This document shows, piece by piece, positions 1-64,000 of a stretch of 64,000 nucleotides of DNA. Numbering within the stretch: position 1 is the first letter of the stretch; each line of letters opens with the position of its first letter. The stretch spans positions 29,966 through 93,965 of the forward strand of contig JAUWHO010000001.1 in the NCBI GenBank assembly GCA_030605835.1, in the 5' to 3' direction. A program made the position numbers and the translations under genes. Under the pieces are notes generated by a model. It saw nothing but the letters and a program-made list of their open reading frames with translations. It had not been told where the DNA came from and did no database searches. The stretch is from Candidatus Zixiibacteriota bacterium. GTDB taxonomy: Bacteria > Zixibacteria > MSB-5A5 > DG-27.

Positions 1-231
1 CGTGGGAGAGCAGGATTCGGATATGACCCCTTATTCTATTTCCCCCCGTTGGGAAGAACCTTCGCAGAACTCTCTCCCCATGAGAAAAATAGGGTGAGCC
101 ATCGCGCCAAAGCGTTAGCAAGAGCCAAAGAGCTGCTTGTCCACAAGCTTTCAGAGGGAGAGAGCAATCGACGTATATGAACAACCAACAGCATCAACCC
201 CTTTAATCTGAGTCTTCTGAGAGTTTGGCTT

Positions 232-345
232 CTATCTCTCTATTCCGGTGGCTTTCTCGATCAATCTCTTGTCATAAGCCTTGATTAGGTCCCGCCGGGT
301 GACGATTCCGACCAGGCGGTGGGGGACGTTCTCGTCGATGACTGC
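232..345 (-). pseudogene. Duplicated 3' fragment of the ClC/CBS gene. It encodes ...VIDENVPHRLVGIVTRRDLIKAYDKRLIEKATGIER.
   Basis: A roughly 115-nt stretch at 232-345 is a near-copy, with about 10 mismatches, of 1092-1205 (the 3' end of the ClC gene). The ORF upstream of the homology (346-462) has no similarity to ClC. Confidence 0.4.
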
Positions 346-391
346 AGACGCATCATAGAGACGAGCTGCGAGCCAATGTCGGCAGCAGATC

Positions 392-616
392 TCAAGCATA
401 CTCGTAGAGGGGGACTGTTCCTGTTGGAGGCGTCGCTTTCCGTAATAATTCCTCAATCCCACGCACCGTTTCAGGCTTCAAAAGCACATCCCCACACACC
501 GAACACACCTCAGCGGGCACATGATCGATGACGACAACCTGTCCGCGATACCGCACGGTGTGCACAATTTTTCGTCCCTCATATTCACCGGGACAGCCCT
601 GAATACTACACTTCAT
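392..616 (-). CDS. YgiT-type zinc-finger antitoxin (MqsA-like). The likely start is MKCSIQGCPG.
   Basis: Paired CxxC...CxxCGD motifs (MKCSIQGCPG...VCSVCGD). It sits immediately downstream of the DUF4258 gene in the same orientation, with a 5-nt gap. Confidence 0.6.
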   Translation of the reverse strand: MKCSIQGCPGEYEGRKIVHTVRYRGQVVVIDHVPAEVCSVCGDVLLKPETVRGIEELLRKATPPTGTVPLYEYA

Positions 617-621
617 AGCAG

Positions 622-957
622 TTAGCTCCTTTGGGTGGGCGTCACCCACCTTGGCGGTTTAGGTTCATAGACCGTAATAATGATGAGTACCGTCTGGGCT
701 GTAGTGCAGACGATATGTAAAGGGCGACCGCTCCCCGCAAAACCACTAAGCAAACAACAAGCCCCGCGGCGGTGCTCGGGATAGTCCTCCAGAATCTTTC
801 CAGCAGCAATGGCTTCCAAAACCTCATCGAAAACAATGTCCTCCTCAACCATTTCTTGTTGAGCGTGTTGGGTTATGCGAACCTTCTCAGTCGGTGCCTG
901 AGCACGTATCCGCTCCAGCAGCGTCTCCAAGTCGATATTGCCAACTTCAGATGTCAC
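622..957 (-). CDS. DUF4258-family toxin-like protein.
   Basis: Motifs ITQHAQQEM...ILEDYP...GRPLHIVC...IIITVYEP match the DUF4258 pattern. It is the upstream partner of the zinc-finger antitoxin. Confidence 0.6.
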   Translation of the reverse strand: MTSEVGNIDLETLLERIRAQAPTEKVRITQHAQQEMVEEDIVFDEVLEAIAAGKILEDYPEHRRGACCLLSGFAGSGRPLHIVCTTAQTVLIIITVYEPKPPRWVTPTQRS

Positions 958-1091
958 TATAACCCAGAGTCACCTTCACCAGATGGGAACAAGAACATAT
1001 CGCATATTTCGTTCCTGCTCTGGAACCGGCACCGGTTAACCTCAAGAAATAAGATCTCAGAAATAGTGTCAACCTTTTTGAAGTCACTAAT

Positions 1092-2888
1092 CTATCTTTC
1101 TATCCCGGTGGCCTTCTGGATCAATCTCTTGTCGTAGGCCTTGATCAGGTCCCGCCGGGTGACGATCCCCACTAAACGGTGGGGGACGTTCTCGTCTATG
1201 ACCGGTAACGCCACGGTGTCACGCAAGCCAAACTTGTGGGAGGCGCCGGCGAGGCTCTCATAGGGACTCAGGGAGGTGATCTCGGAATTGGCGATGTCCC
1301 GGGCGATGATGAGATTATCCATCCCCTCCCTGGTTATGATAGTCCGCAAATCCTGAAGAGAGATCATCCCTAAAAAGCGCCCGTTCTCGTCGGTCACCGG
1401 GAAACACTCCTCGCGGGAATCCTCCATTAACCTCCAGATGGCTCCCAGAGTCATATGTTGAGGAATGGTCTGGTAGTGACGGTTCATCACCTCCTTGACG
1501 TATATGGAGCTTAAGACCTCAATGTCTCTGCCACCTCTCAAAGTGATCCCCCTTCGCACCAATTTCAGAGTGTAGATCGACTCCGGTTTGAGGCGCCGAG
1601 CGAGAAGAGCAGAGAAAGCACAAGCCAACATCAAAGGCAGGATTATGCGATAATCCCCAGTCATCTCAAATATGATGACCATCGCAGTGATGGGGGCATG
1701 GGTCGCGCCAGCGACAACCGCTCCCATGCCAACCAGAGCATAGGCGCCCGAAGAAGCGGTTACTGCCGGAAAAAGCCAGTGCATCAACTTGCCGAAAGAG
1801 CCGCCGGCCATAGAGCCGATGAAAAGGGAGGGAGCAAATATGCCTCCAGAGTTGCCGGAGCCCAGAGTGAGAGAGGTTGCCAGTATCTTCAAAAATATCA
1901 AGACAGACATAAGCCAGAGAGCCATCTCCGAATACAAGGCCTGCTTGATGAACTCGTAACCATCCTTGAAGACTTGAGGAAAGAACACCCCGATGATGCC
2001 CAAAAGGAGGCCTCCCAGGGCCGGCTTCAGATAACCGGGAATCTTGACCTTGTCCTCAAAGAAATCCTCCGCTCTGTAAAGGGTGGTGATGTATAGGACC
2101 GAGAACAGACCGCACAGTCCTCCCAACACCAGATACATCGGAAGCTCCGCCACGCTCAAAAGCTCGTAGTGGGGAACTGAAAAAGCAGGATAGTTGCCCA
2201 GAAAGGCGTGAGTCACGACCGAGGCGATGACCGAAGATAGGACCACCGGCCCGAAGGTATGAATCGCGAAGTCTCCCAGGATAATCTCCAGGGCAAAGAA
2301 AACCCCGGCAATGGGAGCATTGAACACCGCCGAAATTCCACCGGCGGCACCACACCCCACGAGCACCTTAATCCTCTGGTCCGACATCCGAAAATACTGT
2401 CCAATGGTGGAACCAACCGCCGAACCGATTTGCACTATGGGGCCCTCTCTCCCGGCTGAACCTCCACTACCTATGCAGATGCTGGAGGCGACGCTTTTTG
2501 CGACCGCCACCCGAGGCCGAATTATACCTCCTTTGGTGGCGACCGCCAGCATCACCTCCGGAACCCCGTGCCCTTTCGCCTCTGAGCTGAAGAAAGAAAC
2601 GATCGGTCCAACCAGAAGTCCCCCCAGTGCGGGAATCAATGGGATAAATATGTGCCAGTTGGTCGTCAACTGAGAAAAGACAAGCTCCCCCTTTCCGAAG
2701 AACAGGTCATAGAAGAAGTGTATCAGAAACCGGAAGAAGAGGGCAACAAAGCCAGTGGAAAGCCCCACCACAAAGGCCAAGATGATCAATATGGTCTGTT
2801 CGGAAAGATGGGCTTTCTCAACCAGGGAGGCGATTCTGTCGCCCGTCCTCTCTAAAATGGTTGGTCTTTTGGTAGTGTCGATTTCCAT
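1092..2888 (-). CDS. ClC family voltage-gated chloride channel with tandem C-terminal CBS domains.
   Basis: GSGGSAGREGP and GIFAPSLFIGSMAGG selectivity-filter motifs, many TM segments, and a C-terminal CBS pair. Confidence 0.85.
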   Translation of the reverse strand: MEIDTTKRPTILERTGDRIASLVEKAHLSEQTILIILAFVVGLSTGFVALFFRFLIHFFYDLFFGKGELVFSQLTTNWHIFIPLIPALGGLLVGPIVSFFSSEAKGHGVPEVMLAVATKGGIIRPRVAVAKSVASSICIGSGGSAGREGPIVQIGSAVGSTIGQYFRMSDQRIKVLVGCGAAGGISAVFNAPIAGVFFALEIILGDFAIHTFGPVVLSSVIASVVTHAFLGNYPAFSVPHYELLSVAELPMYLVLGGLCGLFSVLYITTLYRAEDFFEDKVKIPGYLKPALGGLLLGIIGVFFPQVFKDGYEFIKQALYSEMALWLMSVLIFLKILATSLTLGSGNSGGIFAPSLFIGSMAGGSFGKLMHWLFPAVTASSGAYALVGMGAVVAGATHAPITAMVIIFEMTGDYRIILPLMLACAFSALLARRLKPESIYTLKLVRRGITLRGGRDIEVLSSIYVKEVMNRHYQTIPQHMTLGAIWRLMEDSREECFPVTDENGRFLGMISLQDLRTIITREGMDNLIIARDIANSEITSLSPYESLAGASHKFGLRDTVALPVIDENVPHRLVGIVTRRDLIKAYDKRLIQKATGIER

Positions 2889-3129
2889 TCCCGTCTATTG
2901 CCGATGGCTCTATATCCTTTATCGGTCGAGGAGGGCGTCCTCAAATGTCCGATGATATGCGAAGCTCACGAGAAAATCAAGTCGATTCTGAAAATGGCCT
3001 GAGCCAGAATTGTCCGAAAGCTTGGCTGTTGGGAAAAAAGTGGGGCAGGAGTGCAACTCCTGCCCCAGCGAATACGCGGGCCCGAGAAACGTTGATTATC
3101 TGCTTAATCCGTTTAATCCGCTGTGAATC

Positions 3130-4986
3130 CTACTTCACCAGCATCATCCTCCGGGTCTCGGTGTAATCTCCAGCACTCAACCTGTAAAAATAGAGACCAG
3201 ATGAGACCGAGGAAGCATCCCAACTGACAGACTTGTATCCCGCGCCCTGTCTCCCATCAACCAACGTTGCTACCTTCTGTCCGAAAAGATTGCAGACCTC
3301 CAACACCACTTGACCATCTTCCGCCAACTCGTACTGGATGGTAGTGGTGGCATTAAAGGGGTTGGGATAATTCTGCGATAGGGCACAAACGCCGGGAAGA
3401 TTGCTTTCCACCGAGGTAACCTCCCTGAACCACACACCACTCCCTGGCCAATCGGCTACCCCTCCCTGTGTCGAACCGTATTTGGTGAAGTAGAGACAAG
3501 TGGAGTCCGTGATAGTCCCGGGGTAGTCACCAAGATAAGCGACAAAGACATAATCTCCTCCAGGTGCAAACCCGGGCACAGGCTGGGTGATGTCATCAAT
3601 GCCAATGCTGTCGACGGGAACGTAGATGTTGTCATACAGGTGTATGGGACCGAGCCGCCCCAACTCGGGAACAAAAACATATGTCCAGAGATCAGCCGGG
3701 CCGCCCAGACCTGAGAAGTTGAAGATCCAACCGTCATAAATGATGTCGCCACCTTCCGGAGGGATGATGACTCGCATATCGTGGGGGTAAAGCTCCACAA
3801 TCCCATCGACATCCTGGTTGAAATAGTAAGCCCCTATGTCGGACCTAGTGCCGTCGGGGTCATAGAGGTAAGGCACGCCAGCATCAATGCACGGTGAACG
3901 CCACCGCAACCTGAAATCGTCCACTTCCCTGCCCACAAACATGGGGTCTACGTTGATATTCCCCTGTCCGGACCAGCCACCCTTGATGTCGCAGTACTCT
4001 ACCGTGGGATACCCCCCCGCGACATAGATCTCCGAACCGCTACCAAGAGCAGTGTTGTCCCAGACAATGGTGTTCTCGATCCGGGGGCGTGAACCGTAGT
4101 TGCAGAAAATACCTCCACCATCGAACGCAAAGTTGTCATAGATCGTGTTGCTCTGTATCAGCGGAGCAGGTGTAGGATATTCATAGTGGACCTGGATACC
4201 ACCACCAGTTGAGGCAGCACAGTTACCGACGATGAGGTTCCCGCTCACTGTGGGACTCTCGTTCCAGACGTAGATCCCGCCAGCCTCCCAGCCCGACGAG
4301 TTGCGGATGATCAGGTTGTTGCTTATCGTCGGGTTGCCATAGGAGCTGAAGATGGCTCCACCGCCCAGGAGCAGAGCGCAGTTCTCCTCGATGATGTTGT
4401 TTGAGATGACTGGATCCCCACCCCACGGGCGGACACCACCGCCTTCAGCCCTCGCCCAGTTGTGGGCGATGTAGTTGTAGCTTATGGTAGGACTACCGTA
4501 GTAGGAGAAGATCCCGGCCCCGTTGTAGGCGCAGTTGTCGGTAATGGTGTTATGGGTTATCGTGGGGCTGCAGTACTCAATGTAGATGGCACCGCCACGC
4601 CAGTCCGGGACACCGCCAGTGGCCTCTCCATACTCCAAGTGGCAATAGCTTATCTCGGAGTTACTGTTGGCGGACAGAAGCCTTATACCATGCCAGCCAA
4701 CGCCAGGATCGTCCGCAGTGAAGTAAATCGAATCAGCTTCTGTCCCGACGGCGAGAAGGGTTGCTGAATTGTCCACGATGAACTTGTAGTGCCCCTGGAA
4801 AATCACCACGATTCCAGGCTCAATGGTTAAGGCTTGTCCTGATGGCACCTGTATTTGCCCGATGACATTATACGGGCTGTTGTCTCTCGTCCAGGTGCCC
4901 GATTGATCCCCCCAGACATCGATTGCTCTGGCGGTCAGAGGAAACAACACAACCGCCATCGCAAGAACTGCAAGTAAGACCCTCAT
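3130..4986 (-). CDS. Secreted parallel beta-helix (PbH1/Pmp-like GGGI...N..I repeat) protein with a T9SS type-A C-terminal sorting domain.
   Basis: Signal peptide MRVLLAVLAMAVVLFPLTARA, repeated GGGI/GGAI-N rungs, and the C-terminal YPNPFN...LYFYRLSAGDYTETRRMMLVK. Confidence 0.8.
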   Translation of the reverse strand: MRVLLAVLAMAVVLFPLTARAIDVWGDQSGTWTRDNSPYNVIGQIQVPSGQALTIEPGIVVIFQGHYKFIVDNSATLLAVGTEADSIYFTADDPGVGWHGIRLLSANSNSEISYCHLEYGEATGGVPDWRGGAIYIEYCSPTITHNTITDNCAYNGAGIFSYYGSPTISYNYIAHNWARAEGGGVRPWGGDPVISNNIIEENCALLLGGGAIFSSYGNPTISNNLIIRNSSGWEAGGIYVWNESPTVSGNLIVGNCAASTGGGIQVHYEYPTPAPLIQSNTIYDNFAFDGGGIFCNYGSRPRIENTIVWDNTALGSGSEIYVAGGYPTVEYCDIKGGWSGQGNINVDPMFVGREVDDFRLRWRSPCIDAGVPYLYDPDGTRSDIGAYYFNQDVDGIVELYPHDMRVIIPPEGGDIIYDGWIFNFSGLGGPADLWTYVFVPELGRLGPIHLYDNIYVPVDSIGIDDITQPVPGFAPGGDYVFVAYLGDYPGTITDSTCLYFTKYGSTQGGVADWPGSGVWFREVTSVESNLPGVCALSQNYPNPFNATTTIQYELAEDGQVVLEVCNLFGQKVATLVDGRQGAGYKSVSWDASSVSSGLYFYRLSAGDYTETRRMMLVK

Positions 4987-5100
4987 TGATACCTCCCCAG
5001 AATTAGGGTTATTGGTTATAAAGAACTGTTAGCTTTCCTTAGACTGTATTCGATCCATTAGATAATCTAAGCTGCCGAGAACATTTGTCAAGCAAAAAAG

Positions 5101-5240
5101 TTGATTTTCTCCACAAGTGGAACCTCACTTCACCAGCATCATCCTCCGGGTCTCGGTGTAATCTCCGGCAGTGAGCTTGTAGAAGTAAATGCCGCAAGAG
5201 ACCTCCGAGGCATCCCAGACGACCGACCTGTAACCTGCCC
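5101..5240 (-). pseudogene. Orphan 3' fragment of a T9SS CTD gene (WDASEVSCGIYFYKLTAGDYTETRRMMLVK*).
   Basis: Only the last ~30 codons of a CTD plus the stop codon are present. No upstream ORF body. It lies directly downstream of the tRNA-like gene. Confidence 0.5.
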
Positions 5241-5331
5241 ACTCAATATCTTACACCACTGTGGCCACCTTCGCGCCCAGCTATTTCAGTCTGAACCAGA
5301 ACCGAAAAGTTCTGTCTTTAGTGAGGTCAAC

Positions 5332-5404
5332 CCCCCGCGGCCGGACTCGAACCAGCGACAGGGTGGTTAACAGCCACCTGCTCTACCAACTGAGCTACAT
5401 CCCC
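5332..5404 (-). tRNA. tRNA-Asn(GTT)-like gene. The D, anticodon and T arms are canonical, but the acceptor stem does not pair in my hand fold.
   Basis: On the minus strand: GGGGATG-TA-GCTC-AGTTGGTA-GAGC-A-GGTGG-CTGTTAA-CCACC-CTGTC-GCTGG-TTCGAGT-CCGGC-CGCGGGG-G. The 5' GGGGATG would need 3' CATCCCC, but CGCGGGG is observed. No CCA. Confidence 0.5.
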
Positions 5405-5509
5405 GAAACTGCTTTCAACGTCTCCGTTTACCAACTCCACCTGTCTTTGTCCTGCCCGCGCCGGTATTGGAAATGCTAGGGGCCTTTCACCACAATCTTT
5501 CAGCTCTCC

Positions 5510-6232
5510 TCACTGCTTTACAGCTAAAACTGCGTTTCTCCTCCGAAGAAATGGAACCAGCCATTGAAGGAGCCTTTCCGCGATATTGAAAACGGGCAGG
5601 TGCGACTCGCGGTGATAAGCTCTCCTGATTCTGAATCCCTGGTCTGTTAATTCCTCTTTGAGTTCCCTCAGGGTTCTATATCCAACGTGACCTTCATCCT
5701 TTTTCAGGATTATATTCCTCTGTTTCAGATACTCGAAGATATGCCCCGGATTAGGCGTCCAGATTATGAGTTTCCCGCCTACCTTGAGAACCCGCTTGAC
5801 CTCGCCAATCAACCTTTTGAACACCTCCGGGTAGAGATGCTCGACCAAATCAGCACAGATAATCACGTCGAAGGAAGCCGACGCAAATCCTGTAGAAGTG
5901 GCGTCTGCCAGGACAAACTCCGCCTTCAGATTCAAATCCTGTGCCAACCTACGGCAGATACTAATCGATTCCTTGGAGTAGTCCAACCCAGTCACCTCAA
6001 CACCCATCCTGGCCAGCTCCATAGAGAAGGTTCCAACCCCGCAACCCAAGTCCAACACCTTCTCACCTCTTTTAGGCCCATAGATCTCAAATACCCTCTC
6101 CAGTCGATAGCGGGTGAACCTGTCTCTCTTCCGATAACTCTCTAAAAGTGGTCGGTAATACTCCCGGTCATAGTGGGGGCGGATTGCCTCCTGTTTTTGC
6201 AGGTCACCGGCATCAGCTTCCTTTTTCTGCAA
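5510..6232 (-). CDS. Class I SAM-dependent methyltransferase.
   Basis: Motif I VLDLGCGVGTFSMELA and a downstream acidic motif II (VIICADLVEH). Confidence 0.75.
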   Translation of the reverse strand: MQKKEADAGDLQKQEAIRPHYDREYYRPLLESYRKRDRFTRYRLERVFEIYGPKRGEKVLDLGCGVGTFSMELARMGVEVTGLDYSKESISICRRLAQDLNLKAEFVLADATSTGFASASFDVIICADLVEHLYPEVFKRLIGEVKRVLKVGGKLIIWTPNPGHIFEYLKQRNIILKKDEGHVGYRTLRELKEELTDQGFRIRRAYHRESHLPVFNIAERLLQWLVPFLRRRNAVLAVKQ

Positions 6233-6277
6233 GCAGCACCTCCTTCGAGAAGATTTTTGAGTTTACCCTTTCATTCC

Positions 6278-6978
6278 TCATTTGAGCAGAGTTACTGGCT
6301 TTTTCCAACTGTGATCGGCGCACGACAGTTGCATGTAATAGACTCCGGAAGCATAATCCCTGGCGTTGAAGAAAACATGGTAACTCCCCTTATGCAGCTT
6401 CCCCTGATAGACATTCTCCATCTTTCTGCCAAGGGGGTCATAGACGGAAAGATCAACCTCGCCTGGTTTTTGAACACAGAAGGAAACATTCATTTGAAGA
6501 TTAAACGGGTTGGGATATGCTGTAAATACAAACCAGTCTTCTGGATTCGAGGGAGACTCGTCGTCCCCGATAACCGGTTTCTAGTGCAGGGCCCAGGTGT
6601 CGTTGAACAGAGCATAGTAGCGCTGATTGCCACCGAAGACCAAGAACCTGCCACCGTGTACGTCGATATTGCCGGTGCAGTCTCGACGTGGCTAAAGGTG
6701 ATAACCGAACCGGCTGAGTCTCCGTCAATTATCGTAGTGGAAATGTAGGTTGTGTCCCCTGTGGTCAAAAACAGCGAAGCCAAAACCACATTATGCCCGT
6801 TGAAGTTAAGGTTCTCATAGTAAGTGCCCGGCTGCACCAAGACGGTATCGCCGTCTAGCCCGTGATCTATCCCCTCCTGTATGGTGGGATAGTCCCCCGG
6901 AATGTTGATGATGGTGGCACCGGCAGTCAGAGGAAACAACACGACCGCCATCGCAAGAACTGCAAGTAAGACCCTCAT
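6278..6978 (-). pseudogene. Disrupted mosaic paralog of the beta-helix T9SS cargo family. The N-terminal ~95 aa and a divergent CTD are retained, and the beta-helix body is deleted or frameshifted.
   Basis: ORF 6490-6978 carries the signal peptide of the 3130-4986 gene and then a body matching the 7118-9127 gene, before it decays. ORF 6278-6493 holds a CTD-like tail (SGVYYMQL...). About 0.7 kb in total, against about 2 kb for intact paralogs. Confidence 0.6.
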
Positions 6979-7117
6979 TTGGTACCTCCCCAGAATTGGG
7001 GTTATTGGTTATAAAGAACTGTTAGCTTTCCTTAGATGTATTCTATCTCCTTAAATAACTTACATTGCCGAGAGCATTTGTCAAGCAAAAAAGTTGATTT
7101 CCTTCATTAGCGGAACC

Positions 7118-9127
7118 TCACTTCACCAGCATCATCCTCCGGGTTTCGGTGAAGTCTCCGGCAGTCAGCTTGTAGAAATAAAGACCGGAGGAAACCGAGG
7201 AAGCATCCCACATCGCAGAGCGGTATCCAGCCGCCTGTCTTTCGTCTACTAAGGTTGCCACCTTTTGACCGGAGAGGTTGTAAATCTCCAGCTTGACGTA
7301 AGCATCTACCGGCAACTGGCAATTGATAGCGGTGGTTGCGTTGAAGGGGTTAGGGTAGTTCTGGCTCAGAGAATACGCTCTCGGCAGAGTAGCTTCCGAT
7401 AGCTCGGAACGGCTATCGAACCACCCCTTAAGAGCCTCCCAACCGTTCCTCTCCCCTGAGGTATAAGCAGCGCCCTCCTTTGCAAAGTACATACAGCTGG
7501 AGTCAATGGTAGAAGAAGGAAAGTCCCCGATGTAGGTCACGAAGCTGTAATCGCCGGAAGGGGCATAACCCGGCACATGCTCTATCAGGTCAGCCCGGAT
7601 GATGCTGTCCGCAAAGGGGATGGTCACATCGCTGTAGCGCCACAGGCGGTAAGGACGGTTAAGCCCCGGCACAAAGGCCTGCGCCCAGATGTCCACCGTG
7701 AGGTTACCCCGCGAGAGATTGAGAACACCGCCGTCATAGGTGATGTCTCCACCCTGCGGCGGAATGACAATCGGCTCATCGTGCGGATACACCTCAACGA
7801 TTCCGACCACCGCGAGGTTGAAGTAGAATGCGCCAATGTCGGAGCGGGTGCCGTCAGGGTCAGTCAGCGAAGGATCGCCGGCATTGATACAGGGGGAGTG
7901 CCACCTTAGGTGGAAATCATCGTTGTAGGGGCCAGCAAACAGCGGGTCAGCATCGATATTGCCGAAACCGGGCCAGCCACCATTGACATCACAGTACCTG
8001 ACTGTAGGATCACTGGCATAACCCACGAAAATCTCTGGGCCGTTTGGCGCTATATTTCCCCACAAGACACTGTTTGTAATCGCTGGGTTGGAATAGTAGT
8101 AGCAATAGACCCCACCGCCGTAAGTAGCCGAATTACCGCTGATGGTGTTTTTGATAATCACCGGTGTGGAGGGGAAGCAAGAAATCCCACTACCTCGATT
8201 AGCCCAATTTTTGCTTATGATATTATCGCTCATCGTAAATTCTGGACGTATCCTCACTATTGCTCTTTTATCTTCATCATCATCACAAGAAATTCCACCT
8301 CCGGTGCTAGCTGAATTACCGCTGATAATATTATTGCTTATCATAGGGCTGGAAACGAAACAGTAAATCCCACCACCGCGAAAGCTAGCCGAATTACCGC
8401 TGAAGGCGTTATCGCTTATAGTCGAACTGGAATATTCACAGCAAATTCCGCCGCCGTAAGTAGCCGAATTACCATTGAAGGTGTTACCACTTATCTTTAA
8501 TCTGCCACGCCAGCAACAGATCCCGCCGCCGAACTCAGCGGAGTTATCGGTAATTGTGTTAGCGCTTATGGTTGGGCTGGAATACTCACAACAAATTCCG
8601 CCACCTTCGGCGTAAGCAACAACTGCCGAATTTCTGCTAATTGTATTACTGCTTATCGTTGCGTTGGAAGATGAGCAAAGAATCCCGCCGCCACCCCACC
8701 AACCAGTCGAATAATTATCGTTGATGATATTATTGCTTATCGTTGGGCTGGAGCCTTTGCAATAGATCCCGCCGCCGGAGCCAGCGCTTCCATTCTGAAT
8801 TGTGAATCCCACAACCTGAGCGGTGCTGTCTTCGCCACTTTCAAAAGTGATGACCGAACCGGCTGAATCACCGTCAATGATAGTGGTGGATATGTAAGCC
8901 GTATCCCCGGTGGTCAAAAACAGCGAAGCTAAAACGACATTATGCCCGTTGAAGTTAAGGTTCTCATAGTAGGTGTCGGGCTGCACCAGGACAGTGTCTC
9001 CATGCGCCCCGTGATTTATCCCTTCCTGTATGGTTGGGTAATCATCGGGGATGTTAATAACAGTAGCACCGGCGATCAGAGGAAACAGCACGACCGTCAT
9101 AACAAAAAGTCTAAGTAAGGCCCTCAT
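7118..9127 (-). CDS. Secreted parallel beta-helix repeat protein with a T9SS type-A CTD.
   Basis: Signal peptide, more than 12 GGGI(Y/C)C...N rungs, and the C-terminal YPNPFN...LYFYKLTAGDFTETRRMMLVK. Confidence 0.8.
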   Translation of the reverse strand: MRALLRLFVMTVVLFPLIAGATVINIPDDYPTIQEGINHGAHGDTVLVQPDTYYENLNFNGHNVVLASLFLTTGDTAYISTTIIDGDSAGSVITFESGEDSTAQVVGFTIQNGSAGSGGGIYCKGSSPTISNNIINDNYSTGWWGGGGILCSSSNATISSNTISRNSAVVAYAEGGGICCEYSSPTISANTITDNSAEFGGGICCWRGRLKISGNTFNGNSATYGGGICCEYSSSTISDNAFSGNSASFRGGGIYCFVSSPMISNNIISGNSASTGGGISCDDDEDKRAIVRIRPEFTMSDNIISKNWANRGSGISCFPSTPVIIKNTISGNSATYGGGVYCYYYSNPAITNSVLWGNIAPNGPEIFVGYASDPTVRYCDVNGGWPGFGNIDADPLFAGPYNDDFHLRWHSPCINAGDPSLTDPDGTRSDIGAFYFNLAVVGIVEVYPHDEPIVIPPQGGDITYDGGVLNLSRGNLTVDIWAQAFVPGLNRPYRLWRYSDVTIPFADSIIRADLIEHVPGYAPSGDYSFVTYIGDFPSSTIDSSCMYFAKEGAAYTSGERNGWEALKGWFDSRSELSEATLPRAYSLSQNYPNPFNATTAINCQLPVDAYVKLEIYNLSGQKVATLVDERQAAGYRSAMWDASSVSSGLYFYKLTAGDFTETRRMMLVK

Positions 9128-9255
9128 TTGGTACCTCCCTTAAAATAGGTTTATTTGTCAAAAGGGGATGCTGGCTTTCCTTGGAATACTTCTCTTATAA
9201 TCCCTATAGTAACCTAAGGCTTCAGATGACCTTTGTCAAGCAGAATGATGACAAG

Positions 9256-10026
9256 CTATTTCAGTCTTTCCTTCGCCTCTTCCCAGAGCCTGTCCATCTC
9301 TTCCAAGTTGGAATCGGAGAGGGTCTTACCCTTCTCTCGCAAACGGTTTTCGATGTATTCGAAGCGTCTTTTGAACTTCTCAGTGGTTGAATTCAAAGCC
9401 TCCTCCGGGGATAAACCTAAATGCCGGCAGAGATTGACCAGGGAGAAGAGTACATCCCCAAGCTCATCTTTGACCTTACGCTTCTCGCCCTCGTGGAACG
9501 ACCTCTCCAGCTCGCCGACCTCCTCCTTGATCTTCTCAAAGACCTCCTCAGCTCTCTCCCAATCGAAATCGAACCGGGCAACCTTCTCCTGCACCCGATA
9601 AGCCTTGAGCAGGGCCGGCAAGGACTTGGGGACTCCCTCCAGGACGGAATACCCCTTCCTGCCGGAATTAGCGAGCTTTATATGTTCCCAGTTCTGCAGA
9701 ACCTCTTCCGGGGTGATCTTCCTCCTTTTCTCGAAGACGTGGGGATGACGAGCGATGAGCTTTTCACAGATCCCCTCGGCGACCCCCCAGATGTCGAAGC
9801 GCCCCTTTTCCTCAGCTAAACGGGCGTGGAAAACAATCTGAAGCAAAAGGTCTCCCAGCTCCTCCTTCAATTTCTGGTCGTCTCCGGAGTCGATGGCCTC
9901 TATGACCTCGTAAGCCTCCTCGATGAGATAGGGTTTGAGGCTCTGGTGGTCCTGTTTCAAGTCCCAGGGACAACCGTCGGGAGAGCGCAGACGAGCCATG
10001 ACTCTTATCAATCTCTCAAATCGGTT
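9256..10026 (-). CDS. mazG: Nucleoside triphosphate pyrophosphohydrolase MazG.
   Basis: MNRFERLIRVMARLRSPDGCPWDLKQ...EE.YE and tandem EExGD-type MazG motifs. The start is moved to the ATG preceded by GAGGGTG. Confidence 0.8.
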   Translation of the reverse strand, partial: NRFERLIRVMARLRSPDGCPWDLKQDHQSLKPYLIEEAYEVIEAIDSGDDQKLKEELGDLLLQIVFHARLAEEKGRFDIWGVAEGICEKLIARHPHVFEKRRKITPEEVLQNWEHIKLANSGRKGYSVLEGVPKSLPALLKAYRVQEKVARFDFDWERAEEVFEKIKEEVGELERSFHEGEKRKVKDELGDVLFSLVNLCRHLGLSPEEALNSTTEKFKRRFEYIENRLREKGKTLSDSNLEEMDRLWEEAKERLK

Positions 10027-10189
10027 CATTTTTTCACCCTCGCTGTCCAAAATTAGAAGCAAAAAATGCCGAACGTATAGTAATAAAATAAAACCTAATT
10101 AGCTTGACAAACTTTTTTATGGCTATTATCATTTCTGATTGTCAGAGTGATTTGACAATTTTTTTTAGTCCGCTACAGATCCGTAAGAA

Positions 10190-12883
10190 GTGGTGATTGA
10201 GGTGAACGAAGAGGTCTTACCAAAGCAATACGACCCCAAGAAGACCGAGGATCGGTGGTATCAGTATTGGGAGTCCCGGGGTCTTTTCAAGGCCGACCCC
10301 GAAAGCCCCAAGCCGCCGTACAGCATTGTCATTCCGCCGCCCAACGTTACCGACATCCTCCATCTGGGGCACGCCTTAAACAACAGCCTTCAGGATATTC
10401 TGGTTCGCTACAAGAGGATTCGGGGTTTCGAGACCGAGTGGCTACCGGGGATCGACCACGCCGGAATCGCTACTCAGGTGGTGGTCGAGAAGAAGTTGGC
10501 AGAAGAAGGGATGAGTCGTCAGAAGCTGGGACGGGAGGAGTTCTTAAAGAGGGTTTGGCAGTGGAAGGACAGGAACGCCGACATCATCATCGAGCAGCTC
10601 AAGAAGATCGGCTGTTCCTGCGACTGGGATAAAACCAGGTTCACCATGGACGAGGGGCTCTCCCGGGCAGTTCTGGAGGTCTTCGTTCACCTTTACAACA
10701 AAGGGCTGATCTACAAAGGGAACTACATCGTCAACTGGTGCCCGCGCTGTCAGACTTCCTTATCCGACGATGAACCCGAAAGGGATGAACGGGATGGCCG
10801 GCTCTGGTACATAAAATACAAATTGAAGGGGGAGGACGAGTATATCACCGTCGCCACCACCAGGCCGGAGACCATGCTGGGGGACACCGCCGTCGCCGTT
10901 CACCCCAAAGATAAACGTTACAAAAAATACATAGGCAAGACCGCCATCCTGCCGATACTCGACCGCGAGCTTGCCATCATCGGGGACGAATATGTCGATC
11001 CCCAGTTCGGCACCGGCGCCGTCAAGGTTACTCCGGCGCACGACCCCAATGACTTCGAAGTCGGCAATCGCCACAACTTAGAGAAAATCAATGTCTTAAA
11101 CCCCGATGGCAGCATCAACCAGAATGGCGGCAAGTTCAAAGGTCTGGATCGCTACGAGTGCAGAAAAAGACTGGTCGCGGAACTGAAGAAGAAGGGGCTT
11201 TTAGAGAAGGAGGAGAAATACCGCGTCCCGGTTTTAACCTGCTACCGTTGTCATACCGATATCGAGCCCTATCTGTCGGAACAATGGTTCGTCAAGATGA
11301 AACCGCTGGCGGAGCCGGCCATTAAGGCGGTCAAAGAGGGCACCATAAGATTTTATCCCGGGCACTGGAGCAAGGTCTACCTCCACTGGATGGAGAACAT
11401 CCACGATTGGTGCATCTCCCGGCAGTTGTGGTGGGGACATCGTATTCCGGTCTGGTATTGCGACGACTGTCCCGAGATAACGGTCTCCAAGACCACCCCG
11501 GAGAGTTGTGGCCACTGTGGGAGTAAAAATGTCCACCAAGAAGAGGATGTCCTGGACACCTGGTTCTCCTCCTGGCTGTGGCCCTTTTCCACCTTCGGCT
11601 GGCCGGAGAAGACCAAGGAGCTGGAGGTCTTCTATCCCACCAAGCCCCTCTTCACGGCCTCGGAAATCATCTTCCTCTGGGTCGGGAGAATGGTGATGGC
11701 CGGGTATGAATTCATGGGCAAGCCCCCCTTCACCGACGTTTACATCCACGGCACCGTCCGGGACATAAACGGGATTAAGATGAGCAAGTCCCTGGGGAAC
11801 GGGATCGACCCCCTGGAGATCGTTCGGGATTACGGTGCCGATGCCCTGAGGATGACATTAGTCTTGGTCACCCCGGAGGGACAAGACCCCTTCCTGGCCA
11901 AGAACTCCTTCGAGCTGGGGAGGAATTTCTGCAACAAGCTCTGGAATGCTGGTCGCTTCGTTCTTTCTAACCTCAAGGATTTCGAGGCCAAGGAAGGGGA
12001 GACCTTCCCTCCGGACAGAAAGAGCTTGGACACCGCCGACCGCTGGATTCTGTCGCGCTTCTACGGGGCGATGGAAACCGTCGAGAAGGCCATCGAAAGC
12101 TATCGGTTCAACCAGGCCGGGAAGACTCTCTACGATTTCCTCTGGAAGGATTTTTGCGACTGGTATCTGGAATTCATAAAAGAGCGCCTTTACGATGCCG
12201 AGCATCCCCGGGAGAAAAGGATACCACAGCTTTTGGCCTCCCACCTGCTGGAGAAGACCCTGGTGGCTCTGTCTCCATTCGTTCCTTACATCTCCGAGGA
12301 GATCTGGCAGAGGTTGTCCAAGAAGATTTACATCGACGGCTCCCCCTGGACCGTCAACTACGCCGGCTGGCCGCAGACAAGAAGAGAGTGCCTCGACCTT
12401 GCCTTAGAGTCAGAGATGTCGCAGCTTCAGGAGGTCATCTATTCAGTTCGCAGCATCCGGGCGGAGATGAACGTCAAGCCGGCAAAGAGGGCAGACGTCA
12501 TAATAAAAACCGACAATCCCGAGCTCCACAAGCTGCTGGAGAAAAACAGACATTATATAACGCAACTGGGGAAGGTCGACAACCTGGAGATCTCTCCGAG
12601 AGCTAAGAAACCCCAGCATGCCGCCTCCGCGGTCGTCAGGGGAGCGGAGATCTACGTTCCCCTGGAGGGCTTGATTGATCTGGAGATTGAGAAATCACGT
12701 CTGGAAAAGGAGATGGAAAGGCTCAACGAGCAAATCGACAAGACCGCCAGGAAACTGAACAACAAAGACTTCACCAACAAAGCGCCTCCGGAGGTTGTCG
12801 AGAGAGAGAGGGCCAAACAACAGGAATATCAACAGATGCTCGACAAAATCGTCAAGAATATCGAAAGCTTGGTGGGATGGTAG
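10190..12883 (+). CDS. valS: Valine--tRNA ligase.
   Basis: HLGH (PPPNVTDILHLGHAL) and KMSKS (IKMSKSLGN) class I motifs, and a coiled-coil C-terminus. The exact GTG start is ambiguous within 10190-10211. Confidence 0.92.
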   Translation: MVIEVNEEVLPKQYDPKKTEDRWYQYWESRGLFKADPESPKPPYSIVIPPPNVTDILHLGHALNNSLQDILVRYKRIRGFETEWLPGIDHAGIATQVVVEKKLAEEGMSRQKLGREEFLKRVWQWKDRNADIIIEQLKKIGCSCDWDKTRFTMDEGLSRAVLEVFVHLYNKGLIYKGNYIVNWCPRCQTSLSDDEPERDERDGRLWYIKYKLKGEDEYITVATTRPETMLGDTAVAVHPKDKRYKKYIGKTAILPILDRELAIIGDEYVDPQFGTGAVKVTPAHDPNDFEVGNRHNLEKINVLNPDGSINQNGGKFKGLDRYECRKRLVAELKKKGLLEKEEKYRVPVLTCYRCHTDIEPYLSEQWFVKMKPLAEPAIKAVKEGTIRFYPGHWSKVYLHWMENIHDWCISRQLWWGHRIPVWYCDDCPEITVSKTTPESCGHCGSKNVHQEEDVLDTWFSSWLWPFSTFGWPEKTKELEVFYPTKPLFTASEIIFLWVGRMVMAGYEFMGKPPFTDVYIHGTVRDINGIKMSKSLGNGIDPLEIVRDYGADALRMTLVLVTPEGQDPFLAKNSFELGRNFCNKLWNAGRFVLSNLKDFEAKEGETFPPDRKSLDTADRWILSRFYGAMETVEKAIESYRFNQAGKTLYDFLWKDFCDWYLEFIKERLYDAEHPREKRIPQLLASHLLEKTLVALSPFVPYISEEIWQRLSKKIYIDGSPWTVNYAGWPQTRRECLDLALESEMSQLQEVIYSVRSIRAEMNVKPAKRADVIIKTDNPELHKLLEKNRHYITQLGKVDNLEISPRAKKPQHAASAVVRGAEIYVPLEGLIDLEIEKSRLEKEMERLNEQIDKTARKLNNKDFTNKAPPEVVERERAKQQEYQQMLDKIVKNIESLVGW

Positions 12884-12938
12884 AGAGTGAAGTCCCATCG
12901 CGGGGGTTAGAGAGAGAACCTAAGACCGGGAGGTGAAT

Positions 12939-14306
12939 ATGAGAAAGATTGCACTTCTTATGATAGTTTTCTTTGGGGCCTGCGCTTTCGCCGGGGATTT
13001 CAGCCTCACCGTCTATAATCAGGACATAAGCCTGGTGAAACAGAAAGAGAGCTTCAACTTCTCGAAGGGGACCCAGGAGATAAGTCTGCAAGGGGTTCCC
13101 TCCCGGATCGACCCCACCTCGGTTCATTTCAAGCCCTTGAAGGATGCCAACAAAATCGCGCTGTTGGAGCAAAACTACCGTTACGACTTGGTGAGCCCCT
13201 CTAAGATATTCGAGAGATACTTAGACCATAAGATCCAGCTCACCACCAAGGGGGACAAATTCTACGAGGGCAGCCTCCTGAGTTTCAACGAGGGGCAGAT
13301 CGTGATTAAGAATGGCGGTCTCTCCATCGTGCGCGTCGATGAGATCAGGGACTATCAGTTCCCCGACCTCCCCGAGGGGCTTTTGACCAAGCCGACGCTG
13401 GTGTGGTTGGTAGAGAGCGGCATCCGCGGTCGCCGCGATTGCGAGGTCAGCTATCTCACCAAGGGGTTGAGCTGGCATGCCGAGTATGTTGCCGTAGTCG
13501 ACCAAGAGGATAAGAACTTGGAGCTGTCTGGATGGGTGTCATTGGATAACAGAAGCGGGGCCACCTACGAAAACGCCAAGCTCAAACTGATCGCCGGAGA
13601 TGTTCACCTGGTGGAGGCTTATCCGACCCGCCTCGTTGATATGGAAGGACTGGGTCGACCCTCCAAGGCGGTGCCCCAATTTGAAGAGCGTGCCTTTTTC
13701 GAATACCACCTCTATACTATGATCAGGCCGACAACTCTCAAAGATAAAGAGACCAAGCAACTCTCCCTGTTTCCGGCAGCCTCCACTCCGGTCAAAAAGA
13801 TTTACACCTTCGAGAGCAGAGGCTACTACCCTCGAGCTCGAGGCGGACGAGATCAGAAGGTGGCCGTAACTCTGGAGTTCACCAACGCTCAGAAACAGGG
13901 ACTGGGGATCCCCCTGCCGGAGGGAAAAATCAGAGTCTATAAGGCCGACAGAGATGGGTCTTTAGAGTTTATTGGGGAGGATAAGATCGATCACACCCCC
14001 AAAGATGAAAAGGTGCGCGTTTTCGTCGGGAACGCCTTCGATATCGTCGGGGAGAGAACTCAGAAGGAGCGCAAGGAGCTTGCCCCCAAGCTGGTCGATG
14101 AGACCTACGAGATCAAGTTGAGAAATCATAAGGAGGAGAAGGTAGAGGTGGTAGTGGTGGAACACTTCCACCGCTCCCGGGACTGGGAGATAATTGAATC
14201 CAACTACACCTATACCAAAAATGATGCCTGGACGGTTGAATTCGTCATTCCGGTGAAGGCCGACGGCGAATCCATTTTGGAATACAAGGTCCGTTACCGC
14301 TGGTAG
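12939..14306 (+). CDS. DUF4140/DUF4139-like (mucoidy inhibitor MuiA-like) secreted protein.
   Basis: Signal peptide, and an N-terminal TVY...V...LP..IDP.SV pattern typical of DUF4140/DUF4139 proteins. Motif-level recall only. Confidence 0.55.
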   Translation: MRKIALLMIVFFGACAFAGDFSLTVYNQDISLVKQKESFNFSKGTQEISLQGVPSRIDPTSVHFKPLKDANKIALLEQNYRYDLVSPSKIFERYLDHKIQLTTKGDKFYEGSLLSFNEGQIVIKNGGLSIVRVDEIRDYQFPDLPEGLLTKPTLVWLVESGIRGRRDCEVSYLTKGLSWHAEYVAVVDQEDKNLELSGWVSLDNRSGATYENAKLKLIAGDVHLVEAYPTRLVDMEGLGRPSKAVPQFEERAFFEYHLYTMIRPTTLKDKETKQLSLFPAASTPVKKIYTFESRGYYPRARGGRDQKVAVTLEFTNAQKQGLGIPLPEGKIRVYKADRDGSLEFIGEDKIDHTPKDEKVRVFVGNAFDIVGERTQKERKELAPKLVDETYEIKLRNHKEEKVEVVVVEHFHRSRDWEIIESNYTYTKNDAWTVEFVIPVKADGESILEYKVRYRW

Positions 14307-14361
14307 GATTGATTGGTGGAGAGAAAAACTCGTTTCTATTGAATACTTTCTTGGAGGAGTG

Positions 14362-15387
14362 ATGAAGTATACCAAATATCTCCTGGGGGGTCTATTGATT
14401 ATCACCCTTATCTTTTCGGTGAGCTGCCAGAGTAAATACTTAACCGCGGCAAAGATCGCCCTGCAGCTTAGTCCTCCGGACCACGATGATGCTCTGGCAA
14501 ACCTCAAGCTCTGCGTCCAGGAGGACCCCAAGAATGCTAAGGCTTATAATCTGATGGGTCAGATTTACGCCGAGAAGAACATGTATCAGGAGATGCTGGA
14601 GAGCTTCAGGAAGGCGGAGAGCCTGGATCCTTCCCTGAAGAAGGAGAACGACAAGTGGCGAGAGAACAAGTGGGCCAGGGTCTTCAACAAGGGCCTCCAG
14701 GAGGTAAAAGCTGGCAACCTCACCTCCGCCAGAGAGCAATTCCGGACCGCCATCTTCATCGACTCCACCAAGTGGGAATCGTATGCCAATCTTGGCTTCA
14801 CCTATTCCCGAATGGACAGCTTGGATGGAGCTTACCTCAGCTACAAAAAGGCCTTCGAGCTCAAAGGAGATGACATAACTACTGCGCTGGACTACGCCAC
14901 GGTGTGCTATCAAAGCCAGAAATGGGACGAGGCCGAAATAGGCTACGCCCAGCTCCTCGAACTGGATCCAGGACACAACGAGGGTTTGATCCGCCTGCCG
15001 GAGGTTTACAAGAACCAGGGTCGGTTGGAGGACTCCAAGAACGCTTATGAGCGAACCTTGAAGCTCATCCCCGGCAATCAAGATGTCTGGTTCAACTTAG
15101 GGGTGCTTTGTTTTCATGAGCTGAAGGATTACGACTGCGCCTCGGAGTCCTTCAACAAGGTGGTAGAGCTGGTACCGGACGATCAAGACGCCAACATGAA
15201 TCTGGCGCTTTCCTATCTGATGCAAGAGAAATACGACCTCGCCGCCCCGGTCCTGGAGAAGTTGGTGCAGATGGACGAGAAGAATTGTGACGCCTGGGAG
15301 ATGCTCTCCGGAAGTTACACTCAACTGAAAGAACAGGATAAGGCCCGGGAGGCTTTCAACCGCTACCGGGATTGTAAGGGGGAGTGA
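14362..15387 (+). CDS. Tetratricopeptide-repeat lipoprotein.
   Basis: Lipobox-like FSVSC, repeated 34-aa TPR-like units (AKAYNLMGQIYAEKNMYQEMLESFRKAESLDP and others), and a GGAGG Shine-Dalgarno site. Confidence 0.7.
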   Translation: MKYTKYLLGGLLIITLIFSVSCQSKYLTAAKIALQLSPPDHDDALANLKLCVQEDPKNAKAYNLMGQIYAEKNMYQEMLESFRKAESLDPSLKKENDKWRENKWARVFNKGLQEVKAGNLTSAREQFRTAIFIDSTKWESYANLGFTYSRMDSLDGAYLSYKKAFELKGDDITTALDYATVCYQSQKWDEAEIGYAQLLELDPGHNEGLIRLPEVYKNQGRLEDSKNAYERTLKLIPGNQDVWFNLGVLCFHELKDYDCASESFNKVVELVPDDQDANMNLALSYLMQEKYDLAAPVLEKLVQMDEKNCDAWEMLSGSYTQLKEQDKAREAFNRYRDCKGE

Positions 15388-15413
15388 GATTGCTTTCTAC
15401 TTCACCTTTTAGA

Positions 15414-15444
15414 GGCAGTGGCACCCCCACTGCCTTTCTTTTCT
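15414..15444 (+). terminator. Rho-independent terminator after the TPR gene.
   Basis: GGCAGTGG-caccc-CCACTGCC, an 8-bp perfect stem, followed by TTTCTTTTCT. Confidence 0.6.
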
Positions 15445-15450
15445 GAAGGC

Positions 15451-17916
15451 ATGAGAGTCAAGATCGCGGTCCCAGTTCCCGCCAGAAAGCTGTTCACCTA
15501 CTTGGTGCCGGCCCAACTTCGGGAGGAAATAGAGCCCGGGAAGAGAGTGGAGGTCCCCTTCGGGTCGAGGATCTTAACCGGCCTGGTGCTCGAGCCCTCT
15601 TCTGAGAAAGTGGGGCGCCGGCTGAAGTATGTCAGGAGATGTCTCGACTATAAGCCGGTTCTCTCTCCCTCGCTTTTGAAGCTGGGACAATGGATTTCCA
15701 GATATTACCTCTCCCCTCCGGGAGAGACCTTCAAAGCCATGCTGCCTTCGGGGCTTCTGGCAGCCTCAGAAAACAGAGTAGCCCTCACGGCTCAAGGGAT
15801 ACTCGCAACCAAGGACCTTGAGAAAAGAGAAAGAGATTCAGGTGAAGAGATACTGAGGTTCCTCTACCCCTCCAGGCAGGTAAGGGTCTCCTCCTTGAAA
15901 AAAAGATTCGACTTTCCTGCTTTCAATTCCGTCATAGCGGAGCTTGAGTCTCAGGGACTGGTCAATCTTCTGCCGTCCGTTTCGACGTTGATGGGAGCGA
16001 AATTGGAGAGGACCGTTTGCCTTCCGGGATTTCTACAACTTGGCAGGGGGGACTTAACCTTCAAGGCTCTGGTGGAGGTGTTTGAAGAGAGGGCTCCGGC
16101 TCAGGCGAGGTGTTTGAAGCTTCTCCACCAGAGGGGAAGGCTCAAACTCGGGGAGCTTCTGAAGCTGGCCGCAACCGACCGGGAAGTCATCAACCGCCTG
16201 GTTAGACAACGCCTGGTGGAAATCGAATCCACGGAGGCGATCAGAGATCCATTAGAGTCCTATGAGGCCTATCCCCTGAACGCGAGCGAGCTGAATTCGG
16301 AACAGAAAAGCGCCTTAGCCGAGGTTAGCGGCTCGCTGCGTCAGGGTCAGAGTCGAACCTTTCTCCTCTTCGGAGTGACCGGCTCCGGCAAGACCCAGAT
16401 TTATATTGAGGCCGTCAAGCTCTGCCTGAAGCTGGGAAAATCGAGCTTGATTCTGATTCCAGAGATCTCTCTGACTCCCCAGACGGTGGGGCGATTCAAA
16501 GCCGGGTTCGGAGAGAGAGTGGGGGTGTGGCACAGCCGTCTGTCCCCCGGGGAGCGCTACGACACCTGGAGGCGCGCCCGCGAGGGGGAGCTTGACGTAG
16601 TTGTGGGAGTGCGCTCCGCAATATTCTCCCCACTCCCCAATCTGGGCCTGGTAGTCATCGACGAGGAGCACGACAGCTCTTATAAGCAGGAGTCTCCCAA
16701 TCCCAAATACAACGCCCGGGAGGTGGCGCTGATGCGGGCCAAGCTGGAGAAGGCGGTGACGATTCTGGGTTCCGCCACCCCCAGCTTCGAATCCTATCAA
16801 AATGCCCTCGCGGGAAAGTATGCTCTCTTGAGGTTGAGCTTTAGAGTGGAGGCTCGTCCTTTGCCGAAGGTGGAGATCGTCGATATGGTCACCTCCCCAA
16901 GGGAACCGGGAACGTTGCTGGGCGAGGTGCTCTTCGCCAAGATGAAGAAGGCTTTGAGCACCTCCCGGCAGGTCATACTCCTGCACAATCGCCGAGGCTT
17001 CAGCCCCACCGCCAAATGCCAGGACTGCGGGTTTGTGTGGAGGTGTCCCAATTGTGACATCTCCCTCACCTATCATCGCCAGGATCTGAAGCTCCTCTGT
17101 CACTACTGTGATTTCCACCTTCCGGCCCCCCAGGTCTGCGACAACTGTGGGGGGACGAAGATCTTTTACAGAGGCTACGGCACCCAGAGGATTGAAGGGG
17201 AGGTCAAGAGGTGTTTCCCGGAGTCGAAGCTGGTGCGCATGGACTTCGACGCCACCAGAAGGAAGGGCGCCCATCAGTCCATCTTAGAGGAGTTTCGAAG
17301 CGGGAGAGCCAATCTGCTCCTGGGCACTCAAATGGTGAGCAAGGGACTCGATTTCCCGGAGGTAGTCTTAGTCGGGGTCCTCTCCGCGGATCTCTCCCTT
17401 GATTTCCCCGACTTCCGCGCCGGGGAGAGAACCTTCCAGCTCTTGACTCAGGTCTCCGGGAGATGTGGTCGAGGTCAGCTCCCCGGAGAGGTGGTGGTGC
17501 AGACCTATCATCCGGACAATGCGGCCGTCAAGGCCGCGGTGTCACAGGATTTCGAATCCTTCTTCTGGCAGGAGGTAGCCACCAGAAGGAAGCTTTTCTA
17601 TCCTCCCTTCTCACACCTGATTCTGGTCAGATTCTCTGGAAAGAAGGAAAGCGAGCTGAAAAAGGGAGCTGAGGTCTTCCACAGACGACTGAGCCAAGAG
17701 CTCTCCCTGTTGGCGGAGAGGGTGAGAATCCTGGGTCCGGTCAGCTCTCTTATTCCCAGGTTAAGAGGAGAGTACCGCTACCAAATCTTGATCAAGGTCA
17801 AGAGAATCCTCCCCATGATCGAGGTCCTAGATCAGCTTTTAGAATCAGAATCGATCAGGAAACTCAGAAGGCGAGTGAAGGTCTCAATCGACGTGGACCC
17901 TCAGGAGGTCTTCTAA
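15451..17916 (+). CDS. priA: Primosomal protein N' (PriA helicase).
   Basis: Walker A GVTGSGKT, DEEH, and a Cys-rich zinc-binding region CQDCG...CPNCD...CHYCD...CDNCG. The start is moved to MRVKIA after the terminator and a GAAGG Shine-Dalgarno site. Confidence 0.9.
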   Translation: MRVKIAVPVPARKLFTYLVPAQLREEIEPGKRVEVPFGSRILTGLVLEPSSEKVGRRLKYVRRCLDYKPVLSPSLLKLGQWISRYYLSPPGETFKAMLPSGLLAASENRVALTAQGILATKDLEKRERDSGEEILRFLYPSRQVRVSSLKKRFDFPAFNSVIAELESQGLVNLLPSVSTLMGAKLERTVCLPGFLQLGRGDLTFKALVEVFEERAPAQARCLKLLHQRGRLKLGELLKLAATDREVINRLVRQRLVEIESTEAIRDPLESYEAYPLNASELNSEQKSALAEVSGSLRQGQSRTFLLFGVTGSGKTQIYIEAVKLCLKLGKSSLILIPEISLTPQTVGRFKAGFGERVGVWHSRLSPGERYDTWRRAREGELDVVVGVRSAIFSPLPNLGLVVIDEEHDSSYKQESPNPKYNAREVALMRAKLEKAVTILGSATPSFESYQNALAGKYALLRLSFRVEARPLPKVEIVDMVTSPREPGTLLGEVLFAKMKKALSTSRQVILLHNRRGFSPTAKCQDCGFVWRCPNCDISLTYHRQDLKLLCHYCDFHLPAPQVCDNCGGTKIFYRGYGTQRIEGEVKRCFPESKLVRMDFDATRRKGAHQSILEEFRSGRANLLLGTQMVSKGLDFPEVVLVGVLSADLSLDFPDFRAGERTFQLLTQVSGRCGRGQLPGEVVVQTYHPDNAAVKAAVSQDFESFFWQEVATRRKLFYPPFSHLILVRFSGKKESELKKGAEVFHRRLSQELSLLAERVRILGPVSSLIPRLRGEYRYQILIKVKRILPMIEVLDQLLESESIRKLRRRVKVSIDVDPQEVF

Positions 17917-18145
17917 GTGTCACCACCCGAATAACTCCCTGCCTCTTTCAGAGGTCGAAACTACATAACCTGACGCCTTCCGGCAGATTCTATTATACTT
18001 CCGTCGTAGCCAAACAGGAGTGTTTTCAAGGAAAATAGCATTTCTCTCGGTAAGACTACGTCTGATAGTTTCCAGACCTGGAGGTGAGGAGATTCGATTC
18101 AACCTGATGAGAGATTGAACATCGGTCGGCGTCCAAAATCCTTGA

Positions 18146-18174
18146 CAAAAGAGGATATCGCCTTATTATAGAAA
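18146..18174 (+). promoter_or_regulatory. Sigma70-like promoter candidate (TTGACA-16-TATTAT) upstream of a T9SS cargo gene.
   Basis: TTGACAaaagaggatatcgcctTATTAT, about 55 nt upstream of the ATG at 18231. Confidence 0.3.
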
Positions 18175-18230
18175 GCGAGGCTCTCATTAAGCTTCTTGTT
18201 AAGGCCTCATCTAAGCGCCAACACCTGGAG

Positions 18231-20381
18231 ATGAATATGAGACTGTTTTTGAGCTTTGTCATTGTTTCCCTTTTTCTCCTTCCTGCTTCTTCTTTGGCGG
18301 TGGAGGTTTCCGGTCCGGTATGGGGTCGCTGGACGGTTGAGAACTCCCCTTACGATGTCGTTGGAGAGGTGAGAGTACCTCCCGAATCGACCCTCATAAT
18401 CGACCCCGGAGTGGTGGTCAACTTCAAGGGGCACTACAAATTTATCGTGGATAGTGCCGCGGTGCTGTTAGCAGTCGGGAGCGAGACCGATTCTATCTAC
18501 TTCACTCCAGAGGACACCACCGTTGGATGGCACGGCATCCGCTTCATCCATGCCGACGGAGCCTCACACCTCTCTCATTGTCAAATCAGATACGGAAAAG
18601 CCACGGGGACCTATCCCGACTACCACGGTGGCGGTGTCTTCTGTTACTATTCTGACCTCAAAATTAACAACTGTAGCATCGTCAGAAATCATGCGATGAG
18701 AAACGGTTTTGGCGGGGGAATCTACTGCTACCACTCGAGCTGCGAGATAACTGAAAGCGACATCAGCTTCAACAAGGCCACCCCGATCGGAGGCGGCATT
18801 TACGCCGTCTATTCAAATCTCACCATCAGATCCAGCAGTCTCGTCAGAAACATGGCGTGGGGGGCCGGCGGCGGCATCTACTGCGGCTCCTCCGATTTGG
18901 TCTCAAGCTCCAACAGCTTCAGCGACAATTGGTCCTTCTTCGGAGGCGGGATCTATGCCTTCAGCTCTCAGGTCAACATAACCAGCGACAGCTTTGAAGC
19001 TAACTCCATTAGCCACCTGGGGGGCGGGATTTTCGTTGGCGACTGCGATGGAGTAATAAATGATAACGTCATCGCCGGTAACGATGCTGAGGATGGTGGC
19101 GGCATCTTTTGCGGGTATGGTTCGACGGTTATCATAGCCAATAACCTCATCAGCAATAACACTACCTACCACGCCGACGATGATGGCGGCGGCATCTTCT
19201 GCCACAATTCAAGCCCCGAGATACTTCATAACCTCATTATCGGGAACTTCGCCCAGCGTTACGGTGGTGGTATCTATCTCTGGGGCTCAAGTCCCTTGAT
19301 AGAAGGCAACACCATAAGCATGAACACCGCCCAATACGGTGGGGGCATATGTTGTCACGATAGCTCCTTTGTAACGGTCACAAACAACATACTCTGGGAA
19401 GATTCTGCCGAGGTGGGAATGGAACTCTGCTTGTTATATGATGCGGAAGCAGTCCCCCCTGTGCTTACAGTTAGTTATAGTGACGTTGAAGGGGGCGAAG
19501 GAGATGTTTACGTCGCCCCTGAAGCCGAACTTGTCTGGGGATACGGCAACCTCGATCTAGACCCACTCTTTATCGATTCCCACGGAGACGATTTTCACCT
19601 GCTGCCCACGTCTCCGTGTATCGACGTGGGAGATCCATATATGGAGGACTATGACCACTCCCGTTCGGACATGGGAGCTTTGCCATATTTCCACAAGATC
19701 GCCTTGCGCCTGCGCCCGGATGACCCTTTCCCTCTCAGCTTCCCCCGGGGTTATGACGCCTACGGGATGAGAACCATCGCCAATAACACTGCCTCTCCCA
19801 AGCCGGTCAAGCTTTCGAGCGTCATTACCAACTCCGCCGGTGACACCCTGAGAAATCTGTATTCGTGGGAGGGAAATCTGCCCAGACAACACTTGAGGGA
19901 GGATTACGGCTATCTCCACGTTCCAAGCTATGTGCCGCCCGGTTTCTACAACTACGTGATGGCGGCGGAGAATGCTTCAACCGGTGAGATCTGGCACACC
20001 TCGGTGACGCCGTTTGAGATTTCTGAAGGTGGAGCGATTGCAACCTCTGGTGAAGGTTGGTTCTCACAATTCGGGGAAAAGTTCTCTCGGGGCGAGGATG
20101 TGAGCTTTATCCCTTCAGAGACGAGCCTCAATACTCGTTGTTATCCCAACCCCTTCAATACCTCCACCACTATCAGCTACCAGCTTCAAACTGCAGGCCA
20201 GGTCACTTTGGAAGTCTACAACCTTCTTGGACAGAGGGTGACCACATTAGTGAACGAAAAGCAGCAGGCTGGAGATAAATTTGTAATCTGGGATGCTTCC
20301 CAAGTTTCCTCCGGGCTTTACTTCTACAAGTTGACCGCCGGGGATTTCACGCAGACCAAGAGGATGATGCTGGTGAAGTGA
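18231..20381 (+). CDS. Secreted parallel beta-helix repeat protein with a T9SS type-A CTD.
   Basis: The N-terminus is homologous to the 3130-4986 gene (VWGRWTVENSPYDVVGEVRVP...HYKFIVD). It has GGGI rungs and ends YPNPFN...LYFYKLTAGDFTQTKRMMLVK. Confidence 0.8.
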   Translation: MNMRLFLSFVIVSLFLLPASSLAVEVSGPVWGRWTVENSPYDVVGEVRVPPESTLIIDPGVVVNFKGHYKFIVDSAAVLLAVGSETDSIYFTPEDTTVGWHGIRFIHADGASHLSHCQIRYGKATGTYPDYHGGGVFCYYSDLKINNCSIVRNHAMRNGFGGGIYCYHSSCEITESDISFNKATPIGGGIYAVYSNLTIRSSSLVRNMAWGAGGGIYCGSSDLVSSSNSFSDNWSFFGGGIYAFSSQVNITSDSFEANSISHLGGGIFVGDCDGVINDNVIAGNDAEDGGGIFCGYGSTVIIANNLISNNTTYHADDDGGGIFCHNSSPEILHNLIIGNFAQRYGGGIYLWGSSPLIEGNTISMNTAQYGGGICCHDSSFVTVTNNILWEDSAEVGMELCLLYDAEAVPPVLTVSYSDVEGGEGDVYVAPEAELVWGYGNLDLDPLFIDSHGDDFHLLPTSPCIDVGDPYMEDYDHSRSDMGALPYFHKIALRLRPDDPFPLSFPRGYDAYGMRTIANNTASPKPVKLSSVITNSAGDTLRNLYSWEGNLPRQHLREDYGYLHVPSYVPPGFYNYVMAAENASTGEIWHTSVTPFEISEGGAIATSGEGWFSQFGEKFSRGEDVSFIPSETSLNTRCYPNPFNTSTTISYQLQTAGQVTLEVYNLLGQRVTTLVNEKQQAGDKFVIWDASQVSSGLYFYKLTAGDFTQTKRMMLVK

Positions 20382-20666
20382 GGTCCCTGATCCTCTTTTG
20401 ACGGGGGCTGTGTAAAGCATTGTGTGGTTTTCTGCCCAGGGGTGGCTAGAGAAGAAATGTATATGCCGGCAGGGACAGACAGTCCTGGATAAGCTTGACA
20501 GGATCAAGCGCAAAACCATGAGGCTGAGGCGCGCTCAGAATCGCCCAACATGTTTTTCAGCCGTTGCGGGTTTTTGGGGCATTTAAGCTACGATTCAGAA
20601 ATAAACTTGCGAGTTTACCAAACTCTGAATTCACGCAACAGCCCCGAAATCGGCTGCAAAAAATCG

Positions 20667-21512
20667 TTATGTATTTTCAATTATGCCACTATTGACGCAT
20701 ATTTGTGTGAACAGTGCTCCAACATTAAATAGGACTGTATTTCCTGTATCAATTCCCAGTTTATTTACTTTTATCTTAACTTTAATTTCAGCTTTTTTCC
20801 GTGCATCAAAAATTGCAAATATACCTTGCGCACCCTTACTTCCCGTAATATTCACTCTTGCTGGATTGTTTTCAAATTCTTTTGAGCAGGTTTTAAGAAC
20901 ATAACTTTTTATATCCTGCTCATCTGTTAACTCTAAATATTCTTTAGTCACGAACTCATTACCATAAAATTCCATTTTTGTTAGGATAGAAAAGTCTTCT
21001 TCTCTGTCAAAGGAAATAACGTCAATGCTCATAAAGAATCTATTATCAAGGGTTCCTTGTTCTATCAGGTAATCTATATAATAATCTAAACCATCAGTTA
21101 TTCTGCCTGAGTTATCAATATTGTATTTCTTTTTAAGAACCGCCAGAAGTTTCTTTAGCCCAGTATCAAAGTTACCCCGAAAATCAGCGTAGAGTTTGTC
21201 TCTTAGTAGAAGCGGTATTTTGCAATCATCAATAATAACTGGAAGTATTGTTATTTTCTTATCTTCAATTTCTTTTAATAGCCCTGCATTAATTTCCCTC
21301 TTAACCCACTCGGATTTTATTGAGTTATTTGAAAATACAACACAAATGTAGCTTGCTCCTTCAAGACCATCCTGAATCTTATTGATAAATGAATCACCAA
21401 CACTGATTTGCCACTCATCTTTCCATACCTTGACATTATGAGAAATGAGAGACATAGCTAGTTTATCAACAAATTCGCTATCTTGATGGTTATAACTTAT
21501 AAATACTGACAT
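20667..21512 (-). CDS. TIR-domain protein with an uncharacterized C-terminal domain of about 145 aa (TIR-C).
   Basis: FISYNHQDSEFV (beta-A) and SEWVKREI (SxW...E catalytic-Glu signature). The C-terminal half matches nothing I recognise. AT-rich codon usage. Confidence 0.75.
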   Translation of the reverse strand: MSVFISYNHQDSEFVDKLAMSLISHNVKVWKDEWQISVGDSFINKIQDGLEGASYICVVFSNNSIKSEWVKREINAGLLKEIEDKKITILPVIIDDCKIPLLLRDKLYADFRGNFDTGLKKLLAVLKKKYNIDNSGRITDGLDYYIDYLIEQGTLDNRFFMSIDVISFDREEDFSILTKMEFYGNEFVTKEYLELTDEQDIKSYVLKTCSKEFENNPARVNITGSKGAQGIFAIFDARKKAEIKVKIKVNKLGIDTGNTVLFNVGALFTQICVNSGIIENT

Positions 21513-21565
21513 AGATTTTCACTATTATCTCATCACATAACGATAAGGATAACCCCCTGGTATGG

Positions 21566-21600
21566 AGCGCAGCGGAATACCAGTCGGGTTCATCTTTTTG
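21566..21600 (-). terminator. Hairpin between TIR-B and TIR-C. Possible intrinsic terminator or attenuator.
   Basis: Minus strand: CTGGTAT-tccgctgcgctcc-ATACCAG, then GGGGTTATCCTTATCGTTAT. A GC-rich hairpin in an otherwise AT-rich spacer. Confidence 0.3.
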
Positions 21601-21617
21601 TTATGCTAAATTAAGTC

Positions 21618-22001
21618 TCAGTCCCGAATAGCTTTTGCTATCTCCTTAGCTGCAGAAACTGGAGAGCTTTCACGCAAATATTGATATTTTACTAAGGATA
21701 AAGGTAGTCGCTCATGTCCAACTTCATCAATAACAACTGGAATAATCCTTTTTTTGTCAGCCACAGCAGCCCCTAACTCAAAATATATCCATGGACTTTG
21801 AAGGCTATTTGAACTTAACAAAACCACCAAAGTGCTACTCGCCCGAAGTGCCTCTTGAGTTTGTTGCCTAATATCTTCCCCTAAGGATATTTCATGATAA
21901 TCAAACCAAACTTCAATTCCTTCCTGCTCAAGGGTTTCAGCGAATGCTTGCACCCAACGTCTGTCTTTGAAGGAGTAGGATAAGAATATTTTATTCTTCA
22001 T
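21618..22001 (-). CDS. TIR-only protein (TIR-B).
   Basis: FLSYSFKDRRWV and SPWIYFEL (SxWxxxEL). 127 aa. Its start overlaps the upstream TIR-A stop. Confidence 0.75.
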   Translation of the reverse strand: MKNKIFLSYSFKDRRWVQAFAETLEQEGIEVWFDYHEISLGEDIRQQTQEALRASSTLVVLLSSNSLQSPWIYFELGAAVADKKRIIPVVIDEVGHERLPLSLVKYQYLRESSPVSAAKEIAKAIRD

Positions 22002-22435
22002 TTCTCTACCCCCATCTTAGAATCTTTGTTGACACGCTCTTCAAGCTGACCGAAATATTGGTCAATATCATTTAAACTAATGATGTCCCTTTTCTTTAGG
22101 AATACAGGTGCGTTGGGACGAGATTGAAATTCTGAAGGGGATAAACCGTGCAAAACCACAATTATTGGGATTCTCCTTATCCACGCTGCTCCTATTTCTG
22201 CCCATACGTATGGCCTCTCAAATGACCATGGTGTGAATAACACTAATAATTCATCTGCCTTATCCAAAAACTCTAGAATATCTTCCTCGAATTCAGCACC
22301 AATATCGACATCTGCCTCATCGAGAAATGGAGTAGCATTGTGAGATGTTATTTCTCTTGCTATCTGCCTTGCCACCCAAGTATCTTGCCCCGAATGGCTA
22401 ACAAACACCAATTTTTCATTAGTTTGGTCGGTCAT
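21998..22435 (-). CDS. TIR-only protein (TIR-A).
   Basis: FVSHSGQDTWVA and TPWSFERPYVWAEIG. 145 aa. First gene of the AT-rich island operon. Confidence 0.7.
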   Translation of the reverse strand: MTDQTNEKLVFVSHSGQDTWVARQIAREITSHNATPFLDEADVDIGAEFEEDILEFLDKADELLVLFTPWSFERPYVWAEIGAAWIRRIPIIVVLHGLSPSEFQSRPNAPVFLKKRDIISLNDIDQYFGQLEERVNKDSKMGVEK

Positions 22436-22463
22436 TCCATTAAGACCTTTTCTGTTTTATTGG

Positions 22464-22469
22464 CATAAC
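22464..22469 (-). promoter_or_regulatory. Candidate -10 box (TATAAT) for the TIR operon.
   Basis: Minus strand ...CACTGTATAATCATTG..., about 30 nt upstream of the TIR-A ATG. Confidence 0.3.
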
Positions 22470-22606
22470 AATGATTATACAGTGTGCATAAACCGGCAAA
22501 GATAGACTTTTTCCTTCCGTATAAACCTTCTGAGCATTTCATAGTTCATGGGCCTAAGTCCTTGAATATCCATGTTATATCTCCTCTCATCATCTCAACG
22601 GGGTTT

Positions 22607-22629
22607 GTCTTATACAGTCTGTATAAGAC
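22607..22629. repeat. Perfect 11-bp inverted repeat with a 1-nt spacer, at the island edge.
   Basis: GTCTTATACAG-t-CTGTATAAGAC, followed by a GC-rich tract (ccggggctgcgcacccccttgcggccgcgg) inside AT-rich DNA. Confidence 0.5.
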
Positions 22630-22864
22630 GGCTCAAAGCCCATCTCCGGGGCTGCGCACCCCCTTGCGGCCGCGGTTCAGATGCTTCGATTCACTACAGA
22701 CAACTGATGAAGAGCCCGAAGGCCTTCGATCCACTCTCCCAACACTTATGACGCCACCGCTCTCTTGCACGAATTTCTCCGGCTTTTCAATGTATTTCGC
22801 ATATAATATATCTCTGACAAAGAGTCAAGAAAAACTTATCTTTTTCTGCCATGCTACGCCAACC

Positions 22865-22999
22865 CTTGAGTGCGGTCCGGAAAATGCCTGTGGATATCTT
22901 AATGGGTGGGATGCTTCTGATGTCTCCTCTGGTCTTTACTTCTACAAATTGACCGCTGGTGACTTGTCTGAGACTAAAAGGATGATTCTATTGAAATAG
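22865..22999 (+). pseudogene. Orphan T9SS CTD 3' remnant with low-GC codons (...NACGYLNGWDASDVSSGLYFYKLTAGDLSETKRMILLK*).
   Basis: Only about 45 codons of CTD homology at the 3' end of an otherwise composite ORF. Third codon positions are AT-biased, unlike the native CTDs. Confidence 0.5.
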
Positions 23000-23259
23000 T
23001 GTCACCAGCTAGCCTCGCCGAAGACACCAGGGATTAGATTAGCGTAGGTCAAGTATCAGACCGAAGCTAACTTCCATCAAGCGGCAGGAATTTTCTTGAC
23101 AACAGGGGGCTTTTTTGTATCTTTGGAAATGAAAGGGCTTGATGACGCCGCCCCATTCTAACTGGTCAGAATGAACTCTACCGCGGGGCGATCATCTGTT
23201 TGACAGTCCGAAGCGTGTCTAAAACGTCCGAAGTCTTACCATTCCAAAAAGGAGGAGCT

Positions 23260-24957
23260 ATGAAGAGAAGCTATTTTCTTTCGATGCTTCTGATTGTCTT
23301 TCTTTTTACTTCTTCTCTATCCTGGGGCGAATTCAAGTATGCGGTGCTGGTAAATAACTCCACCTATCAGATCCCGGAGTGGGCCCTTGTTGCTGATACT
23401 CTGAAGTCGCGCTACGACGGTGAGATTTTCACCTGGGAAAGCTCGGTGTGGGACGTGCGCTCGGAATTGTCAGCTTACAAGCCAACCCACATCGCCTTCG
23501 TCTGCGAGCCCCTGACCGCCAGCGCCGGTTTCGTCCAGATAGTGTGGCCCTTTACCCGCTGCCTCGACGATGATCCCTACGGTGATGCCATCTGGGGGAT
23601 AATCACCGGTTACGACGCTGCAGACGCTCTTCGCCTGGCCAACTGTGAGCCTTTTGTGGTTAAGAACATGCTTGGAGGCACGATGAGCTGTGATGTGAAC
23701 TATTACCCCCAGGGAATAGCCACCAGCGAGGCAACTTACAATCGCATCCGCTTCAAGTATCTGGACGGCACCATCATCGACACCACCGATGAGAATCTCT
23801 GCCCCACCGACCGCACCGAGTTCCTTATGGACATGATAAACGCCGACACTATCGACATCTTTATGACCAGCGGACACGGCAACCACGACCGCTGGCAACT
23901 GCACTATCCCTCTCCCGACCTGGAGGGGTTTTTCATGTCCAGCGCTGGTCAACTCTACGGAGATCCTCGTATCGGTCCGAACATCAACGCCAATTCCGTC
24001 AATCCCAAAATCTACTTAGCCTTAGGCAACTGTTATGTCGGCAAACTTCAGAACCTGAATTCGATGGCTCCCGCCTGGATCCATACCGGCGGAGCCTCTC
24101 TCATGACCGGCTATGTGGAGTGGGAGGGCACCTATAGCCACCAGCACGGTGGCACCAAAGCTTTCTTCGCCCGCCAGGGGCTTTACACTTGGCCGGAGGC
24201 ATTCTTTTTAGCCAACCAGGCCCTTTACTTTGACCTCGACAACCACACTCCTGGCACTAACCCCCCAGATTTGAACTGGTCGGCGCTCTACGGAGACCCA
24301 GCTTTGGATGCCCGTCTGGACACCGTGTCTGGGGTTATTCCCGGCTCGATGTATGAGGAGCAGATTGAGATCGTGCCCGGAGACGACAAAGACACTGTCA
24401 CGGTGCGGATTGTCATGAACCGGGAGGACTCGCCGGGCTACAACGGGAAGTGGGGGAATCGCCATCCCATTATTCTTTTCCCCTTCCGGGCTGAAAATCC
24501 GGTCATCATCAAATACGACCCGGAATGTTATACCGCCGAGGTTACCGATGATTTCTTCTTGATGTGTATCTGGTGGCTGGGTGACGCTCCCCTTCCAGCG
24601 GGAGCGACCCGGGAGTTCGTCTTCACCTGCGACCACATGGTCACCTCCGTGGAGGAACCTGCCTCACCACCTCTGCCGAGCAAGATAGTCCTTTACCAGA
24701 ACCGTCCCAATCCCTTCAACGCCCAGACTCAGATCAGATATCAACTCTGCTCCCCGACCGCGGTCAACTTGGCAATCTACAACCTCCAGGGGGAACGGGT
24801 CTGCACTCTGTTCGAAGGGTATCAATATCCGGGAACATACAACCTCATCTGGGACGGTCGCAATCAGAGGGGAGGCGAGGTGGTCTCGGGAATCTACTTC
24901 TACCGCTTGACCTCCGGCGACATCTCCGAGAGCCGACCGCTCTTATTGTTGAAATAA
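23260..24957 (+). CDS. T9SS-CTD cargo protein with a C25/clan-CD-like cysteine peptidase core (gingipain-like).
   Basis: Signal peptide after an AGGAGG site. A His-Gly motif FMTSGHGNHD and a downstream Ala/Gly-Cys motif LALGNCYVG resemble the clan CD His/Cys dyad. C-terminal RPNPFN...IYFYRLTSGDISESRPLLLLK. Confidence 0.6.
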   Translation: MKRSYFLSMLLIVFLFTSSLSWGEFKYAVLVNNSTYQIPEWALVADTLKSRYDGEIFTWESSVWDVRSELSAYKPTHIAFVCEPLTASAGFVQIVWPFTRCLDDDPYGDAIWGIITGYDAADALRLANCEPFVVKNMLGGTMSCDVNYYPQGIATSEATYNRIRFKYLDGTIIDTTDENLCPTDRTEFLMDMINADTIDIFMTSGHGNHDRWQLHYPSPDLEGFFMSSAGQLYGDPRIGPNINANSVNPKIYLALGNCYVGKLQNLNSMAPAWIHTGGASLMTGYVEWEGTYSHQHGGTKAFFARQGLYTWPEAFFLANQALYFDLDNHTPGTNPPDLNWSALYGDPALDARLDTVSGVIPGSMYEEQIEIVPGDDKDTVTVRIVMNREDSPGYNGKWGNRHPIILFPFRAENPVIIKYDPECYTAEVTDDFFLMCIWWLGDAPLPAGATREFVFTCDHMVTSVEEPASPPLPSKIVLYQNRPNPFNAQTQIRYQLCSPTAVNLAIYNLQGERVCTLFEGYQYPGTYNLIWDGRNQRGGEVVSGIYFYRLTSGDISESRPLLLLK

Positions 24958-25044
24958 GTTTTTTGTACGGCCCGGAGAGATTGAGTTAGTTCTCGGTGAG
25001 AGAACCGAGAGCTGAACCTTGCATCAGATTTGAAGGGTGTTGTA

Positions 25045-27132
25045 ATGAAATCCATACTCAAAGCATTCTTTAGGTTCGGAGCTCTGCTTTCAATCTGCTG
25101 TTTTCTATCTCCGATTACGCTCCTGGCACAGTGGCAACTCGTAGATTCCACAAGCTTCCAGGTGAGATTAGCTGCAGATAGCAACTGCTTTATTACATTC
25201 AATCCCGGAGATGATTCTTTAGAGGTCACCCTCCCCGAAAGAGGGCTTTCGGAGACGGCGCTTTTGGCTTTGGAGAAAGCTCCCGATTGGTTGAAGCCAG
25301 CTCTGGGGGACAATCTCGCCAGGCTGGCAACCGGGCTGCAGGACACCTACGCGGCGATAATACTGAATTCCACCGACCCGTTTGTTGATGAACTCTGTTT
25401 CGAGATTGCCCAGCTAGCCCCGCGGACCCTGCGGGATATGGAGAGATGGGAGGCTTTGGAGGTCTTGACGGAAAATGTGGCCTCCCTTTACAGCATTGAT
25501 AACTTCCTGGAGTATGCTGACATCCTTGACTACGGCAACTCCTCCCAGGGGGGTGACTATTATTCGACCGTCAGTTACCGAGTGGAAGAGGAGGGGGATA
25601 CTCTGGAGTTCGAGCTCCCCAAAGAGATCTATTACTGGTATCTGGTTCATCCCAAAATCCACAAGGAGCTCCCGGCATACATCGACCCCAATACCGGAAA
25701 CCCCTCCTGGCCTCCTTACGGGTTTTTCTGGAGAGACTATTTGATGAATTACGCCGACGGAGGCTATCCCTTACTGAAAGATATGCTTGAGGGAGTGGAG
25801 ACTCTCTGGAACAACATCCCCGACAATATTGAAAACGGCGCCGTTGGAGTTTTAACCGCCTGGGTCGATTCGGTGATGGACTTTATATCCTACCCTCATC
25901 ACGACCAGCCGGTGAGGATATACCACCTCCATATAGGGACTTGCAGCGTTCACTCTTACCTGACCTCGGCGGCAGCGAGGGCGGCCTTGATTCCCGCCAC
26001 CGTGACGGTGATGTACAGCAACGACCATAAGGTCAACGAGTTCTGGGAACGGCGCTGGATCAGCTGGGAACCGGTGGGGATACACATTGACAATCCCCGC
26101 TGCTACGACCCCGGTTGGGGCTGGGATATTGCCGCCGTCTTCAACTGGAAAGGGAACGGCTTCATCTGGGATGTCACCGAGAGATACACCGAGGTCTGCA
26201 CCTTGAAAGTCACCATCACTGACGCTGGTGGCAGCCCCGTCGATGGTGCCCGAATAAAACTCCATAGTGCACCCTGTGTGGCCTGGGGAGCCACCGCGGG
26301 ATGGACAATCGAGACCGGGGAAAAACAGTTCCTCTTGGGGGACAGTCGCGATTTCACCGGTCGAGTGGACAGCGAACTCGGAGGCTACCCTCCGAGCGGG
26401 ATGGAACAGATAATCACCGGTAGCCAGCCGGGAGCGGTTTATACCTGGGAGGTCACCCTCCCGGGGGATATGCCCCAGCTTGAGATTCTGCCCGACACCC
26501 TTCCCGAAAACCCCAGGGATGAATTCAAAATCGAGCTGGAGTTTGAGCTCCCTTCAGAGATCCTTTACGGTGACAACCTCGACGACAACGACAGCTTCTC
26601 GGAGTTCGTCTCGCCGGGGCAAATAGACCTCTTCATCTGCGATCAGGCCAACTTCGATGACTATATCGCCGGTAGTGAATTCAAAGCCTTTGAAATCAAT
26701 CGTGGGGTCCCGCAGGGTACGCTCGAGTTTGTCTTTCCAACCGATGATGTCTGGTATCTGGTTTTCTCCAATGAGAAATCAACAGTGCTCACGCAGCAGT
26801 TAGAGATGGTCGCCTACCTCTACCAGAAATCGACCGGAGTTGCCGAGAGAGAGGAATCCGAAATACCCCAAAGCTTCAAGCTGGTGGGGAACTATCCTAA
26901 TCCCTTCAATAGCCAGACTACCATCAGCTATCAGTTGCCGGTGAACAGCGAGGTGAAATTGGAGCTTTACAACTTACTGGGACAGAAGATAACCACATTG
27001 GTTGACGAAAGACAGGAAGCCGGATACAGGTCAGTCATCTGGGAAGCTACCGCAGTTTCTTCTGGTATCTATTTCTGCAAGTTGACCACGGAAGAATTCG
27101 TTCAGACAAAGAGGATGTTGCTGATTCAATAA
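25045..27132 (+). CDS. T9SS-CTD cargo protein with a transglutaminase-like cysteine protease core.
   Basis: GTCSVHSYLTSAAARAALIPATVTV...DHKVNEFWE matches the Cys...His...Asp transglutaminase-like pattern (G.C......A..R.LGIPAR...H.W.E). C-terminal YPNPFN...IYFCKLTTEEFVQTKRMLLIQ. Confidence 0.65.
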   Translation: MKSILKAFFRFGALLSICCFLSPITLLAQWQLVDSTSFQVRLAADSNCFITFNPGDDSLEVTLPERGLSETALLALEKAPDWLKPALGDNLARLATGLQDTYAAIILNSTDPFVDELCFEIAQLAPRTLRDMERWEALEVLTENVASLYSIDNFLEYADILDYGNSSQGGDYYSTVSYRVEEEGDTLEFELPKEIYYWYLVHPKIHKELPAYIDPNTGNPSWPPYGFFWRDYLMNYADGGYPLLKDMLEGVETLWNNIPDNIENGAVGVLTAWVDSVMDFISYPHHDQPVRIYHLHIGTCSVHSYLTSAAARAALIPATVTVMYSNDHKVNEFWERRWISWEPVGIHIDNPRCYDPGWGWDIAAVFNWKGNGFIWDVTERYTEVCTLKVTITDAGGSPVDGARIKLHSAPCVAWGATAGWTIETGEKQFLLGDSRDFTGRVDSELGGYPPSGMEQIITGSQPGAVYTWEVTLPGDMPQLEILPDTLPENPRDEFKIELEFELPSEILYGDNLDDNDSFSEFVSPGQIDLFICDQANFDDYIAGSEFKAFEINRGVPQGTLEFVFPTDDVWYLVFSNEKSTVLTQQLEMVAYLYQKSTGVAEREESEIPQSFKLVGNYPNPFNSQTTISYQLPVNSEVKLELYNLLGQKITTLVDERQEAGYRSVIWEATAVSSGIYFCKLTTEEFVQTKRMLLIQ

Positions 27133-27162
27133 AGAAGAACCTCTGAACTCACTGGAGCTATT

Positions 27163-28302
27163 GTGAGAAATGAAGTAAGCCCAAAAGCGATCTGCGTTTT
27201 TGCTCTGGCAGTTCTCTACCTGATACTTATTCGAAGTGCGCCCGCCTATTGTGAGGTACCAGTCGATTTCTTCGACCAGATTGCGGAGGAGAAAATCTGG
27301 GAGGGATTTCCGGTTATCTGGATTGCCTCCTACAGCGATCCCATGACTGGTTACGACGTCAACTGCGACAAAAACACCCGATTCAAAGGGATGGGTTTAC
27401 CCCTGCGAAAAATCGAGAAACAGGATTCGGTCTCCTATCTCTATTTCCTCAGCGGTGCTTTTCTCCTCCAGGACTTGCAGGGAGACTGGAATTACCTTTA
27501 TCGCCTGTGGGCATTTCTGAACCTCTCCGAAGATGGGAGGATACTCAAGATTGCCGCCGAAGAGGGTCCTTTCCGTTATTTGGGTTATAATCCCTCCCCC
27601 TACGATTCAGGGTATCAGTTCATGATGGTGGAGGGGAACCACTATCCTCCCACTGGTCATTCCGGTTCTATTTGGATAGATGGTCACTATCAAGAGATCC
27701 CCACTCCGGAGGTGGTCTATGAGATCTCGGCATATCATTTCGAGGGGGAAGACACCGTCAGTTTCTCTGGCGTGGCCTTAGAACCTGTTCAGATGGGGGG
27801 AATCGATTATCATCTGACCGGAGGCATAATTGAACAGGCCTCTTCCAAGATTAGGCCTCACCGGATCTTCGGCACCCTGGAATACGACGGCTCTTATCAT
27901 TTGTATTTAGAGTCGGATTACATCGATTACTGGGGGAGATATATTGGACAATACTATGGTGAGGGAGACTACTGGGACGTCCTTGTCGTGGAGGAAATTA
28001 GTCCACAGTGTCTCCGAAGAGGGGAGCTTGAGGGACAAGTCCAGCCGATGTCAGGCAACGTGTGTCCTAATCCCTTCAACGTTTCCACAACCATCAGCTA
28101 TCGGCTGCCGGTGAACAGCGAGGTAAAACTGGAAGTTTACAACCTTCTCGGGCAGAAAGTGATAACGTTGGTTGAAGAAAAACAACAGGCCGGATACAAG
28201 TCAGTAATCTGGGAAACCTCGAACATATCCTCTGGTATCTATTTCTACAAGCTGACCGCTGGGGATCTTAACGAAACCAAGAGGATGACGTTATTGAAAT
28301 AG
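27163..28302 (+). CDS. T9SS-CTD cargo protein of unknown function.
   Basis: N-terminal hydrophobic signal. C-terminal CPNPFN...IYFYKLTAGDLNETKRMTLLK. Confidence 0.7.
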   Translation: MRNEVSPKAICVFALAVLYLILIRSAPAYCEVPVDFFDQIAEEKIWEGFPVIWIASYSDPMTGYDVNCDKNTRFKGMGLPLRKIEKQDSVSYLYFLSGAFLLQDLQGDWNYLYRLWAFLNLSEDGRILKIAAEEGPFRYLGYNPSPYDSGYQFMMVEGNHYPPTGHSGSIWIDGHYQEIPTPEVVYEISAYHFEGEDTVSFSGVALEPVQMGGIDYHLTGGIIEQASSKIRPHRIFGTLEYDGSYHLYLESDYIDYWGRYIGQYYGEGDYWDVLVVEEISPQCLRRGELEGQVQPMSGNVCPNPFNVSTTISYRLPVNSEVKLEVYNLLGQKVITLVEEKQQAGYKSVIWETSNISSGIYFYKLTAGDLNETKRMTLLK

Positions 28303-28307
28303 AATTA

Positions 28308-28334
28308 GGGGGAGACGCTAACCTCGCCTCCCCC
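28308..28334. terminator. Bidirectional hairpin terminator between convergent genes.
   Basis: GGGGGAG-acgctaacctcgc-CTCCCCC, with T-rich runs on both sides. Confidence 0.4.
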
Positions 28335-28371
28335 TGAAGATATCTGTTTGCTTTGTTCCCTGGGTCGTTAT

Positions 28372-28944
28372 TCAGTTCCCAGACCGGGACCGTGACCGCC
28401 ATGGGGTTGCTGGGGCCAACGGTGCCCCCCCCCGAGTCCCCTCCATCTTCCCCATTCCCATACAGGGAGTTGCACAACCAGGACGGTCCATACAGCAACG
28501 GTGTCCCCGGCGAGCCTCTTTCATCCTCTTCATCCGCAATTCTTTGAAGGCTTGCTTCTGTTCAGTGGTGAGGATCGACATGACGTCAATTTTCGCGCCC
28601 GCTTCGTTCTTGTGAATCTTGGCCTTTAGCTGAGAGAGCTCGTCAATCTTTCTGTTGACCTTAGACTTGACGGGACTATCGGAGTGCATCAGCTCCTTGA
28701 GCTCCAGTTGGGCGATCTCCAGGTCGGCCTGCAGCTTGATGATCTGCTTCCGCGAGTCCAGATGGATGCTCTTGATCTTGTCAGTTTGAGCCTGCTCCAG
28801 ACCGATCTTTTGGGCACACTCAAGAAGCATCATCCCGTGGTGTCCTCCCGGGGGACCGCCGCAGCAATGCCTGCCTCCATAAGCCAGACCCATGAAGACG
28901 GTGATTGTGAGAACGAGGCTCAACGTCAAGGTTTTCTTCAACAT
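28372..28944 (-). CDS. Periplasmic LTxxQ-motif (Spy/CpxP family) protein with a Cys/His/Met-rich tail.
   Basis: Signal peptide, LTTEQKQAF and coiled helices. N-terminal mature CGGPPGGHHGMM and C-terminal GHRCCMDRPGCATPCMGMGKME suggest metal binding. Confidence 0.65.
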   Translation of the reverse strand: MLKKTLTLSLVLTITVFMGLAYGGRHCCGGPPGGHHGMMLLECAQKIGLEQAQTDKIKSIHLDSRKQIIKLQADLEIAQLELKELMHSDSPVKSKVNRKIDELSQLKAKIHKNEAGAKIDVMSILTTEQKQAFKELRMKRMKEARRGHRCCMDRPGCATPCMGMGKMEGTRGGAPLAPATPWRSRSRSGN

Positions 28945-29063
28945 CTCTTCCTCCTAACTTGAGTTATGGTTGAAATCATACCGTTCTTCTCTTGCCATCT
29001 CTGTTCACGAAAAAGTAAACACCTTACGCCAGACTGTCGGCTGTTTTCTTTCTCTGCGCACAT

Positions 29064-29633
29064 CTATCGCCGGTGCGGCCCTGGACCGAATCTCTGCCGC
29101 ATTTTGATATCATCAATCATACGGCAGATCTCCCGTTGAAACCGTTCCTCGAAAATGATTAGCTTCGCTTGCTGTTTGAGGCTCAGGACCTTCCCTGCTT
29201 CTCTCCGAAACTCCTCCTGAACAGCGACCATCCTTTCCCGATTCTTCACCAGCCCCGACATCAGCCTCCTGATTTCAGATTCATGCTCTGCCTCAGACTC
29301 TACCAGCTCTCCCAGCCGACGCATCATCTCCCCGCGCTGCTCCTCGAGCTTCTCCCTCTTTCCCTGAAAGTCGTTGAAAATCGGGAAAAACTTAGTGGAC
29401 TGTTCTGTGGATAGCCCTAGAAACTGGGTCATCTTCCAGATGCGCATATTCTCGATATCCCGGCGGAGCTGCTCTCTTCTCTCAGGAGAAGGTGGGGCCT
29501 GAGTTAGCTCCTCCGGAGCGGGCGGGTTTTGTGGTCGCTCCTGCAACCATCCCTCCTGAGCAAAGGAAGTCACGAAAAAGCAAAGCCAGATTGTGGCAAT
29601 CAGAAATGACCATCTTTTCGATTTCACTAACAT
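29064..29633 (-). CDS. Periplasmic LTxxQ-motif (Spy/CpxP-like) protein.
   Basis: Signal peptide. LSTEQSTKF and LSLKQQAKL repeats typical of LTxxQ periplasmic stress proteins. Confidence 0.6.
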   Translation of the reverse strand: MLVKSKRWSFLIATIWLCFFVTSFAQEGWLQERPQNPPAPEELTQAPPSPERREQLRRDIENMRIWKMTQFLGLSTEQSTKFFPIFNDFQGKREKLEEQRGEMMRRLGELVESEAEHESEIRRLMSGLVKNRERMVAVQEEFRREAGKVLSLKQQAKLIIFEERFQREICRMIDDIKMRQRFGPGPHRR

Positions 29634-30277
29634 TTCTTCACCTCCTCTGTTTTTGAGGGAAGGGCACTTATCGAGCTCTCTATTTCTTGGCTCAACATCT
29701 CTATCTCCTCCGTGGTTAAATCCTCCAGTAAAATCTCTAAGCTGACCTCTGTCGATAAGAGCTCTCCGGCCTGGAGGAGATGTTTAGCCTCGTTAGAGGA
29801 TAAAAGATCAGGAAAAACCTGCTCCCCCCCGGCGTTCATCTCTGAAAGGAGATACACTAACTCCTCCTCCGGCTCCAGATAGGGGTAGCCGGGTTTTTCC
29901 ACATATTCTAAGACGGAGGAGGGACTGTAGTTTGCAACGTAAGGGAATCTGTCAGAGAAGTTTGAAATGTTGAGAAGGATGAGGGCTAATACCACCACCG
30001 AAGCCAACGTCACAACGAATCGAGGCTTGGGATAACCGAAAAGCCAACCCCTCTCGGAGGCCTCAATTCTCTCCCGCAACGAAACCAGATACTGCGGGCT
30101 TCTAACCTCCTCCAGGGACGGTTCTGGTTCGGTCTCCAGGAGCTTAAACAGGCCTCTGTACTCTTCGAACACACCAGAACACCCCTCACATTTCTGCAGA
30201 TGGAGGCTGATTCCGGGCTCGATTTCCCCCTTCTCAATCGTCTCGAGCATTCTTTTCCTGACCTCTTCGCACTTCAT
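29627..30277 (-). CDS. Anti-sigma factor (zf-HC2-like N-terminus, single TM, periplasmic C-terminal domain).
   Basis: MKCEEVRKRM...HLQKCEGCSG, a TM segment VVTLASVVVLALILL, and a position immediately downstream of the ECF sigma gene. Confidence 0.65.
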   Translation of the reverse strand: MKCEEVRKRMLETIEKGEIEPGISLHLQKCEGCSGVFEEYRGLFKLLETEPEPSLEEVRSPQYLVSLRERIEASERGWLFGYPKPRFVVTLASVVVLALILLNISNFSDRFPYVANYSPSSVLEYVEKPGYPYLEPEEELVYLLSEMNAGGEQVFPDLLSSNEAKHLLQAGELLSTEVSLEILLEDLTTEEIEMLSQEIESSISALPSKTEEVKKC

Positions 30278-30283
30278 GCTAGT

Positions 30284-30877
30284 TCATTCCTCGCCTTCGA
30301 CGTAAGGTTTCAAGGATTCCCGCAACTTCTTTATCGCTTGATAATAGTTGGCCTTGATGGTTCCCTCCGATTTCCCCAGAAGCTCTGCCACCTCCCGGAT
30401 AGAGAGCTCCTCGTAGTGCCTCAAAATGAACACCGCCCGCTGTTTTTCCGGAAGTTTCATTACCGCCCGGTCGATGAGACCGGAAAGCTGGTCTCTCTCC
30501 AGATCCTCCGATGGAGAAGAACCCGAGGTGAATCGGTCGGAGAGGTCGGACAGAGATAGAAAGGACTTGAACTTCTCCCTTTTGGTGAAGTTGAGAGATA
30601 TGTTAACCGCGATCCGGTAGAGCCAGGTGTAGAAGTTGGATTCATGCCGAAAGCTCTTCAGGTTCTTGTAAGCCTTGATGAAGACCTCTTGAGATAAATC
30701 CAGGGCATCTTCTCTGTTTCTCACCATTCTCCAAACCAAAAGATAAATCCTTTCCCGGTAACGTTCCACCAACAAGTTGAAGCTCCTCTGTTCTCCGTCG
30801 AGGAACTGCTCGATTAACTGGCGGTCGTCACATTCACTTGCCGAAGGGATCGATTCTGACATCGCCCTCTGTTCCAC
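30284..30877 (-). CDS. RNA polymerase ECF-type sigma-70 factor.
   Basis: Region 2 (YRERIYLLVWRMVRNREDALDLSQEVFIKAY) and region 4 HTH (LSIREVAELLGKSEGTIKANYYQAIKKLRE). Confidence 0.85.
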   Translation of the reverse strand: MEQRAMSESIPSASECDDRQLIEQFLDGEQRSFNLLVERYRERIYLLVWRMVRNREDALDLSQEVFIKAYKNLKSFRHESNFYTWLYRIAVNISLNFTKREKFKSFLSLSDLSDRFTSGSSPSEDLERDQLSGLIDRAVMKLPEKQRAVFILRHYEELSIREVAELLGKSEGTIKANYYQAIKKLRESLKPYVEGEE

Positions 30878-30957
30878 AAGGTTTCGACACCGTGGAGGCT
30901 AGAAAGGTTTAATTGAAGGAGAATTTAGGAGAGGATGTTTGAAACTTGACGCTGATC

Positions 30958-31986
30958 TCAACCTCTGGGGCTCTTTATCAAGACCTTCTGGTATCCCTGA
31001 AGGTCTTCCATGACCTTTCCGGTGCCTCTGGCAACGCAGGTGAGAGGATCGTCGGCAACAATCACCGGCAGATTGGTTTCCTGTCTTAGCCTTTTGTCCA
31101 GACCTCTCAAAAGAGCTCCCCCGCCGGTGACTATAATCCCCCGGTCCAAAATGTCGGAGGAGAGCTCCGGAGGGGTGAGCTCCAAAGCCTGCCTGACCGC
31201 CTCCACGATGGCATCGACCGGCTCCGCCAGAGCCTCCCGCACCTGAACCGAGGAGAGCTTCATGGTCTTTGGCACTCCCGCGACTAAGTCTCGGCCCTTG
31301 ATCTCTATGGTTTCCTCCTCCTCCAGCGGGAAGGCCGACCCGATGGCAATCTTTATCTTCTCCGCAGTTCTCTCGCCGATCAGGAGGTTGTAATTCTTCT
31401 TCAAGTAAGAGACGATGGCTTCATCCATCTCGTCGCCGCCGATACGGATGGAGATGTTGTTCACTATCCCGTAAAGGGCGATGACCGCTATCTCTGAGGT
31501 GCCACCCCCGACGTCGATCACCATGCTCCCGGAGGGCCCCTCCACCGGCAGGCCAACCCCGATGGCGGCGGCCATCGGTTCCTGAATTAAGAACACCTCC
31601 CTGGCGCCGGCATTTTCAGCCGAATCCCTGACCGCCCTTTTTTCCACCTCCGTAATACCGGAGGGGACCGAGATGATTATCCGGGGCTTCATCAAGTATC
31701 TTTTTTTCACCACCCGGCGGATGAAATCGGACAGCAGTTTTTCGGTGATCTCGAAATCGGCGATGACTCCATCTTTGAGGGGCCTGATAGCATTTATCTC
31801 CCCCGGGGTACGACCCAGCATCTCTTTAGCAGCTCTGCCGATGGCCAAAACCTTGCCGGTTGCCACCTCCACCGCCACCACCGAGGGTTCGTCGAGAACG
31901 ATGCCGGCACCGCGCACGAAAACCAAGGTGTTCGCGGTCCCCAGGTCGATGCCAACGTCGCTAGAGAAGAAATTGAACAGTGACAT
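30958..31986 (-). CDS. mreB: Rod shape-determining protein MreB.
   Basis: [11 protein letters not shown], the actin-fold phosphate motifs, and [13 protein letters not shown]. Confidence 0.9.
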
Positions 31987-32003
31987 AGTCTATTTGACCA
32001 GAG

Positions 32004-32948
32004 CTATTCTCCCAAGTATATGAATCTGTCCAGGAGGTTTACCCAGTCGCTCCATCTTTTGTCCGGCGCTGATTCGGACTCGATAATGCGGGTTACCCCG
32101 CTGACCTTGGAATCGAGCTCATCGACATAATAAAGGATAAAGGCCTCCAGGGTCTGCGGCACCACCGGGGAGCCGTTCTCCTTGCTCCCATGATGAGACA
32201 GAATCAGATGCTTCAACCGGGCTGCCAGATTCTCCGGGAAATCCTTCAACTTCTTGATTTTGTCCTGAACCATCTGGCACCCGATGGCAATGTGTCCTTC
32301 CAACCTGCCGACGTCGGAGTAGTCGAAAAAGAGAGTCCCGGTCAACTCTTCAGTCTTTCCGATGTCGTGCAAAAGGGCGCCGGTAACGAGCAGGTCGCGG
32401 TCGAGCAGTCTGTAGTGAGGCGCCACCTTTTCGCAGATTTCGGTCACCGTCAGGGTATGTTCCAAAAGCCCTCCGGTGTAAGTGTGGTGCCACAGCTTGC
32501 CTGCGGGAGCGAGCTTGAACTTGCTCAGGAAATCCTCGTCCGAGAAAACTGAATCTAGAAGAGCTTTCAGCTGGGGATTCTGCACCGCGGCAATCTTTTC
32601 TCTCAGGGAGGAGAAGAGAGCTTCAACGTTCAGCTCCCTGGAGGGAAGAAAATCCTTGGGATCGAATTCCTCAGAGAGTGCCTCTCGAACCCGCTCGAGA
32701 GTTATCTGGCGGCTGTCCTTATAAGTGCCCACTCTTCCCTTGACCTTAACCACCTCTCCCAACGGGAGACTCTCGTAGGCGTCTCTGGCCTGGTTCCACA
32801 CCACCGCCTCAATCCTGCCGGTGCGGTCGGAAAGCTCCAGCTTGAGAAAGAGGTTGCCGTTATACTCCTTTAGCTCCTTCTTCCTCAGAGCAAAAAAGTC
32901 TACGACCTCGTCGCCAACTTTGAGCTCCTTGATCCAGGAGTTTTTCAT
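32004..32948 (-). CDS. YhaM-like OB-fold plus HD-domain 3'-5' exoribonuclease or phosphohydrolase.
   Basis: N-terminal OB fold (LFLKLELSDRTGRIEAVVWN), and an HD motif H...HD (HTLTV...LLHDIGK). Confidence 0.7.
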   Translation of the reverse strand: MKNSWIKELKVGDEVVDFFALRKKELKEYNGNLFLKLELSDRTGRIEAVVWNQARDAYESLPLGEVVKVKGRVGTYKDSRQITLERVREALSEEFDPKDFLPSRELNVEALFSSLREKIAAVQNPQLKALLDSVFSDEDFLSKFKLAPAGKLWHHTYTGGLLEHTLTVTEICEKVAPHYRLLDRDLLVTGALLHDIGKTEELTGTLFFDYSDVGRLEGHIAIGCQMVQDKIKKLKDFPENLAARLKHLILSHHGSKENGSPVVPQTLEAFILYYVDELDSKVSGVTRIIESESAPDKRWSDWVNLLDRFIYLGE

Positions 32949-33102
32949 TTTGGCTAATTATCGAAAAAACTGCTTATAAGTCAAGGGGAAAATAGTCTGT
33001 TGCAGGATTGTCACCTTAGTCGCTCGCTACCTGAGAGTTCAGTCAGAGCGAATTGGTATCTGAACTGCAAACCATGTATTGTGAATCGCTGTTGTCCCTC
33101 TC

Positions 33103-33876
33103 TCACAGCTTTTCCAGGAGGAGCTGGGCAACCTTCTTGCCGCTCATCAGCATACCACCAAATATCGGTCCCATCCGGGGCGCCCCGAAGATGGCGTTAC
33201 AGGCCATCCCGGCGGCAAACACTCCCGGAAATATCTCCTTGGTATTCTCTAAAATCATGCGCTCTCCGACCTCCGCACACATCGGCCCCTCTCCCATGAG
33301 TTTGCCCGTCGGGGTCTTAAGTTCATAGCCACCCTTGTTCTGTATGATGTTGGCAATTTCAGCCGCATGCCCGGTAGCATCGACGATATATTTCGCTCTT
33401 ATGGTAATGGGATCAACATGTAACTGGGCCAAGTCCACCGCGCTCCAATTAATAACCAGGCCGTCGACTCGACCATCCGCTATTCTGACATCCTCAACGC
33501 TGAACAGATTGAAGATCCTCGCTCCTGCTTTCGATGCAACCGAACAGATACTGGACACTGCTTCGACCGAATCTGCGCAGAAATAGCCTTCCTCAAAGGG
33601 AGTAGTCTTGACTCCCAGTTCTTCGAGAATCTCTCTACCTCCGCTTTGAACAACGATCTCATTGAACATAATTCCCCCACCCCACATTCCACCGCCAAGG
33701 GAGAGCTTCCTCTCGAAAAGAACCGTCTTCTTTTTTTGCCCGGCTAAGTAGTAAGCCGCCGTCAATCCCGCCGGTCCCCCGCCCACTATGGCAACGTCGC
33801 AGCTCAAACTGTCGAGCAGTTTGGATGAGAATCTCTCAATGATCGCTCGGGAGATCTTGATGTCATCTAATTTCAC
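33103..33876 (-). CDS. thi4: Thiazole synthase, Thi4 family (sulfide-dependent type).
   Basis: DVAIVGGGPAGLTAAYYLA FAD/NAD-binding motif, ERKLSLGGGMWGGG, and overall Thi4-like length. Confidence 0.8.
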   Translation of the reverse strand: MKLDDIKISRAIIERFSSKLLDSLSCDVAIVGGGPAGLTAAYYLAGQKKKTVLFERKLSLGGGMWGGGIMFNEIVVQSGGREILEELGVKTTPFEEGYFCADSVEAVSSICSVASKAGARIFNLFSVEDVRIADGRVDGLVINWSAVDLAQLHVDPITIRAKYIVDATGHAAEIANIIQNKGGYELKTPTGKLMGEGPMCAEVGERMILENTKEIFPGVFAAGMACNAIFGAPRMGPIFGGMLMSGKKVAQLLLEKL

Positions 33877-34119
33877 TTACTCTTCCCTCCTCGTGAAGTT
33901 CTTCTTCGAACCCCCACCTCCAACACCGCCCCAAAATAATCTGCCCTGCTTGGCAGGTCAATCTCTTTGAAGTTGGATTTGTCCCCGGGTGACAGATCTC
34001 CTCGGTGCACTTTCTGTCGAGAGGCTTAATGAGAGCTGGAGGAGAGATCATTACGCCTTGATGGTGAGAGGGATTCGCCCTTGTATTGGAGCCCAAATCC
34101 CGCGCCCGGAGTGACTTTC

Positions 34120-35217
34120 TCAGCTCAAAGGCCCGGTAAGTGCCTTCCCGCTCTCCTTCTCGAAGAGATGAATTTTCGACCAGGGGAAGGAGAATATCAC
34201 CTTCTGGGCAATCGTCAATTCCCCGTAGTCCTTCCCCCTGGCGGTGAGCTGATGCTCACCACAATTGACGCGGACGACAGTTTCGTTGCCCAACTCCTCC
34301 ACCAAATCAATCTCTCCTTCGAGACTTATGGCCTCAGCAGCGGAACCAGAGAGCAAAATATCCTCTGGCCTTATCCCCAAAAGCAGTTCCCGGTCGGTGT
34401 AGTTTCTAAACACTCTGGAGATGTTTCCGGGAGGAGAGAATTGCGAAGAGGCCACTCTCAATTCCCCGGAGCCCTCGACTCTCGCGGTGAGGAAATTCAT
34501 ACCGGGATTGCCGATGAACTCCCCCACAAAGGCCTCCGCCGGGTGGCGGTAGAGTTCCAAAGGAGTTCCCATCTGTCTCAGTCTCCCCTCTTTTAAGATC
34601 GCGACCTTATCGCCTAAGGTCATGGCCTCCTGCTGGTCGTGGGTGACGTAAAGGGTAGTGGCCCTGAGTCTTCGATGCAGCTTAGAGATTTCCGCCCGCA
34701 TCTGCTGTCTCAGTTTGGCATCCAGATTCGATAGGGGTTCATCAAAGAGAAAGAGCTTCGGATCTCTGACCACCGCCCGCCCCAGGGCCACCCTCTGCCT
34801 TTGACCCCCGGAGAGGCTCCTGGGCTTCCGGGGCAATAAGTCTTTCAAACCAAGTATCTCCGCGGCCCCGTGGACCTGTTTCTGAATCTCCGCCTTGGGA
34901 AGCTTTCTCATCTTCAAAGGGAAAGACAGGTTGTCGAAGACGGTCATATGGGGATAAAGGGCATACTCCTGAAAAACCATGGCGACATCTCGATCCTTGG
35001 GAGAAAGGTCGTTTATTCTTTTGCCTTCCAGAATAATCTCACCGGAGTCGGGCCTCTCCAATCCAGCGATGATCCTGAGGATGGTTGACTTTCCGCAGCC
35101 CGAAGGACCCAGAAGGACCACAAACTCCCCCTCCTTAACCGATAGGTTGAAATCGTCGACGGCGACGATACTTCCGTCAAAGATTTTTGTCAGATTCTTT
35201 ACAGATAGTTTTTCCAT
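34120..35217 (-). CDS. ABC transporter ATP-binding protein of the MalK/UgpC type, with a C-terminal TOBE-like regulatory domain.
   Basis: Walker A GPSGCGKST, signature LSGGQRQRVALGRA, Walker B LFLFDEPLSNLD, and an H-loop. No permease or binding-protein genes adjacent. Confidence 0.85.
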   Translation of the reverse strand: MEKLSVKNLTKIFDGSIVAVDDFNLSVKEGEFVVLLGPSGCGKSTILRIIAGLERPDSGEIILEGKRINDLSPKDRDVAMVFQEYALYPHMTVFDNLSFPLKMRKLPKAEIQKQVHGAAEILGLKDLLPRKPRSLSGGQRQRVALGRAVVRDPKLFLFDEPLSNLDAKLRQQMRAEISKLHRRLRATTLYVTHDQQEAMTLGDKVAILKEGRLRQMGTPLELYRHPAEAFVGEFIGNPGMNFLTARVEGSGELRVASSQFSPPGNISRVFRNYTDRELLLGIRPEDILLSGSAAEAISLEGEIDLVEELGNETVVRVNCGEHQLTARGKDYGELTIAQKVIFSFPWSKIHLFEKESGKALTGPLS

Positions 35218-35272
35218 TCCTTTGCGAAATCACCTTCTGCCCCAGTGGTGGAGGCCACCGGGCTACCCACCT

Positions 35273-35319
35273 GTATGGTGAATTGCGAATAGTGAATGGC
35301 TAATAGTCCGCCCTACCCC
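35273..35319. repeat. Dispersed GGTAG/heptamer-periodic intergenic repeat, copy 1.
   Basis: Minus-strand reading GGTAGGGCGGACTATTAGCCATTCACTATTCGCAATTCACCAT, about 55 nt upstream of the ABC ATPase ATG. Related to the copies at 45561, 50104 and 54904. Confidence 0.5.
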
Positions 35320-35390
35320 TATTTCTTATCTCCTATTCCCAATTTCATGTCAAAATCAAATAACCACGAGGTATCGTCGTAGCAAAGTCA

Positions 35391-37388
35391 TCATTCTGAA
35401 TACTCTCCGTCCAGGCCTACTCCTTTTTCGGCCTCCAGGGGTGAATCCGGCTTCAAGCCCGGTTGGGTCCAGATGCTATTGTTCTTGGCGAAAGGTTTGG
35501 CGTAGGTGTCATTGCCCCCGGTGTCTAAAAAAAGCCCCAGGCAGAGAAGATGGTCGCGGAGATAACCTCGGGTGCCGATGTTCGCCCGACCGAGAGTGAT
35601 CTCGCCGGAGGGATTGTAGGTGTCATCACCCCTCTTGTCCCAGAAGATGCCGATGCCGTTGGCGTTGCCCCCACCCAAACTCAGATTGGGACAGTCATAA
35701 ATGTCATCCCCATCCTCTTCTAAAAGGAATCCCAGGGTGAAATCGTGTCCGGCACCCTGAGCCATATTCATGGTGGCGATATAGTGGTCATTCCCCTTGA
35801 CATCGTTTAAGATCCCCAGGCCAAAATGAGCCCCGGAACCCTGCACATACCAGATCCCCTGATAGAGGTCGTCACCTTCCTCGTCAGCCAGAAGCCCGAT
35901 GGCATACCAGTAGGCACAACCCTGAGCAAACAGCCCCGCAGAGTAGTTATCGTTCCCGGCATTATCTAACAGAATCCCTATGCCTCCACCCAGTGAGTGT
36001 CCATCCGAGATGTCGGCTCTCCTGCCGAAACCCACCCCCTGAGAGAGACTGCTGTTGTGTTCCTTGGTTTGAGAGGCGGGGAAATCGATCTTTTTATCCT
36101 CGGCAATGTAGTTGTCGTCACCGTCCAATTCGACCAGCAGACCCAGCCCCTTGGTGAAACCGTAACCCTGGGAGGTGGTAAAGGTGTAATAGCTGTCATC
36201 TCCCGAGAGGTCCGAGAGGACCCCGATTCCGAACGCACCGGAGCCCTGGGAGGAGGTGTAAGCGGCGTAGTTGTCGTTGCCGCTCTTATCCAGGAGCATC
36301 CCCACCCCAAAAAGCCCGCTCCCTTGAGCAAGATTGACCCCGCTGTAATCGTCGTCTCCCTCTAGGTCGACCAAATAAGCGTAACCGAAAACGCCTCCCC
36401 CGAAGGAGGGCTTCTCTTCTGAGAAGGAGACATATTTGTCCGCCCCGGCCAGATCGATCAACACCGAATAGGGATGCGAGAAGGAAAGCGTCGCCGCCCC
36501 TCCGAGGTAGGTGTCATCTCCTCCGGTGTCTATTATCAGAAAGTAGTTTTTGTCCCCGACGTAGTGATTTTTTTGCCCTCCGTTCAAGGAAATGACACCT
36601 AAGGGAGTGTCGAACTCGAAAGAGAAACTCACCTTTTCTGTGAAAGTGCTTAAGGAATCGGAGGCGGCATCCACCGCCAGCGCTAAATCTTGCGCCCCGG
36701 AGTAGAGGTAACGGTAGTCAACAGACTCAATCAGCCTGTAGATTCCCGGGGAGAAAAAATCCTCATCGCTGGAGAGCATCTTGGTGATCTCTTGATACAT
36801 ATCCTCCATATCAAAGAGCCCCATGGCCTCGTAAAAGGCCAAATCCCTCCAGGCCAAGCTGTCACCGACGGCACGGACCAACATCGCCGCCTGAAGAGAG
36901 ACGGTAGCGGGCACCTTCTCGACTCTGGATTTTAATCTCGATTTCTCCTCCCCGCTCATCTCCGTATCAGCGCTTTCGTAAAGGTAGACTATGGCGTCAA
37001 AGAGGGGATTCTCTGTCCTGCACCTCCTGTAGAATTCCGGAACGGGGTTGTTGAAATCGTAAACTCCGCGGCGCACTCCGCAGGCGAGTCTGAGGTTAGA
37101 GAAGACTATCAGATGATGTAAAGAGCCCGGCTTCCGTTTGATGACTTTTCTTAGGTAATCGAGGTAGTTCGGGATTTTGAAAGGTTCGGAGTGGAGGGTA
37201 TAAAAAAGAGGCAGGCTGAACTCACCCCCTCCGAAGTTCGACATATCTTTGTAATCGAACCTCATGCTCTCCTTGGTCAATCCCACCTCCTTCAAGGCAA
37301 GCTCAAATGGATCCTGGGCAAAGCTGAGACAACGAAAGATGAACAGGCAGGCTACCATAAGAAAGATGGCATTCTTGCACATTTTCAT
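35391..37388 (-). CDS. Secreted protein with about 12 tandem ~23-aa repeats carrying an invariant G-[DN]-D-x-Y core.
   Basis: Signal peptide MKMCKNAIFLMVACLFIF... Repeats LLDKSGNDNYAAYT, LSDLSGDDSYYTFT, LVELDGDDNYIAED, LLDNAGNDNYSAGL, LADEEGDDLYQGIW and others, with QG.G.G.G spacers. Start moved to MKMCKN. Confidence 0.65.
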   Translation of the reverse strand: MKMCKNAIFLMVACLFIFRCLSFAQDPFELALKEVGLTKESMRFDYKDMSNFGGGEFSLPLFYTLHSEPFKIPNYLDYLRKVIKRKPGSLHHLIVFSNLRLACGVRRGVYDFNNPVPEFYRRCRTENPLFDAIVYLYESADTEMSGEEKSRLKSRVEKVPATVSLQAAMLVRAVGDSLAWRDLAFYEAMGLFDMEDMYQEITKMLSSDEDFFSPGIYRLIESVDYRYLYSGAQDLALAVDAASDSLSTFTEKVSFSFEFDTPLGVISLNGGQKNHYVGDKNYFLIIDTGGDDTYLGGAATLSFSHPYSVLIDLAGADKYVSFSEEKPSFGGGVFGYAYLVDLEGDDDYSGVNLAQGSGLFGVGMLLDKSGNDNYAAYTSSQGSGAFGIGVLSDLSGDDSYYTFTTSQGYGFTKGLGLLVELDGDDNYIAEDKKIDFPASQTKEHNSSLSQGVGFGRRADISDGHSLGGGIGILLDNAGNDNYSAGLFAQGCAYWYAIGLLADEEGDDLYQGIWYVQGSGAHFGLGILNDVKGNDHYIATMNMAQGAGHDFTLGFLLEEDGDDIYDCPNLSLGGGNANGIGIFWDKRGDDTYNPSGEITLGRANIGTRGYLRDHLLCLGLFLDTGGNDTYAKPFAKNNSIWTQPGLKPDSPLEAEKGVGLDGEYSE

Positions 37389-37634
37389 ACTCCTTCTTCG
37401 AATGAGAGGCATTCGACCCTGAACATAAAAACCGCTTCCACCAGTGTCAACAGCAAAACTCATTAGCCCCCTTGATCCTCACATCAACAAGGTATTGGAA
37501 TCCTCCCATAATCACCTCGGTCCTTTTGCCTGCCGCTCCCCGGCAATTCTGCCTCCGGCATTTTAGAGTAAGGTTAAGTTCGCTGTCGGCAATCAGTTAG
37601 AAGGCTCCCACCCTCTTGCCCACCGGAATCTGAA

Positions 37635-37961
37635 ATGATGGCACAGGAGTTGCAAAAACTTCCTCAAACGGAGGTTCCAAACATGACCAGATTTGATTTG
37701 CGAACCGAACTCTTACGCACCTCCGGCTTGAGCGGCAATCCGAATTGTCCCTTCTGTGGCTCTCGGATGGGGAAGTTTGGAGGTAAAGTCCACTGTCCGC
37801 GGTGCTTCAGCGAGGTGAGAAGTAGCACCTACAATCTGTCGAACTCACCGATGGAAAGGCAACTTGTATCCTCGAATCGACTCCCCTCTTACGACACCAA
37901 TCGGCAGAGCTTCCTGAGCTTCTTGAAAACCCTTCGGGCTTTCTCACCGCAGTTGGATTGA
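37635..37961 (+). CDS. Hypothetical small zinc-ribbon protein (CPFCG...CPRCF).
   Basis: The ORF has a CxxC-x15-CxxC motif. No other support. It could be noncoding. Confidence 0.25.
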   Translation: MMAQELQKLPQTEVPNMTRFDLRTELLRTSGLSGNPNCPFCGSRMGKFGGKVHCPRCFSEVRSSTYNLSNSPMERQLVSSNRLPSYDTNRQSFLSFLKTLRAFSPQLD

Positions 37962-38045
37962 CAACTAAAGGTTGCCCCTCTATCTTTGCTGTGAGTTCGA
38001 ACCGTCTTCCAATCGTCTGGCTGAAATGCCGCCTCGTGCCGATAG

Positions 38046-39242
38046 ATGCGAGCGGAGAGCCTGATTGTGAGAGGGCTCGGGCTTTGCTCGAAGAGATTGG
38101 AGACCTTGGTGCCGGATGAAATTGACCCCCGCTCCCCCTTTTTCGTGGGCCGAAGACAGGGGCCTTACTTAGAGATAAGTGGGAAGAGGCTGGTGATCTT
38201 CTGCTCCAACGACTATTTGGGGCTTTCCTACCATCCCGGGGTTAGAGGAGCAGTTCTCGAAGCCCTGGAGGCGTTTGGGGCCGGTTCCGGAGGCGCCCCC
38301 TCCACCTCCGGCTTTACCCGTCTGCATCACGAATTATCAGAAGCCATAGCAGAATTCAAGCATCGGGAGTCCGCTCTCATTTTCTCCTCCGGCTATCTCG
38401 CCAACCTGGGAGCCCTGTTTGCTCTCGGTGACCGTGACACTCTCTTTTTCTGCGACCGCCTCAATCACCCCAGCCTCCTCGATGGAGTGAGGTTATCGAA
38501 GGGCGATCACAAGATATACGAACATCTCGACTTAGACCACCTGGAATCCCTCTTGAGGGACCTCAAAGGTTACAAGACCCGCATCATTGTTACCGACTCG
38601 GTTTTCAGCATCGACGGGGATGTTGCCCCCCTGCCAGAAATTGTCGAGCTCGCCAAAAAGTACAAAGCCTTGACCTTCTTCGACGAGGCTCATGCCACCG
38701 GCACTGTTGGAGAAAAAGGCGGAGGCATCGAGGATCTCTTCGACGTCCGCGGGAGCGTTGATCTCCTCTCCGGCACCTTCAGCAAAGCCTTAGGATCACA
38801 GGGCGGATTTGTGGCCGCCTCCTCCAGGACCATCGCTCACCTTAAAGGAAAATGCCGTCACTATCAGTATTCCACCTCCCTTTCACCCCTCTGTTGCGCC
38901 GCCGCTCTGGAATCGTTGAGAATCCTGAGTGCCCAGCCAGAATTGGTGACTACGATGCGCTCCAATTTCGACTTCATCAGAGAGAATCTGAGGCGATTGG
39001 GGCTCTCCCTCCCGGAGAGACCGGCTCCGATTCTGCCGGTGCTGTTTGGCGATGCCGGCAAAACCAGAAAGGCGGCAAAGGAGCTCTACCTTCGTGGGAT
39101 TTTCATCGCCCCCCTCACTCCCCCCAGCGTCCCCGAGGCAGGAAGCCGATTGCGGATTACCACCATGGCAACGCATACCGAAGCGGATCTGAAAATCTTG
39201 GTTGGTGCTTTCGATGAGGCCTTAAAGGAGCTAAAGGACTGA
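38046..39242 (+). CDS. Class II PLP-dependent aminotransferase of the 8-amino-7-oxononanoate synthase/serine palmitoyltransferase family (BioF-like).
   Basis: FCSNDYLGLS, GSGGAPSTSG...HHELSEAIAEF, DEAHATG and the SGTFSKALGSQGG Lys-containing motif. Confidence 0.8.
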   Translation: MRAESLIVRGLGLCSKRLETLVPDEIDPRSPFFVGRRQGPYLEISGKRLVIFCSNDYLGLSYHPGVRGAVLEALEAFGAGSGGAPSTSGFTRLHHELSEAIAEFKHRESALIFSSGYLANLGALFALGDRDTLFFCDRLNHPSLLDGVRLSKGDHKIYEHLDLDHLESLLRDLKGYKTRIIVTDSVFSIDGDVAPLPEIVELAKKYKALTFFDEAHATGTVGEKGGGIEDLFDVRGSVDLLSGTFSKALGSQGGFVAASSRTIAHLKGKCRHYQYSTSLSPLCCAAALESLRILSAQPELVTTMRSNFDFIRENLRRLGLSLPERPAPILPVLFGDAGKTRKAAKELYLRGIFIAPLTPPSVPEAGSRLRITTMATHTEADLKILVGAFDEALKELKD

Positions 39243-39425
39243 GAGAGCACAAAGCATCACCAAGAGCAAGTTTTCTCTGACAGGAACTGTCAGGGCAATC
39301 CCTTATCATACTCATCGAGCATGACTCAAAGGCTCGGGCAAGAGGGGTTTCGCCGCCGATTTTGCCCTCTCGAGAAGGGGTTTGCTTACCAAATCCTGGA
39401 TGGAGTCGGAGGCGGCGACCTTGAA

Positions 39426-39465
39426 GAACCCTGCGGGTTTCGTTCCCGCGGGGTTCTTTCCTTAC
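39426..39465 (+). terminator. Strong hairpin plus U-tract in the 350-nt leader between the BioF-like and exosortase genes.
   Basis: GAACCCTGCGGG-tttcgtt-CCCGCGGGGTTC (12 bp, one G-T pair), followed by TTTCCTTAC. Confidence 0.45.
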
Positions 39466-39592
39466 AGACTTCAACGAACCAGAAGAGAACATAATCGGGC
39501 CTTGTCTGAAGCGACGTGCCGGTTGACTCCATTTTACAGCTTCTTTCAATCGCTTGAGCCCTTTACCGATAAAGTAACAGAGAGAGGATAAG

Positions 39593-40498
39593 GTGAGAGC
39601 GACCATCGAAAAAGACAAAGCCGAGGTTTCAGCTCCAAGACCAAGTTCGGTCAAGACTTTTTCCTCAGGTCTGAGGGAGATACTCCCACTTCTACTTTTA
39701 GGGCTGGTTTTGCTTCTGACATACATTCCGGTCATCATCGATCTGGTCAAGGACTGGTGGCAGGACCCCAACTATTCCCACGGATTCCTGGTTCCCTTTG
39801 TGTCAATCTACCTGGTTTACAAGAAGTGGCCAGAGTTGGCCATAAGCGAGAGAAAATCCTGCTGGTGGGGGCTGACCCTTGTGATTTTCGGGCTGTTGCT
39901 TCTGATTCTGGGCACTGCCGGGGCGGAGTATTTCACGGTGCGATTCTCTCTCGTGGTATTACTTGCGGGATTGGTTGCCTACTTGTATGGGAAGAAGTTT
40001 TTAGGGCTCCTGCTGGTTCCTATCTGTTACCTCTTATTCATGATACCGATCCCCTACACCATCTATTACTCCCTTACTCTGCCGATGCAACTGTTCGCGA
40101 GCAAATGCGCGGTGGGAGTTCTGCAGTTCTTGGGCATACCGGTGTTCAGAGCGGGGAACATCATCATCTTGCCGAATTACTCTCTGGAGGTGGGAGAGGC
40201 TTGCAGTGGCTTGCGCTCCCTGGTGAGCTTGATGGCATTGGGATTCCTGTTCGCCTACCTAAGTCAGAAGCGCAACCTCAATCGCGCCATACTCTTCGCC
40301 TCCACCCCAATCATCGCGATAATCGCAAACGTTTTTCGGGTGAGCACCACAGCTCTGGGAGCCTATGCGGTGAGCCCCAAGTTAGCGGAGGATTTCCTGC
40401 ACAAGCTTTCGGGGCTTTTAGTATTCGTATGCTCGGTTTTCTGTCTCGTTATTCTGGGAGGGATTTTGAGTTGGGTCCAAAAGAGAAAAGAATCTTAG
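39593..40498 (+). CDS. Exosortase (Xrt) family transpeptidase, 8-TM.
   Basis: Catalytic Cys motif EACSGLRS and the conserved Arg motif ANVFRVSTTA. Polytopic membrane protein. Confidence 0.85.
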   Translation: MRATIEKDKAEVSAPRPSSVKTFSSGLREILPLLLLGLVLLLTYIPVIIDLVKDWWQDPNYSHGFLVPFVSIYLVYKKWPELAISERKSCWWGLTLVIFGLLLLILGTAGAEYFTVRFSLVVLLAGLVAYLYGKKFLGLLLVPICYLLFMIPIPYTIYYSLTLPMQLFASKCAVGVLQFLGIPVFRAGNIIILPNYSLEVGEACSGLRSLVSLMALGFLFAYLSQKRNLNRAILFASTPIIAIIANVFRVSTTALGAYAVSPKLAEDFLHKLSGLLVFVCSVFCLVILGGILSWVQKRKES

Positions 40499-41100
40499 TC
40501 GCCTGTATCCTCATATTCTTGGCTGCTCTTTTCACCTACAAGCTCCGTTACGGTCGAGCCGAGGTGGCGAGTGTACCGCGACTTGACTCCATCCCCCTCG
40601 ATTGCCAGGATTGGAGAGGCCAGGATTTCCCGCTAGATGAAAGAACCGCCGAGATCTTAGGAGCGGATTTCAATTTGAATCGCAGATACACCAACGGCGA
40701 AGGGCAGACCGTGTGGCTTTTCCTGAGCTACTTCAAAGACCAGAGATATGGTTCTCAGATACACTCGCCTCAGAACTGTCTTCCCGGGAGCGGTTGGGCG
40801 ATTGTCCAAAAGGAGATGGTGAAGTTGAAAACCGGGGGGGATACGTTGGAGAGCAGGCTGCTTGAAGCAAGAAAGGGGGAGAAAGAGGTAAAGGTCTATT
40901 ACTGGTTTCTGACCCGCAGCGGCACCTTAGCAGATGAGTATGCCTTAAAACTGGATCTGGTCTCTAACGCCCTAAGAGGTCACCCCACCGACGCCCTTTT
41001 CGTCAGGCTTACCACTGACGCGGAGCCAGCCATAATCGAAGGATTTCTACAGATGATGTGGCCGCATGTGTCAAAGCTACTATCTTCTCAAAACCACTAA
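40429..41100 (+). CDS. Exosortase-associated EpsI-like protein (single N-terminal TM plus a periplasmic domain).
   Basis: It is the in-frame C-terminal third of the 447-aa track ORF. TM ILVACILIFLAALFTY. It immediately follows and overlaps the exosortase gene. The start is ambiguous (ATG 40429 or TTG 40471). Confidence 0.55.
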   Translation: MLGFLSRYSGRDFELGPKEKRILVACILIFLAALFTYKLRYGRAEVASVPRLDSIPLDCQDWRGQDFPLDERTAEILGADFNLNRRYTNGEGQTVWLFLSYFKDQRYGSQIHSPQNCLPGSGWAIVQKEMVKLKTGGDTLESRLLEARKGEKEVKVYYWFLTRSGTLADEYALKLDLVSNALRGHPTDALFVRLTTDAEPAIIEGFLQMMWPHVSKLLSSQNH

Positions 41101-41345
41101 AGTATTATCATGAAGTGCTCAATAAGGAGATAGCGATCGCACCTGGGAGATCGGAAAAGCCTGCCAGACGAATGACCGCAACTGTGAACCACAAGCCAAA
41201 GACTCCTATCAGGACCATTTGAAATACCTTGACATCACATTTGAAAACCATTAGTAATTGACAAATTTCCTGGTCGAAAGGAGGTGGTGTGTCCAGCTAC
41301 AATTGTTAAAGAGCAAAACCAGTTCTAAAAATAGCGAGGATGAAA

Positions 41346-41878
41346 TGAAGAGACTCTTGATCTTACTGCCGATCACGTTCTTGTTTCTGACACTAGGTTC
41401 AACCTCATTTGCCCAGATGATGTTGGGTCCTAAGGGGGTTGGAGCTTTTCTGGGGTATGTCAACCCAGAGCACGTCGACGCTACCCTTGGCTTCGGCGCG
41501 GTTGTTGATATGGGCACCTTGACGCCAACGTTAGGCCTGGACCTGGAGATACTGTACTGGTCGAAGTCCGAGGGGCCCTCGGATAGAAAGGTCAGCTGGC
41601 GTGACATAGTCCTTTGCGCTCATGCCAGATACAGATTCTCGTTGCCAGGCAGCCCTGTGAAGCCGTACATGGGTGGGGGGATTGGCCCTCATTTCGTCAA
41701 GCACGAGCAGAGTGGCAAGTCTGAGACCGACACCAAGTTCGGCCTTCACCTGTTGGCGGGGGCTGAATATGAGGTCTCACCCAAGGTGGCGCTCTTCGGG
41801 GAATGGCGCTATGCTATAGTCTCGGATATTAATCAATTTGCCATCTTCGCAGGGGCGAAGTATAAGTTGGGTCAGTAA
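41346..41878 (+). CDS. Small outer-membrane beta-barrel (OmpW/OMP_b-brl-like) protein.
   Basis: Signal peptide MKRLLILLPITFLFLTLGSTSFAQ. Alternating amphipathic beta strands. C-terminal aromatic-rich ...FAGAKYKLGQ. Confidence 0.6.
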
Positions 41879-41931
41879 AACACGCCGAAAACGAGACGGA
41901 AAACTCCAGCACTTTGCCGGAGTCCTTTCGC

Positions 41932-42156
41932 CTAATCCACAGCCACGACCTTTTTCACCTCTGGGATTTTCTCTTTCAGAGTTCTTTCCACTCCCATCTG
42001 CAGGGTCATCTGCGACATCGGGCAACCCTTACAAGCACCGGTCAATCGAACCTTAACGGTACCATCCTCTCCGACCTCGACCAATTCCACATCCCCACCA
42101 TCAGCCTGCAAGTAGCCGCGTATGCTGTTTAAGGCTTCTTCGACCTTCTCTTTCAT
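41932..42156 (-). CDS. NifU-like (Nfu C-terminal domain) Fe-S cluster protein.
   Basis: GGDVELVEV...V.L.GAC.GCP motif (LTGACKGCPMSQMTLQ). Confidence 0.7.
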   Translation of the reverse strand: MKEKVEEALNSIRGYLQADGGDVELVEVGEDGTVKVRLTGACKGCPMSQMTLQMGVERTLKEKIPEVKKVVAVD

Positions 42157-42332
42157 TTCCTCTCCTCTATAGTCTCTTCACTCTTTTTCGGATTGTAGAC
42201 TCATCTGTTTATACTATTGATCCTTTGAAGGAGTTTGTGGTTTCCAAGCGAGCACGCGCCACCGCGATTCTGAACCTAGCCGTCAAATGGAGTTGACCAG
42301 GAAACCTGTCCATTTCTACCAAGCGTTCCTCC

Positions 42333-43394
42333 CTACTTCTTCGACATTGCCTCTTCAACTCGTGAGGCCAATTCTTCGAAAACCGCCTTGGCCATCTGGG
42401 CATTTTCGGAAAAGACCGCCGGAATACCTTGGTCGCTGTCGCGCCTCAGGCTCATCTCCAGAGGGATCTGACAGAAAAGCGGCGCCCTCAAAGCCCCGGC
42501 CAGAAGCTGTCCTCCTCCGGTCCCGAAGATTTCGTATCTTTTGCCTTCGGGGCTCAAGAAATAGGACATATTCTCGACCACTCCAAGGAGCTTAAGCCCA
42601 GTTTTCTCCGCCAGACTGCCTATCCGGGAGGCCACCGAGGTTGCCAACTTCTGAGGGGTGGTCACCACCAGGACGGAGGCCCCGGGGAGCTTCTGAGCAA
42701 TTGAGATGCTCACATCGCCAGTGCCGGGGGGCAGATCTATCAGAAGATAATCGAGCTCCCCCCACTCAACCTCCTCGATGAACTGAGTTATGGCCTTGTG
42801 CAGAAGAGGTCCCCTCCAGATTATGGCGGTATCCTGGCTGACGAAGAAACCGATGCTGATGATCTTTATGCCAAATTTCTCCGGGGGATTCATCCTACCA
42901 TCTATTGCCGTGGGCGTTTCTTTGATGCCCAGTAGAGTCGGAATCGAGAAACCGTAGACGTCAGCATCTAGCACCCCCACCCGGTGGCCCCGCTTGGCCA
43001 GAGCCGCCGCCAGGTTAGCTGTCACCGTAGATTTTCCAACTCCACCTTTCCCCGAGGCGACGGCTATGACGTTCTTGATTTTCGAGATCCGAGATTCCTT
43101 CTCCTCTGAACCCTTAGACAGACTCTCTATCAGGGACTGGCTTTTCTGGGGGGGCATGGTGGTGAAGTTTACTTTAACCTCCTTGACCTCGCCAAACCTC
43201 TTCAATCGCCCCACGATGTCTTCTTCGATCTTATCCTTCATCGGGTAGGTCGGAACTGTCAGGGTCACCTGGAGCTTAACAGTATCCCCGGCAATTTCCA
43301 TCTTTTCAATCAACCCCAGCTCCACTAAATTGCGGTGAAGCTTTGGATCTTCGACCTCCTTTAGAGCCTCAACTATCTTTTCCTCGCTAATCAT
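42333..43394 (-). CDS. apbC: Mrp/NBP35 (ApbC) iron-sulfur cluster carrier ATPase with an N-terminal DUF59.
   Basis: IAVASGKGGVGKST deviant Walker A, the CxxC region, and N-terminal DUF59-like IVEALKEVEDP. Confidence 0.85.
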   Translation of the reverse strand: MISEEKIVEALKEVEDPKLHRNLVELGLIEKMEIAGDTVKLQVTLTVPTYPMKDKIEEDIVGRLKRFGEVKEVKVNFTTMPPQKSQSLIESLSKGSEEKESRISKIKNVIAVASGKGGVGKSTVTANLAAALAKRGHRVGVLDADVYGFSIPTLLGIKETPTAIDGRMNPPEKFGIKIISIGFFVSQDTAIIWRGPLLHKAITQFIEEVEWGELDYLLIDLPPGTGDVSISIAQKLPGASVLVVTTPQKLATSVASRIGSLAEKTGLKLLGVVENMSYFLSPEGKRYEIFGTGGGQLLAGALRAPLFCQIPLEMSLRRDSDQGIPAVFSENAQMAKAVFEELASRVEEAMSKK

Positions 43395-43561
43395 CGGTAC
43401 TCCCTCTTTATCTTTACTATTTTAGAAACCAAAGCCGAATCGATAAGTTTCAGAATTTACGCAGTTTTCGCTCTCTTGCAACAGTCACTGCAACGGAAAA
43501 TTGTTGATTTACCATCCTGGGCTCCATATGTTAACAGCAAAATACGGATACAGGCGCAATT

Positions 43562-45559
43562 ATGCAAATCCTGAGAACACCTTCTGGGACAAGAGAAATC
43601 TGGCTTTGCTCGCTTCTGGTTCTGCTCTCACTCCTGTCGTGCGTGAAGCAGGAGGAGTATCCGCTTTATCGTCTGGCTTTGCTGGAGGATCGGGGTTTGA
43701 TAGACGTGTCCCTCCGCGAGTATGTTGAGCACGAAAAGCCTGCGATTCGACAGGCAGTCGCCACAACCATAGGGAGAGTCGGAAGCACCCACCACTTCTA
43801 CCTTCTCCAGAGACTGATCGAGGATGAGGACCCCTCCGTGAGAGAACAAGCCGCCTTTGCTTGTGGGCTGATAAAAAACCTCTCTGCCACTGTCTTTCTC
43901 TTGCCTCACCTGGAGGATGAAAACCAACAGGTGCGCGCCAGGACTATCGAAGCCCTGGGGAGAATTGGCGGGGAGAACCTGGGCGAGAGGATTCGGCCCC
44001 TGCTTAAAGATTCATCGGAGGTTATAAGATGCCAGGCCGCCCTGGCTCTGTGGAGGCTCGACCACAAACAAGCGGTGCCGGACTTGATTTCAGCCTTGCA
44101 CAGTGCAGAAGGAGAGTTCCTCTACAACTTGAGTTACGCTCTGATGCGTCTGGCAACTCCGGAATGCTTCGAGGTTTTCGAAGAGCTGCTCGGAAATTCC
44201 GACCCGGAGGTGCGTGCCAATGCCGTCAGAGGTCTCGGCAACCTCGAACACCCTGGTGCCCTTCCTTTTGCCTTCAATCTTCTGCGAGACCCGGACGAGC
44301 GTGTTGCTACAGAAGCCATAAGAGCTCTGGGGAAGATTAACGATAAGAGAGCCGTAAAACCTCTTCTGGAACTGCTGTCCACCAGCCACAACGAGAATCT
44401 CCTATCGGAGGCAATCAAAGTCCTGGGAAATCTTGGAGACAAACGGGCGCTGGAGAAGGTCACCGGGTTTTTGAATTCAGATTCACAAATCTTAAGGGGC
44501 GAGGCTGCCGTAGCTGTCGCCAGGCTGGAGAGCGGAAAGGTTCTGGAGGATCTGAAAGAACTTCTGAAGGATGAGTCCTGGCATGTGCGTGCCAAGGTTG
44601 CGGAGGCCTTAAGAGAAGTCGGTGGGAAAGAGGTGGAGAGATTGCTTCTGGTAATGACCGCCGACAGGGACAGAAGGGTGCAGATGGCGGCAATCGATGC
44701 TATCGGTTACGCAGTCAGCGAAAGGACAATCGATGGTAAGAGGGGATTGAGGAAGTTGGAGACGGTGCTCCTTGAGAGCATGGATTTCGCCCTGCGCTCC
44801 CTCTGCGCCGAAGCTCTAGCGAAAACGAAAGATCCCAGGTATGTCTATCCGTTGATAAAGTCCTACAAGTTCACCCCTCGGAGCTATTACTCGGAGTTCA
44901 AAAGGGCAGTCATCTCCGCCCTGGTGGAGCTTGCCACTCCGGGAGAGGCCGATGTCAGGATCGAAAATTTCCTTTTGGAGGCTTTAGCGGACAGCGACCC
45001 TATCGTCAGAAGAGAGGCTCACGCGGCCTCAAGCAAGCTCTCACTGCAGCAGAAATACGAGCCCGGAGTGTTCCGCAGCAAATTGACATTCGGCAACTAT
45101 TTTGAGGTTTACCATAATCCCAACAGGCTCCTGCGGGCAAGGATTTTCACCCCGAAGGGAGAAATCATAATCGAGCTTCTGGCGGAGTATGCCCCCAGAA
45201 CCGTCGCCAACTTCATTCATCTGACGAACTCTCGTTTCTATGACGGCTTGACATTTCACCGGGTGGTTCCCAACTTCGTGATTCAGGGAGGTTGCCCCCG
45301 CGGGGATGGTTGGGGAGGACCGGGATACACTATCAGGGAGGAGATTAACAAGCTGGGGTTCGAAAGGGGAACTATCGGGATGGCAACTTCTGGGAAAGAC
45401 ACTGGTGGGAGTCAATTTTTCATCTGCCACTCCCGACAACCGCATTTAGACGGACGCTACACCGCCTTCGGCAGAGTGGTCTCCGGAATGGAGGTGGTCA
45501 ATGAAATCACGGTAGGCGATGTTATTGAGAAAGTGGAAATATTATCATCACGATTCTAA
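43562..45559 (+). CDS. Lipoprotein-like HEAT/PBS-lyase repeat protein fused to a C-terminal cyclophilin-type peptidyl-prolyl isomerase.
   Basis: N-terminal LLSLLSC. About 10 HEAT-like repeats ([46 protein letters not shown] and others). C-terminal [15 protein letters not shown]...[19 protein letters not shown] cyclophilin core. Confidence 0.8.
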
Positions 45560-45560
45560 A

Positions 45561-45592
45561 GTAGGTAGTAGGTAGTAGACGGTAGGTAGGGG
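45561..45592. repeat. GGTAG heptamer-periodic repeat, copy 3 (TAGGTAG x3).
   Basis: GTAGGTAGTAGGTAGTAGACGGTAGGTAGGGG, ending 5 nt before the ATG at 45597. Confidence 0.5.
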
Positions 45593-45596
45593 AGAA

Positions 45597-46031
45597 ATGA
45601 ACAAAGTCAAGCTACAAAGCTTCGAGGACTTAGAGGTCTGGAAGAAAGCACATCAACTGGTCCTGAACGTCTATGGGATAACCAGGAGCTTCCCCGCTGA
45701 GGAGAACTATAGCCTGGCTTCGCAAAGGAGAAGATCGGCTATCTCCATACCCGCAAACATGGCCGAGGGATTCAAGAAGCGTTCCTTAAGAGACAAAGCC
45801 AACTTCTACAACATCGCTCAGGGCTCTCTGGAAGAATTGAGATACTATGCTATCTTATCAAAGGACCTGAACTACTTGAACGAGACGAAGGATCTGCTTG
45901 AGAGAACTGCCGAAATGGGCAGGATGCTTAACGGCCTAATATCATCACTTGCAAGAAAACCCTATATCCCAGCTGCTATCTACTTACCAGCAGGGATGGT
46001 TGACAAAACGGTAAGCCGAAGATATTATTAA
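45597..46031 (+). CDS. Four-helix-bundle protein (TIGR02436 / 23S rRNA intervening-sequence protein / Avd-like family).
   Basis: LEVWKKAHQLVLNVY...SIPANMAEGF...AQGSLEELRYYAILSKDLNYL matches the family signature. Confidence 0.75.
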   Translation: MNKVKLQSFEDLEVWKKAHQLVLNVYGITRSFPAEENYSLASQRRRSAISIPANMAEGFKKRSLRDKANFYNIAQGSLEELRYYAILSKDLNYLNETKDLLERTAEMGRMLNGLISSLARKPYIPAAIYLPAGMVDKTVSRRYY

Positions 46032-46139
46032 TGAATAGATATGTTTACTTTTACGATACAAGTCCGAGAGAGAATATCTGGTGCTGATGATGGAAATCTT
46101 CGAAAGCAATAGTAACGAACTTCTGGAGGTGAGAATAAA

Positions 46140-46349
46140 GTGACCCTGAAAACTAAGAAGAAAAGCCCGGAGATAATTTTCAGAGATGGAAAACCGGCAG
46201 CGGTCATTCTCGAAATTAAGGAGTATCAGGATATGCTTGAGCGTCTGGAGGATATAGAGGATCTGAAGATGCTCCAGAAAATGAGAAAGCGACCGCTAAA
46301 ATTCAGAAAGCTGGAGGATTTCCTCAAGGAGTATTCCCCCGTTGTATAA
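46140..46349 (+). CDS. Type II antitoxin, Phd/YefM-like.
   Basis: A 69-aa protein with PAAVILEIKEYQDMLERLEDIED. GTG start after GGAGGTG. It overlaps the downstream RelE/ParE gene by 8 nt. Confidence 0.6.
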   Translation: MTLKTKKKSPEIIFRDGKPAAVILEIKEYQDMLERLEDIEDLKMLQKMRKRPLKFRKLEDFLKEYSPVV

Positions 46350-46596
46350 GCTTTACCTCGAAAGAGCCGCCGAACGTGACCTGAAGCGCCTCTCAACAGA
46401 AAACTTCCATCGCCTCATAACCGAGATAAAAATGCTGGCTAAAGAGCCAAGACCGCCGGGCGCAAGAAAGATTATCGGCTCCAAAGACGATTGGCGAATA
46501 CGGGTCGGAGACTGGCGAGTAGTTTATGAAATCGACAATAAACAGAAAGTTGTGCGGATAATGCGGGTGCGGCTGAGAAGAGAGGTCTACCGGTAA
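46342..46596 (+). CDS. Type II toxin, RelE/ParE family.
   Basis: An 84-aa protein with RIRVGDWRVVYEIDNKQKVVRIMRVRLRREVY, typical of RelE/ParE toxins. Confidence 0.7.
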   Translation: MYKLYLERAAERDLKRLSTENFHRLITEIKMLAKEPRPPGARKIIGSKDDWRIRVGDWRVVYEIDNKQKVVRIMRVRLRREVYR

Positions 46597-46649
46597 ATTA
46601 TGGTGGAGATGGAAATAGACCAAAAAATCAAACAAGCACTAATGGTTGC

Positions 46650-48797
46650 ATGAGACTGGATAAAGAAAAAGCCAAAAAGAGAGCCAGATTCGTTCTCGCC
46701 TCCGGGCTGGTTCTGGCGATAATCGTAATAATCGTCGGCATTGAAACCTATAAGTCCTATCGAGAAGACCTTCCCTCGTTAGAACAGCTTCACAATATCC
46801 AACCGGGGCTGATCACCCGCATATACTCAGCCGACCGACAGATCCTTCAGGAATATTTCAATCAGAGAAGGATCATGGTGCCCTTCAACAGATTCCCCAA
46901 ACACCTGGTTGATGCCCTCCTGACGGTGGAAGATAGACAGTTCTATTACCACTGGGGAGTGAACCTCAGCGCCATAGCCCGGGCGGCAGCGGTGAATATC
47001 ATGACCTTGAGCCGCTCCCAGGGTGGTTCCACCTTGACCCAGCAGTTAGCCCGGAATCTCTTCCTGACCCCGGAAAAAACCATCGCCAGAAAGATCAGGG
47101 AAGCGATGACCGCCATCGAGATCGAGAAGAACTACTCCAAGGACGAGATCCTCAACATGTATCTCAACCAACAGTATTTCGGGAAGGGGGCTTACGGCAT
47201 TCAGGCGGCGGCTCAAACCTTTTTCAGCAAGGATATCTCCGAGCTGACGATCTCTGAGTCGGCGCTTCTGATCGGCCTGTTGAAGGCACCCAATACCTAT
47301 TCTCCCATCGACCGTCCCGACAGGGCTCGAGGGCGACGCAACGTGGTTCTGAACGCCATGGTCGATTACGGAAAACTATCAAGAGGGGTTGCCGATAGCC
47401 TCAAAGGTCTTCCGCTCGAGATTCATCCCCCCGAGCCCCCGGTCAGACCTGGGGCTTACTTCTCTGAGACGGTGCGGCAGTATCTGGTGAGAAAATACGG
47501 AGAGAATGTCCTCTACTCCTCCGGCCTCACCGTTGAAACCACACTGAACTACGAACTCCAGGTGGAAGCCGAAAGAATCATCGCTGAACATCTGTCGAGA
47601 CTGCAGGCAGACATGGAGAGGCATCACAGTCTGGAGGACTCCAATTACACCATTGAAGTCACCGATACGGTCGATGGAGAAATCGTTGTCGCCAGAGAAT
47701 ACAAAGAGCTGCAATGTGCTCTGGTGGGCATCGACAACAAGACCGGAGGCGTAATAGCCATGGTGGGAGGGAGAGATTTCAAAAGGAGCAAGTTCAATCG
47801 TGCCGTTCAGGCCAAAAGGCAGCCCGGCTCCGGATTCAAACCCTTCACCTATACCACCGCCATAGACAACGGTTTCAAGCCCACCGATATTATCATAGAT
47901 GCCCCCATAGTAGTCCCAATAGGTGGAGAGGAATGGCGTCCCAAGAACTTCGACCGCACCTTCAGGGGCCCCACTACCCTGCGATATGGCCTCAGCAAAT
48001 CGATAAACCTGGTCACCATCAAGCTGCTGATGGATCCGACCGTTACCCCCCAGCAGGTGGTTTTCTACGCCAAACGGATGGGAATAAAATCGGAGCTTCA
48101 AGCAGTCCCCTCTCTGGCAATCGGAACCTCCGAGGTGACCCCCTTGGAGATGGCTTCAGCCTTCACGACCTTCCCCAACGGAGGCATCTGGACGGAGCCG
48201 TATTTTGTGACCAGGATTCTGGATCGCTACGGGAACGTCTTGGAGGAGCGGGAAAAACCTTATCAGGAGGAGGCCATCTCCGCCACCACCGCCTACATTA
48301 TGACCAGTATGCTGGAGAGTGTCATCAACTCTGGCACAGGTTACGGAGCCCGGCGATGGGGATTCAATCGCCCCGCCGGAGGCAAAACCGGCACCTCCGA
48401 TTTCAGCACCGACAACTGGTTCACCGGCTTCACCCCTCAGATAACCACAACTGTCTGGGTGGGCTATGACGACAAGACCCAGATAGGCGAGGGGAGAGGT
48501 CTGACCGGAGCTGCCACGGCGCTACCGATCTGGACCGAGTTCATGAAGAAGGCACATTTCGGACTGCCGGTGGAGGAGTTCGTCCAACCTGCTGGAATTA
48601 TCGAAGCCGCCGTCTGTTTGGAGTCCGGCCTGCTGGCAAGACCAGACTGCCCCAATAAGGTCACTGATCTTTTCACGGAATCGACGGTGCCACAAGACAC
48701 CTGCAGTCTATCTCATATGGAGTTTTCCGCAAAGAGCGAGGAGAAAACCCGTTTCAAAATTCAAGAAGAAGAGGATAAGAAGAGAATCCGATTCTAG
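46650..48797 (+). CDS. mrcA: Penicillin-binding protein 1A (bifunctional glycosyltransferase/transpeptidase).
   Basis: GT51 motifs (EDRQFYYHWGV, GGSTLTQQLARN). Transpeptidase SxxK (SGFKPF), SxN and KTGTS. N-terminal TM. Confidence 0.9.
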   Translation: MRLDKEKAKKRARFVLASGLVLAIIVIIVGIETYKSYREDLPSLEQLHNIQPGLITRIYSADRQILQEYFNQRRIMVPFNRFPKHLVDALLTVEDRQFYYHWGVNLSAIARAAAVNIMTLSRSQGGSTLTQQLARNLFLTPEKTIARKIREAMTAIEIEKNYSKDEILNMYLNQQYFGKGAYGIQAAAQTFFSKDISELTISESALLIGLLKAPNTYSPIDRPDRARGRRNVVLNAMVDYGKLSRGVADSLKGLPLEIHPPEPPVRPGAYFSETVRQYLVRKYGENVLYSSGLTVETTLNYELQVEAERIIAEHLSRLQADMERHHSLEDSNYTIEVTDTVDGEIVVAREYKELQCALVGIDNKTGGVIAMVGGRDFKRSKFNRAVQAKRQPGSGFKPFTYTTAIDNGFKPTDIIIDAPIVVPIGGEEWRPKNFDRTFRGPTTLRYGLSKSINLVTIKLLMDPTVTPQQVVFYAKRMGIKSELQAVPSLAIGTSEVTPLEMASAFTTFPNGGIWTEPYFVTRILDRYGNVLEEREKPYQEEAISATTAYIMTSMLESVINSGTGYGARRWGFNRPAGGKTGTSDFSTDNWFTGFTPQITTTVWVGYDDKTQIGEGRGLTGAATALPIWTEFMKKAHFGLPVEEFVQPAGIIEAAVCLESGLLARPDCPNKVTDLFTESTVPQDTCSLSHMEFSAKSEEKTRFKIQEEEDKKRIRF

Positions 48798-50098
48798 TTC
48801 AAGAAGCCGATGATTCTCTGAAGAGGTTTGACCGCTGTATCCGAGAAAACAAGAGCTTCTTTCAGATCCAAAGCCGCTTTCTTCCCGAGAGATTCATCCG
48901 AGGCGTGAACGGAGGCTACTACTTCTCCCCTTTCTACTCTATCTCCAATTTTCTTCTCGAATATGAAACCTACCGCCGGGTCGATCTGGTCGCTGATGAG
49001 TTTTCGTCCCCCGCCGAGCTCGATACAAAGCTGACCAACCCGCAAGGTATCGACAGCTTTGAGGAAACCATCTCTTTCGGCTTTCACCTGTAAGACCAGC
49101 TTCGCCCGTGGCAACCTTGAATAATCGTCAATTGCTCTACTATCTCCTCCCTGATTCTCCACCATCTCCTTGAACTTCTCCAGCGCCTCGCCGTTTTCGA
49201 TCTTTCTCTTCAAAACCTTTCGAGCCTCCTCTTTATCGGAGCTCACCTCCGCCATTAAGAGCATCTGAACTCCCAGAGCTTCGGTGACCTCCCAGAGATC
49301 TCGGGGACTTTCCCCCCTTAAGCATTCAATACATTCAACGACCTCGAGCGCGTTTCCGACCGCGAAACCTAAAGGTTCGTCCATGGAGGTGAAGACCGCA
49401 GCCGCTCTTCGGCCCATCCTTTTGGCGACAGAGATCATAGCCTTAGCCAATCTCTCGGCGTCGTCCAACTTCCTCATGAAGGCGCCATTGCCGACCTTCA
49501 CGTCGAAGACAATTCCATCACAGCCGGAGGCCAGTTTCTTGCTCATGATGCTGCCGACAATCAGAGGAATCGATTCGACCGTGGCGGTGACATCCCTCAA
49601 GGCATAGATCTTCTTATCCGCGGGAGCAATCTCATGGGTCTGCCCGATGATGGCCACCCCGATTCGGCGCAAGCTCTCCTTAAACTCCTTCAGGGAGAGA
49701 GTGGTTCTAAATCCAGGTATCGATTCCAGCTTGTCTAAAGTTCCCCCGGTGTGGCCCAGGCCTCTCCCCGAGATCATGGGAACGACAACCCCACAGGAAG
49801 CTAAAAGCGGAGCCAGGATCAAAGAGACCTTGTCGCCCACGCCGCCGGTGGAATGCTTGTCGATTTTAGGGGCGTCTATGAAGCTCAAATCCAGTATCTG
49901 GCCAGAATGCAACATCGATTCGGTGAGGAAATGAGTTTCCTCCTCATCCATACCGTTGATGCAGACCGCCATGAGAAATGCAGACATCTGATAGTCGCGG
50001 ATCTTGTCCTGGGTGAAATCCGAGACCAAAAAATCGATCTCCTCACGTCTGAGCTTCTTACCGTCTCTCTTTTTGGCAATGATACCGTATACGTCCAT
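48794..50098 (-). CDS. deoA: Thymidine/pyrimidine-nucleoside phosphorylase.
   Basis: IIAKKRDGKKL..EEI, DKHSTGGVGDK and the overall family pattern. Confidence 0.9.
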   Translation of the reverse strand: MDVYGIIAKKRDGKKLRREEIDFLVSDFTQDKIRDYQMSAFLMAVCINGMDEEETHFLTESMLHSGQILDLSFIDAPKIDKHSTGGVGDKVSLILAPLLASCGVVVPMISGRGLGHTGGTLDKLESIPGFRTTLSLKEFKESLRRIGVAIIGQTHEIAPADKKIYALRDVTATVESIPLIVGSIMSKKLASGCDGIVFDVKVGNGAFMRKLDDAERLAKAMISVAKRMGRRAAAVFTSMDEPLGFAVGNALEVVECIECLRGESPRDLWEVTEALGVQMLLMAEVSSDKEEARKVLKRKIENGEALEKFKEMVENQGGDSRAIDDYSRLPRAKLVLQVKAERDGFLKAVDTLRVGQLCIELGGGRKLISDQIDPAVGFIFEKKIGDRVERGEVVASVHASDESLGKKAALDLKEALVFSDTAVKPLQRIIGFLN

Positions 50099-50103
50099 CT
50101 TCG

Positions 50104-50165
50104 AGTAGTAAATGGTGAATGGTAAATAGTGAATAGACCCAATCCCTACCTACTACCTACTAACC
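50104..50165. repeat. GGTAG/heptamer-periodic repeat, copy 2 (the longest).
   Basis: Minus strand GGTTAGTAGGTAGTAGGTAGGGATTGGGTCTATTCACTATTTACCATTCACCATTTACTACT, ending 6 nt upstream of the deoA ATG. Units of 7 nt. Confidence 0.55.
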
Positions 50166-50174
50166 GCCGTTGCG

Positions 50175-50555
50175 CTAGAGCTCAAAGGCTTCCGGCAGAA
50201 GCTCGCCAAGCTTGTGTCTGGTTATCTCTCCATCCAGATTGGCGCAGACTATCGAACAGTTGCGGCTGAACTCTGTCAAGACCTGCAGACAGGCGCCACA
50301 GGGTTTGGCCGGAGGAGACTTGTCAGTTACCACGACGAGGCTCGCGAATTCCTTCTCTCCCGAGGAGACCGCGCTAAAGACAGCAGTCCTCTCCGCACAA
50401 ATCGTAAGTCCGTAGGAGGCGTTTTCCACGTTGGCGCCGGTGTAAACCTTGCCGGAGGAGGTAAGAAGCGCCGCCCCTACCTTGAATTCAGAATAGGGAG
50501 CGTAGGCTTTGAGCCGAGCCCTCTTGGCGCTCTCTATCAGTTCCTCTTCGCTCAT
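50175..50555 (-). CDS. cdd: Cytidine deaminase.
   Basis: YAPYS.F.VGAAL, CAER zinc motif (CAERTAV), PCGACLQV. Start moved to MSEEEL. Confidence 0.85.
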
Positions 50556-51730
50556 GTTATCTCCGTTAAAAAGCTCTCTCCGCAACCGAAAGACGAAAAC
50601 CCGAACGCTTCTGAGACGGTGGCACCCAGATCGCCCAAGCTTTCCCTGGTCCCCAGATCAACTCCGGGCCTCAGTTCGGGACCAAATACCAATAAGGGGA
50701 CATATTCCCGGGAATGGTCGGTCGAGGGAGTAGTGGGGTCACAGCCGTGGTCGGCGGTGATTATGAAGATGTCTTTCCCTCCGAGTAGAGACAGAAACTC
50801 CGGCAACCTCCGGTCAAAATCCTCCAGCCCCTTTGCGAAATTCACATAATCGTTGCGATGGCCCCAGAGCATATCGAAGTCCACCAGATTGGCGAAAATC
50901 AGTCCTCTCTTCTGGCTTTTCATTGTCTGATGAATTACCTCCATCCCGTGCTTATTCGAGCTGGTGTGAATGGCGCGGGTGAAGCCTCGCCGACCAAAAA
51001 GGTCATCAACTTTGCCAATGCTGGTGACCTCGACACCTACAGCTTTCAAATAATCTAATAGAGTGTCAGCAGGCGGGGGGAGAGAGAAATCTTTGCGCCT
51101 CTCGGTTCTGGTGAAATTCCCCGGTTTACCGATGAAAGGGCGAGCGATAACTCGAGCCACACCATGCTCTCCGGTCAGGATCTCACGGGCTTTTCGGCAT
51201 ATCCGGTATAGCTTGTCTATCGGAATGACCTCCTCGTGAGCCGCCAGTTGAAACACGCTGTCGGCGGAGGTGTAGAGGATCGGCTTTCTCGTCCTGCAAT
51301 GTTCTTCCCCCAGCTCCTTTATGATTTCTGTCCCGGAGGCGGGTTTATTGCCCAGAACTTCCAGCCCCGTCAGCTCCTTGAATTTCTCGACGATCTCTTC
51401 CGGGAACCCGTTCGGGTAGGTGGGGAAGGGACGGGTTGTTATGAGACCCATGAGCTCCCAGTGGCCGACAGTACTGTCCTTTCCTGAGGATAGAGTGGCC
51501 ATCTTTCCAAAAGAGGCACTGGGCATTGAAGCTGGAGGGACACCCCTGATGGGAACGATATCCCCTAAACCCAACCTCTCCAAATGCGGGAGATTAATAC
51601 CTCCGACAGCTTCGGCGGTGTTGGCAATGCTGTTTGAGCCTTCATCCCCATACCGGGCCGCATCCGGCAAAGCCCCGACACCACAGCTGTCCAATATTAT
51701 GATGATGACCCTTTCGAATTCTCTGGCCAC
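50552..51730 (-). CDS. deoB: Phosphopentomutase.
   Basis: [16 protein letters not shown]-terminus, and alkaline-phosphatase-superfamily metal motifs ([10 protein letters not shown]). Confidence 0.9.
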
Positions 51731-51755
51731 AGGAAACTACCCAATCCAGTCCCTC

Positions 51756-51813
51756 AAAATAAAAAAACCGCTTTCTTTAACCTCCCTCCCGGGAGGCGAA
51801 CCTCAAAGCGGCT
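51756..51813 (-). terminator. Rho-independent terminator downstream of rplQ (end of the alpha operon).
   Basis: Minus strand AGCCGCTTT...(inner palindrome CCTCCCGGGAGG)...AAAGCGGTTTTTTTATTTT. Confidence 0.6.
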
Positions 51814-51830
51814 ATTGAGGACTCCTTCGA

Positions 51831-52337
51831 CTATTCTTTCTCTTCGCTTCTCTCCTCGTCTGCCCTCTCCTCTGTCTCTGTCTCGGGAGCTTCCTCTTTC
51901 TTCTTGGAAGCTTTCGCCTCCGGAGCCTTCTTCTTTGCGGTCTTTTTGGCTTTGGTTTTCTTCTTTTCCTTTTTCTCTTCGGTGTAAGTCAAAAGCCGCA
52001 CCAACGACACCGAGGCACCATCCCCGAGCCTGTGCCCCAGATGGATGATTCTGCAACTTCCACCGCTATTGCCTTCCAGCTTGGGAACTATCTCATCAAA
52101 GAGCTTTCTGAGGACTACTTTGTTCCTGACGGTGGTCGCCACCAGGCGCCGGGAATGGAGATCGCCTCTTTTCGCCAGAGCGACCAGCCTGTCGGTCCAG
52201 ATTTTGAGGGCTTTGGCCTTAGTGGTGGTGGTCTTGATCTGTCCATGCTCCAACAGTGAGGTCACCAGATTTGCAAGCATGGCCCTACGGTGGGAGCTGG
52301 TCACCCCCAATTTTCTCACTTTTTTGCGATGGCGCAT
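51831..52337 (-). CDS. rplQ: 50S ribosomal protein L17 with a Lys/Ala/Glu-rich C-terminal extension.
   Basis: MRHRKKVRKLGVTSSHRRAMLANL... Start moved from the track ORF to MRHRKK. C-terminal KKEKKKTKAKKTAKKKAPEAKASKKKEE tail. Confidence 0.9.
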   Translation of the reverse strand: MRHRKKVRKLGVTSSHRRAMLANLVTSLLEHGQIKTTTTKAKALKIWTDRLVALAKRGDLHSRRLVATTVRNKVVLRKLFDEIVPKLEGNSGGSCRIIHLGHRLGDGASVSLVRLLTYTEEKKEKKKTKAKKTAKKKAPEAKASKKKEEAPETETEERADEERSEEKE

Positions 52338-52338
52338 G

Positions 52339-53331
52339 TCACTCTTGGGTTGAAGGCTCTCTGTACTTGGATATATCCATCCCGAAGTGAAGCCCCATCT
52401 CACCTAAGACCGCATTGAGCTCGTTTAAGGACTTCTTGCCGAAATTGCGGTACTTGAGCATCTCCGCTTCGCTCTTGTGGACCAAATCCTCGATAATCTG
52501 AATGTTGGCTGCCTGCAGGCAGTTGGAGGAACGGACCGAAAGCTCCAGTTCGTCAACCCTCATCTTGAGGAGATTCCTTATTCTGATGGTCTCCTCGTCG
52601 ACTACCTCCTCTTCGGGAATCTCTATCTCCTCCTCCTTGCAGATGAACACCATCAGGTGGTCTTTCAGCAACTTCGCCGCAAAGGCCAGGGCCTCCTCCG
52701 GGCTCATGGTGCCATCGGTCCAGATCTCTAAGAGCAGACGATCATAATCAGTTCTCTGACCCACCCGGGTGTTTTCGACACTGAGATTCACCCTGCTGAC
52801 CGGGGAGTAGGTCGCGTCCAGCGGGATGGTTCCGATCGGCTGGTCCGGCTTTTTGTTCTGCTCTGAGGAGACATAGCCTCGCCCGGTGTCGACCTCCATT
52901 TCGATCTTAACCTCGCTGTTCTCGCTGAGCTTGAGGAGATGCTGCTCCGGGTTAACGATTTCAATTGTCGGATCACAAACGAGATCGCCAGCAGTGTAGT
53001 CTCCTTTCTTTTTGACCTCCAGATAGATGGACCTGGGCCCGTCCTCCTGCATCCTCAGACGGACCTTCTTGAGGTTTAAAACTATCTCAACGACGTCCTC
53101 GTATACCCCCGGGAGGGTAGAAAACTCGTGGAGGGCGCCGTCAATCCTCATGGAGGTGATCGCCGCCCCCGGTATGGAAGACAAGAGCGCTCTCCGCAGG
53201 ACATTTCCCAGAGTAGTCCCAAACCCCCGCTCCAAGGGCTCTATCTTGAACTTGGAGTACATATCGGTGGCGGTGGACTCCTCCAAGACAACCTCTTTAG
53301 GCATCTGAAAATTCTTCAATTTAGCGGTCAC
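52339..53331 (-). CDS. rpoA: DNA-directed RNA polymerase subunit alpha.
   Basis: N-terminal domain GFGTTLGNVLRRALLSS plus a C-terminal domain. Confidence 0.93.
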   Translation of the reverse strand: MTAKLKNFQMPKEVVLEESTATDMYSKFKIEPLERGFGTTLGNVLRRALLSSIPGAAITSMRIDGALHEFSTLPGVYEDVVEIVLNLKKVRLRMQEDGPRSIYLEVKKKGDYTAGDLVCDPTIEIVNPEQHLLKLSENSEVKIEMEVDTGRGYVSSEQNKKPDQPIGTIPLDATYSPVSRVNLSVENTRVGQRTDYDRLLLEIWTDGTMSPEEALAFAAKLLKDHLMVFICKEEEIEIPEEEVVDEETIRIRNLLKMRVDELELSVRSSNCLQAANIQIIEDLVHKSEAEMLKYRNFGKKSLNELNAVLGEMGLHFGMDISKYREPSTQE

Positions 53332-53357
53332 CAGGACCTCCTCCCGAAAATAACCAC

Positions 53358-53993
53358 CTATTTAGAGTAAAGCTCAACAATAAGCTGTTCTTGAACCAAA
53401 ACCGGGATGTCTTCCCTTTTGGGGCGCTCCAGAAGCTCCCCTTCCAGCTTGGCCTTGTCCAACCTCAACCAGGGGAGCTCCGACCCCCTTCCGGCATCTT
53501 TCAAAGCGTCGTGGATGACGTCTAGGTTACGGCTCTTCTCTCTGACGCTCACAATATCGCCGGGCCTAAGAGCGTAGGAGGGAATATCCGCCTGGCGGCC
53601 GTTGACCTGAAAATGATCGTGGCGCACCAACTGTCGGGCCGATTTCCTGGAGGGGGCAAAGCCCAAACGATAAACGATATTGTCCAGCCGACACTCCAAC
53701 TCTTGCAGGAGGTTCTCGCCGGTTATCCCCTTGCACCTCTCCGCCCTCTCGAAGTAGTTCCTGAATTGTCTCTCCAAGACCCCGTAAATCCTGCGGACTT
53801 TCTGTTTTTCCCGCAATTGCAGACCGTAACCGCTGGTCCTTCTGCGGCGGATGGCGTTGCCGTGTTGCCCGGGAGGGTAACCACGCCGGTCGAAGCCGCA
53901 TTTATCGGCATAACAGCGATTCCCCTTCAGGAAGAGCTTCATCCCCTCACGTCGACACAGCTTACAATTTGCACCACTATACCTGGCCATCAA
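53358..53993 (-). CDS. rpsD: 30S ribosomal protein S4.
   Basis: [23 protein letters not shown] zinc-ribbon start, and an S4 domain. Confidence 0.93.
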
Positions 53994-54069
53994 TCACTCC
54001 CGAAATCATGAACTAGTATCAACAGCATCTCCAGAAGCAACGACCCTAAAAAGAACTTCGAGGCCGCGG

Positions 54070-54462
54070 CTAGACCCTCCTTCTTTTCGGTGGACGGCAA
54101 CCGTTATGGGGAATGGGAGTAACGTCTTTTATGGCGGTTATCACCAATCCCGCAGCCTGCAAGGATCTGATGGCGGCCTCTCGTCCGGATCCCGGACCCT
54201 TGACCCAAACCTCCACTTTCCGCAATCCCATCTCCATCGACTCCCTGGCAGCTGCTTGGGCCGCCCTCTGGGCCGCGAATGGGGTGCTCTTTCTCGAACC
54301 CTTGAACCCCATCTTGCCGGGGGAGCCCCAGGCGATCACGTTGCCGCCCTCGTCGGTCAGGGTGATGATGGTGTTGTTGAAGGTCGCCTTGATGTGGGCG
54401 ATGCCGTGGGGCTCTACCTTGCGACCCTTCTTTTTCGACTTTCTTCTCTTAGCTTCTGCCAA
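54070..54462 (-). CDS. rpsK: 30S ribosomal protein S11.
   Basis: [18 protein letters not shown]...[14 protein letters not shown]. Confidence 0.93.
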
Positions 54463-54519
54463 CTAACCTCCTAAAGAAAAGGGTGCGAACGAAAGACCCC
54501 TGCTCCAATCGCTAGTCAC

Positions 54520-54900
54520 CTATCTACCTCTTTTCCCCTTTTTGTGCCCTATGGTTTTCTTGGGACCCTTGCGGGTTCTGGCGTTGGTTTTGGTCCTCTG
54601 GCCCCTCACCGGGAGCCCCCGGCGGTGCCTCAGACCCCGATAACATCCGATATCGATGAGGCGCTTAACGTCCATCGCCACCTCACCCCGCCGAGCCCCT
54701 TCCACCTTGCAACTGGCCTCGATTTCGCCTCTGAGCTTGGCAACCTCTTCCTCCGACAGCTTGTTGACCCGGGTGTCGGCATTGACTCCGGTGGCCATCA
54801 GAATCCTCTTGGAAGAGGAAAGCCCAATACCGTATATGTATGTGAGCGCCACCTCAATCCTCTTGTCGCGTGGCAGATCGATTCCCGCAATTCTCGCCAT
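54520..54900 (-). CDS. rpsM: 30S ribosomal protein S13.
   Basis: [26 protein letters not shown]. Confidence 0.93.
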
Positions 54901-54903
54901 AGA

Positions 54904-54929
54904 CCCTACCTACTATCTAATAACTAACC
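54904..54929. repeat. GGTAG heptamer-periodic repeat, copy 4.
   Basis: Minus strand GGTTAGTTATTAGATAGTAGGTAGGGTCT, immediately followed by the rpsM ATG. It overlaps the rpmJ stop codon. Confidence 0.5.
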
Positions 54930-55037
54930 TTGCCTCTGTTTGTGCTTGGGGTTGACACAGATTACCCGAACCACCCCTTTCCTTTTGACGATCTTGCACT
55001 TGGCGCATCTTTTCTTCACCGAAGAGCGGACCTTCAC
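54924..55037 (-). CDS. rpmJ: 50S ribosomal protein L36 (GTG start; absent from the supplied ORF track).
   Basis: Hand translation: [37 protein letters not shown]. Confidence 0.8.
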
Positions 55038-55072
55038 TTTTGACTCCTGAGAATAAGGTTCTCTCTATACAC

Positions 55073-55294
55073 CTATTTGTACCGATAGACTATCCGACCC
55101 CGAGACAAATCGTAGGGAGAGAGCTCCAGGGTCACCCTATCCCCGGGGAGGATTTTTATGAAGTGCATCCGCATCTTTCCGGAGATGTGAGCCAACACCC
55201 GATGACCGTTGTCCAACTCCACCCGAAACATGGCGTTGGGGAGAGGTTCGAGCACTCTGCCCTCAACCTGAATTGTCTCTTCCTTCTTCGCCAT
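55073..55294 (-). CDS. infA: Translation initiation factor IF-1.
   Basis: [42 protein letters not shown]. Confidence 0.9.
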
Positions 55295-55323
55295 CCGGCA
55301 AACTCAATCGTTGTCAGCAAATC

Positions 55324-56088
55324 TCATATTTTGCAAGTGAATCGACCACCTGTCAAGATCACGGGACCGTTGGCGGTGACGACGACGGTGTGCTCGAAAT
55401 GAGCGGAGAGGGAACGATCCTTGGTCACCACCGTCCATTGGTCCTTCAAGGTCTCTATCTCGTAACCCCTCTGGTTGACCATCGGCTCAATCGCCAGAAC
55501 CATGCCCTCCTTGAGAAGGGGACCGGCTCCGGGCTTGCCGTAGTTGGGGATTCGGGGATCTTCGTGCATCTTTTTCCCGATGCCGTGTCCGACCAGATCC
55601 CGAACCACTGAAAACCCGTTGGATTCCACGTGACTCTGGATGGCCCAGGAAATATCGGTCAGATGCCCCCCCGGCCGGGCCACCTCGATCCCTCGATACA
55701 GAGCCTCCTCGGCCACCCGGGCCAACTTCTTCGCCTCCGGGGAAACCCCGTCGACCAGAAAAGTGTAAGCGCTGTCACCATAGTAGCCATCGAGGAGAAC
55801 TCCAACGTCGATCGAGACCAGCTGTCCGGCCTCGATTCTGCGCTCGCCCGGAATCCCGTGAACTACCTCCTCGTCAATGGAGATGCAGATGTTGGCGGGA
55901 TAGCCGTGATAGCCTTTGAAGGCCGCCTTGCCGCCGCGCCTTTCAATATACTCGTTCGCCAGATCATCGAGCACCGCAGTGGTGATCCCGGGCTTAAGAT
56001 TCTCCCTCATCACTTCGAAGGCTCCGGCCACAATCATCCCCGCGGAACGGATTTTCTCTATCTCAGCTTTGGTCTTCAGCGAAATCAT
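55324..56088 (-). CDS. map: Type I methionine aminopeptidase.
   Basis: MISLKTKAEIEKIR start, and His/Asp/Glu metal ligands (ISIDEEVVHGIP...). Confidence 0.9.
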   Translation of the reverse strand: MISLKTKAEIEKIRSAGMIVAGAFEVMRENLKPGITTAVLDDLANEYIERRGGKAAFKGYHGYPANICISIDEEVVHGIPGERRIEAGQLVSIDVGVLLDGYYGDSAYTFLVDGVSPEAKKLARVAEEALYRGIEVARPGGHLTDISWAIQSHVESNGFSVVRDLVGHGIGKKMHEDPRIPNYGKPGAGPLLKEGMVLAIEPMVNQRGYEIETLKDQWTVVTKDRSLSAHFEHTVVVTANGPVILTGGRFTCKI

Positions 56089-56118
56089 AACTACCCTCGG
56101 AGGCAACCTCTCCCTTCT

Positions 56119-56772
56119 TCAGGAAATGGTGATAACCTCTAAGATCATCTCAAAAACAGAAGAGCTGTCCCCCTCCCCATCAACCTCCTTCAGCTTGTAC
56201 TGCAGTCGATAGAAATCCTCGATCGGCCCCGTCCGGTGACGATAAACCTCTAAACGATTCTTTATCACCTCTTCGCTATCATCGGAGCGTCTCTTAAGCT
56301 CCGCCCCACAATGCTCGCAGAGCCGGTCCTCTTTCGGGGGTTTGAAGGAGAGATTGAAAAGGGCGCCGCATTTGGGACAGAAAAGCCTGCCGGTCAGTCT
56401 CTTGATGAGGGTATCATCTGAGACCTTCAGCTTGATCACCTCGTAGATGTTTATCCCCATCTCTCCCAAGATAGAAGTCAATCCCTCCGCCTGGGGGATG
56501 GTTCGAGGGAAACCGTCGAAGATAAAGCCGGAAGCAGTCTCATCTTCCGACAACTTCTCTCTTATGACTTTCAACATCACCCCGTCGGGGACCAGCTCCC
56601 CCCGATCCATATACCCCTTCGCCTCCTGCCCCAAGACCTTGCCGGAGTCGACCGCAGCTCGCAGGATATCCCCGGTGGAGATGTGAACCAGGTTGAACTT
56701 CTCCGCTAAGAGTCTCGCTTGCGTCCCCTTTCCCGAGCCCGGGGGCCCTAAAATTATCAACTTCGGTTTCAT
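56119..56772 (-). CDS. adk: Adenylate kinase with a Cys4 zinc lid.
   Basis: LGPPGSGKGTQ P-loop. LID CPKCG...CEHCG. Confidence 0.9.
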   Translation of the reverse strand: MKPKLIILGPPGSGKGTQARLLAEKFNLVHISTGDILRAAVDSGKVLGQEAKGYMDRGELVPDGVMLKVIREKLSEDETASGFIFDGFPRTIPQAEGLTSILGEMGINIYEVIKLKVSDDTLIKRLTGRLFCPKCGALFNLSFKPPKEDRLCEHCGAELKRRSDDSEEVIKNRLEVYRHRTGPIEDFYRLQYKLKEVDGEGDSSSVFEMILEVITIS

Positions 56773-56802
56773 AGTCACTTTCGACTCCAAGCCCTCTGGC
56801 AG

Positions 56803-58116
56803 CTAAGCCTGTCTTCCTTTCAGCCTCACTTTCTTCATGAAACCCTCGTAATGTCTCTCCAAGAGATGGGCCTCGATTTGCTGCAAGGTGTCCAAGGCTA
56901 CGCCGACGACAATCAAAAGCCCAGTCCCGCCGAAATAGAAAGCGACGTGAAAACTGCTCGCCATCAGGGTGGGCGTTACCGCTATCAGGGCGAAGAAAAT
57001 CGCGCCCGGGAGAGTGATCCGCGTCAAGACCCGATCGATATATTCGGAGGTCTTCTTTCCCGGACGGACTCCGGGAATCTTTCCGTCCTCCCTGGCGATG
57101 CGGTCGGCCATATCAACGGGGTTAACCGCAATGGCAGTATAGAAATAGGCGAAAAAGACGATCATCAATCCGTAAACGATGTTATACAGAAGCGCGTTGG
57201 GCTGAAAATAGCCGGCGAACTCCTGCATCACCTCCGAATTGGGGAAAAAGGTGGTGACGGTGCTGGGGGCAAACATAATCGACTGCGCGAAGATTATCGG
57301 GATGATCCCGGCGGTGTTCACCGAAAGGGGCAGGTGAGTACGGAAAGACCTCCGCATCCTCCGCCCGTAGATTTTCTGTCCATAGTGAACCGGGATCTTT
57401 CTCTGAGACCGGGTAACCAGCACGATGGCGGCCACCACCACAAAGATAACAGCCAATATCAACAGCTCCGAGAGCAGATTTCGATAGCCCGCCAGGAATT
57501 GCTGAGCCTCCCCCAATACCGCCCCCGGCAGTCGGGCGATAACTCCGATGAAGATTATGAGTGATATCCCATTACCTATTCCCCGCTCGGTGATTTGTTC
57601 TCCCAGCCACATGATGAAGATGGTGCCGGAGGTTAAGGTTATCATCGTCAAGAGCTTGAAGCCAGCTCCGGGGTTGGGAACCACCGTGGCCCCGGAGGCG
57701 GTGGTCAGGCTCTCCAGCCACAGGCTGGTGCCGAAGGCCTGCATCACCGAGATCAAGACGGTCCCATAGCGGGTGTACTGGGTGATCTTCCTGCGCCCCT
57801 CTTCCCCCTCCCTCTGCAGTTTCTGGAAATAGGGAAGAACCGCACCCAAAAGCTGGATTATAATGGAGGCGGATATATAGGGCATTATTCCCAGAGCGAA
57901 GATGGTGGCACGACTGAGATTTCCACCGGCGAACATATCGTAGAGACCGAACAGGGAGCCCTTGGCCAGCTCGAAGAACTCCTGCAGCGCCGCGGCATTA
58001 ATCCCCGGAGAGGAGATGTGTCCGCCGAGACGGTAGACGATCAGAATCCCCAAGGTGAAGAGAATCCTCTTTCGTAGCTCCGGAATCTTGAAGATGTTCC
58101 TGAAACTCTGAATCAT
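56803..58116 (-). CDS. secY: Preprotein translocase subunit SecY.
   Basis: 10-TM protein with N-terminal [23 protein letters not shown]. Confidence 0.93.
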   Translation of the reverse strand: MIQSFRNIFKIPELRKRILFTLGILIVYRLGGHISSPGINAAALQEFFELAKGSLFGLYDMFAGGNLSRATIFALGIMPYISASIIIQLLGAVLPYFQKLQREGEEGRRKITQYTRYGTVLISVMQAFGTSLWLESLTTASGATVVPNPGAGFKLLTMITLTSGTIFIMWLGEQITERGIGNGISLIIFIGVIARLPGAVLGEAQQFLAGYRNLLSELLILAVIFVVVAAIVLVTRSQRKIPVHYGQKIYGRRMRRSFRTHLPLSVNTAGIIPIIFAQSIMFAPSTVTTFFPNSEVMQEFAGYFQPNALLYNIVYGLMIVFFAYFYTAIAVNPVDMADRIAREDGKIPGVRPGKKTSEYIDRVLTRITLPGAIFFALIAVTPTLMASSFHVAFYFGGTGLLIVVGVALDTLQQIEAHLLERHYEGFMKKVRLKGRQA

Positions 58117-58556
58117 CAGATGACCTCTACCCTACCCCCGGCGGCCTCGATCTTCTGCCGGGCGCTCCGGCTGAAGGCGTTGGCGGCGACGGTGGCGGCG
58201 AACTTCATCTCTCCACCGCCGAGGATCTTTATGGGCAAATCGATTTTTCTTACGATTCCCCTCTCTTGTAAGATGTCAGGGTCGATCCTTTCCAACCCGG
58301 TCAGAGCTTCCAACCTATCTAAGTTGACTATCACAAACTCCCTTTTGAAGGGGGATCTGAAACCCCTTTTGGGGAGCCTTCTTGAGAGCGGCATCTGCCC
58401 CCCCTCGAAATAGGCCTTGCTTTTGTACCCGGAGCGGGACTTCTGCCCCTTGTGGCCCCTGGTGGAGGTCTTGCCGTGACCACTTCCAGGTCCGCGCCCC
58501 ACCCGCTTGCGCTTCCTGGTGGAACCCGGAGGTTTTCTGAGTTCTCCCAACTTCAT
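58116..58556 (-). CDS. rplO: 50S ribosomal protein L15.
   Basis: [31 protein letters not shown]. Confidence 0.9.
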
Positions 58557-58561
58557 AGATG

Positions 58562-58744
58562 CTACTCTTCTTCCATCTCCACCAGGTGGCGGACCTTCGA
58601 TATCATTCCCCGAATCTGAGGCGTGTCCTTGTGGGTTACAGTCTGGTGCATCTTCCTCAAACCCAGAGCCTGGAGAGTTCTCTTCTGTTTCTGAATAGAA
58701 TCGTTGGAGCTTCTCACCTGCGTTATCTTCAATCTCTTCGCCAA
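58562..58744 (-). CDS. rpmD: 50S ribosomal protein L30.
   Basis: [12 protein letters not shown]...[12 protein letters not shown]. Confidence 0.85.
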
Positions 58745-58768
58745 CGTACTGCTCCCCAGCTTAAAAGT

Positions 58769-59302
58769 CTATGCCCTCTTTCGAGCTTTCTTCTCTTCGG
58801 GTGCCCTCTCTTTGCCCAGGCCGCTTTTTCTGAAGTTATCGATCTCCCCAATCCTCTTTAGCTCCAAGAGCCCGTTCATGGTGGCTTTGACGACATTGTG
58901 CAGATTGGGAGATCCGAGGGACTTCGTCAATATATCCTGCACCCCCGCGACCTCCAAGACCGCCCTGACCCCACCTCCCGCGATAACCCCGGTCCCGGGG
59001 GCCGCCGGTTTCAGAAGCACCCGGGCAGCGCCAAACTTTCCCACAATCTCATAGGGGATGGTACCACCAACCAGGGGAACTGTAGCCAGAGCTTTCTGGG
59101 CAGCTTCGGTTCCCTTTCTCACCGCAGCCGCGACCTCCTTGGCCTTTCCCAGACCAACTCCGACTCGACCGCGCTTGTCGCCGACAGCCACTAACGCCGT
59201 AAACCCGAAACGCCGCCCCCCCTTGACCACCTTGGCGACCCGGTTTATGTGAATTACCCTCTCCTCGTATTCTAGAACTGCTTCCCCAAGATTCCCAATC
59301 AT
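58769..59302 (-). CDS. rpsE: 30S ribosomal protein S5.
   Basis: [27 protein letters not shown]. Confidence 0.92.
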
Positions 59303-59334
59303 CTTCGCCTCAAACCTTCCAAATGACGAATGCC

Positions 59335-59721
59335 TCAGAACTGCAAACCGCCTTCCCTGGCAGCCTCAGCCAGGGCCTTGACCCTCCCCCCATAAGCATT
59401 ACCGTTACGATCGAAGATCACACTTTCGATTCCTCTCTCCTTGGCCATCCGGGCCAGGTGAGCTCCCACGATTTTGGCAATCTCTAATTTCCTCATACCC
59501 GGCTGGAAGCTCTCCCGGAGTGCCGGACAGAGAGAGGAGACTCCAGTTATGGTCTTCTGGGAGGCATCGTCCGCAAACTGTCCGTATATCTGTCTCAAGC
59601 TCTTGTACACCACCAGCCGCGGTCTTTCGGGAGTCCCGTAAAGTCTCCTCTTTGATCGCTTCTTCCTTCTTTCGGCCCTCAACTTGATCTTTTTCAATCT
59701 GTCAGGCATCTTTCGGCTCAA
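59335..59721 (-). CDS. rplR: 50S ribosomal protein L18.
   Basis: [15 protein letters not shown]...[22 protein letters not shown]. Confidence 0.9.
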
Positions 59722-60278
59722 GCTCCAACGGTCTTTCCAGCTTTGTGACGAACGGCCTCCCCAAGATATCGAATCCCCTTCCCCTTGTACGGCTCCGGCG
59801 GCCTGACGGAGCGGATCTTGGCAGCAACATCTCCCACCAGCTGCTTGTCAATTCCGGAGACGACTATCTCCTGGGTCGGGGGCTTAGTTCCTTTGGGGGA
59901 ACCGACCTCTACCGTTATCCCCTCCGGAAGAGAGAACACCACCTTATGCGAAAGTTGAACCTCCACCGAGAGGACTTTGCCCACCATCTCGGCACGATAA
60001 CCGGTGCCCACTATCTGCAGCCTCTTCTCGAAACCCTCGGTGACTCCGGTGACCATGTTCGCCAAAAGGGTTCTGGTCAAGCCGTGGAGGGATTTATGCC
60101 TCTTTGAGTCTGTGGCTCTCTTTACCAGGATGCGGGAATCATCGATCTCGATGCCCGTCCCCTCTGGCAACTGGTGTCCCAAGCTCCCCCGGGGACCTTC
60201 GACCGTGACCCTGCGGTCGTCCAAAGTGACTTTGGTTCCCTCGGGGATGACTATGGGCACCTTTCCGATTCTAGACAC
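59718..60278 (-). CDS. rplF: 50S ribosomal protein L6.
   Basis: MSRIGKVPIVIPEGTKVTLD, and two L6 domains. Confidence 0.92.
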   Translation of the reverse strand: MSRIGKVPIVIPEGTKVTLDDRRVTVEGPRGSLGHQLPEGTGIEIDDSRILVKRATDSKRHKSLHGLTRTLLANMVTGVTEGFEKRLQIVGTGYRAEMVGKVLSVEVQLSHKVVFSLPEGITVEVGSPKGTKPPTQEIVVSGIDKQLVGDVAAKIRSVRPPEPYKGKGIRYLGEAVRHKAGKTVGA

Positions 60279-60293
60279 CGCTTATCACCTTCT

Positions 60294-60692
60294 CTACCAG
60301 ACCCGACACAGAAGCTCTCCCCCAATACCCATCCTCCGAGCCTCGGCGTCGGTCATAACCCCGGAGGAGGTGGAGACGATCAACATCCCCAGGTGCCGAG
60401 TCATCTTCCGAATCCGGTCTTTGTCGTAGTAAATGCGCAGACCTGGCTTGGAAAGCCTTTTCAAGCCGGTTATGATGCTCTCCCCGGAGGCGGTATAGCT
60501 CAGACCAAGACGCAGAGTCCCCTGTTTGTTGTCGTCAACAGACTCCAGCTTGGAGATGTAGTTGCCCTCCAGGAGGATCTCGGCGATCCGGCGTTTGATT
60601 TTGGAGGCCGGGATTTCGACCTCTTTGTGTTGGGCCCGGCAAGCGTTTCGCAGCCGAGTCAACATGTCAGCAATGGGGTCCGTCATCGTCAT
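60294..60692 (-). CDS. rpsH: 30S ribosomal protein S8.
   Basis: MTMTDPIADMLTRLRNA. Confidence 0.92.
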   Translation of the reverse strand: MTMTDPIADMLTRLRNACRAQHKEVEIPASKIKRRIAEILLEGNYISKLESVDDNKQGTLRLGLSYTASGESIITGLKRLSKPGLRIYYDKDRIRKMTRHLGMLIVSTSSGVMTDAEARRMGIGGELLCRVW

Positions 60693-60702
60693 AGCTAAGC
60701 TC

Positions 60703-60888
60703 TCACCAGCTGGCTTTCACCACTCCCGGGACATGTCCGGCCAAGGCCAACTCTCGAAAACAGATGCGACACAATCCGAAACGGCGCATATAGCCTCGGG
60801 GTCGGCCGCAGCGTCGACAACGATTGTGATACCTCACCGGAAATTTGGGTTTCCTCTTCCACTTCTCTATCTTACATTTCTTGGCCAC
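60703..60888 (-). CDS. rpsZ: 30S ribosomal protein S14, type Z (zinc-binding).
   Basis: A 61-aa protein with [20 protein letters not shown]. Confidence 0.9.
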
Positions 60889-60899
60889 GAAATCCCCTT

Positions 60900-61442
60900 C
60901 TATTTCTCCCGAAACGGCATTCCCAACTCCTTTAAAAGCTCGTAAGCCTCGCGGTCGGTCTGGGCGGTAGTAACAATAGTGACGTTCATCCCCCGGATTT
61001 TCTGAACCTTGTCGTACTCGATCTCCGGAAATATGATTTGCTCCTCCAAACCCAGGGTGTAGTTCCCTCGTCCGTCGAAAGACTTCTTGGGCAAGCCGCG
61101 AAAGTCCCTGATTCTGGGAATGGCGACGTTCACCAGCCGGTCGAAGAACTCATACATCCTCCGGCCTCTTAAGGTGACGCTGGCACCGATGGCCATCCCA
61201 GCTCGAAGCTTGAAATTGGAGATCGACTTTCTGGCCCGACGGAGGACCGCCCGCTGACCGGTTATGATGCCGAGCTCCTCCGCCCCCACCTCTAAGAGCT
61301 TGGGATTGGAGATGGCGTCGCCAACCCCGATGTTAACGACAACCCTTTCAAGCTTGGGCACCTGCATTATGTTCTCATAACCCAGGCGCTTTTGCAGCTC
61401 CCCCCTCACCCGCTCAAGGTATTTCTGTTTGAGCCGACTCAT
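60900..61442 (-). CDS. rplE: 50S ribosomal protein L5.
   Basis: [12 protein letters not shown]... Start moved from the track ORF (61535) to MSRLKQ. Confidence 0.9.
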
Positions 61443-61447
61443 AACAG

Positions 61448-61765
61448 TTACAGGATCTCCCCACACTTTTTGCAGATTCGCACCTTGGTGCCGTCCTCTA
61501 AGACACGATAGCCGACCCGGGTAGCGGAGGAGCACTTGTTGCAGTAAAGCATCACATTGGAAATATGGACGGTCCCCTCCTTCTCGATGACCCCCCCCTT
61601 GGGGTTGCGTCTGGTGGGACGCGAATGACGCTTCACCATATTTATCCCCTCCACCAGAATGCGTCTCTCCTCCGGAAAAACCTTAAGCACCCTGGCGATG
61701 TTGCTCTTCTGGGTGCGCCCCTTGCCGGCAATCACCATCACGGTGTCGTTCTTCTTTATCCTCAT
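61448..61765 (-). CDS. rplX: 50S ribosomal protein L24.
   Basis: [22 protein letters not shown] motif. Confidence 0.9.
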
Positions 61766-61779
61766 TACCGCTTAAAACC

Positions 61780-62148
61780 TCATAAGACCTCGGGGGCCAG
61801 GGAGACTATCTTCATGAACTGTTTCTCCCGAAGTTCCCGGGCCACCGGCCCGAAGATGCGGGTGCCGCGGGGTTCTCCCTGCTCATTTATCAGGACCGCG
61901 GCGTTGTCCGAGAAACGGATGTAAGTGCCGTCACGTCTCTTGGTCTCCTTGGTGGTGCGCACCACCACCGCCTTGGAGATGTCGCTCTTCTTGACGGTTC
62001 CACCGGGGATGGCAGCCTTCACGGTGACGACGATGATGTCTCCGACCCGGGCATATCTCCTCTTGGAACCTCCCAGAACTCGGAAGCACATTACCTTCTT
62101 GGCTCCGGAGTTGTCGGCAACGTTCAGTCTGGTTTGCTCCTGAATCAT
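61780..62148 (-). CDS. rplN: 50S ribosomal protein L14.
   Basis: [28 protein letters not shown]. Confidence 0.93.
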
Positions 62149-62149
62149 C

Positions 62150-62422
62150 TTATCTCGCCTTCTCCAGGACTTCGACCAGACGCCACCTTTTGTTTCTGGA
62201 AAGCGGACGGGTCTCCATGACCTTCACCAAATCCCCGACCATAGAGCGGTTTTCCTCATCGTGGGCAAACAGCTTCGTGGTGCGGGTAATCACCTTCTTG
62301 TAAATGGGGTGGGCCATCCGACGTTCGATTGCCACCACCACGGTCTTGTCCATCTTGTTGGAGACCACCCGGCCGACCCGCTCTTTCCTTCTGCCCCGCT
62401 TAAGGGTCTTTCTCTCCTCCAT
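62150..62422 (-). CDS. rpsQ: 30S ribosomal protein S17.
   Basis: [23 protein letters not shown]. Confidence 0.88.
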
Positions 62423-62437
62423 CTTCAACACACCACT

Positions 62438-62659
62438 CTATTTTTCAGAATTTGCCGCTATTTCCCTGATTCCCCGCTCACCCTCCTTGAGGATGGTGTT
62501 GAGCCGGGCCAGTTCCCGGCGCAAGGTCCTGACCTTGAGAGGGTTATCCAGATACTGAGTCGATCGCCTCAAGCGGAGATTGAAGAGCTCCTCCTCTAAG
62601 TCTCTCTTTCTTTGAAGAATCTCCTCGGTGGTCAGATCTCGAATCTGCCGCGGTTTCAT
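62438..62659 (-). CDS. rpmC: 50S ribosomal protein L29.
   Basis: MKPRQIRDLTTEEILQRKRDLEEELFNLR. Confidence 0.88.
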   Translation of the reverse strand: MKPRQIRDLTTEEILQRKRDLEEELFNLRLRRSTQYLDNPLKVRTLRRELARLNTILKEGERGIREIAANSEK

Positions 62660-62662
62660 TTA

Positions 62663-63085
62663 CTAGTCTCCGAACTGCTCGCTTCTGGTTACGATCTTGG
62701 TTCTGATCGGGAGCTTGGCCGCCGCCAAACTCATCGCCTCCCGGGCCAGCTGTTCTGAGACCCCCTCTAGCTCGAACAGCACCCGTCCAGGTTTGACCAC
62801 CGCCACCCAGGATTCCGGCGCCCCCTTACCCTTACCCATACGGGTCTCGGCGGGCTTTTTGGTCACCGGCTTGTCGGGGAAGATGCGGATCCAAACCTTC
62901 CCCCCACGTTTGATGTGACGGGTCAGAGCTACCCGGGCCGCCTCTATCTGGCGATTGGTGATCCAGGCCGCCTGAAGGGCCCTCAGCCCATACTCACCGA
63001 AGCTCACCCGGGAGCCCCGGTAGGCTTTGCCGCGCATCTTCCGACGCTGCTGCTTTCTGAACTTCACCCTCTTGGGCATTAGCAT
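62663..63085 (-). CDS. rplP: 50S ribosomal protein L16.
   Basis: [21 protein letters not shown]. Start moved to MLMPKR. Confidence 0.92.
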
Positions 63086-63101
63086 TTTAGCCGACCTCCG
63101 C

Positions 63102-63968
63102 TCACTTCGACCCACCCTCCTTCACTGTTCCGCCTCCCCCGGGGCTGCGGCCGGGAGCCTCTCTCTTGGCTGCCCCTTTGGCTTCCGCGGAGGCCCCAGG
63201 TCTTTTCCTGCGAATGCGACCGCGTCGCCTCCGCTTGGGAGCCTCCTTAGGTCTGGCCCTGTCTGCCTCCCTCCTTCTGCTCACCAGGGAATCCTCGGGG
63301 AGGGGCTCGAATTTCTTATCGATCGCCTCTAAGTATTCTGGAGTGCCCAGGACCTCTCCCTTGCAAATCCAGACCTTCACTCCGATGGTACCATAAGTGG
63401 TATTGGCGGTGGCGGTGGAGTAATCTATGTCCGCTCTGAGAGTGTGAAGGGGAACTCTCCCCTCGTGATACTTCTCTTTCCGGGCGATTTCAGCCCCCCC
63501 CAGCCGTCCCCCGCAAATCACCTTGATTCCCTCGGCGCCTAATTTCATCGCCGCCGAGACCGCCCTTTTCATGGCTCGCCGGAAGGAAACTCTCCCCTCC
63601 AGTTGTTTGGCGATGCTCTCCGCGACCAGCTTGGCGGACAGCTCCGGCTTTTTCACCTCGATAATGTTCAAGACAACCTCTTTGCCGGTGAGCATCTGTA
63701 GCTCCCCCTTGAGTTTGTCGACCTCCACACCCTTACGACCGATGACAATTCCCGGCCTGGCGGTGTGGATGTCGATAGTGACCCTTCGGGGCGCCCGGAG
63801 ACTCTCGATGTTGGCAATCCCGGCATGCTCCAGACGCTTCTCGGTGTAACGACGCAGAAGAAGGTCTTCGTTCAACAGCTCCGCGAAGCCAGAGTCCGTA
63901 AACCACTTCGAACGCCAGCTTTTGATAATCCCCAACCTCAGGCCGTATGGATGGGTCTTTTGTCCCAA
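63102..63968 (-). CDS. rpsC: 30S ribosomal protein S3 with an Arg/Lys/Ala-rich C-terminal extension of about 70 aa (TTG start).
   Basis: (M)[17 protein letters not shown], and a KH domain. TTG start 8 nt after GAGGAGGAGG. Tail [28 protein letters not shown]... Confidence 0.9.
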
Positions 63969-63985
63969 ACAGTCCTCCTCCTCGA

Positions 63986-64000
63986 CTACGTTTTCCGCCT
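63986..64000 (-). CDS. rplV: 3' end of the upstream ribosomal gene, presumably rplV (L22). Only about 4 codons are in the window.
   Basis: A stop codon at 63986-63988 in a frame running off the window edge, and the conserved operon order. Not verifiable from 15 nt. Confidence 0.25.

Follow-up and report, generated by a model that had tools for sequence, protein, structure and literature searches.

How did a group of related genes for putative surface proteins, a decayed copy of such a gene and detached gene ends come to lie side by side in one chromosomal slot, and does this arrangement represent a switching device or a record of ordinary recombination? The locus belongs to an uncultured Candidatus Zixiibacteriota and was analyzed in a 64 kb stretch of DNA (hereinafter, the window). 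A preliminary description depicted a tandem array of Pmp-like type IX secretion (T9SS) cargo genes that undergo gene conversion and might be phase or antigen variable; the elements it listed all exist, at coordinates that are exact or close. As a whole, the cluster is probably best explained as a chromosomal set of paralogs encoding right-handed beta-helix proteins that are secreted or attached to the surface.

Domain architecture of the paralogs

Three paralogous open reading frames were confirmed, namely A (3130..4986, minus strand, 618 aa), B (7118..9127, minus strand, 669 aa) and C (18231..20381, plus strand, 716 aa). Paralog A consists of a signal peptide, a beta-helix and a T9SS type A C-terminal domain (CTD), with scores of 75.3 bits for Pfam Beta_helix, 34.7 bits for Por_Secre_tail and 42.8 bits for TIGR04183; its ortholog (P0241, locus L020) is 87% identical. 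Paralog B begins with a signal peptide, followed by a beta-helix of 8 GGG[IV] coils and a beta-sandwich domain, and closes with a T9SS type A CTD; it scores 36.4 bits for Pfam Por_Secre_tail, 26.9 bits for Pfam Chlam_PMP, 43.5 bits for TIGR04183 and 32.4 bits for TIGR01376, and its ortholog P0001 is 93% identical. In the AF2 model of B, residues 20-385 form a beta-helix with pLDDT >90, which is followed by the beta-sandwich and then by the CTD sandwich. In paralog C, the N-domain is A-like and is accompanied by 10 GGG[IV] coils, and the CTD is again of the T9SS type A (TIGR04183, 53.1 bits). Given that A, B and C all exceed the 23-bit cut-off for this CTD, the profile scores, together with the AF2 model, back the assignment of all three as paralogous T9SS type A cargo proteins whose beta-helix repeats are of the Pmp type. 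The signal peptides and N-domains had been described as shared; A and B indeed have the same type of signal peptide, but the N-domains differ, that of A resembling C and that of B resembling the pseudogene Psi discussed below.

Like the chlamydial Pmps, these proteins contain GGx[ILV] coils of a parallel beta-helix and form a paralogous, variable surface family, and B exceeds both the Pfam Chlam_PMP and the TIGR01376 cut-offs. Nevertheless, membership in the Pmp family is not supported: Pmps belong to the type V autotransporters and have a beta-barrel at the C-terminus, whereas the proteins analyzed here lack the barrel and end in a T9SS sorting domain. In addition, there are only 0-3 FxxN motifs, Chlam_PMP gives no match in A, and C is below the cut-off. 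T9SS is present in the FCB superphylum (PMC9170169, PMC12398890). No T9SS machinery genes were found in the 64 kb, so that the putative export of these proteins through T9SS is deduced from the CTD alone.

Conserved gene ends, a pseudogene and orphan tails

The slot occupied by the cluster is flanked by the conserved genes MazG and ClC and contains, in minus-strand order, B, Psi, a methyltransferase gene, a broken tRNA, an orphan CTD tail and A. The array is interrupted by the methyltransferase gene and the broken tRNA, both of which are absent from the preliminary description. An intrinsic terminator, a 12-pair stem followed by a T-run, lies 3' of A (3041..3067, minus strand) and is conserved in a related contig (L002).

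A unit consisting of a CTD tail, a leader and a signal peptide is repeated at 4925-5283 and 6917-7275. The two copies are collinear across 360 nt, and the longest identical run between them is 38 nt. Exactly 2 copies are present of a 23-nt motif, TTGCTTGACAAATGYTCTCGGCA, and likewise of a 35-nt UTR block, whereas 0.00 copies are expected from shuffles.

The leader of A (4987..5124, minus strand) contains a predicted -35 element TTGACA (5091-5086), a 16-nt spacer, a -10 element TAGATT (5069-5064) and a Shine-Dalgarno sequence (4996-4991); with 10/12 consensus matches, this is the sole predicted promoter that passes the consensus scan. The A-type leader of Psi (6979..7117, minus strand) has TTGACA at 7084-7079, a -10-like TAAGTT at 7062-7057 and a Shine-Dalgarno sequence at 6989-6984. 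The leader of B (9128..9255, minus strand), which begins immediately past the MazG stop codon, carries TTGACA at 9239-9234, a -10-like TAGGTT at 9216-9211 and the Shine-Dalgarno sequence GGAGGT at 9138-9133. These features make the leaders promoter-like. The view that the leaders are nearly identical holds for two blocks of 94-96% shared by A and Psi (-35 block, 96%; proximal UTR, 95%; signal peptide, 94%) but not for the 29-nt patch around the -10 element and transcription start site between them, which is only 38% identical, nor for the leader of B, which is ~72% identical to those of A and Psi. Part of the leader identity reflects functional constraint rather than conversion: in a relative of 84% overall identity the proximal UTR of the orthologous leader is still ~97% identical. 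The B-type leaders of the window and L002 differ at only ~5 of 95 positions, that is, by ~5% vs 26-50% at the synonymous sites of neighboring genes.

Two orphan tails had been reported, and translation shows that they are indeed orphans, but their coordinates are better given as 5125-5283 and 22907-22999. The former, on the minus strand, has 51 codons, contains an internal TAA (5253-5251) and stops at a TGA (5127-5125). In tblastn it is 70-74% identical at the amino acid level to the tails of both A and B, and it shares 72% nucleotide identity with the tail of B; in L020, the final 27 nt of a tail are also found upstream of the leader of A. The latter (plus strand, 30 codons) is 79% identical to the tail of C, from which it is separated by a low-GC block with three TIR-domain genes.

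Three-frame translation of Psi (6281..6978, minus strand) and the segment identities agree with its description as a mosaic, internally deleted pseudogene. It was thought to join two paralogs, but three sources are apparent. The signal peptide (6978-6922), like the leader, is of the A type, with 55/57 positions identical to A vs 46/57 to B, and the N-domain, which extends to 6694, is of the B type (it matches the B-type gene of L002 at 126/143 positions). Past the junction at 6694, the frame changes and the sequence is that of an unrelated body fragment, which carries an in-frame TAG near 6583 and ends in a divergent type A CTD (about 6568-6281; TIGR04183, 28.8 bits) of a distinct lineage, at most 40% identical to any other CTD retrieved.

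Psi and A are separated by an ectopic segment of an rRNA-operon spacer, which is joined via a chimeric Ala/Asn tRNA. It encodes an intact class I SAM-dependent methyltransferase of 240 aa (5510..6232, minus strand), identified by Pfam and homologs, the orthologs of which in relatives are located between tRNA-Ile and tRNA-Ala in the 16S-23S spacer. The tRNA at 5330..5404 (minus strand; Rfam tRNA, 46.7 bits, model positions 6-65 only) derives its 5' acceptor strand and D-stem from the spacer tRNA-Ala, and everything from the D-loop onward from tRNA-Asn(GTT); alignment to L012 and L013 places the junction inside the shared TAGCTCAGTTGG, in just 12 nt of shared sequence. This chimera is non-functional: ARAGORN makes no call on the native sequence but calls a perfect tRNA-Asn once CCCCGCG is substituted for its first 7 nt.

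Exchange of gene ends between strains

The proposal that paralogs exchange segments hinged on breakpoints and mosaics in population data, and such mosaics were found. The comparison sequences are all metagenome contigs from strain mixtures, so that assembly could produce some of the mosaicism. Statistically sharp breakpoints are present in related contigs at the CTD tail, the ATG and the signal-peptide boundary. The B ortholog in L001 is 94.5% identical overall to B of the window, whereas in its last 121 aligned nt it matches the tail of A at 117/121 positions vs 95/121 for the tail of B (informative sites 83/15 vs 2/26, p=2.8e-14), i.e., it is a B gene with an A-type tail. In L004, a B-type leader extends up to the ATG and is joined exactly there to an A-type signal peptide and N-domain (26/11 vs 5/49, p=2e-9). 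In the leader triplet of A, Psi and L020, the best-supported pairing switches four times in 230 nt. At the junctions in L001 and L004, the parental types share no more than 19 identical nt, so that a k-mer artefact is not a likely source.

The strains also differ in gene content. The slot between MazG and ClC holds B, Psi, the methyltransferase gene, a tail and A in the window, a single B-like gene in L002, and in L004 a single A-like gene (730 aa, 69% nucleotide identity to A) between flanks of 90-91% identity; in L020, the order is tail, leader, A and ClC. Taken together, these comparisons support recombination at conserved gene ends. L001 matches the window patchily throughout (e.g., 100% identity over 500 nt in ValRS), so that recombination is not peculiar to this locus.

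Alternative explanations

The collinearity of the two units over 360 nt would also follow if tail, leader and signal peptide had been copied in one recent segmental duplication, with only point mutation and decay and no exchange thereafter. This is highly improbable given that the identity of adjacent segments spans 38% to 96% and that close strains show tail exchange; moreover, the -10 patch pairs A with L020, whereas the -35 block and the signal peptide pair A with Psi, so that one duplication date cannot explain both. It is unlikely, if less so, that the multi-gene order of the window, or the single-gene order of L002 and L004, was created in assembly by the repeated CTD and leader. Contigs of relatives do repeatedly break at CTD ends (L001, L003 and L018 terminate or start at a CTD stop codon), as expected where an assembler cannot resolve such repeats, the junctions between the tail of B and the leader of Psi (7118 to 7117) and between the tRNA and the orphan tail (about 5330 to 5283) lack independent contig support, and the L002 tail is too diverged for breakpoint placement. 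Yet the longest identical run between the two units is 38 nt, and the parental types at the L001 and L004 junctions share too few identical bases for a de Bruijn chimera. Independent contigs confirm the order of tail, leader, A and ClC (L020), of MazG, leader and B (L001), and of the Psi CTD tail, methyltransferase and tRNA 5' part (L012), the CTD of Psi continues as a single coherent domain through the position at which L012 diverges, and the gene body in L004 is a different paralog (69% nucleotide identity) rather than a collapse of A and B.

The capture of accessory cassettes is a more serious, albeit still tentative, alternative for the orphan tails, which would then be scars of insertion rather than remnants of deleted paralogs. 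In such homology-facilitated illegitimate recombination, foreign or ectopic DNA enters with one side anchored in a conserved gene 3' end and an illegitimate joint on the other, leaving a second, diverged copy of the 3' end beyond the insert, an outcome compatible with recombination at gene ends. The pattern is seen three times in the window: the 3' end of ClC (1091-1211 vs 231-351, 86% identical) brackets a DUF4258/MqsA-like cassette, in place of which L002 has HicAB; the tail of C (20289-20377 vs 22907-22995, 79% identical) brackets the three TIR genes, the block of which has a GC content of 30-42%; and the tail, leader and signal peptide of B bracket the 3' part of Psi, the methyltransferase gene and the tRNA chimera, the joint of which rests on only 12 nt of shared sequence. 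Against this, none of the relatives examined has an empty C site or an empty 5125-5283 site, there is neither an integrase nor a transposase, the unit duplicated at A includes the full leader and signal peptide, a better fit to a truncated paralog, and the tail already precedes the leader of A in L020 (84% identity) and hence is old. Programmed phase or antigenic variation, with Psi and the tails as silent donors or the shared leader as a switchable promoter generating high-frequency variation within a clone, is suggested by a multi-copy surface family whose ends are conserved and whose middle varies, by the partial copies and the evidence of conversion, and by the highly diverged helix core of B, with indels, between the window and L002 (pN 0.29-0.34). 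We consider it very doubtful, and the proposed phase- or antigen-variable status is not supported: no inverted repeats were found around the leaders and promoters, nor an invertible promoter, a site-specific recombinase in the 64 kb, or tandem or simple-sequence repeats. There is no expression site with silent cassettes, each full-length paralog having its own promoter-like leader; the partial copies carry the conserved ends rather than the variable passenger and so cannot donate diversity. Finally, dN/dS is 0.14-0.22, i.e., purifying, with no sequence window above 1 except a near-identical block with too few changes to judge.

Evolution of the cluster

In Porphyromonas gingivalis, rgpA, kgp and hagA share and exchange adhesin and C-terminal segments. 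The cluster resembles FCB cargo families of this kind in the combination of a Sec signal peptide, a variable passenger and a conserved type A sorting domain, and in the many paralogs per genome that recombine at shared segments. It differs in its host, a member of Zixiibacteriota rather than Bacteroidota, in the PbH1/POMP-repeat beta-helix passenger, in exchange at the leader/signal peptide and the CTD tail, and in the lack of machinery genes in the window. As with the orphan C-terminal modules of rhs and cdiA, promoterless 3' fragments lie beside full-length paralogs, from recombination at a conserved junction; those modules, however, are reusable and carry a variable toxin tip with an immunity gene, whereas the orphans described here are conserved sorting tails with stop codons and no variable information. 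Gene conversion among partial and full surface-protein gene copies is also known from Neisseria pilE/pilS, Borrelia vlsE and Treponema tprK, but the single expression site, variable-region donor cassettes and specialized recombination signals of those systems are missing here.

We propose that each full-length gene possesses its own sigma-70-like promoter and a constrained leader of ~70 nt with a strong Shine-Dalgarno sequence. The encoded protein starts with a Sec signal peptide, continues through a variable beta-helix passenger and a beta-sandwich domain, and ends in a T9SS type A C-terminal sorting domain. Given that the paralogs are conserved at the front end (leader and signal peptide) and at the back end (the final ~135-350 nt of the CTD), these ends could act as homology handles at which paralogs, and likewise strains, recombine by an ordinary RecA-type process. 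Here, gene conversion and unequal crossing-over would swap, delete and add passengers in the MazG/ClC slot, with Psi and the orphan tails as the putative scars of exchange. At least two further illegitimate or microhomology joints would account for the capture of the spacer piece (the methyltransferase gene and half of tRNA-Ala) and its fusion to tRNA-Asn. Under this inferred pathway and order of events, the diversity of the cluster is probably a population-level evolutionary outcome rather than a programmed switch within the cell, and end-swapping by recombination is an ordinary evolutionary route for such gene families.

Organization of the array and its leaders

All three open reading frames previously claimed for the beta-helix T9SS cargo paralogs A (3130-4986, minus strand), B (7118-9127, minus strand) and C (18231-20381, plus strand) are present, encoding proteins of 618, 669 and 716 aa, respectively, in what is otherwise core chromosome (ValRS, PriA, MreB, SecY, RpoA, ribosomal proteins). 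Read along the minus strand from 9255 to 3041, the array begins at the stop codon of MazG, followed by the leader (promoter-like region and 5' UTR) of B, with a -35 hexamer TTGACA at 9239-9234, TAGGTT at 9216-9211 and a Shine-Dalgarno sequence at 9138-9133, and by B itself. Downstream are the leader of Psi (-35 at 7084-7079, TAAGTT at 7062-7057, Shine-Dalgarno at 6989-6984) and, directly after it, Psi, a dead mosaic paralog (6281-6978); a methyltransferase gene (6232-5510); a tRNA-like element (5404-5330); an orphan tail, i.e., a stray 3' end of a T9SS type A C-terminal sorting domain (CTD; 5283-5125); the leader of A (5091-5064, TTGACA, 16 nt, TAGATT, with a Shine-Dalgarno sequence at 4996-4991); A; and a strong terminator (3067-3041) that separates A from the ClC channel gene.

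A repeat search identified two copies, at 4925-5283 and 6917-7275, of a unit composed of CTD tail, intergenic leader and signal-peptide codons, along with a third, weaker copy of the leader at 9128-9185. Two elements of the unit, the 23-nt motif TTGCTTGACAAATGYTCTCGGCA and a UTR block of 35 nt, have exactly two occurrences each in the 64 kb (0.00 expected from shuffles), and the longest identical run between the two units is 38 nt (permutation p=0.007). Identity between the units is 72% in the CTD tail, 84% in the post-stop segment, 96% in the -35 block, 38% in a 29-nt patch around the -10 element and transcription start, 95% in the proximal UTR and 94% in the signal peptide. The near-identical leaders of 110 nt reported in the preliminary description are thus two near-identical blocks with a divergent patch in between. 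An origin of the leaders from a mobile element was rejected, given that the motif has only two copies in 64 kb and no terminal repeats.

Between the window and the related locus L002, the B-type leader has changed at ~5 of 95 positions, compared with 26-50% divergence at synonymous sites in the neighbouring genes, and the proximal UTR of A is still ~97% identical in L020, a relative with 84% identity. The leaders are thus functionally constrained, and their simplest reading is a predicted sigma-70-like promoter followed by a strong Shine-Dalgarno sequence, with predicted transcription starts ~7 nt downstream of 5064, 7057 and 9211. A riboswitch-like structured leader was rejected: RNAalifold applied to seven A-type and B-type leaders gave no conserved fold (-7.6 kcal/mol, one covarying pair), and an Rfam search of the leaders gave no match. 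A second TTGACA hexamer lies within the 5' UTR of B (9156-9161, minus strand; CCCCTTTTGACAAATAAACC) and is kept in the B-type leaders of the window and of the related loci L001 and L004, with TTGACG in L002; this hexamer could serve as an additional promoter or as a binding site.

Domain architecture and predicted export

For the T9SS type A sorting domain, all three paralogs score above curated thresholds, both in TIGR04183 (42.8, 43.5 and 53.1 bits for A, B and C, and 28.8 bits for the Psi remnant; cut-off 23) and in Pfam PF18962 (34.7, 36.4 and 44.2 bits; cut-off 27), and in each protein the domain stops 3-5 residues short of the stop codon. The signal peptides read from the sequence (MRVLLAVLAMAVVLFPLTARA followed by I in A, MRALLRLFVMTVVLFPLIAGA followed by T in B) each combine a basic n-region, a hydrophobic core and an AxA site. 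The passenger of A matches Pfam Beta_helix (75.3 bits), and B and C pass TIGR03804 (20.2 and 19.9 bits; cut-off 19.45). An AlphaFold2 model of B built from 38 sequences (mean pLDDT 76.7) shows a helix at residues 2-18, in the signal-peptide region, and a beta-helix with three-strand coils at residues 20-385 (pLDDT above 90), followed by a low-confidence linker, a beta-sandwich at 440-550 and the CTD sandwich at 597-669. Comparisons with the PDB yielded a 'parallel beta-helix repeat protein' (9rx2, E 6.5e-8, from a profile search), Rhombotarget A and a PL6 lyase; when the B model was searched by fold, only generic tandem beta-sandwiches matched (RbmA, TMq ~0.15), a result that is uninformative on function. 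The family is very large (>5000 matches at E<1e-10), the named members being proteins from Zixibacteria metagenome-assembled genomes (MAGs), and a contig 90% identical to the window belongs to a Candidatus Zixiibacteriota MAG. Look-ups for exact matches to B, the ORF of Psi, the methyltransferase and a TIR protein gave no identical entry in the collection searched.

The Pmp-like repeats of the preliminary description have mixed support in the family models: B passes both PF02415 (26.9 bits; cut-off 20.6) and the POMP repeat model TIGR01376 (32.4 bits; cut-off 15). In PF02415, C is below the cut-off (17.4 bits) and A has no match; counts of the GG[AG][ILV] motif are 5, 8 and 11, but those of FxxN only 0, 3 and 3, in A, B and C, respectively. 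Chlamydial Pmp proteins carry a C-terminal autotransporter beta-barrel and employ type V secretion, whereas A, B and C end in the T9SS CTD beta-sandwich, with no match to an autotransporter domain in Pfam or NCBIfam. Given the absence of the barrel, they fall outside the chlamydial Pmp family.

Three further type A CTD genes, all on the plus strand (23200-24957, 25030-27132 and 27163-28302), carry unrelated passengers, one with a weak match to a transglutaminase core, bringing the number of cargo genes in the first 28 kb to six. The T9SS core machinery (PorK/L/M/N, SprA/Sov, PorU, PorV) has no representative among the ORFs of the window. T9SS is present in the FCB group (PMC9170169), to which Zixiibacteriota belong. 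With six type A CTD genes clustered in 28 kb, the host probably has a functional system, and export of the cargo is predicted from the CTD. Our literature search on Zixibacteria with T9SS or PorV, or on gene conversion of T9SS CTDs, yielded nothing directly relevant.

The pseudogene, the orphan tails and the adjacent cassettes

Psi was described as joining two paralogs, and it is indeed a mosaic pseudogene, with sources that number three. Frame 0 encodes an A-type signal peptide and then a B-type N-domain up to 6694 (ending in GSVITF), after which it turns to nonsense; beyond this point there is an unrelated body fragment in another frame, with an in-frame TAG near 6583, and a complete but divergent sorting domain that ends at 6281. 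The signal-peptide codons are identical to those of A at 55 of 57 positions and to those of B at 46 of 57, the next 143 nt match the B-type gene of L002 at 126 positions and B of the window at 115, and the sorting domain has at most 40% identity to any other CTD retrieved. Both orphan CTD tails exist as well: the one at 5283-5125 contains an internal stop (LGAKVATVV, a stop codon, then DIEWAGYRSVVWDASEVSCGIYFYKLTAGDYTETRRMMLVK and a terminal stop), and the one at 22907-22999 (plus strand) is 79% identical to the tail of C.

Orthologs of the SAM-dependent methyltransferase located between Psi and the tRNA-like element (5510-6232, minus strand; 83%, 73% and 66% aa identity) are encoded between tRNA-Ile(GAT) and tRNA-Ala(TGC), in the 16S-23S rRNA-operon spacer of related bacteria (L013 1747-2786, L016 8106-14309, L021 105-1101 and L012). 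A conserved protein-coding gene in this spacer is unusual. The L012 contig is 97.5% identical to positions 6391-5380 of the window and runs from the 3' end of tRNA-Ile through the last 110 nt of the CTD of Psi and the methyltransferase to the start of tRNA-Ala. In the window, the tRNA-like element (5330-5404, minus strand) matches Rfam only at model positions 6-65 and is not called by ARAGORN. Its 5' acceptor strand and D-stem are those of tRNA-Ala, and from the D-loop onward it is tRNA-Asn(GTT), with the joint within the common 12-nt TAGCTCAGTTGG; the rejection by ARAGORN is due to an acceptor stem that cannot pair, and once the first 7 nt are replaced by CCCCGCG, a perfect tRNA-Asn(GTT) is called. 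We considered whether the element might be a truncated tRNA-Asn and mark the att site of an integrase, and dropped this possibility in view of the Ala/Asn chimera and of the order tRNA-Ile, methyltransferase, tRNA-Ala in the relatives. The context of the orthologs, the chimeric tRNA, the 12-nt joint and the absence of rRNA genes from the 64-kb window instead indicate that the DNA between Psi and the orphan tail is a piece of an rRNA spacer at an ectopic site, joined via microhomology. As a side observation, the methyltransferase in the rRNA spacer is perhaps the more unusual biology. The L016 contig additionally contains a group I intron (12977-13266; Rfam RF00028, 59.7 bits) within its 23S rRNA gene.

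Other small cassettes are found nearby. The 3' end of the ClC gene is duplicated (231-351 and 1091-1211; 121 nt, 86% identical), the second copy being separated from the gene by a small cassette with ORFs for a DUF4258 protein and an MqsA-like antitoxin (622-957 and 392-649, both minus strand); L002 has HicA/HicB at the same place, without the ClC duplicate. A low-GC block at ~20600-22600 (30-42% vs ~52%), flanked by the CTD tail of C and the orphan tail at 22907-22999, contains three TIR-domain genes (TIR_2, ThsB-like; 20667-21512, 21618-22001 and 21998-22435, all on the minus strand) and probably is an acquired defence cassette.

Recombination among paralogs and strains

Throughout, the comparators are metagenome contigs. 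The MazG-ClC slot, i.e., the chromosomal interval between these two conserved flanking genes, holds a single B-like gene in L002 (84-89% identity); in L004 (~90%) its one gene combines a leader of the B type with a signal peptide of the A type and an A-like body of 730 aa. L001 (94.5% nt identity) contains MazG, leader B and the B ortholog, and the contig ends exactly at the stop codon of B, whereas L003 and L018 begin right at the stop codon of A; unresolved repeats give such breaks at CTD ends. In L020, a CTD tail end is followed by an A-type leader, the A ortholog and the start of ClC, so the tail before A must be old. Two junctions of the window, between the tail of B and the leader of Psi (~7118/7117) and between the tRNA-like element and the orphan tail (~5330-5283), are seen in the window contig alone.

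Comparison of the array among these relatives, as called for in the preliminary description, supports the earlier claim of recombination among the paralogs, with breakpoints at both gene ends. Across the final 420 nt of B, L001 follows the B type as far as column 287 (83 vs 15 informative sites) and the A type beyond it (2 vs 26; Fisher p=2.8e-14), such that its final 121 aligned nt match the A tail of the window at 117 positions and the B tail at 95. This junction is not a de Bruijn graph artefact because the parental types have no usable common k-mer there. At the other end, L004 changes from B-like (26/11) to A-like (5/49) inside a 19-nt shared block at the ATG (p=2e-9), and its gene body is just 69% identical to A at the nt level, compared with 90-91% for the CTD and flanks.

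Alternatively, the similarity of the leaders could stem from a single recent duplication without later exchange. This scenario is incompatible with a triplet comparison of the window leaders of A and Psi with the orthologous A leader of L020: Psi groups with L020 in the post-stop segment, A with Psi in the -35 block (8/9 sites), A with L020 in the -10 patch (19/20 sites) and A with Psi again in the signal peptide (11/14 sites). The shifting pairings do not fit one duplication date and call for at least two exchange tracts. A programmed phase- or antigen-variable system, which the preliminary description considered possible, is not borne out. The two inverted repeats detected in 2900-9400 are weak and neither flanks a leader; Tandem Repeats Finder (TRF) reported no tandem repeats; there are no recombinase or transposase domains among the ORFs of the window; instead of one expression site, there is a separate promoter-like leader in front of each of A, B and C; and the partial copies hold conserved ends only, with stop codons, and thus cannot be silent cassettes of variable-region sequence. 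The longest simple tracts are C7 at 4012-4018 and (TCA)4 at 8274, the T-run of the leader being only 6 nt. The C7 tract (G7 on the coding strand), the sole homopolymer of at least 7 nt in 2900-9400, is too short and lies too deep in A to hint at phase variation.

The window and L001 match each other unevenly, with 100% identity across 500 nt of ValRS (10934-11433), a single mismatch in the 809 nt of the B helix core (7968-8776) and 74-91% in the 3' third of B. This pattern suggests that homologous DNA is often exchanged between strains, or that the contigs mix strains; as the patchiness is found everywhere, inter-strain recombination appears to be general in the population rather than a property of the array.

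The cargo genes change faster than their neighbours, yet are under purifying selection. The dN/dS values are 0.14 for B against L001, 0.14 for A against L020 and 0.22 for B against L002, the latter with a strongly diverged helix core (pN 0.29-0.34) and indels, compared with 0.10 for MazG and 0.06 for ClC. Positive selection was rejected, the cargo values of 0.14-0.22 never convincingly exceeding 1.

Implications for T9SS cargo families

In this family, exchange occurs at the conserved export signals at both gene ends, with the passenger between them being replaced. It is conceivable, albeit doubtful, that the MazG-ClC slot is a cassette-exchange locus, where the leader with the signal peptide and the CTD tail act as portable recombination handles that swap whole beta-helix passengers between strains of one Zixibacteria population and, together with other gene 3' ends, capture accessory DNA (TIR defence genes, toxin-antitoxin pairs, the rRNA-spacer methyltransferase). 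If so, the T9SS sorting domain would also serve as a genomic integration anchor.

Recombination between paralogous surface-protein genes is already well known, so the array is a known kind of recombining surface-protein family and demonstrates no new mechanism. For annotators and assemblers, the locus shows that metagenome contigs break at sorting-domain tails and shared leaders, and that leftover pseudogenes and orphan fragments are open to miscalling as small genes. With the recombination claim supported, the locus is a further example of such a family, here of Zixibacteria T9SS cargo genes, and a worked example, from an uncultured phylum, of the way in which large families of T9SS cargo diversify.

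Follow-up and report, generated by a model that had tools for sequence, protein, structure and literature searches.

The locus studied here raises a simple question: is the 73-nt tRNA-like sequence on the minus strand of the window (the whole 64-kb stretch of DNA analyzed), at positions 5404..5332, a working tRNA-Asn, and if not, what kind of event left it there? On that strand, this stretch reads GGGGATG TA GCTC AGTTGGTA GAGC A GGTGG CTGTTAA CCACC CTGTC GCTGG TTCGAGT CCGGC CGCGGGG G. When re-read from that strand, the D, anticodon and T arms had been transcribed correctly in a preceding sequence-only reading, and so had the two acceptor strands, GGGGATG and CGCGGGG, which that reading declared unable to pair. 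The D arm, the anticodon arm with GUU, the T arm with TTCGA and the discriminator G73 are all those of a functional tRNA, with the exception of the 7-bp acceptor stem (positions 1-7 with 66-72), where 2 of 7 pairs are possible (G7-C66 and U6-G67). The same reading had left the decision to a tRNA finder, and ARAGORN called 0 tRNAs over the whole 64-kb window, so the outcome of a normal tRNA was not obtained. The Rfam family RF00005 gives only a local match at 5338-5399 on the minus strand, with 46.7 bits (the gathering score being 29) and E 3.9e-08; the alignment, from position 6 to position 65 of the 71 in the model, does not take in the acceptor stem. No other Rfam family, rRNA included, was found in the whole-window scan at gathering thresholds. 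The sequence does not qualify as a tRNA-Ala(TGC) either, as G3 faces G70 instead of forming G3:U70 and the anticodon is GTT. The coordinates of all features discussed below are collected in the table.

Table. Features around the tRNA-like sequence (window coordinates).
Feature	Coordinates	Strand	Basis or remark
Hybrid positions 1-6, GGGGAT	5399..5404	-	From tRNA-Ala(TGC); 6/6 informative sites Ala-type
Hybrid positions 7-19, GTAGCTCAGTTGG	5386..5398	-	13 nt identical in both parents; proposed crossover interval
Hybrid positions 20-73, tRNA-Asn(GTT) body + CGCGGGG + G73	5332..5385	-	Asn-type informative sites
Spacer between methyltransferase gene and tRNA, 105 nt	5405..5509	-	96% identity with L001, in which an Ala-type tRNA 5' end follows
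Class I SAM-dependent methyltransferase, 240 aa, intact	5510..6232	-	Pfam Methyltransf_25/11
Type IX secretion CTD, C-terminal half	6278..6405	-	Por_Secre_tail match; left end of the ~1-kb block in common with L001
Window-specific left flank: N-terminal half of the CTD and truncated beta-helix gene	6406..6978	-	Homology; frames read from the sequence
Spacer after the hybrid, 51 nt, with hairpin CAGAAC-TTTTCG-GTTCTG (5297-5314)	5281..5331	-	
CTD pseudogene fragment, last 51 codons and stop	5125..5280	-	tblastn to neighboring CTDs
Beta-helix protein with CTD	3130..4986	-	Pfam; marks the native tRNA-Asn side of the junction

One could still imagine that the locus works as a tRNA-Asn, or as a regulatory or processing element resembling a tRNA, if a wrong base call in the G/C tract hides a paired stem or if the stem is repaired by RNA editing or completed by a distant strand. 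The perfect D, anticodon and T arms and the presence of G73 would suit such a function, and in a second assembly of the locus (L008, described below) position 3 is C, which adds one acceptor pair. Nevertheless, 5 of the 7 acceptor pairs are mismatched in the window, and we know of no case in bacteria in which editing repairs five acceptor pairs. The C-rich tract of the plus strand, suspected beforehand of a sequencing slip, is identical in L008; it corresponds to the purine-rich 3' strand that a tRNA-Asn normally has, with G73 after it (CGCGGGA-G in the related metagenome contigs L010 and L038). No CCCCGCG able to complement the 3' strand exists upstream of the hybrid, and a strand completing the Ala stem (TTCGAGTCCGGC followed by CATCCCC, with up to 3 mismatches) had 0 matches in the window. 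Copies of CATCCCC lying close to the locus were considered as partners of the Ala stem and are unrelated to it. The minimum-energy RNA fold has no acceptor helix and is no better than that of shuffled sequence (z = -0.68). Taken with these results, a functional element is hardly credible.

The reason for the unpaired stem becomes clear when the parts are compared with intact tRNA genes. Positions 1-6 agree base for base with the 5' strand of the tRNA-Ala in L001, L002 and L003; in the last two, this tRNA begins GGGGATGTAGCTCAGTTGGGAGAGCG. The nearest relative, L001, follows the window as far as tRNA position 19, after which it has GAGAGCG (Ala-type) and the window TAGAGCA (Asn-type); this tRNA-Ala parent is known to position 26 only, where the contig ends. 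From position 20 to 73 every informative site is Asn-type except 72, with 0 Ala-type sites, and G72 is unlike either parent. Against the intact tRNA-Asn of L010 and L038 (TCCCGCG...CGCGGGA-G, called tRNA-Asn(GTT) by ARAGORN), hybrid positions 7-72 agree at 65 of 66 bases, the sole difference being G72 vs A72, and G73 is common to them. The switch thus falls in a stretch common to two different tRNA genes, a 13-mer that is single copy in the window, and the flanks match the loci of the corresponding parents, upstream in L001-L007 and downstream in the beta-helix gene and L010. The CGCGGGG strand with G73, which the sequence-only reading took as foreign, is therefore native to the Asn body, and it is the 5' GGGGATG that came from elsewhere. 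The suggestion of a hybrid holds as far as a non-functional, pseudo-tRNA-like recombination scar is concerned, but not in its swapped 3' end. With acceptor strands from two tRNAs that cannot pair, the molecule is no normal substrate for RNase P or aminoacylation, and as it is not expected to be processed or charged, we regard it as a pseudogene.

We therefore interpret 5404..5332 (minus strand) as a non-functional tRNA-Ala/tRNA-Asn hybrid pseudogene formed by short-homology recombination within GTAGCTCAGTTGG, a reading to which we give a probability of about 85%. It is an ordinary scar of genome rearrangement and no new type of RNA. In this scenario, the tRNA-Ala(TGC) spacer region would have given the first 6 bases (possibly up to 19) and the ~1-kb block upstream, and the tRNA-Asn(GTT) locus the remaining tRNA and the farther downstream flank with the beta-helix gene, the two being joined by illegitimate recombination inside the 13 nt common to both tRNA genes. 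For the origin of the Asn half, public metagenome contigs were scanned for its anticodon arm, variable loop and T arm, which returned 104 loci. Nearly all of them are normal tRNA-Asn genes with 5' TCCCCGG, 3' CCGGGGA and discriminator G, and no further copy of the hybrid was found among these 104 loci with identical Asn anticodon and T arms. Two others of the 104 are broken tRNA-Asn copies, each in a different way. In L067 (~5807-5880) the 3' acceptor strand is replaced by CCCATTT and ARAGORN makes no call, and in L109 (~1049-1100, minus strand) only the part from the anticodon stem onward is retained.

The upstream flank leads to the rRNA spacer of related bacteria. L001, a Logan contig (SRR30965924) with 97% protein identity for the methyltransferase, is collinear with the window from within a CTD, through the methyltransferase gene and the spacer that follows it, and into the tRNA. 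In other relatives, the methyltransferase gene is found between tRNA-Ile(GAT) and tRNA-Ala(TGC), as in L002 (83% protein identity), L003-5 (73%) and L006/7 (66%). In L003 and L006 the 16S rRNA gene lies upstream and the 23S rRNA gene downstream, which places the methyltransferase gene inside the 16S-23S spacer of those relatives, in the order 16S, tRNA-Ile, methyltransferase, tRNA-Ala, 23S. The corresponding spans are 105-1101 in L002, 42-3364 in L003 and 8106-14554 in L006. A protein gene between the tRNA-Ile and tRNA-Ala of the 16S-23S spacer is unusual, and we found no description in the literature of this arrangement in Zixibacteria. The ORF may be co-transcribed with the rRNA. Except for the methyltransferase gene, the rRNA-operon flanks of L006 have nothing in common with the window. 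The 23S rRNA gene of L006 (GCA_024641335.1) also contains a group I intron at 12977-13266 (Rfam RF00028, 59.7 bits). Between the window and L001, the methyltransferase genes differ by 12 nt (8 nonsynonymous and 4 synonymous changes), and when changes are polarised with an L002-type outgroup, 4 of 6 fall on the window branch. These small numbers hint at relaxed constraint on the gene in that branch.

The other end of the region shared with L001 lies within a CTD as well. Homology begins inside this domain, at about window position 6405, and the common block is ~1 kb long (window ~6405..5386), and each of its ends lies in a repeated family, the left one in the CTD and the right one in the tRNA D-arm. 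Beyond it, the window has an ORF (6490-6978) whose similarity to Zixibacteria beta-helix proteins is confined to their N-terminal ~100 aa, and matches of more than 78% identity to this ORF were limited to the window's own protein. The whole of 6278-6978 (minus strand) has the aspect of a truncated beta-helix/CTD pseudogene, the sorting domain lying after a stop and in a frame other than that of ORF 6490-6978. In L001, the sequence beyond the shared block consists of 67 unrelated nt followed by the 3' end of a tRNA-Ile. No match elsewhere was found for the 67 nt, which stand between the tRNA-Ile and a CTD fragment of ~41 aa with an in-frame stop (L001 94-220), itself located between the tRNA-Ile and the methyltransferase gene. 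This fragment shows homology to the complete CTD that precedes the methyltransferase gene in the window. No remnant of a tRNA-Ile was found upstream of the latter gene, neither by pattern search nor with Rfam at E up to 10 (4000-10200).

On the downstream side, the 51-nt spacer that follows the hybrid has no match elsewhere except in L008. After it comes the piece of a CTD that the sequence-only reading had noticed; it is real and truncated, and by homology it starts at 5280, which leaves ~50 nt to the tRNA end rather than the ~90 first given. It extends from 5280 to 5128 with a stop at 5125-5127 and an in-frame TAA at 5251-5253. By tblastn, it shows 74% identity with the CTD at 7121-7270 (E 5e-22) and 72% with that at 3133-3282 (E 5e-21), over 50 aa, and in Pfam it reaches 12 bits (E 0.24) at profile positions 48-73. 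A complete Por_Secre_tail gene would show the 75-position profile at the end of an ORF with a signal peptide; here only the last 51 codons are present, with the in-frame stop and no upstream ORF, and 5125..5280 is a CTD fragment or pseudogene. The end of this fragment and the promoter region that follows are conserved upstream of an 87% beta-helix orthologue in L113. The search among beta-helix homologues for longer upstream sequence ended there, as neither L113 nor L114 extends as far as the tRNA.

In L010, the intact tRNA-Asn is followed at a distance of 2.1 kb, on the same strand, by a remnant of the beta-helix gene of the window. Positions 6686-6850 of L010 match window 4995-4831 and the similarity then jumps to window 3157-3041. 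We conclude from this remnant that the right flank in the window is the native tRNA-Asn locus. The product of this internal deletion in L010 is a mini-ORF (6695-6919) in which the signal peptide is fused to the last CTD residues of the beta-helix gene. In the window, the regions 3130-4986, 7118-9127, 18231-20381 and 23200-28302 encode type IX secretion cargo with near-identical C-terminal ends (...YFYKLTAGD.TETRRMMLVK), which provide many dispersed repeats and could drive rearrangement. Three adjacent TIR-domain genes (TIR_2, ThsB_TIR-like) are also found at 20667-22435 (minus strand), possibly a defence locus. Promoter and terminator scans gave consensus-level matches only and were not used as evidence.

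As the parents are found on metagenomic contigs, the junction itself had to be weighed against an artefact, in which a contig ending in tRNA-Ala would have been misjoined to another starting in tRNA-Asn through the common D-arm sequence. The scan of species-representative genomes used a pattern ending in G72, which makes it blind to a native A72 tRNA-Asn in the same MAG, and it gave one match, L008, a 1,640-nt SPAdes contig with coverage 4 from the MAG Candidatus Zixiibacteriota K_1_bin.48 (JBHIBM01). L008 corresponds to window 5137-6776 at 99.7%, both junctions included, and ARAGORN finds no tRNA in it either. The proteins of the window are recorded on another NCBI contig (98,287 nt), so L008 and the window are two separate assemblies, likely independent, with a common study or common reads being possible. 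They differ at five positions only (5227, 5402, 5512, 5523 and 6507), all of C/G type and at 4x coverage, which may be low-coverage errors. The difference at 5402 is the one that gives L008 a C at tRNA position 3, and with the difference at 5512 the methyltransferase stop is lost in L008, where the ORF would read through the hybrid tRNA.

In favor of such an artefact, metagenome assemblies are well known to break or to be misjoined at ribosomal RNA operons and at tRNA genes, almost all contigs with the nearest homologues of the methyltransferase are short, the end of L001 falls exactly within the tRNA, and there is no rRNA in the window. Against a misjoined contig, the parents have only 13 identical bases in common, and assemblers commonly use k-mers of 21 or more, so that a mis-join in the graph is not expected over such an overlap; in addition, L008, assembled separately, has the same junction and both flanks. 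Due to the short overlap and the recurrence of the junctions in L008, we consider an assembly chimera very unlikely.

A further candidate is the scar of a mobile element that integrated into or excised from the tRNA-Asn, leaving a partial tRNA of the attL/attR type, which was the cause put forward by the sequence-only reading. The neighborhood of the intact gene lends it some appeal. The intact tRNA-Asn of L010 (region 4519-6930) is directly followed by a gene for a large serine recombinase (4779-6140, minus strand), L010 and L038 (2057-2304) diverge 175 nt after the tRNA-Asn, the recombinase being absent from L038, and broken tRNA-Asn copies exist in L067 and L109. This fits a recombination-prone neighborhood of tRNA-Asn in the relatives, and leaves the Ala-derived 5' end unexplained. 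However, integrases use the T-loop or the 3' end of tRNAs, and the crossover here falls within positions 7-19, around the D arm. What is foreign is the 5' strand, which came from a tRNA-Ala together with its native upstream flank, and the 3' strand is native to tRNA-Asn. The ORFs scanned over 1-64 kb of the window gave no match to an integrase, recombinase or transposase domain. The 3' direct repeat that an att site would show next to an integrase-coding element is likewise absent within the window, where only 5.3 kb are available on the 3' side. Neither integration or excision at the tRNA 3' end nor the cognate att half-site predicted with it, a second copy of the 3' part of the tRNA, thus found any counterpart in the window, and we rate this origin as highly improbable.

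Returning to short-homology recombination between tRNA-Ala and tRNA-Asn, the extent of the event that produced the hybrid can be pictured in more than one way. As the block is only ~1 kb and non-rRNA, core-chromosome DNA is present on both sides (the window contains ValRS, PriA, MreB and a ribosomal protein operon), we favor a patch, comprising the 3' half of the CTD, the methyltransferase gene and the first tRNA-Ala bases (~6405..5386), that would have been copied from an rRNA spacer and placed at the tRNA-Asn locus by crossovers over short homology, one within the CTD repeat and one within the D-arm of the tRNA. We give this model about even odds. A somewhat unlikely alternative is that the rRNA operon was broken up in place by separate rearrangements on each side. 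The CTD fragment that L001 has of its own, between tRNA-Ile and methyltransferase, points to at least two events. We also tried to derive the CTD fragments of both L001 and the window from one ancestral arrangement and rejected this model, as no history with a single event fits the two.

Under either the patch or the break-up of the operon, a functional tRNA-Asn elsewhere in the genome would be required, as the sequence-only reading had already deduced, and is a reasonable expectation; no other tRNA-Asn is present within the 64-kb window. More doubtful is the idea that the hybrid marks the exact point at which the rRNA operon of this species, possibly its only one, was split through recombination of the spacer tRNA-Ala with a distant tRNA-Asn. 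If this were true, the 16S side, with the methyltransferase gene, would be unlinked from 23S, L001 would represent a near-ancestral and still linked state, and the locus would show a mechanism for the origin of unlinked rRNA genes caught in the act. An inversion or a break-up of the operon would further predict a 23S rRNA gene preceded by the reciprocal hybrid, TCCCGCG-TAGCTCAGTTGG-GAGAGCG...CATCTCCA.

For annotation, the locus is best labelled a tRNA pseudogene, and it should not count as a tRNA-Asn when the completeness of the bin is assessed. We found no description of a bacterial Ala/Asn tRNA hybrid in the literature, and the locus offers a clean bacterial example of the conserved D-arm sequence of unrelated tRNA genes, including the tRNA-Ala of the rRNA spacer, serving as a substrate for ectopic recombination. 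The type IX secretion cargo cluster appears as a zone of repeated deletion and patchwork, with at least 2 gene remnants within 2 kb and another in L010. The methyltransferase gene in the 16S-23S spacer of several Zixibacteria lineages is perhaps the more interesting by-product.

Among known systems, the partial tRNAs at attL and attR of islands and prophages resemble the hybrid in being mostly a normal tRNA with one end broken in a variable region. In att duplications, though, the 3' part of one tRNA is repeated beside an integrase, whereas here the 5' end is replaced from another tRNA together with its own flank. There is ample documentation of unlinked rRNA genes (Brewer et al., bioRxiv 10.1101/705046), and the locus is similar to such unlinked or interrupted operons in that parts of the spacer (the methyltransferase gene and the tRNA-Ala 5' end) lie away from 16S and 23S; unlike in those genomes, the block here may be a second copy and the operon intact. 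A parallel in structure comes from a plastid genome, where a pseudogene composed of parts of two tRNA genes was ascribed to illegitimate recombination (Hiratsuka et al. 1989, cited in PMC12371153). Two different tRNA genes were joined there at a short common sequence, as in our case, the difference being that the plastid hybrid accompanies a mapped large inversion, while the one described here lies in a Zixibacteria chromosome and has the tRNA-Ala of an rRNA spacer as one of its parents.

Follow-up and report, generated by a model that had tools for sequence, protein, structure and literature searches.

An AT-rich island with two separate TIR modules, a gene pair and a stand-alone gene, in a T9SS cargo gene array of a Candidatus Zixiibacteriota bacterium

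Results

Composition and setting of the island

The window analysed here is a 64,000-nucleotide stretch of Candidatus Zixiibacteriota DNA. It contains an island of three minus-strand ORFs, TIR1 (21998-22435), TIR2 (21618-22001) and TIR3 (20667-21512), at the coordinates and on the strand assigned by an earlier, sequence-only reading. The stop codon of TIR1 overlaps the TIR2 start (ATGA, 4 nt), and TIR3 follows TIR2 after a spacer of 105 nt. The features of the island and its edges are as follows, in window coordinates.

20289-20381, plus strand: 3' end of the C-terminal sorting domain (CTD) of the intact T9SS cargo gene 18231-20381 (Por_Secre_tail 44.2 bits)
within 20289-20381, plus strand: left copy of the 89-nt direct repeat D1 bracketing the island (79% to 22907-22995)
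20382-20542, no strand: non-coding spacer from the cargo gene to the end of the putative TIR3 cassette, about 50% GC, without ORF
20543-20672, minus strand: attC-like element after TIR3, long imperfect hairpin, 130 nt (motif coordinates)
20667-21512, minus strand: TIR3, 281 aa, with F4, S67, W69 and E73
20670-21131, minus strand: C-terminal beta4-alpha-beta4-alpha domain of TIR3, about 150 aa, residues 128-281
21135-21512, minus strand: N-terminal AbTIR-like TIR of TIR3, residues 1-126
21535-21606, minus strand: attC-like element after TIR2, end-to-end imperfect hairpin, 72 nt
21618-22001, minus strand: TIR2, 127 aa, a minimal TIR with F6 and E75 (SPWIYFELGAA), TIR_2 92.8 bits
21998-22435, minus strand: TIR1, 145 aa, a divergent, extremely conserved TIR with F11 and E80 (YVWAEIGAAW), TIR_2 54.3 bits
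22463-22469, minus strand: GTTATGC core-like site, 5' boundary of the pair module, where homology to contig L173 starts
22470-22906, no strand: non-coding leader 5' of TIR1, with repeats D3/I9 (motif coordinates)
22907-22999, plus strand: orphan CTD remnant, last 30 aa and stop (blastx, tblastn)

The GC content is 0.324 in TIR3, 0.396 in TIR2, 0.409 in TIR1 and 0.396 over the island; the 10-kb flanks have 0.537 and 0.526. The island is the sole deep GC trough of the window (32-41% vs about 53%), and all twelve of the lowest-GC 600-nt segments in the 64 kb lie inside it. The sequence-only reading had estimated one-third GC for the island and more than half for the flanks; the flank estimate holds, and the measured values make one-third literally right for TIR3 only. 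Judged by its composition, the island is foreign DNA.

T9SS cargo genes lie on both sides, beside a 30-aa orphan CTD, a setting that had been recognized correctly. The products of 18231-20381, 25030-27132 and 27163-28302 pass Por_Secre_tail with 44, 38 and 40 bits (cutoff 27), and gene 23200-24957 has a weaker CTD. Positions 22907-22996 code for only the last 30 of about 78 CTD residues, which match positions 687-716 of the cargo protein encoded upstream at 80% identity, and blastx and tblastn find no similarity further upstream. At the nucleotide level 22907-22995 and 20289-20377 form the direct repeat D1 (89 nt, 79% identity). The island took the place of the body of a T9SS cargo gene and left the orphan CTD. 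The spacer 20382-20542 resembles neither cargo proteins nor any of the fetched loci, and the GC content of 20382-20666 is 0.498.

The leader contains two related near-palindromes (22475-22491 and 22610-22626) and an extended -10-like motif, TGTATAAT (22481 to 22474), 39 nt ahead of the ATG. This motif is the putative promoter of TIR1; the consensus promoter scan made no call there. The leader is not attC-like, and the fold of 22460-22590 (z +1.47) marks the DNA upstream of TIR1 as unstructured. No tRNA and no Rfam family was found in the window, a local HMM search of its six-frame translation gave no match to tyrosine recombinases or IntI, and PADLOC models for ThsA, SIR2, SLOG, Macro and cyclases matched none of the other 56 ORFs. 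These searches agree with the earlier statement that the island is not linked to any ThsA-type effector, cyclase, integrase or transposase.

Three TIR domains with a conserved Phe/Glu pair

All three proteins score above the gathering threshold of Pfam TIR_2 (PF13676, 28 bits), with 54.3, 92.8 and 108.2 bits for TIR1, TIR2 and TIR3, and all three contain the beta-A motifs previously quoted for them (FVSHSGQD, FLSYSFKD and FISYNHQD, respectively). The flavodoxin-like TIR fold is present in all three. The catalytic glutamates that had been proposed stand for TIR2 (E75, kept in 80 of 81 sequences) and TIR3 (E73, 44 of 44), which align to 'DWTNYEL' of AbTIR, the TIR2 alignment extending to 'KDWTNYEL'. 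The residue proposed for TIR1 does not: E73 in 'TPWSFE' is variable (E 49, D 20, K 4, T 4), and the conserved glutamate is E80 in YVWAEIGAAW, invariant in 81 of 81 sequences. E80 aligns with the catalytic column of 7uxr and SpbK, both of which are matched by the TIR1 family profile. Opposite the glutamate lies a conserved phenylalanine (F11, F6 and F4 in TIR1, TIR2 and TIR3), and this F/E active-site pair corresponds to the residues mutated in Sau-ThsB2 (PMC12578639). By these sequence criteria TIR1, TIR2 and TIR3 are genuine TIRs with an intact active-site Phe/Glu pair, and all three would be expected to have NADase activity.

It is extremely improbable that the genes no longer have a function and are merely carried along as decaying or neutral DNA. 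The island does lie in a disrupted gene, and the TIR3 copy in contig L174 is split, but the three ORFs in the window are intact, keep every family-invariant residue and are 93-97% identical at the nucleotide level to intact copies from other samples.

TIR1 and TIR2 form an obligatory pair

TIR1 has homologs in more than 1300 clusters at 90% identity, and the best 120 are all at least 70% identical. A genome scan yielded 173 relatives, and 80 loci were fetched. TIR1 precedes TIR2 on the same strand in 80 of 80 loci, with a gap of -3 to 88 nt in 79 and a 3-kb interruption in one, and the loci are distributed over many bacterial phyla and archaea. The TIR1-TIR2 pairing is obligatory across Bacteria and Archaea. 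Pairwise identities in the two families are correlated (r = 0.84), with means of 63% for TIR1 vs 40.5% for TIR2; by this measure the proteins co-evolve, TIR1 being the slow-evolving and TIR2 the fast-evolving partner.

No third conserved gene accompanies the pair, as every other gene cluster is confined to at most 7 of the 80 loci, and TIR3 C-domains never do. The neighbours are mostly housekeeping genes, with sporadic or generic defence matches only. The surveyed loci show no defence-island enrichment, which is unusual for genes of immunity. In 76 of 77 loci the AT content of the pair exceeds that of its flanks.

The absence of a defence-island signal is equally compatible with a selfish addiction module. 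TIR1-TIR2 could then resemble a toxin-antitoxin system in which an NADase toxin is neutralised by a paralogous TIR as an inactive heterodimer, stabilising an array or element, with defence at most a by-product. The genes match the type II toxin-antitoxin pattern of two small, co-transcribed genes that are patchy and mobile (4-nt overlap, 80/80 synteny, AT-rich in 76/77) among housekeeping genes, their conservation is asymmetric, and a ParE toxin lies nearby in one related contig (L167). Toxin-antitoxin systems are also the commonest systems in integron cassettes and stabilise the arrays (10.1101/2024.07.02.601686). However, a type II antitoxin domain is distinct from the toxin fold, whereas both proteins here are TIR_2 with a conserved glutamate; Glu and Phe are kept in more than 98% of both partners, which is unexpected for a pure antitoxin. 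Moreover, the pair has no DNA-binding or autoregulatory domain, and no toxin-antitoxin family is known to employ a TIR-TIR pair, nor did our literature searches reveal one. We regard an addiction pair as unlikely.

TIR3 belongs to a stand-alone family

The TIR3 relatives comprise 377 metagenomic sequences, and 80 loci were examined for neighbours. No fixed partner was found, as no neighbouring gene occurs in more than 8 of the 80. Integrases, AbiJ, AbiV, RM methylases and PDC candidates each occur at single loci, as does a CBASS cyclase with SAVED-HNH. The C-terminal beta-sheet domain is confidently predicted and has no known structural relative. It is almost confined to the TIR3 architecture of about 280 aa; one member, in a distant relative (P0300), is fused to the TIR-like NADase DUF4062 and not to TIR_2. 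Judged by its relatives, TIR3 is a separate stand-alone family unrelated to the pair.

The pair and TIR3 are independent modules

The pair and TIR3 are two independent modules, each found without the other elsewhere. The independent contig L173 matches 22470-21536 only (97%), L174 matches 21541-20650 only, and L001 and L088 match 21537-20665 only. The homology breakpoint is sharp: L173 ends at 21536, and the other three begin at 21537-21541. On the far side, homology in L001 and L174 stops 2-17 nt past the TIR3 stop codon, and sequence 5' of the GTTATGC site (22463-22469) is unrelated between the window and L173. The modules also differ in GC content (0.40 for the pair vs 0.32 for TIR3).

The sequence-only reading had taken the genes for a single three-TIR cassette. 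This is not supported: the pair is strictly two-gene in 80 of 80 loci, TIR3 belongs to another family, and the modules lie apart in L173, L174, L001 and all 160 family loci. A three-TIR system co-opted in this host, co-transcribed from the leader upstream of TIR1, would fit genes that are close together on one strand with no strong intrinsic terminator between TIR2 and TIR3, and TIR modules do co-localise in varied combinations in other contigs. Against this reading, besides the separate occurrence and the GC difference, a 72-nt hairpin element lies between the modules, and a functional triad has no support from covariation or synteny. We consider it very improbable.

Module boundaries resemble integron cassette junctions

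The breakpoints coincide with GTTATG (22469-22464 and 21541-21536) and CATAAC (20671-20666), and GTTATG at 21541 to 21536 is the exact junction of the two modules. An attC site is here taken as RYYYAAC, an imperfect hairpin and GTTRRRY within 57-141 nt. The element after TIR2 runs from GCATAAC (21606 to 21600) to GTTATGT (21541 to 21535), with an inner stem CTGGTAT/ATACCAG (21583-21577/21563-21557). Folded as DNA it has z-scores of -2.36 (minus strand) and -3.14 (plus strand), and 5 and 1 of 200 shuffles, respectively, fold as well. After TIR3, ACATAAC (20672 to 20666) overlaps the TAA stop and the terminal GTTGGGC (20549 to 20543) is a perfect GTTRRRY, and the element folds weakly (-19.7 kcal/mol, z -1.4 to -1.6). 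The core sites have one mismatch each relative to RYYYAAC/GTTRRRY, with GTTGGGC itself entered as perfect.

In contig L001, small unrelated ORFs on one strand form an array with at least six copies of an approximately 80-nt repeat ending in TGTT, and a TIR3 homolog occupies one 985-nt unit of this array. Two marks of cassettes are thus present, boundaries at core sites across contexts and a gene inside a multi-cassette array. Textbook attC hairpins also lie 3' of TIR3 homologs in L096, L121 and L174.

Other observations fit less well. In 79 reference-genome loci, attC-like termini follow TIR2 in 5 vs 1-2 in controls, which is no enrichment; the corresponding test of the TIR3 loci (6/74 vs 6/74) is non-discriminating, and the majority of the family in reference genomes shows no attC. 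The block shared within the L167/L169 lineage terminates at ordinary recombination breakpoints and not at core sites. Three different attC-like elements are joined to the same TIR3 ORF, whereas canonical cassette biology predicts otherwise.

Because homology breaks at GTTATG/CATAAC by attC-like hairpins and a TIR3 homolog lies in an array, the data suggest that the island is a two-cassette, integrase-less integron-like insertion. With no IntI match in the window it would be a CALIN and not a complete integron, and both modules may have been mobilised by IntI. The idea that the locus has no mobility signature is not supported.

Discussion

We lean towards an island made of two independently mobile effector-less TIR modules that were inserted as cassettes, with both the pair and TIR3 cleaving NAD. 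Both modules would have dropped into a T9SS cargo gene, replacing the gene body, and would have arrived as integron-type gene cassettes, giving a two-cassette CALIN with no integrase nearby. Module A (22469-21536) is the TIR1-TIR2 operon, whose products we infer to act together as a heteromeric TIR enzyme. In analogy to S. aureus ThsB1/ThsB2, the fast-evolving TIR2 would recognise the trigger or serve as a regulatory subunit, and the highly constrained TIR1 would be the catalytic or assembly core. On a trigger, the TIR1-TIR2 complex would cleave NAD+ directly, causing abortive infection or growth arrest with no dedicated downstream effector. In module B (21541-20543), TIR3 would combine an AbTIR-like NADase head with its family-specific beta-sheet domain, which may serve as a sensor or auto-inhibitory module, as in the defences that join an NADase head and an auxiliary domain in one gene (Swarozyc, Evangelion, SpbK). 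The island can reasonably be read as self-contained and NAD-cleaving, and compact effector-less TIR NADase defence or addiction is its likely function, rather than Thoeris. The division of labour within the pair and a role in defence are proposals.

More tentatively, TIR1-TIR2 could be an undescribed autonomous, effector-less two-TIR system, consisting of a fast-evolving sensor/regulator and an ultra-conserved catalytic TIR, that serves either in immunity, as a minimal module, or as a toxin-antitoxin, the first to be based on TIR domains. The pair would have spread between Archaea and many bacterial phyla, partly as integron cassettes, and the TIR3 beta-platform, a fold not seen before, would gate TIR and DUF4062 NADase heads. 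We see this extended reading as somewhat less likely than not.

Systematic TIR surveys discard stand-alone TIRs by design and lean on defence-island context (10.64898/2025.12.03.692087). The pair would escape them because it is effector-less and has mostly housekeeping neighbours, even though it is strongly constrained, common to Bacteria and Archaea and abundant, with homologs in more than 1300 clusters at 90% identity. With 272 aa in total, an active pair would come close to being the smallest known TIR system of two components. It would also be a clean model for TIR-TIR heteromer switching, with a bearing on the paired TIR receptors of plants and the TIR adaptors of animals. The TIR3 C-domain has no structural relative and occurs on two NADase heads, and is therefore a candidate new sensor. 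The cassette-like junctions support integron arrays as stores of streamlined defences, in this case not in Proteobacteria, and suggest how such genes could spread from one domain to the other.

Comparison with known systems

Neither the pair nor TIR3 matched any full-length PADLOC or NCBIfam system model. Membership in Thoeris (types I-XI) fails because no effector is present, in the window or in 160 related loci, among the kinds known to respond to the TIR signal (ThsA with SIR2/SLOG, Macro, caspase-like, DUF2270 and others), and the earlier label 'Thoeris-like' is not supported. The type III Thoeris model ThcB4 (NCBIfam) gives 42.4, 34.2 and 25.7 bits, far below its cutoff of 220. PDC-S66, the best PADLOC match of TIR2 and TIR3, aligns only over model positions 150-240 of 282, which is its TIR portion, at the N-terminus of both proteins. 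The DUF4062 single-gene defences (Swarozyc/Evangelion) do not accommodate TIR3, which matches TIR_2 and not PF13271.

The TIRs could still be ThsB-type signal generators of a Thoeris system with an unlinked effector, in which infection leads to a cADPR-type messenger that activates a ThsA-like or new effector. Pfam ThsB_TIR scores 22.1, 34.6 and 36.1 bits for TIR1-3 (cutoff 21.2), and AbTIR-class cyclases are the nearest PDB entries to TIR2 and TIR3; PADLOC ThsB models match only in part. Two-ThsB sensor/cyclase pairs are known (PMC12578639), type III Thoeris uses several TIRs (10.64898/2025.12.03.692087), and a ThsB-like TIR with a small helical protein lies beside the modules in some contigs. 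However, the ThsB_TIR scores are far below those for TIR_2, as ThcB4 is below its cutoff (42 vs 220 bits), an effector is linked neither in the window nor in any of the 80 pair loci or 80 TIR3 loci, and dependence on an effector in trans is hard to sustain for gene-sized units that cross phyla and domains. We judge this distinctly unlikely.

Staphylococcal type I Thoeris resembles the pair in its two adjacent TIR genes, ThsB1/ThsB2, with the F/E active-site pair, one TIR being the sensor or recruiter and the other catalytic (PMC12578639). Sau-Thoeris, however, requires ThsA, and its ThsB1 has a large extra sensor domain (PMC12578639), whereas TIR1 and TIR2 are bare TIRs of 127-145 aa with an effector linked in 0 of 80 loci. 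Type III Thoeris likewise has several TIR genes in a row, and ThcB4 is the best NCBIfam match of TIR1; it differs in the scores (26-42 bits vs 220), in its SLOG gene, absent here, and in that the genes here form two unrelated modules.

Short TIR systems that consist of a single protein protect E. coli (PMC11350192). TIR-V/VI/IX from that study and SpbK (PDB 9phb) are effector-less TIRs with abortive-type defence via their own NADase site, and 'NEMGATW' of B. subtilis SpbK aligns with 'AEIGAAW' of TIR1 in the profile alignment. Unlike the modules here, they have neither an obligatory TIR-TIR pair nor the TIR3 C-domain, and orthology is not detectable (marginal E-values). Swarozyc (10.64898/2026.05.01.722283) and Evangelion (10.64898/2026.06.25.731849) resemble TIR3 as single-gene systems with an NADase head and a required auxiliary or sensor domain; they are mobile and diversified, and the TIR3 C-domain occurs once on DUF4062 (P0300). 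In contrast to them, the TIR3 head is TIR_2, and its C-domain is a beta-sheet platform, unlike the KpSwz helical stalk or AUX region. AbTIR and other TIR_2 NADases (PDB 7uwg, 8g83, 7uxr) are the solved sequences closest to TIR2 and TIR3 (E about 1e-11), and the 'W...E' catalytic motif and BB-loop region are common to all of them. AbTIR, however, carries a coiled coil at its N-terminus and is encoded alone, lacking both a partner TIR and a beta-platform domain.

Streamlined defences of one or two genes occur in integron cassettes together with numerous toxin-antitoxin systems, CALINs are common (10.1101/2024.07.02.601686), and integron cassettes are transferred between Archaea and Bacteria (PMC9668308). 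The island differs from them in its core mismatches, in one weakly folding putative attC, in the absence of attC from most of the family in reference genomes and in the different attC-like tails of the same ORF by context. It resembles them in its gene-sized units of about 0.93-1.0 kb, its GTTRRRY-like core boundaries and hairpin elements, its RYYYAAC-like inverse cores at stop codons, the lack of a local integrase, the homolog in a repeat-punctuated same-strand array, and a family shared by Archaea and Bacteria.

Results

An AT-rich island with three TIR genes

The island is the sole deep GC trough of the 64-kb window; its 10-kb flanks have GC contents of 0.54 and 0.53. It holds three minus-strand genes, all of which exceed the Pfam TIR_2 gathering score of 28 bits:

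21998-22435, minus strand: TIR1, 145 aa; catalytic E80, beta-A F11; Pfam TIR_2 54 bits; GC 0.409
21618-22001, minus strand: TIR2, 127 aa; catalytic E75, beta-A F6; Pfam TIR_2 93 bits; GC 0.396
20667-21512, minus strand: TIR3, 281 aa; catalytic E73, beta-A F4; Pfam TIR_2 108 bits; GC 0.324

By these HMM scores the three proteins are members of the TIR_2 family. The ATG of TIR2 overlaps the TGA of TIR1, and a 105-nt spacer separates TIR2 from TIR3. The active sites are intact in all three. The beta-A Phe (F11, F6 and F4), which in characterised TIR enzymes faces the catalytic Glu (PMC12578639), is conserved. E75 of TIR2 is kept in 80 of 81 sequences and E73 of TIR3 in 44 of 44; both are the residues that the sequence-only reading had picked, and they align with ‘DWTNYEL’ of AbTIR. 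For TIR1 that reading chose the wrong residue: the Glu of its ‘PWSFE’ is variable, and the conserved one is E80 (YVWAEIGAAW), invariant in 81/81 sequences and aligned with the catalytic position of 7uxr and with that in ‘NEMGATW’ of SpbK.

The genes flanking the island encode T9SS cargo proteins with Por_Secre_tail C-terminal sorting domains (CTDs). Beside the island lies an orphan CTD end:

22907-22996: last 30 residues of a T9SS CTD only; 79% nt identity to the 3' end of the upstream cargo gene

Since just these 30 terminal residues are kept, the island has taken the place of a cargo gene's body. A second truncated T9SS CTD, with 51 of ~78 residues, is found on the minus strand at 5128-5280, where GC is not depressed; it may mark a further cargo gene that was disrupted. 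The other 56 ORFs of the window match no ThsA, SIR2, SLOG, Macro or cyclase model, a local HMM search found no tyrosine recombinase in the window, and neither a tRNA nor an Rfam family was found there. What the sequence-only reading had observed, namely three minus-strand TIR genes at these coordinates, an AT-rich island between flanks of more than half GC, T9SS cargo genes with an orphan CTD remnant, and no ThsA-type effector, cyclase or integrase nearby, is confirmed; its interpretation is partly supported.

Upstream of TIR1, two related 23-nt sequences (22475-22497 and 22610-22632) lie 135 nt apart, each with a near-palindrome (TTATACAGTGTGCATAA in one, TTATACAGTCTGTATAA in the other). An extended -10-like motif on the coding strand, TGTATAAT (22474-22481), overlaps the proximal sequence and precedes the ATG of TIR1 by 39 nt. 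Together they could serve as operator and promoter or represent an attI-like feature. A sigma-70 and terminator scan gave matches at or below shuffle expectation.

Two independent modules

The island is two things, not one: a TIR1-TIR2 module and a TIR3 module. An independent contig, L173, matches 22470-21536 at 97% and has unrelated ends. L174 matches 21541-20650 at 94%. In L001 and L088 the match (93%) covers 21537-20665 and lies in a wholly different neighbourhood. Each module thus occurs without the other on independent contigs, which speaks against a single three-TIR cassette, and the C-domain of TIR3 is never present in the 80 fetched loci of the pair.

A third TIR module, consisting of a 183-aa ThsB_TIR protein and a helical 160-227-aa protein without a family match, lies directly beside homologs of the pair or of TIR3 (L167 948-2170, L171 205-1427, L090 500-1509 and L105 1-988) and also occurs in L157, L159 and L161; in L169 and L170 only a 3' remnant of the helical gene is left. 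The ThsB_TIR protein gives a full-length match to PADLOC PDC-M50B (E = 6e-9). Because this module adjoins the pair or TIR3 on different contigs, the TIR modules co-localise in varying combinations.

The TIR1-TIR2 pair

The TIR1 family is very large and unusually conserved: clustering at 90% identity gives more than 1300 clusters, the best 120 all being at least 70% identical to the query, and an alignment of 25 sequences from different phyla has a mean column identity of 76%. When one genome per species was scanned, 173 proved to be carriers; 80 loci were fetched and underlie the locus statistics. They come from Acidobacteriota, Chloroflexota, several proteobacterial classes, Planctomycetota, Latescibacterota, Thermodesulfobacteriota and Clostridia, and among Archaea from Methanosarcinales and Methanothrix. 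The closest DNA-level relatives of the window's pair in reference genomes are the archaeal MAG contigs L009 and L007 (~72% nt identity over both ORFs), consistent with cross-domain transfer or with contaminated MAG bins.

The pair is obligatory and co-evolving. A TIR2 homolog lies downstream of TIR1 on the same strand in 80/80 loci, with a gap of -3 to 88 nt in 79 of them; the only interrupted pair, in a proteobacterial MAG (L057 10342-13521), carries an insertion of ~3.1 kb between the two genes. Pairwise identities of TIR1 and TIR2 correlate (r = 0.84), and TIR2 evolves much faster (mean pairwise identity 40.5% versus 63% for TIR1).

The pair has no dedicated effector. No conserved third gene stands beside it, the top non-TIR neighbour cluster reaching 7/80 loci; such clusters consist of Ser/Thr kinases and ABC ATPases of generic type, and PADLOC matches among the neighbours are scattered and generic. 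Housekeeping genes (such as ilvC, psd, lpxC, nadA, ispH and histidine kinases) make up most of the 125 immediate neighbours. In 76/77 loci the pair has a higher AT content than the flanking DNA, on average by 6.9 points. A phage origin was rejected: no viral contig encodes a TIR1 relative, and PHROG matches are only to generic TIR families of unknown function. The main rival reading of the pair is a toxin-antitoxin-like addiction module, which suits both these housekeeping neighbourhoods and the cassette context described below, but not the retention of both catalytic Glu residues.

TIR3 and its C-domain

TIR3 stands alone. Homologs of full length (~280 aa), in which a TIR is joined to the same C-domain, are found in Dehalobacter, Leptonema, Salegentibacter, Pedobacter and many metagenomes, and a metagenome scan confirmed 377 relatives. 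There is no conserved neighbour in 80 fetched loci, the maximum being tyrosine recombinases at 8/80. The neighbourhoods have a defence and mobile-element flavour, with phage integrases, AbiJ, AbiV, type II methylases and several PDC candidates, each family in a single locus, and a CBASS cyclase with a SAVED-HNH effector in one locus. In L174 (99-944), from another sample, a 94%-identical copy is split into ORFs of 190 and 62 aa; it is a pseudogene with a frameshift or else reflects misassembly at 2x coverage.

Residues 128-281 modelled alone (pLDDT 93.7, pTM 0.87) give a predicted beta4-alpha-beta4-alpha pseudo-repeat, an antiparallel sheet platform with two helices. A search of 1.84 billion representative proteins returned just 55 clusters of this domain, nearly always at residues ~128-275 of ~280-aa proteins; shorter members that match Pfam are N-terminally truncated TIRs, and PHROG has no match to it. 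One 318-aa protein, P0300, carries DUF4062 in place of TIR on the same tail. Carried almost always by such TIR proteins and once by a DUF4062 protein, the C-domain appears to be a module dedicated to NADase heads.

Cassette-like junctions

On the minus strand, homology of the pair to L173 begins at GTTATGC (22469 to 22463). At GTTATG (21541 to 21536) it stops and the homology of TIR3 to L174, L001 and L088 starts, to end at (A)CATAAC (20672 to 20666), which overlaps the TIR3 TAA stop. GTTATG and CATAAC are reverse complements, so that the same short motif marks the module boundaries. The integron core consensus is GTTRRRY and the inverse core RYYYAAC, each one mismatch away from these motifs. 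An attC-like element follows TIR2:

21606-21535, minus strand: attC-like element, 72 nt, from GCATAAC (21606 to 21600) to GTTATGT (21541 to 21535)

It forms an imperfect end-to-end hairpin closed by these termini (z -2.4 and -3.1; 5 and 1 of 200 shuffles fold equally well). The 130-nt element after TIR3 (20543-20672) has a perfect GTTGGGC end but folds only weakly (z about -1.5). Upstream of TIR1, 22460-22590 was rejected as a third attC: this stretch is unstructured (z +1.5) and does not resemble an attC.

L001 (Ga0209749_1002049; 1-14838), with a 91%-identical TIR3, is an array of small, functionally unrelated same-strand ORFs separated by at least six copies of a ~80-nt repeat ending in ...CTAATAAtTGTT (...TGTT):

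487-563: L001 repeat copy
3046-3122: L001 repeat copy
6594-6671: L001 repeat copy
7579-7656: L001 repeat copy
10300-10329: L001 repeat copy
12092-12157: L001 repeat copy

The TIR3 homolog occupies one 985-nt unit of this array, which resembles the cassette array of a sedentary integron or a CALIN. The next cassette encodes a 259-aa PycC-like protein (PADLOC E = 1.2e-9); as a Pycsar partner it was rejected, being found only on L001 and leaving no remnant in the window. A 929-aa ORF of L001 contains 13 tandem 126-nt repeats (3205-5016). Textbook attC hairpins follow other TIR3 homologs, for example in L096 (GCCTAAC...GTTAGGC, -23.5 kcal/mol), L121 and L174.

A cassette reading agrees with published work: streamlined defences of one or two genes and toxin-antitoxin systems abound in integron cassettes, CALINs (integrase-less attC clusters) are common (10.1101/2024.07.02.601686), and cassettes pass between Archaea and Bacteria (PMC9668308). 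We regard the island as rather probably a two-cassette CALIN with putative attC sites, in this window's lineage and not as a general property of the families. Several caveats temper the cassette signs. As a universal feature attC was rejected: attC-like termini after TIR2 were not enriched in 79 reference genomes (5 versus 1-2 in controls). In TIR3 loci the test did not discriminate. The same TIR3 ORF (93-94% nt identity) carries three unrelated attC-like tails, which measure 130 nt in the window but ~62 nt in L174 and ~122 nt in L001, switching exactly at the stop-overlapping CATAAC (20666-20672); a cassette that always moved together with its own attC would not be expected to show this. In the L167/L169 lineage of the pair, a 1258-nt common block ends at ordinary recombination breakpoints, the left one inside a neighbouring gene. 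Mobility of transposon type was rejected, as the block ends have neither terminal inverted repeats nor target duplications and no recombinase, tRNA or Rfam family was found in the window. The modules are horizontally mobile, and the cassette-like junctions would explain an ‘integrase-less’ island.

Discussion

The main results are a conserved TIR-TIR pair that lacks an effector and occurs in both Bacteria and Archaea, a new predicted NADase-associated fold and cassette-like junctions. The island genes are predicted to be TIR-based conflict systems. TIR1 and TIR2 would form a heteromeric TIR enzyme, with the constrained TIR1 as catalytic or assembly core and the fast-evolving TIR2 setting specificity or regulation. 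The C-domain of TIR3 may act as a sensor or auto-inhibitor, keeping an AbTIR-like head inactive until a trigger binds.

The island is not Thoeris, since the effector is absent and the NCBIfam ThcB4 score is 42 bits against a cutoff of 220; the Thoeris-like label of the sequence-only reading is therefore not supported. A Thoeris system whose effector is unlinked is unlikely, because mobility is gene-sized and crosses domains and 160 loci lack any linked effector. PDC-S66 is ruled out for the island TIRs, the match being partial and to the TIR part only, and the genes are not members of the DUF4062 systems. A two-TIR operon that stands alone is not described in the literature searched, and the pair and the TIR3 C-domain appear to be uncharacterised so far. 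The largest systematic TIR survey left out stand-alone TIRs and relied on defence-island context (10.64898/2025.12.03.692087), a context that the pair does not have. The division of labour proposed for the pair parallels that of Thoeris ThsB1 and ThsB2, in which the sensor ThsB1 recruits the catalytic ThsB2 on the phage capsid (PMC12578639). DUF4062 is a TIR-like NADase that forms the head of Swarozyc and Evangelion, single-gene defences that need their auxiliary domains to be active (10.64898/2026.05.01.722283; 10.64898/2026.06.25.731849), and it is these auxiliary domains that the TIR3 C-domain would resemble in its role.
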